From positions 1-25,205 of IMG/VR virus record IMGVR_UViG_3300005805_000451: 25,205 bases of DNA; one strand, 5' to 3'. The stretch comes from a virus (Duplodnaviria > Caudoviricetes). Shown here piece by piece: positions 1 to 25,205 of the stretch. Every line of letters starts with the position of its first letter. Position 1 is the first letter of the stretch. Under the pieces are notes generated by a model. It made no database searches, had not been told where the DNA came from, and saw nothing but the letters and a program-made list of their open reading frames with translations. A program made the translations under genes and the position numbers.

Positions 1-36
1 CAATAAAGGGTTCTTAAGAAAGATTGCCCAATTATA

Positions 37-369
37 ATGCCCAAACAAAAAAAGGTAAATAAAAGTGCTCAACCTCAACCAATGCCGTATATCCAAAGAT
101 TCGACTGGTTTGAACTAGCAGCCTGTAAAAAGAAGACCGAACTAATGTTTCCCAAAGAACATAAGGACATTACCTACATTGCACAGGCTAGGGCAATATG
201 TAAGAGCTGTCCTGTGAAGGCTCCGTGTTTAGAGTATGCACTGGAGTTTCCACCTGCAGATATGCATGGAGTGTGGGCAGGATTAACTAGTAGACAACTA
301 GCAGCAGAGCAAAGACGCAGGGGAGTAAAGCCAACAAGGCCGACCCTTGCACAGATGTGGGGAAGCTAA
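37..369 (+). CDS. whiB: WhiB-family (Wbl) Fe-S transcriptional regulator
   Basis: W...AAC, CxxC (CKSC), APCLEYAL and GVWAG turn, then a basic C-terminal helix: the four-Cys Wbl signature. Confidence 0.95.
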   Translation: MPKQKKVNKSAQPQPMPYIQRFDWFELAACKKKTELMFPKEHKDITYIAQARAICKSCPVKAPCLEYALEFPPADMHGVWAGLTSRQLAAEQRRRGVKPTRPTLAQMWGS

Positions 370-458
370 TGGAAGCAACCATATGCTCATGCATTAAGAA
401 GAAGATTCTCCCTACATACCCAATATGCGGAGAGAAGTTAGACGACTTCGAAGACTAA
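369..458 (+). CDS. 29-aa Cys-containing small hypothetical protein (not in ORF track)
   Basis: TAATG overlap with whiB stop; MEATICSCIKKKILPTYPICGEKLDDFED; stop overlaps stop of the convergent gene. Confidence 0.5.
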   Translation: MEATICSCIKKKILPTYPICGEKLDDFED

Positions 459-805
459 CTAACTCTTAAATTACAGGTCTTACAGAACTCCATACCTGAT
501 ATTTCAGTAAGTTCCTGAACGCATTCCTTTTGACCACAAGGCTGGAGAAGTCTTTCACCAGTGATGTACGAACGGATTACATCGTCAGCAGTGACCCTAC
601 TGTATTGGGAAGGACCAGGCTCAGGGATGTTCTTTTCGTTCCGTATGAACACAAGGGCTGCATAAGTAATCAGTTGATTGACTGAAACCCCTATCTCTTG
701 CGCATAGCGAACAATCTCATTTTTTTGAGCACCCGTAACTGAGAGGGCAATGCCGTACTTACGGTTAGGGAACTTGGCTAATTCCCTTTTACGCACCAGG
801 ACCAT
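455..805 (-). CDS. putative ribbon-helix-helix DNA-binding protein with C-terminal 4-Cys Zn-ribbon-like motif
   Basis: IALSV...KNEIVRYAQEIGVSVNQLI pattern; PCGQKEC...FCKTC. Confidence 0.6.
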   Translation of the reverse strand: MVLVRKRELAKFPNRKYGIALSVTGAQKNEIVRYAQEIGVSVNQLITYAALVFIRNEKNIPEPGPSQYSRVTADDVIRSYITGERLLQPCGQKECVQELTEISGMEFCKTCNLRVS

Positions 806-962
806 CTCTATATACGAGAGATTTTATATAGTCCGTAAGGGTAAGGTCGACCGCTTCAGCTTGGGTAATAAGGCGTTCTTTAAAGTCTCTATCTACTTTG
901 ATGGTCACAGTCGTATGTTCTTTGACTGGATGAACTACTGGACGCCCCTGATTCCGCTTCAT
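789..962 (-). CDS. 57-aa ribbon-helix-helix-like DNA-binding protein (not in ORF track)
   Basis: Manual translation MKRNQGRPVVHPVKEHTTVTIKVDRDFKERLITQAEAVDLTLTDYIKSLVYRDGPGA; GRP plus strand-helix-helix pattern. Confidence 0.7.
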   Translation of the reverse strand: MKRNQGRPVVHPVKEHTTVTIKVDRDFKERLITQAEAVDLTLTDYIKSLVYRDGPGA

Positions 963-971
963 AGCCAGATG

Positions 972-1112
972 TTAGCCGAAGATAAGTCTGTTGATGAGCA
1001 GAGCTAGAGAAATAACGGAAATAGCACGGACCCAGAAGGAGGCAGGGGAATACGAGATGATGAAAATAGCCGATAGACCCAGTAGGAAGAGAACAAATTC
1101 AAGAATTGGCAT
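972..1112 (-). CDS. 46-aa small membrane protein (not in ORF track)
   Basis: GAAAGG SD then ATG; MPILEFVLFLLGLSAIFIISYSPASFWVRAISVISLALLINRLIFG, two hydrophobic segments. Confidence 0.65.
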   Translation of the reverse strand: MPILEFVLFLLGLSAIFIISYSPASFWVRAISVISLALLINRLIFG

Positions 1113-1122
1113 GAGAGACCTT

Positions 1123-1299
1123 TCAGCTTACGAGGGAATTGAGGAAGTCAATTACCCACCAGCATAGCCATAGGTAGATGGCTAGACCAGCAGACCAGTA
1201 GAGAGCGATGAGGAGACGACGAAAATAGACTGAAAAAGAGGCAAAAAGCTTGCGCCCGTCCGGTTTTTTCGTTTCAAAATTTTTTTTGTCAGTGCCCAA
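1123..1299 (-). CDS. 58-aa single-pass membrane protein (not in ORF track)
   Basis: AAGGAGG SD, TTG start abutting the upstream stop; basic N-terminus then LLIALYWSAGLAIYLWLCWWVI. Confidence 0.6.
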   Translation of the reverse strand: MGTDKKNFETKKPDGRKLFASFSVYFRRLLIALYWSAGLAIYLWLCWWVIDFLNSLVS

Positions 1300-1776
1300 C
1301 TACAAATCCTCCTTTTGTATGGCGTACTTGTCTTGCTCTAGTTTCTGGACTACCTGCTCATACGTGCGTACGAAGACCTCTCTATCGCCATTGGTGTGCA
1401 TGTCGTACGAAACTTCCCCTAATTTATTTAGCGTAATTTTTAGGGCCTCGTCGAAAGGGGGTCTTTCTGTTTGGGCACCGGAATGTACCTCTTTTAATAT
1501 CCCCTGAAAAATACCCCAAGCAGAATAGGCATCTAAAAATGGGGGTATTTTATTACGGGTATCTATTGCGGTACGTCTGACGTCCCCAGGCCTGGGCATG
1601 AACTTGGCGTGTGTCGCTAGCTGGATGAAGGCCGCCTTAACGTCCTCGTACTCTAAGTCGCGCAGTAACTCATGCCATGCGTTAAAGGTAGCCTTCTCGT
1701 CTACTTTCAGTAGCTGTTGATTGTAAGTTGCGTATGCTTGTCTTACTATCTCTACTGTCTGGTCTTTGGTAATCAG
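1300..1776 (-). CDS. replicative helicase loader/inhibitor (SPP1 G39P-like) protein; extended 5' of the track ORF, probable CTG start
   Basis: Frame of 1300..1599 is open to 1776: ITKDQTVEIVRQAYATY...AWHELLRDLEYEDVKAAFIQLATHAKFMPRPGDVR resembles G39P-like N-domain; GAGGA SD 6 nt before CTG in a CTGA overlap. Confidence 0.7.
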   Translation of the reverse strand: MITKDQTVEIVRQAYATYNQQLLKVDEKATFNAWHELLRDLEYEDVKAAFIQLATHAKFMPRPGDVRRTAIDTRNKIPPFLDAYSAWGIFQGILKEVHSGAQTERPPFDEALKITLNKLGEVSYDMHTNGDREVFVRTYEQVVQKLEQDKYAIQKEDL

Positions 1777-2186
1777 AATGGTTCCTCGTTTGTGGTGTCC
1801 TCAGATACTAGGGCAAGAAAGCGCTCTATGTGCTCTGAGTCGCGCAATATGAGTTCGATGTCGTTGTACACACGGTTGTTCTTGTTACGCCCCATGTGGA
1901 AGTCTGAGAGGGAACAGCCGACTATGGCGTCTCTACAGGCTTCGATTCCATAGTCGTGTATTGCAGCTCCTATGGCCTGTCTGCGCTTCTCGTCTAGTGC
2001 GACGCGCTTCTTATTGAACGTCAGGACCCAGAAGTCAAATACTTCTTGAATTTGTTTCTGCTCTACTAGCAAGGACTTTCTGTTCTTGCTGATTGTTGCA
2101 GCACGGGGGCGTTTCTGAGGTCCCCTTTTCTTAGCTGGTTCTGTCATTTCAAAAAGCCTTTCCACCACCGTAATATTTGAAGACAT
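1773..2186 (-). CDS. phage replication initiator/replisome organizer C-terminal-like protein (start may be ATG 2147)
   Basis: EVFDFW...RRQAI...AIVGCSLSDFHMGRN...DIELILR pattern; coupled to the G39P-like gene. Confidence 0.55.
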   Translation of the reverse strand: MSSNITVVERLFEMTEPAKKRGPQKRPRAATISKNRKSLLVEQKQIQEVFDFWVLTFNKKRVALDEKRRQAIGAAIHDYGIEACRDAIVGCSLSDFHMGRNKNNRVYNDIELILRDSEHIERFLALVSEDTTNEEPF

Positions 2187-2498
2187 AGTTCTCCCCCTTG
2201 AAAGTTGAGTTTATAAGATTCGTAGGTAAATCTCTAACTTTCTAATCTCTAATTTTTTTCTTGGAAGAATGTTGCGACTCATACTGAATATGAGTTATTG
2301 AATTATTCCGAGAAACAAACTAGATAAATAAAGAGAGAATAGATAACCCCATTTGGAGGGGGTCTGGGGGAACCTTTTATTTCCGCAGACCTGTCCAAAT
2401 ACGTCGCCATGTAAGCCCTCTGAAAATATCAGAAAGTTAATCTAGGTGATTTAGTTGTAGGGCCTACACATTTCACTGGGAGCTATCCAGCGGCATTC

Positions 2499-2527
2499 AA
2501 GTTAGCAGAGTCTTCCACCACCGTCAA
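2499..2527 (-). promoter_or_regulatory. sigma70/SigA-type promoter TTGACG-N17-TAACTT overlapping a TGACGGTGGTGGAA box
   Basis: -35 at 2527-2522, -10 at 2504-2499, 17-bp spacer. Confidence 0.55.
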
Positions 2528-2772
2528 ACATAGAGAGAAGATTTTTCAGATTTTTTTTCGGCTGTCTGGTTTGATTTATCCAGACCTGCGCACAGCTTGT
2601 GTACGGTTCCACAGCGGGGCTCTGACCTGTGATATATTTTATCCTCGATGCCGGAAGGTCCCCCCTTTCTCCTCCCGGTGTCACTCGACCCCGGGGTTGA
2701 GATAAAGCGGGTTTGTAGGTGGCGCGCTTGGTCTCCTCCGGGGTCACTTTTTATCCCCGGACCAGCCACCGC

Positions 2773-3144
2773 TTATTGTCCCTTTTTGTCTTCGTCTATT
2801 TCTTTTTGTATTTGTCGTTGCGTATTAATTCGGCCAAGTTCGATGCTTTCTTCGAACTTCTGAATCCAAACATCTCGGTCTTCGTAGAAACTCCAATTTT
2901 CGAAAAGCATTACTTCGGCAAGGACAATTTCTGAACTCAGAGGGTATCCGGTTAGCGCGCTGAACCATTCAACCTCATATGCATTTGGAGTTCCATATCC
3001 ATCCCTGCTGAAAACCGATTTAATAAATCCTTGAGTATTCACGTATCGGTGTTTTGGGTAATATTCCAGGTACCCAGCTTCCAGGTGTTTGTGGACGAAT
3101 CTGCCCACCAGGCCTTCTGATTGTTTTGTGTTTGAATTTGTCAT
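2773..3144 (-). CDS. hypothetical protein
   Basis: AAGGA SD and ATG; fits minus-strand gene run. Confidence 0.75.
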   Translation of the reverse strand: MTNSNTKQSEGLVGRFVHKHLEAGYLEYYPKHRYVNTQGFIKSVFSRDGYGTPNAYEVEWFSALTGYPLSSEIVLAEVMLFENWSFYEDRDVWIQKFEESIELGRINTQRQIQKEIDEDKKGQ

Positions 3145-3203
3145 GTTTTTTCCTTTTGTTCTAATGGGTGATGGTCCTTTCCACCACCGTCATATAAAAG
3201 AAG

Positions 3204-3746
3204 TTATTTTTTCTTTTTATTCTTCTTTATCTTCTGAGCTTCAGCTGCGTGTGCTGCCTCGTGCTCAAGCATCTCTTGGAACTCAATCATGTCGCGCATC
3301 TGCTGCTCGTACTCGATGTTCATTAGCAGGGTCTGGATGTCTGCCACCTGTTTCCAGCGCTTTCTTGACGGCTTCTTCGCAGATATCTCTACTAGCGCGT
3401 ACATACCCTCTTCATCTTCGAGCAGCTCAGCATCTGATTGATTCACATCCCAGGCCGAATGGGGCGCGTGGAGATTCGAAGATAACAGCACATCTAGTGG
3501 GACAGCTGCTGCAGAGTTGATGTTCTGGACGAGTACATATGGCCGCACGGATTTAGAATATTCATCATGCGCGCCGGTAACACCCCAGCCGATTACCTGG
3601 AACACGTGCCGTGAACGTCGAGAAAAAGTAATTTTTAATTTGTTTTTCTTCTCGTTGATGACTCCGCCCAGGTAAAGAACATAGACAAAAAGTGGAGTTA
3701 ATTGTGGGGTGAGCTGGAGCTCAGAAGATTCGAAGTGAGAGGCCAT
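3204..3746 (-). CDS. hypothetical protein with C-terminal helical, Lys-rich tail
   Basis: AAGGAG SD upstream; 180-aa ORF in minus-strand run; start uncertain. Confidence 0.7.
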   Translation of the reverse strand: MASHFESSELQLTPQLTPLFVYVLYLGGVINEKKNKLKITFSRRSRHVFQVIGWGVTGAHDEYSKSVRPYVLVQNINSAAAVPLDVLLSSNLHAPHSAWDVNQSDAELLEDEEGMYALVEISAKKPSRKRWKQVADIQTLLMNIEYEQQMRDMIEFQEMLEHEAAHAAEAQKIKKNKKKK

Positions 3747-3772
3747 AATAAATTTCTCCTTTTTTTGAATTA

Positions 3773-3816
3773 TTCGCTCGAGACCAGAACGTTCCGTGAA
3801 TCTAGTCTCGAGCGAA
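3773..3816. terminator. intergenic stem-loop (terminator or processing site)
   Basis: TTCGCTCGAGAC...GTCTCGAGCGAA inverted repeat. Confidence 0.45.
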
Positions 3817-3841
3817 ATCTGTAAATTTTTAACTTTTTTGA

Positions 3842-4492
3842 CTATTCAGCGGCCGGAGCCAGGGGCAATAAAAACCAATTTCTTTCCCACATGATGCCGA
3901 TTGACGCGTAACCGATGACGTCAATGAAGTTATCCACCACCGATTCGTTTTCTGGGTCAGTGTTGTTCTGGATGAGGTTCTCGAGACGCGCGACTTTGTC
4001 ATGCATTCTCACGAGTAGACCGGCGCGACCGAATCGAGCAATGTTGTGGTGCCCATAGTCGCGCTGCTTTTTAACAAGAATCTTTGATATATCATCGACC
4101 CAGTAATTTAAATTCTCATCAATCTCAGAAAAGACATTTTTTTTCTCAGCAACAACAGCTGAAGTTCTTCCCAAAATAGACCAGTAAGCAGCCGCAGTAT
4201 TTCCTGAGATTTCTTTCTTTGACTCTGGTCCCATCTCGTCGATTAAATAATCGAGATATTCTCTGACGTCTGACATCCTGTCCCACGTGTTAAAAGAATG
4301 ATTAAAAATTACAAAAACTGCACGGCGTGCTGCGTCGTCCCAGGTAGTGGGTTGATTCTTACGCCCGTAGGCCCAGTCGACCATTTTGACTAGGTCGAGC
4401 TGACCATCGGTCATGGTTTCCACCACCGTCGAATTAATAGGGACATCAAACTTTGTTTGTTGTGCTAGTGGCAGCATTACAGGTCCTTCCAT
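3842..4492 (-). CDS. DUF1599 / nucleotide-modification-associated domain 1 protein (start may be ATG 4414)
   Basis: KKQRDYG...RMHDKVARLENL...ESVVDNFIDVIGYA C-terminal signature. Confidence 0.8.
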   Translation of the reverse strand: MEGPVMLPLAQQTKFDVPINSTVVETMTDGQLDLVKMVDWAYGRKNQPTTWDDAARRAVFVIFNHSFNTWDRMSDVREYLDYLIDEMGPESKKEISGNTAAAYWSILGRTSAVVAEKKNVFSEIDENLNYWVDDISKILVKKQRDYGHHNIARFGRAGLLVRMHDKVARLENLIQNNTDPENESVVDNFIDVIGYASIGIMWERNWFLLPLAPAAE

Positions 4493-4917
4493 TTAGGTGG
4501 GTTCGATTCACACTCTAGCGTAATTTTTTCATTCAGCAACTCTAGAAACTCAACCCATGCTTCATCTCGGAGCCCCGGTACTAGCTGCTCGATATAATCA
4601 ATTTGGTCTTGAATGTATTCCTTGGAAAAGGCCGCCAGGATTACATTTGGATTCGAGCACGGAAACAACACCGGTCCATTCAAATCACCGATTGATGACT
4701 CTGGCACGTGGATTGCTTTTATTGCGTACGAGCCATCAGTCGACACGAATATGACGTTGTGTTCTTTCTGTTCAGTTTCTTCGAGTTCTTCGAGCATTGC
4801 TGCGGCAACTTCATCATTAATTCCAGACGCCGCCAGCGCTGCAGTTAACTCTTCTTTTCGTTCAAATGGGACTGAAGCTTCAAAGTCATCAAATGGATTT
4901 TTCAAGTGCACCTCCAT
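4477..4917 (-). CDS. hypothetical acidic protein
   Basis: 146-aa ORF at the head of the minus-strand run. Confidence 0.7.
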   Translation of the reverse strand: MEVHLKNPFDDFEASVPFERKEELTAALAASGINDEVAAAMLEELEETEQKEHNVIFVSTDGSYAIKAIHVPESSIGDLNGPVLFPCSNPNVILAAFSKEYIQDQIDYIEQLVPGLRDEAWVEFLELLNEKITLECESNPPKWKDL

Positions 4918-5029
4918 GGGCTGAGCTAATCTTACTGGCGCGCAGCTCAGATGTTAAGTTTTGTTGTAATAAATAATTAAATGTCAACTGTTTCCGTGAG
5001 GCAGCGGATGCCGTACTAATCTCTGGTTT

Positions 5030-5401
5030 ATGGATAACACGACAAGATTCAATACCTATATTAAAGCACTTTCTCAGTTCGCCGCGCGCGAGGGACATTG
5101 CAATGTTCCAGCCATCCATACTGAAATTATTGAAAATAATGATGTCACACTGGGAGCTTGGGTTGGCTACGTTCGCCAGAGACGCAGAAAAAATCAACTT
5201 TCTGAAGAGCGCGCAGCGGCTATCCAGGCTGTTTCCGGCTGGCAGTGGGGTCCACTGAAGCCTGGTCCTGCTACAGATGCGAACAGAAATTACGAAATTT
5301 TGCAGATGCGCGCAGCCGGTTCTTCGCTCCGCCAAATTGCAGATAAGTTTGATTTGAGTCGGCAGCGCGTTCATCAAATTGTTAAAAATATTCAGGTCTA
5401 A
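5030..5401 (+). CDS. helicase-associated (HA) domain fused to a C-terminal HTH; putative DNA-binding regulator
   Basis: ALSQFAAREGHCNVP...LGAWVGYVRQRRRKNQLSEER...GWQW is HA-domain-like; GSSLRQIADKFDLSRQRVHQI is an HTH. Confidence 0.8.
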   Translation: MDNTTRFNTYIKALSQFAAREGHCNVPAIHTEIIENNDVTLGAWVGYVRQRRRKNQLSEERAAAIQAVSGWQWGPLKPGPATDANRNYEILQMRAAGSSLRQIADKFDLSRQRVHQIVKNIQV

Positions 5402-5591
5402 TCCAGACACCGGGTCGACGGAAAAACTGTAAAAAAAACGATTTTTTTCACCATCAGCGGCCGGTCCGGTCTTCAGAAAAAACTTACTTTTTTGAGCATC
5501 TGAGCTGCACCTGAAGTGTTCAAAAAACGTGAAAATTTGGTATTGACCAGAACGTGCACACGAGTCCCAAGTCTGGATATGATTAGGAATT

Positions 5592-5903
5592 ATGAAAAAG
5601 AATTCCTTTCCACCACCGTCGTATAACGAGAGACATGGGTACAACGACTTGTACCTAGACAGCCTGGATGACGATGACATCAGTGAATCAAAAAAGAATA
5701 TTATTGGTGCGCTGGCTGTCGGAATCGTTGGGCACGCAGCGACAATCGTTTTGTATTCTGTCATCATCAATGGATTACTTTCAATAGCTCGTGAGTCCCG
5801 GCTTTTTGATTGGCAAATTTCATTTCGCAATTTAGTGACCGCAGTATTCCTAGTGCAGGCGTTGCGAATTTGGGACAGGGCTATTCGCTCTCGTCAACGA
5901 TAG
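5592..5903 (+). CDS. hypothetical membrane protein
   Basis: AGGA SD; two hydrophobic segments. Confidence 0.7.
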   Translation: MKKNSFPPPSYNERHGYNDLYLDSLDDDDISESKKNIIGALAVGIVGHAATIVLYSVIINGLLSIARESRLFDWQISFRNLVTAVFLVQALRIWDRAIRSRQR

Positions 5904-6189
5904 TTAAGCGTGGCTGTTTGAAGCCACTGGTTGGGTGATTTGCTTTAGACATCTCCATAGAGTGAATCATCTCTGTAAGGCTCACCCAAATACCATTAGT
6001 TGGTAATGAGAACTTAATTCTCTGCTCCTCTGTGAAGCGAGTAGCGAGGGCTAGTTCCGTCCACCACCCAGTTGCCTCGTTGAAGTACATGTCCCCCCAT
6101 GTATCGGGTTGCTCCCCGGTACGCAGGATTACGAACTCAAGAGGCTTGTCAATCGCTTTGTTCTGAATGAGAGTGAATTTATTCTGCAC
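5881..6189 (-). CDS. hypothetical protein (GTG start preferred over track start)
   Basis: GGAG SD 6 nt before GTG at 6189; overlaps the end of the upstream gene. Confidence 0.65.
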   Translation of the reverse strand: MQNKFTLIQNKAIDKPLEFVILRTGEQPDTWGDMYFNEATGWWTELALATRFTEEQRIKFSLPTNGIWVSLTEMIHSMEMSKANHPTSGFKQPRLTIVDESE

Positions 6190-6367
6190 TGAATACTCCG
6201 TCGTAGTAGTCCTGTACCATTTCTGCGAGTAGACCGTCAACAAAGTTTTCTACTCTTCCCTCAATCTCGCTACCCACGTTCTTCCATTCTTCATCGGTGA
6301 GTGGCTTCTCAATCCAGTGTTCAAAATCTTCTCTTGTCACTGGTTCAAACTTTACTTCTGTTTCCAT
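6179..6367 (-). CDS. small acidic hypothetical protein
   Basis: TATAAT, ACTACTAAC leader and AAGGAG SD upstream. Confidence 0.75.
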   Translation of the reverse strand: METEVKFEPVTREDFEHWIEKPLTDEEWKNVGSEIEGRVENFVDGLLAEMVQDYYDGVFSAE

Positions 6368-6529
6368 GACTGCTCCTTGTTAGTAGTTGTTGGTAATTAT
6401 ATATCGAATTTTGATGAATCCCCCCAGCGTTGAAAGGAGGGTAAGCACGCTGAGGGGATTACATCTGCGCCGATTAAAGCGCATGTCGTGGAGTGCGCTA
6501 TCCCGAGACACACTCCGCGACACACCTCG

Positions 6530-8068
6530 TTAGATTAGTTCAGAGCCGTTTAGTTCCTTGTATGTTCGTTTAAACATTTCAGGGTAAATACTCTCTGCCT
6601 TGTTTCCGTTCTTTAGGTTCTTAAGTTGACCAACTGCTTCGTCCACATGTGGCACAACAATAATGTTGTTTTTCTTGCAGAAGTTAATGCACTGCATAGC
6701 AAGTACTGCTTCGTAGTTGCCATGCGCACCGCACACTCCACCGTCAGTTACCCAAATAATTGGTGACTTAGAAGTTTGCTTCTGCTTCACGCCCCACTCA
6801 ATTGCAGGGAAGTCAACTCCGTTGCCGTATCCAACTTTCGGCAATTCATTAACCATTTTACCCTTGTGAGAAACTACCCAAAGGTTTGGTTCAGTGTCGC
6901 TACCTTTATCGGTGTACACAGCCACAGTTGCACCCGGTGCATTCTCAATAATCTGCGTAAGTTGTTCTCTGTTGAATGACATTGAACCACTTCCGTCAAT
7001 GATTACAACTCCACCAGTGCCACGAATTACTTTGTCAAAGATTCTCATCTGTGGGTCGGTAATCATTCGGTGCATACGGCGTGGACGCATTCCCATATTG
7101 GAAGCAACACGCTTCTTGCCTAAGTTGCCTTTTGACAACACTGGCATTGGCAGAAACTCAATGTTCAGTTTTCGCCAAGAAGCAACACGGTAGGTTGCAT
7201 TGGAACTGGTGATTCCCTTGTAAGGGTTTCCGTCATCTTTGCCTTTGTCGGTTGGCTTGATTCCCTTGTTGGAATGTCTGCCTGTACCCTCACTGGCTTC
7301 ACCGTCCTCACCCTCTGCTCCCTCTGATTCCTCGTCCTCTTTCCCAAGAGCCTTGCGTAGTTTCGCTTCCTCACGCTCTCTACGAGCCTTTTCTTTTTCC
7401 TCTGCTATCTGCTCGGGGGATTTTGCGCAAAGACGGTCAACCCATTCAGCCAGTCGTTCTGTGTGAATGAATCCCAAAGGGAATAGACCACTGCTTTCAT
7501 CAACTTTTGTTGAAGCGAGGTTGGAATACTTGTCAGCCTTTTTCATTTCCTTGACTGCTCGCTTAGAGATATCAAGAAGTATCGCACCCCACTCTCGCTT
7601 GTGTCTGCGGATTCCGTTCAGGAATAGTTTGTTGGACGCAGTGCCAGCAGTAGCAACTGCCATTTGCACAGCACCAGCCCAATCCTCTGTTGCACCAAGT
7701 CGTTCACCGTCAGCCATTTCGCCACCGTCCGCAAGGTCGTTCTTAACATCAAACCCTGCTTTTTGGCAAAGATAATTAACACGCAATTCCTCAACTACAA
7801 TCATTGAATGTTGAGTTGCAATCTTGCGGTCAATCCACTTTGACCAATCATCGGCAGGCGATACTTTTGCGTGAACCATTTCGTGCGCACGAATCGCCCG
7901 AGCAAGTGAATCATCATCAGTAGGAACTTTCATTTCCCGTGTAACGATGTTGGTGCAAGGTTCGCCACGAATTGCACGAACCTCGCCCACCGTCCATATG
8001 CCACCTTCCACATCTTGCCGTGAAAGAAACTCGGGTTCAGCCGAGATACGTTTTTTTACAGTTTTCAT
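6530..8068 (-). CDS. VWA-domain protein with N-terminal HExxH metallopeptidase-like motif (MoxR partner)
   Basis: AHEMVH; acidic linker; MIDAS VIIDGSGSMS and WVTDG. Confidence 0.85.
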   Translation of the reverse strand: MKTVKKRISAEPEFLSRQDVEGGIWTVGEVRAIRGEPCTNIVTREMKVPTDDDSLARAIRAHEMVHAKVSPADDWSKWIDRKIATQHSMIVVEELRVNYLCQKAGFDVKNDLADGGEMADGERLGATEDWAGAVQMAVATAGTASNKLFLNGIRRHKREWGAILLDISKRAVKEMKKADKYSNLASTKVDESSGLFPLGFIHTERLAEWVDRLCAKSPEQIAEEKEKARREREEAKLRKALGKEDEESEGAEGEDGEASEGTGRHSNKGIKPTDKGKDDGNPYKGITSSNATYRVASWRKLNIEFLPMPVLSKGNLGKKRVASNMGMRPRRMHRMITDPQMRIFDKVIRGTGGVVIIDGSGSMSFNREQLTQIIENAPGATVAVYTDKGSDTEPNLWVVSHKGKMVNELPKVGYGNGVDFPAIEWGVKQKQTSKSPIIWVTDGGVCGAHGNYEAVLAMQCINFCKKNNIIVVPHVDEAVGQLKNLKNGNKAESIYPEMFKRTYKELNGSELI

Positions 8069-8790
8069 CGTGACAACTTCTCAATCGCAATAGCGTCAAG
8101 AATTGACTGCGCCCTGTCACCGAATGTCAACTGGCTTGCTCGCTCATCGCCAAGACCCTTGCGTAGTTTGTCGTAAGCGATGAATGCTCGTAGTGAGATA
8201 CGGCGTTCGCCAGCGTCAGCCATACGAACTGCGAACTGGCGCAATTCAGGTGAAAGACGGAGCAAAGCGTCAGGGTGTGGTTCGTTGATACGAATCTTGA
8301 TTGGGAATCGGTCAGTGAGAGCCGTTGGCAATTCGCCCATGTTCTCAACATTGGTGGTCATGATTGCAGAGAAGCCTGCATTAGGACGGTGGACCCGACC
8401 AGTGTCAGGGTGTTCAAACGAAGCCGATTCAGGTGAATCCAACATTGACAAGAGCGTTGCATAAACATCGCCCGAAGCCTTGTCAATTTCGTCCACGATT
8501 AAGCGACCACCTTTAATGCCGTTTCCTGCCCAAGCCTTTAGAGCCGAACCGTCAAGCCACTTAGTGCCACCCTTACCGTCAGGTAGGAATGTTCCAGTAA
8601 CATCCATGTTGGTCATGTCCTCTGTGCATACCAATCGGAATGCGCCTGCTTCAACATCGCCAATGTGCATACCAGCGTATGTCTTGCCGATACCCGAAGG
8701 TCCAAAGAGGATTACTCGGTCAACACCATTGTTGAGAGCGTCCTCTAGGTCTTGCCAGCACTGTGGCAGTTTGGTTTGTGTAGTAGTCAT
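8065..8790 (-). CDS. MoxR-family (CbbQ/NirQ/CobS-like) AAA+ ATPase
   Basis: Walker A GPSGIGKT, Walker B LIVDEID, sensor MTTN, ALTDRF; ATGA overlap with VWA gene. Confidence 0.9.
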   Translation of the reverse strand: MTTTQTKLPQCWQDLEDALNNGVDRVILFGPSGIGKTYAGMHIGDVEAGAFRLVCTEDMTNMDVTGTFLPDGKGGTKWLDGSALKAWAGNGIKGGRLIVDEIDKASGDVYATLLSMLDSPESASFEHPDTGRVHRPNAGFSAIMTTNVENMGELPTALTDRFPIKIRINEPHPDALLRLSPELRQFAVRMADAGERRISLRAFIAYDKLRKGLGDERASQLTFGDRAQSILDAIAIEKLSR

Positions 8791-9063
8791 TTCTGTTTCC
8801 CTCCTTAAGGGTGTTTGGTTGTTGTAGTTACCTTACAGCAAGCAATACCAAATTTCCAAAATCGCTTTACACCGTTAGGCAGTACCTACTATAGGGCATG
8901 CAATACCAAATTTCCAAAATCGCTAGACACCCACATTACCTATAGAGCAATTTTTTGATTTTCTTGCAGGGGTGTAACAGGGTTTTTCCGGGGCTGTAGT
9001 TCTCGATTGTTAGGTTGTCCTAACATCTGCGGCCGGGGCTTTTAAAAAAGAATAAACCGGTAG

Positions 9064-9246
9064 CTAGTTACAGCCACAGCAGGCTGAGCAAAATACAACT
9101 TCGCCGTGTTCACCGCAGTCAGCGCGGCGCGACTCACAAATAATGCAATTTTCTGCAGACATGGCAGCCTGCGTACGACGCTCCGCCTGTTTCTCTCCAC
9201 GGTTCTTGCCTATCTTGTAGACAATGTAGCCACCGAGCAGACCCAC
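9064..9246 (-). CDS. small protein with Cys-rich (Zn-finger-like) C-terminus
   Basis: CIIC...C..H...CSAC; coupled to the upstream stop. Confidence 0.65.
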   Translation of the reverse strand: MGLLGGYIVYKIGKNRGEKQAERRTQAAMSAENCIICESRRADCGEHGEVVFCSACCGCN

Positions 9247-9752
9247 TAGATACCAGCCTGCCTGTCAGCCTTAGCGTCCCTGACTTCCCAAAGACCTTTC
9301 TTGACCTTGCGGAAAGTCGGACTCTCTTGGACATATTTCAGAGTGGTCGGATAGGAGAAGCCACACTGCTCCATTAGTTGCTCTGTGGTGAACTGCTCAA
9401 AGTGGTGCTGGTTCGCCCACTTCAGGAACGAGTCCCACTTGTCAGCCCGCTTTTCGGTCTTTACTTCATCTACGACAGACTCCTCATCTACCTGAATACC
9501 GCAGAACTCGCTTGATACCTCTGCAATAACAGCGTCAGGGAGTGAGTAGGAGAGCATGGTGCGAATAGGACTGCCCTTTGCTCCGTCACGATTCCACACT
9601 TGGAGAACATGTAATGCCCTTGTGTAGTCGCTGATACTTTGGGCGACTTCCCGTGGCACGGCGAACTTGTCCCCGAACTCGTCAATGGCTTCAGCCCAAC
9701 GAGAGTTGTGGATATCGGTAATGAATGATTCGGATATTGACTTTTTCAACAT
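9246..9752 (-). CDS. hypothetical protein with possible C-terminal winged-HTH
   Basis: GAAAGGA SD below the 9790 promoter; TTEQLMEQCGFSYPTTLKYV...FRKVKKGLWEV. Confidence 0.75.
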   Translation of the reverse strand: MLKKSISESFITDIHNSRWAEAIDEFGDKFAVPREVAQSISDYTRALHVLQVWNRDGAKGSPIRTMLSYSLPDAVIAEVSSEFCGIQVDEESVVDEVKTEKRADKWDSFLKWANQHHFEQFTTEQLMEQCGFSYPTTLKYVQESPTFRKVKKGLWEVRDAKADRQAGI

Positions 9753-9951
9753 AGTAGATACTTCCTTTCACCACCCACCTTACAGGGTGCAATACCAAAT
9801 TTCCAAAAAGGGTCTTCCACCACCGTCACCTAAAGTGACTGGCCTCCGGAGGCTGTCCAGTTTTTTGATTTTTTTGAATATTTTGCCTGGAGCAAACCAG
9901 GCCCTTCGGCCGAATGGTGCTACTACCCACCACTCAGCCCGAGCCCCGGTC

Positions 9952-10221
9952 TTACCCTTTTGCTTTTTCTAAAAACTTGTGCGTGTAGTAGTAACTGGCT
10001 GTTGTCCGGAGCTTGCCTTCGATGTGGAATTTAATTCGAAGGTAATCAATAGCCGCCGCCACCTCTTCGTCCGTGTAGTCGTTGTCTGTGTCGTTCTCCC
10101 AGAAGCCATTTAAAAAATCGCTTTTTGCTGCTTCTACCGCATCCTCACCGGTTGTCGCCAGCGTGTAGTAGTTCTCCTCAAGAATCTCTGCAATCTGCGC
10201 AAGTACATCCATGTCAATCAT
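9952..10221 (-). CDS. hypothetical protein
   Basis: overlapping gene in the operon from the 11701 promoter. Confidence 0.7.
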   Translation of the reverse strand: MIDMDVLAQIAEILEENYYTLATTGEDAVEAAKSDFLNGFWENDTDNDYTDEEVAAAIDYLRIKFHIEGKLRTTASYYYTHKFLEKAKG

Positions 10222-10633
10222 TTGTTATCAGCCCCATGTCTTTGGCAAGCCGTATTCGGCGAGATGCTGTCGGATAGGAAATGCCTAGTGTAGAAAGAAT
10301 TATCTGATGAGCAGATTCACCTTTTCCCATTGCTTGAGCATGCAAATCGGCAACTCGTTTAATTTCTGCCACAGAGATTGAAGGTTGATGTTCGTCGGCA
10401 ATTCTGAAGACATTCTTCTTATTGCCTTTAATATTTTTCGCATTTAATGCACGAACCTGTTTCTCAAGTTTTCCAAGGGGGAGTTCACGGAGCAAGCGAG
10501 AAGTGAATGGCTCATCGTGGTTGATAGCCTTTATTGATACTCCGCAGACTTGCGTGTAGTGCTCAAAGAATTTCCAATCAAATTTGATAGACCAAGAATT
10601 TCCATTTTGGTCCGTCCAAGAAGCGTCAGTCAT
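10214..10633 (-). CDS. putative DNA-binding protein with C-terminal HTH (DUF6214-like)
   Basis: TSRLLRELPLG...LGISYPTASRRIRLAKDMGLI. Confidence 0.6.
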   Translation of the reverse strand: MTDASWTDQNGNSWSIKFDWKFFEHYTQVCGVSIKAINHDEPFTSRLLRELPLGKLEKQVRALNAKNIKGNKKNVFRIADEHQPSISVAEIKRVADLHAQAMGKGESAHQIILSTLGISYPTASRRIRLAKDMGLITND

Positions 10634-11040
10634 TTTGCCTCTCCTTTCAACATTGTGTACAGGTCGTCTATTACGCTACCAATGTTTTCTTCAGCCTCGG
10701 CGTTTATGTTCTCTTCAATTCTGTCTTCTATCTTTCCTAATCCAGCAAGAAAGATGTCCCAAAGTCCTTCAAGCATGTCGTATTCTTCGGTAGTGAACTT
10801 CGGACCCATTGGGATGTTTCTGATTTCCACCTCGCCATTGCCCATGAGTTCCATAAGTTCATCTTTATCAAGAGCCTGACGACGCCTTTCTGAAAAGATT
10901 CTTCCGTCCTTATCAAAGAGTCCAGTGCTCATTCTGCGGTTAGCGTCCTTGAATACCGAGATTGCCTCAATAACGAGCGTTATCTCCTCAATGGTAAATC
11001 TTTTACTGATTGAAGCGGTTATTCGTTTTTTCCTAGCCAT
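10630..11040 (-). CDS. hypothetical protein
   Basis: coupled to both neighbours (TAATG and ATGA overlaps). Confidence 0.75.
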   Translation of the reverse strand: MARKKRITASISKRFTIEEITLVIEAISVFKDANRRMSTGLFDKDGRIFSERRRQALDKDELMELMGNGEVEIRNIPMGPKFTTEEYDMLEGLWDIFLAGLGKIEDRIEENINAEAEENIGSVIDDLYTMLKGEAK

Positions 11041-11258
11041 TACAAGGTCCTTCCTGAGAACTCAAACCATTCATCATAGGTCATGCCGACAGTTCCGACC
11101 AACTCTGCATTCTCGTAGAAGTCCATGATAAAGCCTTCATCAGTGATTCCAATGTTTACGAACTTGGCATTGACCTCATCGTAGCCACTGGTAAAGACGG
11201 TTACATCTTTGCGTGAATGCTGATTGACATCAAATGTCATTTTTTCATTGTCGCTCAC
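11040..11258 (-). CDS. hypothetical protein
   Basis: GTGA overlap with upstream gene. Confidence 0.7.
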   Translation of the reverse strand: MSDNEKMTFDVNQHSRKDVTVFTSGYDEVNAKFVNIGITDEGFIMDFYENAELVGTVGMTYDEWFEFSGRTL

Positions 11259-11659
11259 TTGTCACCAGCCTCGGCTAGGCGGTTCTTGATGTTGACCATT
11301 TCAGCCAAGTACTCATCAAATGACATTTGGAATGGGAACTCAATCCCGTCAACAATGTTTGAGAACAGGATGTTCCTATTTTGCATTTGTTGCCAAAGGT
11401 CAAGGAACTTGTAGCCAGCACTCAGGTACTGGTCAAATGCTGTAAGCCACTCTTCAGCGATACCTACAGACACCCAAGAGTCCTCACCTTCTACCAAGGA
11501 GAGCGAACTGCCGTTGTCCCAATCAACACCGATACACATCGCTCCAGCATTGTCATATGGCTCGCGCGTAACAGTCCCTAGGTCACCCTTGCGAATCCGT
11601 GTGTACGGGTCGCTGGTGCGAACTAGTTTGATTCTTTCTCCGACAAGTGTCTTGCTCAT
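11255..11659 (-). CDS. DUF4314-domain protein
   Basis: VGERIKLVRTSDPY...GDLGTV...VDWDNGSSLSLVEGED; AAGGAG SD before ATG 11659. Confidence 0.8.
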   Translation of the reverse strand: MSKTLVGERIKLVRTSDPYTRIRKGDLGTVTREPYDNAGAMCIGVDWDNGSSLSLVEGEDSWVSVGIAEEWLTAFDQYLSAGYKFLDLWQQMQNRNILFSNIVDGIEFPFQMSFDEYLAEMVNIKNRLAEAGDK

Positions 11660-11721
11660 GATTTTCTCCTTAGTAGTAGTTGAGGACATCTTAGGGTATC
11701 CAATACCAAATTTCCAAAAAT

Positions 11722-11940
11722 CTAGATTCCCTCTAGAACCTCAGACGGCTTCACCTTGAGTGCCGTGCAGAGCAGGATAAGTGACTGAAGGCTAGGTGAG
11801 AAGTGTCCGTTCTCAATCCGGTTGATGGTCTTGCGCTCGAGCCCCGCCTTCTTTGCCAACGCATCTTGCGAGAGTTCTCGCTCAATACGCAATTTACGAA
11901 GTCGTGCGCTGACCCGTGCTTCTTTCTTTTGGGTATTCAT
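11722..11940 (-). CDS. XRE/Cro-C1 HTH transcriptional regulator
   Basis: LRKLRIERELSQDALAKKAGLERKTINRIENGHFSPSL. Confidence 0.92.
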   Translation of the reverse strand: MNTQKKEARVSARLRKLRIERELSQDALAKKAGLERKTINRIENGHFSPSLQSLILLCTALKVKPSEVLEGI

Positions 11941-11972
11941 GTTTCTCCTTGTTAGGTGTTTGGTTGTTTATT

Positions 11973-12659
11973 TCAGTTTGCACTGAAAATCTGTTGTGCT
12001 GTCATGGCTGTATCCATGCCTTCTGCAATCTCAAAGACAAGAGCGTCTTTCCACTCGCTGTACTTCTCGTCAAAGTTTTCGTCGTCGTCGTCATATTCAG
12101 GCTGTCCCTGCATTTCGGGTTCCCCTTCAGCAACTATTTCGCCGTTATGAATGACCATGTACCCAGCAAAGAAATCTGCTTCCTCTGTGAAGTGCATTCC
12201 GAATACAAGTTCAGGGAACTGTGCTGATATGTTCTTGATTAGACCAACAGCAGGCGACCATGCGCTTTCCCAAGACAGTTGGATTGAGTTATTGCCGTCC
12301 TGAAATGTGTCCTCGTCAAACTCAATATTACAAGCACCCCATTTGGTATCCCAGTTCGCATACGCCCAGTCGTACCAGTCCTTGTAGCCATACTTGGCGA
12401 CATTCTTGGCTTGCTGTTCCTCTAGGGCAATCTGTTCAGGCTTTTTAGTTCCGTCCTCATTCGTTCCGTAGCCACCCGAAATTGTTTCGTGCAGTTCGGT
12501 TGGAATCGGGAACAGTTGGTTCAGACTCCAGTACGACTTGTTATGGTCAGCGAGGGCTTTCCATTCGTCAGTCTGCTCAACACGAATCGCTTCCACGAAT
12601 CGATTCAGTTCAGAGTTCGTCCCCCGAACTTCTCCATATTGCGTACACCAGTTAGGCAT
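11973..12659 (-). CDS. DUF1281/Api92/YubB-like protein
   Basis: MPNWC start, WYDWAYANWDTKWGA, WESAWSP motifs. Confidence 0.75.
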   Translation of the reverse strand: MPNWCTQYGEVRGTNSELNRFVEAIRVEQTDEWKALADHNKSYWSLNQLFPIPTELHETISGGYGTNEDGTKKPEQIALEEQQAKNVAKYGYKDWYDWAYANWDTKWGACNIEFDEDTFQDGNNSIQLSWESAWSPAVGLIKNISAQFPELVFGMHFTEEADFFAGYMVIHNGEIVAEGEPEMQGQPEYDDDDENFDEKYSEWKDALVFEIAEGMDTAMTAQQIFSAN

Positions 12660-12722
12660 TTCATTCTCCCTTTGTAGTAGTAGGTGATGTAACTATACAG
12701 GTACAAATACCAAATTTCCAAA

Positions 12723-13220
12723 TTAGTACCATGCGTCAGACCCACTGCACTCATTAGCAACCCAGCGCAACCACCAAATGGCGTACTTGACTTCCTTGTC
12801 CACGACCTCGCCCTCAATTTCCACTGTCCCATGCTCTTGCATACGCTCTTCCATCGCATCAGCGAGAGCGAGACATGACGATACTGACTTGAAGGTTCCG
12901 TCCTCGTTGTCTCCATAGAACGAGTATTCCTCTTCGTTCATCTGAAGAGCCTCTAGCAGGAAGTTCCCGTACTTTCCTCTGTACCAACAGTCTGTTCCGA
13001 ACATGCCAGTAACACTTCCTTCTTGCAAATCTGTTTTTGACACAGAGATGAGGTAAGGGCATTTGCCTTGTGCTTGCGTTGCTCTACAGTCAATGCTCTT
13101 TATTGGCAAGCCAGTTGCTTCGTCAGGAATGGCTACGCCGTCCCCATCAAGAATATCAACTTTTACTGCAGTACCAAGACGCTCGCAGGCGTATCGGTGT
13201 GGGATGTTGTCTAAGCCCAT
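12723..13220 (-). CDS. hypothetical protein (MGLD-start type)
   Basis: AAGGAG SD below the 13265 promoter. Confidence 0.8.
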   Translation of the reverse strand: MGLDNIPHRYACERLGTAVKVDILDGDGVAIPDEATGLPIKSIDCRATQAQGKCPYLISVSKTDLQEGSVTGMFGTDCWYRGKYGNFLLEALQMNEEEYSFYGDNEDGTFKSVSSCLALADAMEERMQEHGTVEIEGEVVDKEVKYAIWWLRWVANECSGSDAWY

Positions 13221-13368
13221 GTGTAACTCTCCTTAGTAGTAGGTGAGTACCACTATAGCGACCCAAATACCAAATTTCCAAACTCTTCCACCACCGTCAT
13301 GATAAGAAGCGATACTTGACCCAAGCCGGATTTTATGGTAGGTGATACCGGCATTGACCGTGAAGAGG

Positions 13369-13382
13369 CGAACATATGTTCG
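13369..13382. promoter_or_regulatory. LexA SOS box
   Basis: perfect palindrome CGAACATATGTTCG matching Gram-positive/actinobacterial CGAAC-N4-GTTCG. Confidence 0.75.
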
Positions 13383-13434
13383 GTCAGCCCCGGCGACTCA
13401 GTGGCCACCATGTACACCGGGGCTTTACGTTCGA

Positions 13435-13746
13435 TTACTCGGCGATATCGCTGGTAACCAAATTCCCGTTGGTGATTATCCAACCATCTTCATTCCGTTT
13501 CCAAATAAACCTAAAAGCTTCTTTTATGCCTTCTAGGTAGTAGAACACATCATCATCTAACACGCCGAAGTCGTCCCACCGTGATTCAACAGGGTCTTTA
13601 CTGAATGACAGGTAGTAGAAAAGCAATGAACCCTCTTCAGCCCAATAAATCTGTGCGTCCATACCGACCAGGATTTTCTTGCCGATAACCACTTCGGTAA
13701 TGTATTGAATCAACAATACGAATGTGGCTCTGATTTTATTCAGCAT
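13435..13746 (-). CDS. hypothetical protein
   Basis: TAATG coupling to upstream gene. Confidence 0.7.
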   Translation of the reverse strand: MLNKIRATFVLLIQYITEVVIGKKILVGMDAQIYWAEEGSLLFYYLSFSKDPVESRWDDFGVLDDDVFYYLEGIKEAFRFIWKRNEDGWIITNGNLVTSDIAE

Positions 13747-14066
13747 TATGCGCTCACTACATCTATGAGTTGTACGAATGAATCTAGTGGCTCACTGGCG
13801 TCAGGATAAGCCCTCATAGCGTCATCTAGGAACATTTGGTAAGCACCTAGGTCGTCACCTCTGAAGTAGTGATTCGCTCCACCATCTCCATAATTCTCTA
13901 CTCGGCACGCAATGATTCCTTTTCTTATAATTTGCGCCATCCAAGTAATGCCTCTTGAAGTTTCCATTTCGCTGATTATCTTGAAGTCGTACAGGCTGGC
14001 AATATCGTCTACTGCTGGCTCTGTCACGAATAGTTTCAGTGACGGTGGAAGTGTTGAATAAAGCAC
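13746..14066 (-). CDS. hypothetical protein
   Basis: TAGAAT, ACTACTAAC leader, AAGGAG SD, GTG start; SEMETSRG...VENYGDGG. Confidence 0.75.
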   Translation of the reverse strand: MLYSTLPPSLKLFVTEPAVDDIASLYDFKIISEMETSRGITWMAQIIRKGIIACRVENYGDGGANHYFRGDDLGAYQMFLDDAMRAYPDASEPLDSFVQLIDVVSA

Positions 14067-14104
14067 GATTTCTCCTTTGTTAGTAGTTGTAATGATTCTA
14101 GCCG

Positions 14105-14623
14105 TCAGCAGATTTGGAATCCACCGCAGTTCTCTAGGAACTCTGCGAACCGCTTGACATTTTCCACATCAAACGGATATGCAGTAAGCCACGATTCTTT
14201 AGTGCCAATTCCATCACAAGCATTGCACCAGCCGTTAGTACGCCCAGTGAGAATCTGATTTTCAGGCGAGAGTTCTTTAGTAGGCATACCCATTTCCACG
14301 CCTACTTCATCACTGCGAATACCAGTGCATTCACATAGTTCACACGCTTCACGGGGAAGAGAGGAACGCCACTCGTTATAAGTCTGTGCGTACTTCTCTA
14401 CCTTGCCATCAGCAATGTCTTGCTTCAGTGACCACGCTAAGCACTCTGCTAGTGGCTCATCTAGCCCATCACCGTCGTTTGAGTGCCAGTACTCGCAACC
14501 GCTAGCAATGTCTTCATAGTTGTTGCAGATGAAGTCTGCTAGTGGACGCCAGTACCACACATTGTTACGGAAGTAACTGCCCTTTTCATTCTTTGGATTT
14601 ACTCCAATGACATCCATACCCAT
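14105..14623 (-). CDS. hypothetical protein with CxxCxxxG Zn-binding insert
   Basis: MGMD...YFRNNVWYWRPL; CELCECTG and CNACDGIG. Confidence 0.8.
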   Translation of the reverse strand: MGMDVIGVNPKNEKGSYFRNNVWYWRPLADFICNNYEDIASGCEYWHSNDGDGLDEPLAECLAWSLKQDIADGKVEKYAQTYNEWRSSLPREACELCECTGIRSDEVGVEMGMPTKELSPENQILTGRTNGWCNACDGIGTKESWLTAYPFDVENVKRFAEFLENCGGFQIC

Positions 14624-14710
14624 TTTCTTGCTCCTTGTTAGTAGTAGTTAGGTGACTAAATCTTACAGTACTGAATACCAAATTTCCAAAATCGAGATAG
14701 AGCCCCGGGG

Positions 14711-14974
14711 TTACCCTTTCAATGCTTTCTGACACGATTTTACTAGGTCGGTCGGGTATAGGTGTTGCCGTTCCTCAGAGTTTTTTGGTGCTACAGCCCA
14801 CTTCAACCAACGCTCATAATCTCTTAGTGTTGGGTCGTCTGTCTCGCTCGGTTTCAGATATGTGTTTATGAAGTGTGGCAGAGTTGTTAGCCCTAGTTGT
14901 TCCATAACCCCAATTATGGCAATCATCTTGTAGCCAATCATTGTTGCCAATTCGTCAAATGTCGGTTCGCTCAT
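14711..14974 (-). CDS. hypothetical protein
   Basis: ATGA overlap with upstream gene. Confidence 0.7.
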   Translation of the reverse strand: MSEPTFDELATMIGYKMIAIIGVMEQLGLTTLPHFINTYLKPSETDDPTLRDYERWLKWAVAPKNSEERQHLYPTDLVKSCQKALKG

Positions 14975-15438
14975 ACTTTTGCCTCATCAAATGGACATTG
15001 AGCAACTTCACCGAATACAGCCTCGTACAAGTCGCGCCCGTCTTTCCACTCACTCCAGTCGCCGTCTGACGAAATAGACACGCAAGAGCCATAGATTTCT
15101 TTAGCCCGAATAAGTATTGCTGTCACTACAGCGTCATACGGTTTCTGTGCTGTTTTGCAAAAATCAAAGATTTCAGGCTCATTTTTTCTCCACTCAACTT
15201 GTGTTGGCATAGCCTTCCAAGTAAAGGTTTCGTGAGACATATCATCTATGCCATTGAGACTGAACTCGCCCTCTGTGAATTGTGGTGAAGTTCCATTCTC
15301 TCCACTCCAGTCGCCTAGTTTTATGCCAATTGTGTATGCGTATTCGCAAATCGCCTTAGCGTCTAGTGCGAGTTTGCCATACATATAGGCAGACCCAGCG
15401 TTATTTCGTGGTCGGTAGTTGTAGTGGGTGTAACCCAT
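14971..15438 (-). CDS. conserved-looking phage hypothetical protein
   Basis: MGYTHY...HETF...FCKTAQKPYDAVV...SSDG; GAAAGG SD. Confidence 0.8.
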   Translation of the reverse strand: MGYTHYNYRPRNNAGSAYMYGKLALDAKAICEYAYTIGIKLGDWSGENGTSPQFTEGEFSLNGIDDMSHETFTWKAMPTQVEWRKNEPEIFDFCKTAQKPYDAVVTAILIRAKEIYGSCVSISSDGDWSEWKDGRDLYEAVFGEVAQCPFDEAKV

Positions 15439-15517
15439 AGTTATTGCCTTTCGTTAGTAGTTAGTAGTACCTTAGCAGACCCAATACCAAATTTCCAAAA
15501 TAGATATAGCCCCGATA

Positions 15518-15730
15518 TTAGATTTCCAATTGCTCGTAAATCATCAAATCCTCTTCATCAAAGAATGGGTTTGAGTGCCTACCAATACCAGTCACCCACA
15601 TCTTGCGCCCGTGTTGCCCGCTATCTCCGATTGCGTCCTGCACCCGTGAGATTGCCTCTCCAGCCGCCGCTCCATCATCCACGGCGTTCACATCAAGCGT
15701 CACCATTACGGTTACTCGGTAGGTATTCAT
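15518..15730 (-). CDS. hypothetical protein
   Basis: TGATG overlap, GGAG SD. Confidence 0.65.
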   Translation of the reverse strand: MNTYRVTVMVTLDVNAVDDGAAAGEAISRVQDAIGDSGQHGRKMWVTGIGRHSNPFFDEEDLMIYEQLEI

Positions 15731-15999
15731 CAGTAAGTACTCCAATCGTAGTTGTCGTTTTTATGTGCAATTTCCTCGGAACACACTCCGATTACCTTTA
15801 GCGTTTCGCCGTCAATAATGCGACTACATTTTTCACAAAGATAAACCTGCCCGTCCCAATCTCCGTAGAGAGTTGGCGAGACAATCTCTCCAGTCCTTAG
15901 ACAAGAGTAGAAGCCCTCGTAGTTTGGTTGGTTGCCACATAGGCACTGAAACCAATCAGTAGTTCCACCTATGTACTCCTCGTACATTCGCTTACTCAT
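15730..15999 (-). CDS. hypothetical Cys-rich protein
   Basis: CLCGN...SC...CEKC; GAGG SD before ATG 15999. Confidence 0.7.
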   Translation of the reverse strand: MSKRMYEEYIGGTTDWFQCLCGNQPNYEGFYSCLRTGEIVSPTLYGDWDGQVYLCEKCSRIIDGETLKVIGVCSEEIAHKNDNYDWSTY

Positions 16000-16237
16000 A
16001 CTCAACCTCTGTTCCGTAGTCGTGTACGCATTCGCTGTCGTACTCCTCTGCGTGGTCTTCCATTGTGCGGAAGTTGCAATTCTCATTTATCCACTCATAG
16101 CGAGCGTCAGCGTCCCACTTATCCCACTCGGACGGAAGTTCCATTCCTTGTGGCATATCGTAGTACTTGTAACGGGTGTACTTGACGAGCATATGCTCAT
16201 CAACGGTAACGGCAAAGCGTGTAGGTGTAGTAGTCAT
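15992..16237 (-). CDS. hypothetical acidic protein, probably leaderless
   Basis: ATG lies 6 nt after -10 TATGAT of the 16257 promoter; no SD. Confidence 0.7.
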   Translation of the reverse strand: MTTTPTRFAVTVDEHMLVKYTRYKYYDMPQGMELPSEWDKWDADARYEWINENCNFRTMEDHAEEYDSECVHDYGTEVEYE

Positions 16238-16429
16238 AAGTACATCATAAGGTACGCAATACCAAATTTCCAAATTGCTTTCCGCCACCGTCAAGATAAT
16301 AAGGGTGGTGGGTGGCTCGGTTTTTTCGCAGGGCAACTCATTTATTTTTTGCGATTTTTTTGGAATTTTCTGGCAAGCCCCGCAGCACAATCTGGCCGCA
16401 CCGAGGCCGGGGCTCTAGTGGAAAATAGC

Positions 16430-16651
16430 TCACTCCTTTTCCATTGGTGTTGCCCAGCGGTCTTCGCTGTCGTAGAAGCAAGTGTTACAAACGAAACCGT
16501 CTAGGTCATTATCCCAAACTGGCTCACTCCCAAATGTGCGTACAGTCATTTCTATTCCGCACGAGTCACAATTAGCCCTATCGCCACGAATATGAACTAC
16601 GCCGTGTACGAGTGGCAGTGAGTTGATTTTTTCGATATATGCCTCGCTCAT
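16430..16651 (-). CDS. small Zn-finger-like protein
   Basis: CDSC...CNTC; GGAG SD; start uncertain. Confidence 0.65.
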   Translation of the reverse strand: MSEAYIEKINSLPLVHGVVHIRGDRANCDSCGIEMTVRTFGSEPVWDNDLDGFVCNTCFYDSEDRWATPMEKE

Positions 16652-16656
16652 ATCGG

Positions 16657-16926
16657 TCACTCCCAAGCCCTATTGAGTAGTATCCCTGCGAATGGGTTTG
16701 GATATCCAACCTTGTCATTCAGCCAACGCTCACTATCAGAGTGTTGAGTTTCGCAATCACGAAAAGTATCAGTGGCGAACGCCTTGCCGTCTTTCATAAG
16801 GCGAACGAGCAGTTTGCCAGTGCCGTCTTCCCATATGTCCAGTTGGTAGGTAGCGTCAATGCCACCGAATGGACCAGTTTGCTCACCGAATACAGAGAGT
16901 TTATGAGTCATTACAGCAGTACTCAT
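16657..16926 (-). CDS. hypothetical protein
   Basis: TAATG coupling. Confidence 0.7.
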   Translation of the reverse strand: MSTAVMTHKLSVFGEQTGPFGGIDATYQLDIWEDGTGKLLVRLMKDGKAFATDTFRDCETQHSDSERWLNDKVGYPNPFAGILLNRAWE

Positions 16927-17216
16927 TACTTACCGCCTCTCTCGGTATAACGAGCAACAGCCTCGGTCAGTGTGGTGCAGTAGTCACCGCTATAACGCTC
17001 CCAGCCACTAGGACGAGCCACAACGGTCCATATGGCGAACTTATGAAAAGGATTACTTTCGTTATAGCAGAGAGTAATCCACGAAGCGTAGGTGTCTCCG
17101 AGTTCACGATTACCAGTCTTAGTGAGTGCCAAGACGGTCACTCCCGAAGCGATTACTTCGCCAAGAGTAAGTTCAGCGAATGTGAGGTCCGCCGAATTGT
17201 CGGTTAGTAGGTACAA
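16926..17216 (-). CDS. hypothetical protein, paralog of 22174..22455 (TTG start)
   Basis: GAAAGG SD; shared GE.IASGV, YASW, KF..WTV.A, SGDYCT, RGGK. Confidence 0.75.
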   Translation of the reverse strand: MYLLTDNSADLTFAELTLGEVIASGVTVLALTKTGNRELGDTYASWITLCYNESNPFHKFAIWTVVARPSGWERYSGDYCTTLTEAVARYTERGGK

Positions 17217-17406
17217 GGTATTTCCTTTCGTAGTAGGTGAGATAGACACTACAGGACTCAATACCAAATTTCCAAAAAAATATTGAGCCCCGCAGCGTGA
17301 CTTGCGAGAGGCAGCTGCGGGGCTTTTCGCGCGCATAAGGAAGCCCTGCCCACCAGTTACGGCAGGCAGGGCTTCGGTTGTTCGTAGGGGTGAAAGGGGT
17401 AATGCC

Positions 17407-17844
17407 CTAGAACAAACCCATAATCGCTTCGGCAAGCGCACCACGAGCCGTACCGTCATCGGTAATTGTCTCATCAGGTGTGTCCGAGAAGCGCATAACG
17501 CTAGCCCAACCGTCTTTGCCAGCGAAAACCATTAGGCGTACACGCCTGCGCTGTGGGTGCTGTGACGGTGCTACCCCATTTTCAGGGTCATCGTTTTCGG
17601 TGATAGGTGAAGCCCAACCGCAAGTTACGAGGGCGATGTAATCGCTCACCTTCGCTACTGCTCGGCTGTCATCGCTGTCAAGTAGGTCGTACACATCGCC
17701 GTGTTCGCCTGCCAAGACCATAGCAACCCCTTCATCAGTTTCGTTGATAGCAAAGAACAATGCCGTTTTCAGGTCAAAGTCTCCTTCCAGTTGTTCAGAG
17801 ATAAGCCTCTCGGCAAACTCTGCTTTATTCAGTACATCGCTCAT
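17407..17844 (-). CDS. hypothetical protein
   Basis: GAAAGGA SD before ATG 17844; GWASP...APSQHPQRRRVRL. Confidence 0.8.
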   Translation of the reverse strand: MSDVLNKAEFAERLISEQLEGDFDLKTALFFAINETDEGVAMVLAGEHGDVYDLLDSDDSRAVAKVSDYIALVTCGWASPITENDDPENGVAPSQHPQRRRVRLMVFAGKDGWASVMRFSDTPDETITDDGTARGALAEAIMGLF

Positions 17845-18121
17845 CGGTAGTTCCTTTCGGTAGTAGTTGATTAGATAAGCACTACTCACCTTACTGTATC
17901 CAATACCAAATTTCCAAATTACGGGTAGCCCGTACGAGAGCCCCGCTGGGCTAGTCTTTGTGGGTGGACGAACTAGCGCAAGCACGAAGCCGGGGCTTAT
18001 CAAAAAGAATTGCCGAGTTTGACATTGAGTTGTATAACCTTTGGGTACAGATAAGAGGCGTAGAGCAAGGTAACGCCGAGTTCACTGCCGACAATTTGCG
18101 AAAGAGTTTCAGGGTAATAAC

Positions 18122-18156
18122 AAAAGAGGGCTAGAGATTTCTCTCTAACCCTCTTT
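18122..18156 (-). terminator. intrinsic terminator
   Basis: AAAGAGGGTTAGAGA-GAAA-TCTCTAGCCCTCTTTT after stop at 18173. Confidence 0.7.
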
Positions 18157-18172
18157 CGGTAGGTGGATAGGA

Positions 18173-18571
18173 CTAGACCGCTTCGGCGGTTTCGGTAACT
18201 GCGCCTTCGGCAAGGTCACGGATAACGATACGAGTGTAAGCCGTTGGCTTCACACACGCAGTTTCCACTTCCTCACTGATATCGCCAGCCTTACGAGCCT
18301 TATCAAAAGCCTTCGGCTCAACGGCAGTCTTAGTGACTGCGCCGAACACTTTGGCATTGACAAGTTCTGAAAGTGTTGCGACATCAAAGTTGCGACGAAT
18401 TGCCTCAACAAGTTGGACACACTTGTCGTTCGCTTCCCAAGAGTTCACGCCTGCTTCGGCGTACGCTTCGGAAAGCAATTCCTTCGCAACAGCGACGGCT
18501 TTCTCGGCAGAAGCAAGAGCCTCAACGGCACTCACATACTGGCGAGCAACGGCAGAAAGTTGCTTAGACAT
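18173..18571 (-). CDS. hypothetical protein with N-terminal helical region
   Basis: AAGGGGGTG SD; sole ORF of its promoter-terminator unit. Confidence 0.8.
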   Translation of the reverse strand: MSKQLSAVARQYVSAVEALASAEKAVAVAKELLSEAYAEAGVNSWEANDKCVQLVEAIRRNFDVATLSELVNAKVFGAVTKTAVEPKAFDKARKAGDISEEVETACVKPTAYTRIVIRDLAEGAVTETAEAV

Positions 18572-18768
18572 ATTTTTTCACCCCCTTAGGTGTCTGTAGT
18601 AGGTAGTACCACTATACACACCCCAATACCAAATTTCCAAAATTGCTTGACGGCTGGCAGAGCCCCGTCTTTGCTGCTGGCGGTTCGAGCTGCGGGGCTA
18701 AACGCGCGCATAAGAAAGAGTGGCAGGGTTTCCCCCACCACTCCTTCCCGTTCGGTAGTCAGGCTTGA

Positions 18769-19194
18769 CTAAAGGTACTCAGACACCGACTTGAGAGTAG
18801 AAGCATTGACATACTCCTGCTCAGTCATTTTGAGAACACGGATTGCCTGCTTGATTTCCGTTGTCTCGCGCTCGTACCTGTGGTCGGCGTATGCCTCAGG
18901 GCACTCAGGCTCTTTTGGAAGTGCTGTCTTTGGCAACTCCATAGTGACCTGAAACTCTGCTGTCTTGCTCTTTGAGTTGGAACTGCTGTACCAACGGTTT
19001 CGGCTTGCTTCCGTGATGACGCCTTTGGTCTTGACGAGTTTGAGGATAGCCAAGTTGTAGGCTTCCTTTGCTTTCTCGTAGGTAGCCATTTCTTTTTCTT
19101 GATTGGCGTAACGCTGTTCGCGCTCTACCAATGCTTTCTCTAATGATGAGATGAGAGTACTCACCTTCACCTTGACGGATATTGACTTGCTCAT
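18769..19194 (-). CDS. hypothetical coiled-coil protein
   Basis: GAAAGG SD below the 19248 promoter. Confidence 0.8.
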   Translation of the reverse strand: MSKSISVKVKVSTLISSLEKALVEREQRYANQEKEMATYEKAKEAYNLAILKLVKTKGVITEASRNRWYSSSNSKSKTAEFQVTMELPKTALPKEPECPEAYADHRYERETTEIKQAIRVLKMTEQEYVNASTLKSVSEYL

Positions 19195-19373
19195 TATGCC
19201 CTGCCTTTCGTAGTAGTTGATTGGGGCAGTAATGACTATACAGTACGCAATACCAGATTTCCAAAATGAAACGGGCAGGGCTTTCCACCACCGTCATCTA
19301 AAGACGGGTACTTGACAAGCCCCCTCGCACCTGCTAGTGCGCCGATTTTTTTTTGAGCGATTTTTTGGTGGGG

Positions 19374-19387
19374 CGAACATATGTTCG
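19374..19387. promoter_or_regulatory. LexA SOS box
   Basis: CGAACATATGTTCG. Confidence 0.75.
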
Positions 19388-19448
19388 GTCAGCCCCGCAG
19401 TGTCGCCAGCGTAGCGGGGCTCATGGAAAAAACTAACTCTTTCGAGTT

Positions 19449-19853
19449 CTAGTCTTTCCACTCCGTTACTACTGGAGTGAGGTCCATTCCCTCTCTGTAC
19501 TTGTTCAGGGAGAGGCTTACATCTGTGTCGAGCGAAGCCTCGAGAGCCATGTTGGCGAAGTGCGCTGTCATGAAGTCGCTCGGAACATTGGTGTCGTAGC
19601 CTTCATCGTCAGCGATACCGACCAGCACAACATCGCCAGCGAGAACTCTGTGGAACAACAAGGAAGCAATGTTGTTTGTAGGCAGGTCGATAAGCAAGCC
19701 TTCATCGTGGACATAGGCAGTAACGCCCATTTCGTAATCGTTCACGCAGTCGAACCAGCCACCAACCAATTCGTGAATAACGGTATGAGCGCCGTCACGC
19801 GGAAGTTCGATAGCGGTTATTTCACCGCTTGTCTTGACAAGTACTGCTTTCAT
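19449..19853 (-). CDS. DUF3846-domain protein
   Basis: LVGGWFDCV...YVHDEGLLIDLPTNNIAS...LAGDVVLVG. Confidence 0.8.
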   Translation of the reverse strand: MKAVLVKTSGEITAIELPRDGAHTVIHELVGGWFDCVNDYEMGVTAYVHDEGLLIDLPTNNIASLLFHRVLAGDVVLVGIADDEGYDTNVPSDFMTAHFANMALEASLDTDVSLSLNKYREGMDLTPVVTEWKD

Positions 19854-20072
19854 AAATTGCCCTCTTTCGTAGTAGTTGGTTTCACTCTACAGGAGCCAAT
19901 ACCAAATTTCCAAAAAATCTGCAGCCCCGGTGGTCGCGCTGCCGGGCTGGACGCAGCAACCCACAAATGCCGCCATTGAGATTGCTGCCGGTTGGTGGCA
20001 GCCGGTAGAACGGGGCTCATAAGTAATAAACATTCGACCCCCACCATTACGGCAGGGGTCGGTGGCTGTTGC

Positions 20073-20360
20073 TTATCGGTAACGCTTCAACCAATCATCG
20101 TCTTTGCCCCACTCGTCGGAGTGAGACGGTACGAGAAAGCTCTTGCCTGTTTCGTGGTCATAGCGGTAGTAATCAAGACGCTTAGAACAGCCGTCAGCGT
20201 TGCACATAAACGGATAGTCGTGTATCTCGTTACAGCCGTTCCAACCGTCGTATTCAGCGTCGGTCTTAGCGCAGTAGTCAGAGCAGTAGTAGTGAACATC
20301 AAGAACATCTACGGCTTCTCCACGCTCGTTGCGTGAGTAAATCTCTACACGGTGTGTCAT
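20073..20360 (-). CDS. hypothetical Cys-containing protein
   Basis: YYCSDYC...C....C; TAATG coupling. Confidence 0.7.
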   Translation of the reverse strand: MTHRVEIYSRNERGEAVDVLDVHYYCSDYCAKTDAEYDGWNGCNEIHDYPFMCNADGCSKRLDYYRYDHETGKSFLVPSHSDEWGKDDDWLKRYR

Positions 20361-20521
20361 TACTTGTACTCCTTTGCAATGAATTCATCTACTGCTTTAT
20401 CCAGTATTTCCAGTAGGTTCTCGTCCTTTGTCTTTGTGTATAGTTCCCACATAGCAACAAAGGTAGCAATTTTGTTTATGCGTGCTTGTTGCTTGTTTCG
20501 CATTATCTCCATCATGTCCAT
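20360..20521 (-). CDS. small hypothetical protein
   Basis: GAAAGGGG SD before ATG 20521. Confidence 0.7.
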   Translation of the reverse strand: MDMMEIMRNKQQARINKIATFVAMWELYTKTKDENLLEILDKAVDEFIAKEYK

Positions 20522-20634
20522 TGGTATCCCCTTTCGTTGGATATGTCCATCGTATAGCACGCGATACCAAATTTCCAAAATCGTATTCAGCCCCGGCATG
20601 GCTGCATGCATTCTTTGCCGCGGAGCTATTTGTG

Positions 20635-20678
20635 AAAAAAGCAGCATCAGCGAGCGTGCTGCCACTCGCTGATGCTGC
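20635..20678 (-). terminator. intrinsic terminator
   Basis: 14-bp stem GCAGCATCAGCGAG/CTCGCTGATGCTGC followed by T6 on the minus strand. Confidence 0.75.
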
Positions 20679-20697
20679 TGGAAGTTCTGAATGAATA

Positions 20698-20883
20698 TCA
20701 GATAGCTTGAATTTCATCGCCCATTCGCGAGTAGCAGCCGTTGCGTGGATGGCTGCCATTCTCGCAGAGTGAGTAGAACGGTACGCCGTAGTAGTTCAGG
20801 TCAATGGAGACAATTCGCCCCACCATTTCTTGACCGTCTAGCTGCCACGACACTTGCTGATTCAGTTCATACTTGACTGACAT
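20698..20883 (-). CDS. small hypothetical protein (SH3-like beta pattern)
   Basis: GAAAGGGG SD before ATG 20883. Confidence 0.7.
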   Translation of the reverse strand: MSVKYELNQQVSWQLDGQEMVGRIVSIDLNYYGVPFYSLCENGSHPRNGCYSRMGDEIQAI

Positions 20884-21032
20884 TTCGTATCCCCTTTCAG
20901 TTGGATACTCATACCCTAGCACATACAATACCAAATTTCCAAAATGTCTAATGCCCAAAACAGCCCCGCGTCGAAGTCAACACATCCGGGGCTATCGAAA
21001 TGAAACGCGCTGCGGATTTGTTTTCAGACGCG

Positions 21033-21067
21033 AAAAAGCCCACCGCACATTTCGCACGGTGGGCTTT
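21033..21067 (-). terminator. intrinsic terminator
   Basis: AAAGCCCACCG...CGGTGGGCTTTTT. Confidence 0.75.
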
Positions 21068-21084
21068 ACTCGAATTGCTGTTAC

Positions 21085-21213
21085 TTATTTCGTTGGCTTA
21101 CCAACTCGAAGCTTGTTTGCCAGCCCTGTTGGGAAGCCAATTTCGCCTCGCTCAACAGCGCCTGTGTTCGACGCTGGTTTGCGCTTTTTCTTTGGCTTGT
21201 TGCTCTCGTTCAT
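21085..21213 (-). CDS. 42-aa basic hypothetical protein
   Basis: GGGGGTG SD; sole ORF between the 21256 promoter and a terminator. Confidence 0.6.
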   Translation of the reverse strand: MNESNKPKKKRKPASNTGAVERGEIGFPTGLANKLRVGKPTK

Positions 21214-21416
21214 ATTCACCCCCATTCCCTTTCGTAAGAGCAACACTACAGTATGCAATACCAAATTTCCAAAAAATATATAGCCCCGCATTATTTGCGG
21301 CAAACAAATATTGCTGCGTTGTTGTTGCGGCAGGCGATTATCGCTGCGCATTCTTTACGAGAAGTGGGTTCTGTTGCCAAGCCCCACTCGGCTCCGTTTG
21401 TTAGACAGTTGGCGGA

Positions 21417-21617
21417 CTACCAGTCAGCGCAGATGCCGCTGTCGTCAATCGCCCAAGCGTCGACGAGTTTGGCATCGTTCTGACGAGCGACATCACGACC
21501 GAAGCGCTTCGCTGCAGTTGCTGCAGAAGCCTTCGTTGTGAAGTAGTCGCACGCAGTCTCTGTCCACTCTCCGCCACGATTATCGTGAACGAGAGCGCAC
21601 AGTGTGTACTCCTTCAT
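21417..21617 (-). CDS. small hypothetical protein
   Basis: GAAAGGGGGTG SD before ATG 21617. Confidence 0.7.
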   Translation of the reverse strand: MKEYTLCALVHDNRGGEWTETACDYFTTKASAATAAKRFGRDVARQNDAKLVDAWAIDDSGICADW

Positions 21618-21741
21618 TTGTTCACCCCCTTTCAAGAAGTGTGGTTCGAGCGGTTCTCGAACGCAGTATCACCTTAGTACACGCAATACCAAATTTCCAA
21701 AATAGTGGTTTCTGTTGCCAAGTACCACTGGACTCCGTTTG

Positions 21742-21966
21742 TTAGACGGATTGGTTCTCCCACAGACCTCGCGTCTTGTGTCCCACCAATGGATACTCAT
21801 AATTGAGGTATCCGATTGGCAGGTCCGCAGCGTAGCGATTGGTTGCAATGAATGTTTCCATATCAATGCCGCAGCGCTTGAGGTCACGCATGACAGATGT
21901 CAGCAGGTGTGGCTTTATCACACGCTGACGAATCATCTGTCCGTCGTGGAACTGAATAATCATCAT
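21742..21966 (-). CDS. small hypothetical protein
   Basis: GAAAGGGGGTG SD before ATG 21966. Confidence 0.7.
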   Translation of the reverse strand: MMIIQFHDGQMIRQRVIKPHLLTSVMRDLKRCGIDMETFIATNRYAADLPIGYLNYEYPLVGHKTRGLWENQSV

Positions 21967-22123
21967 ATTTTTCACCCCCTTTCAAAGAAGTGTGGTTCAA
22001 GAACGGTTCTCGAACGCACTATGACCTTACTGGACGCAATACCAAATTTCCAAAATAAAGATTGCTCGATTTAGCCCCGCAGCAGAGGCGAATAAGCAGA
22101 TGATTGAAGCGGGGCTCACGTAC

Positions 22124-22152
22124 AAGAAAAGCGACCCGAAGGTCGCTCTTCC
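22124..22152 (-). terminator. intrinsic terminator with UUCG tetraloop
   Basis: AGCGACC-TTCG-GGTCGCT-TTTCTT. Confidence 0.8.
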
Positions 22153-22173
22153 CGAACTTGCCGACTTGCTGAA

Positions 22174-22455
22174 CTACTTGCCACCTCGTGACTGGTAGTG
22201 CTTCACGGCATCAATGATTGATGTGCAGTAGTCGCCACTCTCACGCACCCAGCCGTAGTCCTCGGTTGCAATCACTGTCCACACTACGAACTTGGCGTGT
22301 GGGTCGTTTGTGACTTCGCAGATGGCAACCCATGATGCGTAGACGATACCGACCATGCGGTCTGATTTTTTCGTGCATGCAATCACTCGCACACCCGATG
22401 CGATTTCCTCGCCGAACTTCAACTCACTTGCTTCGGTCACCTTGATGGTATCCAT
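22174..22455 (-). CDS. hypothetical protein, paralog of 16926..17216
   Basis: GAAAGGGG SD; colinear similarity with 16926..17216. Confidence 0.8.
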   Translation of the reverse strand: MDTIKVTEASELKFGEEIASGVRVIACTKKSDRMVGIVYASWVAICEVTNDPHAKFVVWTVIATEDYGWVRESGDYCTSIIDAVKHYQSRGGK

Positions 22456-22554
22456 GTCGTTCCCCTTTCGTGGGCTTGTTTGTTTGACATTCAATACCTT
22501 ACAGTATGCAATACCAAATTTCCAAAACGGTCAGAGCCAAAATAAGCCCCGGCT

Positions 22555-22719
22555 TTACTCCTCGTCGCCCTCATACTCGTAGTCTGCTGGAGAGTAGTCA
22601 TACCTGTCGGGATTAGCCCTGTACTCCTCACGGTACTCCTCTGTGGTCTTGCCAGTACGACATGCTTCCGCTTCTTGCTTCATGTCATGCATGAGGTTGC
22701 TGTCAAAGTAATCGCTCAT
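22555..22719 (-). CDS. 54-aa acidic hypothetical protein (not in ORF track)
   Basis: ATGA overlap, GGGAG SD; MSDYFDSNLMHDMKQEAEAC... Confidence 0.65.
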   Translation of the reverse strand: MSDYFDSNLMHDMKQEAEACRTGKTTEEYREEYRANPDRYDYSPADYEYEGDEE

Positions 22720-22883
22720 CTCATACTCCCTGCATACATTCTGTCCTGTAGGTCTGCGTGGTGGTAATCACATAGCGAGACAGTGATAATTCCACTCTCG
22801 TATTGGCGTACAGTGCCACCGCATTTATCTGCGGTATCTGCATTGGTGTTGAGTTCTCTGCATTGAGTTGTTGGTGTATTCAC
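22716..22883 (-). CDS. 55-aa Cys/His hypothetical protein (not in ORF track)
   Basis: AAGGA SD, GTG start; C...C...LCDYHH. Confidence 0.6.
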   Translation of the reverse strand: MNTPTTQCRELNTNADTADKCGGTVRQYESGIITVSLCDYHHADLQDRMYAGSMR

Positions 22884-22885
22884 GA

Positions 22886-23074
22886 TTATTCCTTTCCTTG
22901 AATTGCGCTTGCCATTCTAATCGCCAACGTGACTTTCTGATTTTCTGTAAGCCTCTCGCTGTTGAGCATGGCTACAAGACGATTTATCTCCCACTCGTAG
23001 CGTGACAGGCGAGTGTCAAGCATTTTCAGTGCGAAGTCGTCTGATGATATTTCGTTTTCGTTTTCATCGTACAT
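22886..23074 (-). CDS. small hypothetical protein
   Basis: GAAAGGGG SD below the 23123 promoter. Confidence 0.75.
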   Translation of the reverse strand: MYDENENEISSDDFALKMLDTRLSRYEWEINRLVAMLNSERLTENQKVTLAIRMASAIQGKE

Positions 23075-23171
23075 TGCTATCCCCTTTCAAGAGATTATCT
23101 GTTGGTATAAGTATAGGGTACGCAATACCAAATTTCCAAATTACAAAATTAGCCCCGGGATTCCGGGTGGA

Positions 23172-23387
23172 CTAGTTGCTGTTCTTTAGTGCCCTTACCA
23201 TTCTCTGTATCTTTTTGGCGGCAGGGCTGTCTAGTTGAGTTACGCAATAACCAAGCTCATCTAGCTTGTCAAAAAACCCCCACCAGTCTATTCGTTCCTC
23301 ATTGGCATACCAGTCGTCATACAGTGACTCCACTAGCTCAATGCAGGCATCAGTAATGTCGCTTGCCTCAACAATGTTCACCGACAT
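23172..23387 (-). CDS. small hypothetical protein
   Basis: starts 2 nt after the upstream stop; start uncertain. Confidence 0.7.
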   Translation of the reverse strand: MSVNIVEASDITDACIELVESLYDDWYANEERIDWWGFFDKLDELGYCVTQLDSPAAKKIQRMVRALKNSN

Positions 23388-23389
23388 AC

Positions 23390-23575
23390 TCAAAATGCCC
23401 AACCGTCTGCTCGTACACGCTCCCCAAAGTAGTGAGTGTCAATAATGTCATTGACGCTTCCGTTCTTTTTGAGTACTTGGGAAAACTTACAGAACTGACA
23501 ACCTGCGAACGACCGACTCCCCTTTACGGGTCTGCCCTCAAGACCGCTGCCCTCACACTTGACTCTTTTTTCCAT
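23390..23575 (-). CDS. small Cys/His hypothetical protein
   Basis: GAAAGGGG SD; CEGSG...CQFC...H. Confidence 0.7.
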   Translation of the reverse strand: MEKRVKCEGSGLEGRPVKGSRSFAGCQFCKFSQVLKKNGSVNDIIDTHYFGERVRADGWAF

Positions 23576-23782
23576 TTTGTTATCCCCTTTCATTGGATAC
23601 CAACAACTTACAGCATGAAATACCAAATTTCCAAATTGAACAACAAGCCCCGGGGACCGGACGCTGCTTACCGGTAAATATTCCGTCCGGACCAAATAAT
23701 GCCGGGAATGAAGCGGGGCTCTCGGCCAAATAAGTGGCGCAGGTTTCCCCACGCCACCTAATCGGTTGGGATTACTTAGCGA

Positions 23783-24085
23783 CTAATCGGCGTCGTAGTA
23801 ATCTTCAGGGTTGTCGCACCATGCGTCTAGGTGGTGGCCTTCAATAATTGCCCACGCAGGCGCACTGGTGTTGCCTCGCCACAATACGCCGTCAGGCAAT
23901 TCAATTAGTTCATCGCCGTTGAAGTTGGCGTTATAACTATCTATCGCCTTTACGCACACTTCCACCATTGTTAGCGGTACTGGTGGATAGTGATTACTTT
24001 GCAGGTGAATTGCTAGGGCATTGTCAATAGTAAGCCCGTACTCATCGCCGTTGTCGGCTAAGTCTCTCGCCATTGTGTTACCCAT
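23783..24085 (-). CDS. hypothetical protein
   Basis: TGATG coupling; HLQSNHYPPVP...HHLDAW. Confidence 0.8.
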   Translation of the reverse strand: MGNTMARDLADNGDEYGLTIDNALAIHLQSNHYPPVPLTMVEVCVKAIDSYNANFNGDELIELPDGVLWRGNTSAPAWAIIEGHHLDAWCDNPEDYYDAD

Positions 24086-24360
24086 CAGCGCACACTCTCA
24101 TTCCAAATAGCCTCATGCGTACAGTGTTCGCATAAGTTCACTTCATCGTCTTCATCGGCTCGCAGGTATTCAGTGAAGTAGATAGTGAGACTATCCTCAC
24201 TCTCGTAGTCACTCCAGCCAACCGTGTTGCCACACTCTTTGCACTCACGTTCATTCAACTGCAATTCATCGTGCCAGTCGTTGTAACGCTCTTGCGTGAT
24301 TACAGTTGGCGCAAATTCAGGCGCACTTGTAATCCACCTGTCTAATGCTCTCATATCCAT
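24085..24360 (-). CDS. Zn-finger-like hypothetical protein
   Basis: AAGGGGG SD before ATG 24360; CKEC...CEHC. Confidence 0.7.
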   Translation of the reverse strand: MDMRALDRWITSAPEFAPTVITQERYNDWHDELQLNERECKECGNTVGWSDYESEDSLTIYFTEYLRADEDDEVNLCEHCTHEAIWNESVR

Positions 24361-24592
24361 ATTGCCCCCTTCAGGACTGTAGTAGTTGGAGTTGGTGGGA
24401 GCCTGTCGGGAGACTTTGGTAATCCCCCGATTAGCGTTATGTGACACTCTTCAGTCCCACCAACAATGAATACCTTACAGTATCCAATACCAAATTTCCA
24501 AACTGCGACTGGCCACCCTGCGCCTTCAAGAGCGTGGTTTGAGCCCCGCATGCCAACTGTCTTGGGTGTTGGAGTGGCGGGGCTATAAAGCC

Positions 24593-24626
24593 AAAAAAGT
24601 CGAGCAACCGATTGGCTGCCCGACTT
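24593..24626 (-). terminator. intrinsic terminator (near-duplicate at about 25037-25069)
   Basis: AAGTCGGGCAGCC-AATC-GGTTGCTCGACTTTTTT. Confidence 0.75.
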
Positions 24627-24647
24627 CTCGGAGGGTTTTACTGGCGC

Positions 24648-24884
24648 TTACTGCTGGAGTTTGTACAACTCGTAAATCCAGCCAGTGCCACCGCCGTAGT
24701 GCCACTTCTCACCAATGCGGTTCTTCATTTCGTAAAGCGCGTCATCCAACATGTAGATGGCACCTTCGCCTTCTTCGCTCTCGAGGTTCCTGAGCATCTC
24801 AGTCATCTCGTCGAGCAAGGTCCTGAGTTCTTGGGCGATTTCCCCAACACTCATTGCCTTGTCCTCCTCCAACATTTCATCCAT
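24648..24884 (-). CDS. small acidic hypothetical protein
   Basis: AAGGGG SD below the 24956 promoter. Confidence 0.75.
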   Translation of the reverse strand: MDEMLEEDKAMSVGEIAQELRTLLDEMTEMLRNLESEEGEGAIYMLDDALYEMKNRIGEKWHYGGGTGWIYELYKLQQ

Positions 24885-24904
24885 TACTTTCCCCTTTGTT
24901 CGAA

Positions 24905-24920
24905 TGTTCCACGTGGAACA
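24905..24920. other. parS-type centromere palindrome
   Basis: TGTTCCACGTGGAACA matches the bacterial parS consensus TGTTNCACGTGNAACA; palindrome extends to 20 bp. Confidence 0.65.
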
Positions 24921-24998
24921 TTTGGTTTTCCTTACGAGACCAATACTAGTACACCCAATACCAAATTTCCAAATTGAAAAATAGCCCCGGCTTGGGGG

Positions 24999-25012
24999 CG
25001 AACATATGTTCG
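24999..25012. promoter_or_regulatory. LexA SOS box
   Basis: CGAACATATGTTCG. Confidence 0.7.
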
Positions 25013-25072
25013 TTAATGAAGCGAGGCTATAAAACTAAAATGTCGGGCAACCGATTTGGCTACCCGACACTT

Positions 25073-25205
25073 TCAGTCGATTTGGATTTTGTCAAACACT
25101 TCGGCTCGAGCATTGAGCATCGCCCAATGAAAAGCGTCCATGAAAATCTGCTGCTTCTCTGCCGACCGAAACTCTCGCTCGGCGTGGGCTCGAGCCTCGG
25201 CGGCC
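25073..25205 (-). CDS. 3' end of a hypothetical protein (truncated by window)
   Basis: open frame ...EREFRSAEKQQIFMDAFHWAMLNARAEVFDKIQID-stop, followed by a terminator. Confidence 0.55.
   Translation of the reverse strand, partial: AAEARAHAEREFRSAEKQQIFMDAFHWAMLNARAEVFDKIQID

Follow-up and report, generated by a model that had tools for sequence, protein, structure and literature searches.

The early genes of an uncultured lake phage are separated by short inverted pairs of the words AGCCCCG and CGGGGCT whose interiors differ from pair to pair, which raises the question of what these pairs do. The stretch analyzed here (the window) is a 25,205-nucleotide fragment of this freshwater phage, whose genome is about 160 kb. 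It was suggested from the letters of the window alone (the sequence-only reading) that the pairs could be a bipartite operator, an attC-like site delimiting cassettes, or a clamp presenting variable RNA loops as guides or decoys. The phage has an HK97-type capsid and carries a whiB gene, which agrees with the earlier actinobacterial guess; Actinobacteria are its likely host. The word-bearing region is an early-gene block of small genes on the minus (coding) strand.

Results

All 13 pairs noted earlier were found at their positions. Five span 39 bp with a 25-nt interior, as had been reported (13386..13424, 16376..16414, 17286..17324, 18661..18699 and 20589..20627, the last with one mismatch, CGGAGCT on the plus strand). 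The remaining eight interiors measure 17 nt (19391..19421), 18 nt (20962..20993), 29 nt (24542..24584), 30 nt (22073..22116), 32 nt (24983..25028, with one mismatch), 45 nt (17939..17997), 61 nt (23646..23720) and 81 nt (19923..20017). An exact search for AGCCCCG and CGGGGCT separated by 5 to 35 nt gave eight matches in the window, the pairs at 13386, 16376, 17286, 18661, 19391, 20962, 22073 and 24542, compared to none in each of 100 dinucleotide-preserving shuffles. In total, the plus strand of the window carries AGCCCCG 21 times and CGGGGCT 14 times. The two words of a pair lie 23-25 bp apart, center to center, in most lineages and 32 bp apart here, ranging from 24 to 88 bp across the window; interiors are 16-18 nt in most relatives compared to 17-81 nt in the window. 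LexA-type boxes accompany some pairs: one lies within the interior at 24983..25028, one follows the pair at 19391 on the coding strand, and one lies, together with promoter 13266, downstream of the pair at 13386.

Every pair is part of a larger module that the sequence-only reading had missed and whose layout was observed directly. Along the coding strand, the order at a junction is gene, terminator, AGCCCCG, spacer, CGGGGCT, a helically phased gap and a repeated 17-mer promoter. The 17-mer, TTTGGAAATTTGGTATT, is present in 24 copies in the window (22 of them exact; 0.11 expected), and in 24 of 24 it is followed after exactly 8 nt by TAnnnT, so that the layout reads TTGGAA, 18 nt, TAnnnT. The 17-mer and TAnnnT together are predicted to form a host-type promoter. 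Such predicted promoters, all on the minus strand, occur in tandem before the AAA ATPase gene (8830..8918, 17-mers at 8844 and 8902) and singly at 9777..9807, 11688..11718, 13252..13282 (promoter 13266), 14660..14690 (promoter 14674), 15469..15499 (promoter 15483), 16244..16274, 17246..17276, 17888..17918, 18611..18641, 19884..19914, 20913..20943, 21243..21273 (promoter 21257), 22024..22054, 22496..22526 (promoter 22510), 23110..23140 (promoter 23124), 23605..23635, 24472..24502 and 24943..24973. Those at 19235..19265 and 20549..20579 have one change in the 17-mer, and those at 12692..12722 and 21671..21701 have no 7-mer within 200 nt upstream.

The separate terminators described beside the pairs were recovered by a scan as strong minus-strand hairpins with T-runs; by eye, a hairpin with a T-run lies upstream (coding strand) of about 11 of the 13 pairs. 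Minus-strand examples lie at 25037..25073, just upstream of pair 24983..25028, at 20640..20679, just upstream of pair 20589..20627, and at 20035..20061, upstream of pair 19923..20017. A T-rich stretch often follows CGGGGCT in the window pairs as well. Each pair follows a terminator and precedes the promoter of the next gene. The earlier statements that the pairs lie between cassettes and are not terminators hold.

Also overlooked before were lone CGGGGCT words preceding five window promoters on the coding (minus) strand. They are found at 14701..14707 (10 nt upstream of promoter 14674), 15508..15514 (8 nt upstream of promoter 15483), 21282..21288 (8 nt upstream of promoter 21257), 22545..22551 (18 nt upstream of promoter 22510) and 23151..23157 (10 nt upstream of promoter 23124). 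At the first of these, similarity to the complete relative G001 begins. The promoter-proximal word was CGGGGCT in 15 of 15 window junctions, with gaps to the 17-mer of 8, 9, 10 and 18 nt (three junctions each) and of 19, 20 and 39 nt (one each). When unique junctions of three promoter lineages were pooled, gaps from the word to the -35 TTG fell at 9-11 (24 junctions), 12-13 (2), 19-21 (15), 32-33 (2), 40-42 (7), 44 (1) and 53 (1); some of these junctions are orthologues of one another in different genomes, so this phase histogram and the flank statistics discussed below overcount. Words occur without a partner elsewhere too. An SNF2 helicase gene contains three copies of the 7-mer, pairs are almost lacking in lineages such as L142, L146 and L147, which carry 16-25 copies, several L142 copies sit within ORFs, and in L106 the words stand in reverse order.

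Whole-genome counts in four complete relatives placed 163 of 164 word copies in a single early-gene block of about 35 kb: 57 of 57 in G001 (78.8-113.0 kb), 36 of 36 in G006, 39 of 39 in G007 and 31 of 32 in G008. Counting both strands, the 36-kb early block of G001 holds 57 copies where Markov models expect 2.6-4.0, and the rest of that genome holds none where 3.4-6.7 are expected. The strands are balanced in the four genomes (28/29, 17/19, 19/20 and 17/15). Among 80 related loci (ATPase identity 66-98%) the word was enriched in nearly all; the repeated promoter word (its spacer word) varies by lineage while the 7-mer is constant. Family-wide constancy and confinement to the early block are thus direct observations.

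The interiors, in turn, were seen to diverge freely. Gapped identity to G001 ranged from 13/25 to 37/45, with some lengths differing, while flanks reached 47-48/50. At pair 17286 the flanks match at 47/50 and 39/50 and the interior at 13/25; at pair 17939 the interior is 37/45 identical; at pair 16376 the first 17 interior nt are the same and the left flank is unrelated; and at pair 23646 the G001 interior is 30 nt with both ends in common. At pair 19923, the same two words enclose a different interior of 38 letters in contigs of runs X3 and X4. Judging from these comparisons, the interiors appear to evolve neutrally.

Mapping breakpoints among relatives, as had been proposed, revealed directly that differences begin or end at words or promoters, and often at the pairs, in further agreement with their placement between cassettes. 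A whole cassette present in the window and missing from G001 has pairs 20962 (upstream) and 20589 (downstream) as its borders. In BLAST comparison with G001, segments stop at the inner arm edges of pair 24983-25028 (25022 and 24989) and also at 20986, 20595 and 20011. For 13 of the 22 contig joints listed, each end lies no more than 25 nt from a word or 17-mer, a distance within which 17.8% of the region falls; most joints are at the 17-mer and not at the 7-mers, and several have short sides (21-31 letters) and could be repeat artefacts. The borders of two indels relative to G001 (genes 10214-10633 and 2773-3144) lack the word.

Discussion

We tentatively propose that the pairs are a junction element of repeated early-gene cassettes and that the 7-mer would be a double-stranded DNA word read by a putative conserved protein, a reading to which we give a probability of about 0.45. 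The 7-mer itself is likely to be what matters, rather than a structure with an information-bearing loop, and a putative double-stranded DNA-binding protein is the reader we favor. Because the word is kept family-wide and restricted to the early block, it is likely to be a protein docking site at cassette borders. The protein would bind the promoter-proximal CGGGGCT on one helix face, at a distance of about 10, 20, 30 or 40 bp from the downstream -35 TTG, and may influence early transcription from there as an upstream activator, an insulator or a shut-off site. The distal AGCCCCG, directly following the upstream terminator, would repeat this site. The bipartite operator suggested earlier survives in altered form: taken singly, the 7-mer resembles a recognition word in double-stranded DNA, helically phased with the promoter, but pair spacing varies, differing from the needs of a rigid dimer, which counts against reading by a protein. 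Since nothing other than the word and promoter is kept at every junction, these two might also serve as recombination seams, where the phage's own recombination genes (a Rad52/Erf-like annealing protein and a PD-(D/E)XK exonuclease) would exchange, delete and insert whole cassettes. Such exchange would parallel, by analogy, what has been proposed for the PeSL cassettes of T4-type phages.

Other explanations read the same junctions differently. The pair could be a hairpin folded in RNA or single-stranded DNA, working as an additional attenuator or terminator that tolerates different loops, or as a 3'-end protector, with the lone words as its remnants. All 13 predicted RNA folds are indeed closed by the 7-bp stem (-13 to -44 kcal/mol), and the interiors at 13386, 17286, 20962 and 24542 add pairs of their own, so that the earlier description of interiors as mostly not self-complementary is only partly right. 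The T-rich sequence after CGGGGCT also fits a hairpin, as does the transcription stop caused by PeSL stem-loops (GGGG...CCCC) in the reporter assay described for them (PMC2839356). In addition, some lineages lengthen the stem outward with other letters, outward positions 2, 4, 5 and 6 being complementary above shuffled partners (z 3.3-5.3). However, the stem is invariant and offers no covariation within itself, and the positions adjoining it are not complementary: the first outward one has a purine/pyrimidine preference without covariation (z 0.1) and the first inward one is anti-complementary (Watson-Crick 0.17 vs 0.38 expected, z -5.9). Only 2 of 16 one-mismatch pairs retain a G-U on the coding strand, compared to 11 on the other strand. 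Loops span 16-81 nt, a canonical terminator usually lies upstream already, the word persists alone, in coding sequence and in lineages without pairs, and an RNA element would not be expected to keep helical phase with the -35. We consider the hairpin rather unlikely. It is more doubtful still that the word is a recombination signal, a Chi-like stop for an exonuclease of host or phage or a nick or cut site, flanking cassettes on both sides so that processing of breaks would reach their borders and whole units would be exchanged. Such a signal would account for a word held in the mosaic early block and all but absent elsewhere in the four genomes, present in equal numbers on both strands and within coding sequence, constant across lineages as expected if host-determined, and found at the borders of differences. 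G001, moreover, encodes the annealing protein, the exonuclease, RuvC, an endonuclease VII domain protein and two HNH proteins. Left unexplained are the helical phase with the promoter and the tight pair spacing; most contig joints fall in the promoter 17-mer and not at words, and no enzyme is linked to the word. We know of no Chi sequence for the presumed host group.

The two remaining suggestions are both highly improbable. Inverted 7-bp arms, a variable interior, one site per cassette border and a one-strand array of small genes recall attC sites, as of an integron-type system or another that moves cassettes site-specifically. The integron attC core has the consensus RYYYAAC/GTTRRRY, from which the arms here differ; a second box or conserved unpaired bases were not seen, each cassette is equipped with a promoter and a terminator of its own, and most sites are merely 30-39 bp, much shorter than attC. 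Six-frame searches of the four complete relatives found no Phage_integrase, Resolvase or Y1 transposase, while the same searches of 14 control genomes found them in 14, 12 and 6, respectively. Core sequence, cassette promoters and the absence of an integrase or other such recombinase in the four relatives largely refute membership in the attC class. As for guide or decoy RNAs displayed by a clamp, the constant stem and variable loop, with a modal 25 nt here, would suit them, but orthologous interiors drift freely and change length, being 16-18 nt in most relatives. In the window, G001 and 84 related loci, interiors found no match beyond orthologues and one LexA-type box, and no Rfam family matched the element. 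The element would rarely be transcribed, since a terminator precedes it and the next promoter comes only after it, and many copies are alone. The guide proposal is not supported.

The element is instead an analogue of the PeSL cassettes of T4-type phages, neither an attC site nor a guide RNA. As described in the parts of the PeSL reports bearing on this comparison, there too a composite unit recurs many times among clustered small early genes, most of them unknown (PMC2839356, PMC4122927). Both units combine a G/C-run stem with a free loop, a conserved host-type promoter, a ribosome site and a start codon, and close relatives differ by insertions, deletions and swaps located at these units. 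A DNA-binding protein that targets the GGGG...CCCC stem was also part of the PeSL authors' speculation (PMC2839356, PMC4122927). The present phage, however, is unrelated to the T4 type, having an HK97-type capsid, whiB and a likely actinobacterial host. Its stem is one invariant 7-mer family-wide, loops measure 16-81 nt and in most cases a canonical terminator lies separately before the stem. The word also occurs alone and inside genes, and it is missing elsewhere in the genome. For PeSLs, termination of transcription by the stem-loop (PMC2839356) and mini-circles were demonstrated (Arbiol et al., 2010, PMC2839356; Comeau et al., 2014, PMC4122927), whereas the present element is known from sequence.

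Two repeats of mycobacteriophages are also similar, as far as the relevant sections of their reports describe them. The 17-bp repeat of Cluster O phages, TGTTCGGNNNCCGAACA, likewise belongs to actinobacterial phages and has inverted arms of 7 bp that do not vary. Each genome carries more than 30 copies, some intergenic, some close to gene starts and some within genes, with no function assigned (Cresawn et al., 2015, PMC4351075). It differs in its word, in an A/T-rich spacer fixed at 3 bp and in being spread genome-wide rather than in one block, and those sections report no link to a repeated promoter. The extended start-associated sequences (ESAS) of Cluster K phages are inverted repeats with a variable spacer upstream of some genes, kept at orthologous genes and likewise unassigned in function (Pope et al., 2011, PMC3203893). 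Their arms are 17 bp and imperfect, their spacers 4-13 bp, and they are tied to a translation-start motif rather than to a promoter/terminator junction.

A repeated junction module in the early array

The early array of the window is built from a repeated junction module around a 7-base word, AGCCCCG (inverted form CGGGGCT), which is reserved for this block across a whole phage family. All 13 inverted pairs that the sequence-only reading had placed between the cassettes are present exactly where it had placed them, and exact pairs with a 5–35 nt gap number 8 in the window versus 0 in 100 shuffles; on the plus strand, AGCCCCG occurs 21 times and CGGGGCT 14 times. The minus strand carries nearly all plausible genes of the window and, read along it, a junction consists of a stop codon, a hairpin with a T-run, AGCCCCG, a variable interior, CGGGGCT, a short gap, TTTGGAAATTTGGTATT, 8 nt, TAnnnT, a 5' leader with ACTACTAC and GAAAGG, and ATG. 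For every cassette a promoter and a terminator of its own are predicted, the T-run hairpin being distinct from the pair and usually located upstream of it.

The repeated promoter sequence, a 17-mer, is found in 24 copies (22 exact; 0.11 expected), each with TAnnnT at exactly +8 (24/24), and a consensus scan of these sites returned TTGGAA, 18 nt, TAnnnT. From this pattern we infer a fit to a host sigma-A-type promoter. The word lies within 39 nt upstream of 15 of the 24 predicted promoters, always with CGGGGCT as the promoter-proximal form (15/15), at gaps to the 17-mer of 8, 8, 8, 9, 9, 9, 10, 10, 10, 18, 18, 18, 19, 20, and 39 nt; five of these 15 copies stand alone, right after the stop codon of the preceding gene.

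The linkers between word and promoter are unrelated in sequence in the window. When unique junctions of three promoter lineages were pooled, some of them orthologous to one another, the gap between the word and the TTG of the –35 element was 9–11 nt in 24, 12–13 nt in 2, 19–21 nt in 15, 32–33 nt in 2, 40–42 nt in 7, 44 nt in 1, and 53 nt in 1; none of the pooled junctions had a gap of 14–18, 22–31, or 34–39 nt. A factor on double-stranded DNA that has to face the polymerase would be expected to give a period of about 10.5 bp; an RNA element would not.

The phage and its relatives

The window is an estimated 17% complete virus record (25,205 bases; G+C content 0.44–0.51) that encodes a WhiB protein at 37–369 (Pfam E-value 1.8e-14), a Cro/CI-type HTH protein, an AAA_5 ATPase, and a replication-initiator-like protein. 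Sequencing runs containing this stretch are labeled as lake, estuary, freshwater, drinking-water, and aquatic metagenomes, and in freshwater metagenomes whiB serves as a marker for Actinobacteria phages, according to the accessible text of PMC10914622. The early array is a block of small proteins mostly without known family: between 13.4 and 24.9 kb, 24 of 25 have no Pfam match and 24 of 25 no PHROG match. Megablast of positions 13000–25205 against the phage collection gave no match; searching with the 17-mer retrieved several multi-copy IMG/VR contigs in which the order of parts is the same as in the window.

The complete relative G001 (160,449 bp, terminal repeats) is colinear with the window at 71–92% nucleotide identity, its similarity being mosaic in the early array. 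Its structural genes include an HK97-type capsid, Phage_portal, Terminase_6, and baseplate J, and its recombination and repair set a Rad52/Erf-like annealing protein adjoining a PD-(D/E)XK exonuclease, together with RuvC, an endonuclease VII domain protein, two HNH proteins, and an SSB. Neither Pfam nor PHROGs recognized an RNA polymerase of its own in G001. A phage RNA polymerase had been considered as the reader of the promoters, the candidate being a 3563-aa protein encoded downstream of the portal gene (G001 33055–43746; 55–10743 in the related locus L069); it is a polyvalent protein with no polymerase by either database, and carries prohead protease, UvrD helicase, ArdC-N, zincin metallopeptidase, sigma-70 region 4, and WYL domains. 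One may speculate that a sigma region 4 domain carried in the virion could bear on early promoter use.

A reserved word and switching promoter words

In G001, all 57 copies of the word (28 + 29) fall within 78.8–113.0 kb, where a Markov model expects 2.6–4.0, and none in the other 124 kb, where it expects 3.4–6.7; the reversed control word occurs 0 + 3 times. Three further complete relatives show the same concentration in one block: 36/36 copies at 38.8–73.0 kb in G006 (control word, forward + reverse, 6 + 5), 39/39 at 95.2–131.5 kb in G007 (control 6 + 5), and 31/32 at 2.4–31.1 kb in G008 (control 0 + 1).

A search with the ATPase gene provided a broader set of relatives, the best 80 loci of 122, at 66–98% identity and about 20 kb each. 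In most of these 80 loci the 7-mer is among the commonest, with 16–25 copies. The sole locus without it is L151, in which a search for a substitute clamp word found none. Family-wide proteins missing from L151 are the products of 9246–9752, 5030–5401 (HA + HTH), and 37–369 (WhiB), as well as those of four other genes (4477, 3842, 1300, and 455); judged by this pattern of absence, they are only candidates for the word-binding protein.

Besides pairs, lone copies and copies in coding sequence occur across the loci. L142, L146, L147, and L103 have many words and hardly any pairs, and L142 has several copies inside the ORFs of a tightly packed gene block, a placement that rests on the ORF list and sequence context. 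An SNF2-family helicase gene (G001 83581–85503; L056 13584–15503, minus strand) contains the 7-mer at G001 positions 84266, 84731, and 85414, with a spacing that recurs in the relatives G002, G003, and G005. Given these lone copies, pair-poor lineages, and in-gene copies, it is the single word, rather than the pair, that is always kept. For the window itself, crude ORF calling had put 20 of 35 words inside ORFs; this was contradicted by inspection of the sequence and dismissed.

The promoter words behave differently from the constant 7-mer. The most repeated 12-mer varies by lineage, being TTTGGAAATTTG in the window, TTGTAAATCTGA in L075 and L077, and GTATCTGTCCTG, CTAATAGATAAC, ACTAGATAAGTC, and others elsewhere. 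TTTGGAAATTTGGTAT, present at 24 sites in the window (8844–24973) and in G001, is replaced by TTTGTAAATCTGATAT at the orthologous junctions of L075 (240–9931) and L077; in L075, with 97% ATPase identity, 12 of 12 promoters at orthologous junctions carry the other word. Each of the more distant lineages repeats a promoter word of its own, and on a finer scale the last base of the 17-mer is C in 24 of 27 G001 copies versus 2 of 24 in the window, where it is mostly T. As the –35 TTG and TAnnnT stay unchanged and only the promoter spacer varies between lineages, the comparison suggests that this spacer may be an operator read by a lineage-specific factor. The joint switch of promoter words between near-identical phages suggests lineage-specific control of early transcription.

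Pair geometry and interiors

Among 169 unique AGCCCCG..CGGGGCT pairs, the interior is 16–18 nt in 121 and 24–25 nt in 20; in the window, interiors range from 17 to 81 nt. Pairs in reverse order number only 16 among unique sequences, and the related locus L106 uses this order. Folding closed the 7-bp stem in every one of the 13 window pairs; the stem is invariant, so that no covariation can be obtained from it. The statistics of flanks and pairing count partly orthologous sites. Immediately outside the arms, 85% of pairs have a purine in front of AGCCCCG and 75% a pyrimidine behind CGGGGCT, in combinations that match the margins (z 0.1), and the two end bases of the interior are complementary to each other in only 17% versus 38% expected. 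Outward positions 2, 4, 5, and 6 are complementary above shuffled partners (z 3.3–5.3), which would be expected from a longer hairpin and from a longer palindromic site alike. The 16 one-mismatch pairs do not favor G–U on the coding strand (2 cases, versus 11 giving G–U on the other strand and 3 remaining), although most of their mismatches are at the outermost base. The interior end bases in 81 pairs (window and 19 representative loci) were CC in 28, GG in 20, CG in 11, and GC in 1; same-letter ends may be a polarity mark or mere strand composition.

One proposal of the sequence-only reading was a clamp presenting variable loops as guides or decoys. Comparison of the window with G001 shows conserved words, flanks matching at up to 47–48/50, and drifting interiors: in gapped alignments identity is 13/25 at pair 17286 (pairs are named by left coordinate), 17/30 at 22073, 18/25 at 18661, and 37/45 at 17939, and length changes from 61 to 30 nt at 23646 and from 81 to 40 nt at 19923. 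At 19923–20017, contigs from two runs of different studies hold 38 other letters between both words. When checked against the window, G001, and 84 other related loci, interiors matched only their orthologues and a box, CGAACATATGTTCG. Such drift and such matches disfavor guides or decoys, leaving that proposal nearly excluded, and speak for the interior as spacer. An inverted interior at 17286 was considered and rejected: on the alignment, compared by eye, the window interior is not the reverse complement of that in G001. The box itself is a palindrome at 13367–13382, 19370–19387, and 24995–25012 that recurs in many related loci; in the window two copies adjoin a 7-mer pair and one lies within a pair. 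We take it to be similar to the LexA box of Gram-positive bacteria and Actinobacteria.

Cassette borders and the search for a recombinase

One cassette of the window has no counterpart in G001 and is bounded by two pairs, 20962 and 20589. It runs from CGGGGCT (20968–20962) through a promoter (20927), a gene (20883–20698), and a terminator to AGCTCCG (20627–20621). The single G001 pair at this place has the left flank of pair 20962 (42/50) and the right flank of pair 20589 (42/50). BLAST segments against G001 also end at 25022 and 24989, the inner arm edges of one pair, at 20986, 20595, and 20011, within 16 nt of words at 23165, 16430, and 14719, and at or adjoining 17-mers at 21700, 21271, and 19915; the remaining ends are at gene starts, stops, or interiors. 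Outside the array, two indels relative to G001 have borders without the word. A 139-aa gene at 10214–10633 (minus strand) gave no tblastn match in 80 related loci, and its neighbors on both sides match; it is a lineage-private insertion, with neither 7-mer nor promoter at its borders.

For contigs of four runs, 22 joints were listed. A word or 17-mer lies no more than 25 nt from both ends in 13 of them and from one end in 2, and only 17.8% of the region is that close. Most of the unit-proximal joints sit at the 17-mer, and some joints may be repeat artifacts because they have short sides.

Integron attC sites have, besides the core sites RYYYAAC and GTTRRRY, a second box as well as unpaired bases, and integron cassettes are promoterless and read from one common promoter. 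The arms found here are AGCCCCG and CGGGGCT with no further conserved interior positions, and the cassettes come with individual predicted promoters and terminators. Searches of the four complete relatives found neither a tyrosine nor a serine recombinase, nor a Y1 transposase: PF00589 was present in 0/4 versus 14/14 control genomes, the window itself being a 17% fragment, and PF01797 (Y1/HUH transposase, the REP/RAYT partner) in 0/4. With no integrase in these relatives, another core, and own promoters, the attC-like site put forward from the sequence is close to being excluded.

What the word may do

The reading we prefer, at a probability of roughly 0.45, is that a conserved protein would bind the word in duplex DNA and influence early transcription, and that words and promoters would serve as the seams at which cassettes are exchanged. 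The features shared with duplex operators are a half-site that is invariant in the 80 loci (L151 aside), its lone and coding-sequence copies, and its set gaps to the promoter, in clusters 9–11, 19–21, 32–33, and 40–42 nt from the –35 TTG. A folded hairpin acting as an attenuator of read-through would account for the stem closing in all 13 pairs and equally for the outward complementarity; set against the helical period and the single copies, we regard it as unlikely. An ordinary terminator is in any case not what the pairs resemble, as the sequence-only reading had already held: the terminator scan did not call full pairs, finding small inner hairpins at 3 only, and the short-loop G/C hairpin with a direct U-run of intrinsic terminators is missing (loops are 16–81 nt). 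An Rfam search at gathering thresholds found no family.

That the word is instead a recombination signal agrees with the cassette bounded by two pairs and with segment ends at arm edges; it would leave the promoter phase unexplained and most unit-proximal joints sit at the 17-mer, and we consider it improbable. A bolder version, which we hold to be a long shot, makes AGCCCCG the address word of an integrase-free exchange, flanking every early cassette and bound or nicked by a conserved phage protein, with units traded between co-infecting phages; the word would then be kept out of the remaining genome because that protein binds or nicks it. If true, promoter–gene–terminator units would be exchanged among a very abundant group of freshwater phages.

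Comparison with known systems

The closest system is that of the promoter-early stem-loop (PeSL) cassettes of T4-type phages (PMC2839356, PMC4122927), with which the array shares its logic and evolutionary signature. Both have many conserved sigma-70-like early promoters (here 24 17-mers with TAnnnT, predicted from sequence), a conserved G/C stem near the promoter (here 13 pairs with 7-bp stems), a hyperplastic block of small genes (here mostly without Pfam or PHROG match), and indels or swaps between close relatives at the units (here 13/22 joints and the cassette bounded by two pairs). They differ in phage group, as seen from the HK97-type capsid, Phage_portal, and Terminase_6 of G001 and the whiB of the window, and in their words, judged against those quoted in PMC4122927. 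A PeSL-style terminator role of the pair is doubtful here because a separate T-run hairpin usually lies upstream. Mini-circles that arise when adjacent units recombine are a further feature of PeSLs. Among Actinobacteria phages, Cluster O offers the closest formal relative, an inverted repeat with invariant 7-bp arms, 34 copies, some in genes, and no known function in the accessible text of PMC4351075; the Cluster K ESAS repeats, as far as PMC3203893 is accessible, are similar in form.

What is new is a word reserved throughout a family and excluded from the remaining genome, along with its promoter phase and the joint promoter-word switch. The idea of self-contained, swappable early cassettes is hereby extended from T4-type phages of Gram-negative hosts to a large whiB-carrying, uncultured freshwater family, with a sharper feature: a 7-base word that is constant while promoter words vary by lineage, and that is missing from the other ~120 kb per genome. 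The word is a simple marker by which early regions and the borders of cassettes can be recognized in phage genomes from metagenomes, and points to a putative, directly testable protein–DNA recognition pair.

Other repeated motifs

Just ahead of the start codon, most window cassettes carry in their 5' leader the motif (C)AACTACTAC and then GAAAGG(G/A), and ACTACTA ranks among the commonest 7-mers of L072, the G001 locus. A 13-mer, GACGGTGGTGGAA or GACGGTGGCGGAA, is located 2–17 nt upstream of the 17-mer at promoters 9791, 13266, 16258, and 19249, the four with the 7-mer more than 100 nt away. It supplies the most repeated 12-mer in many loci, and L151, which is without the 7-mer, still holds it as TGACGGTGGAGGA. 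The tandem promoters of the ATPase gene are preceded, at 8989–9040, by two like-oriented 7-mers that stand 45 nt apart and enclose the palindrome GTTAGG-N4-CCTAAC, an arrangement kept in the relatives G004, L075, and L084.
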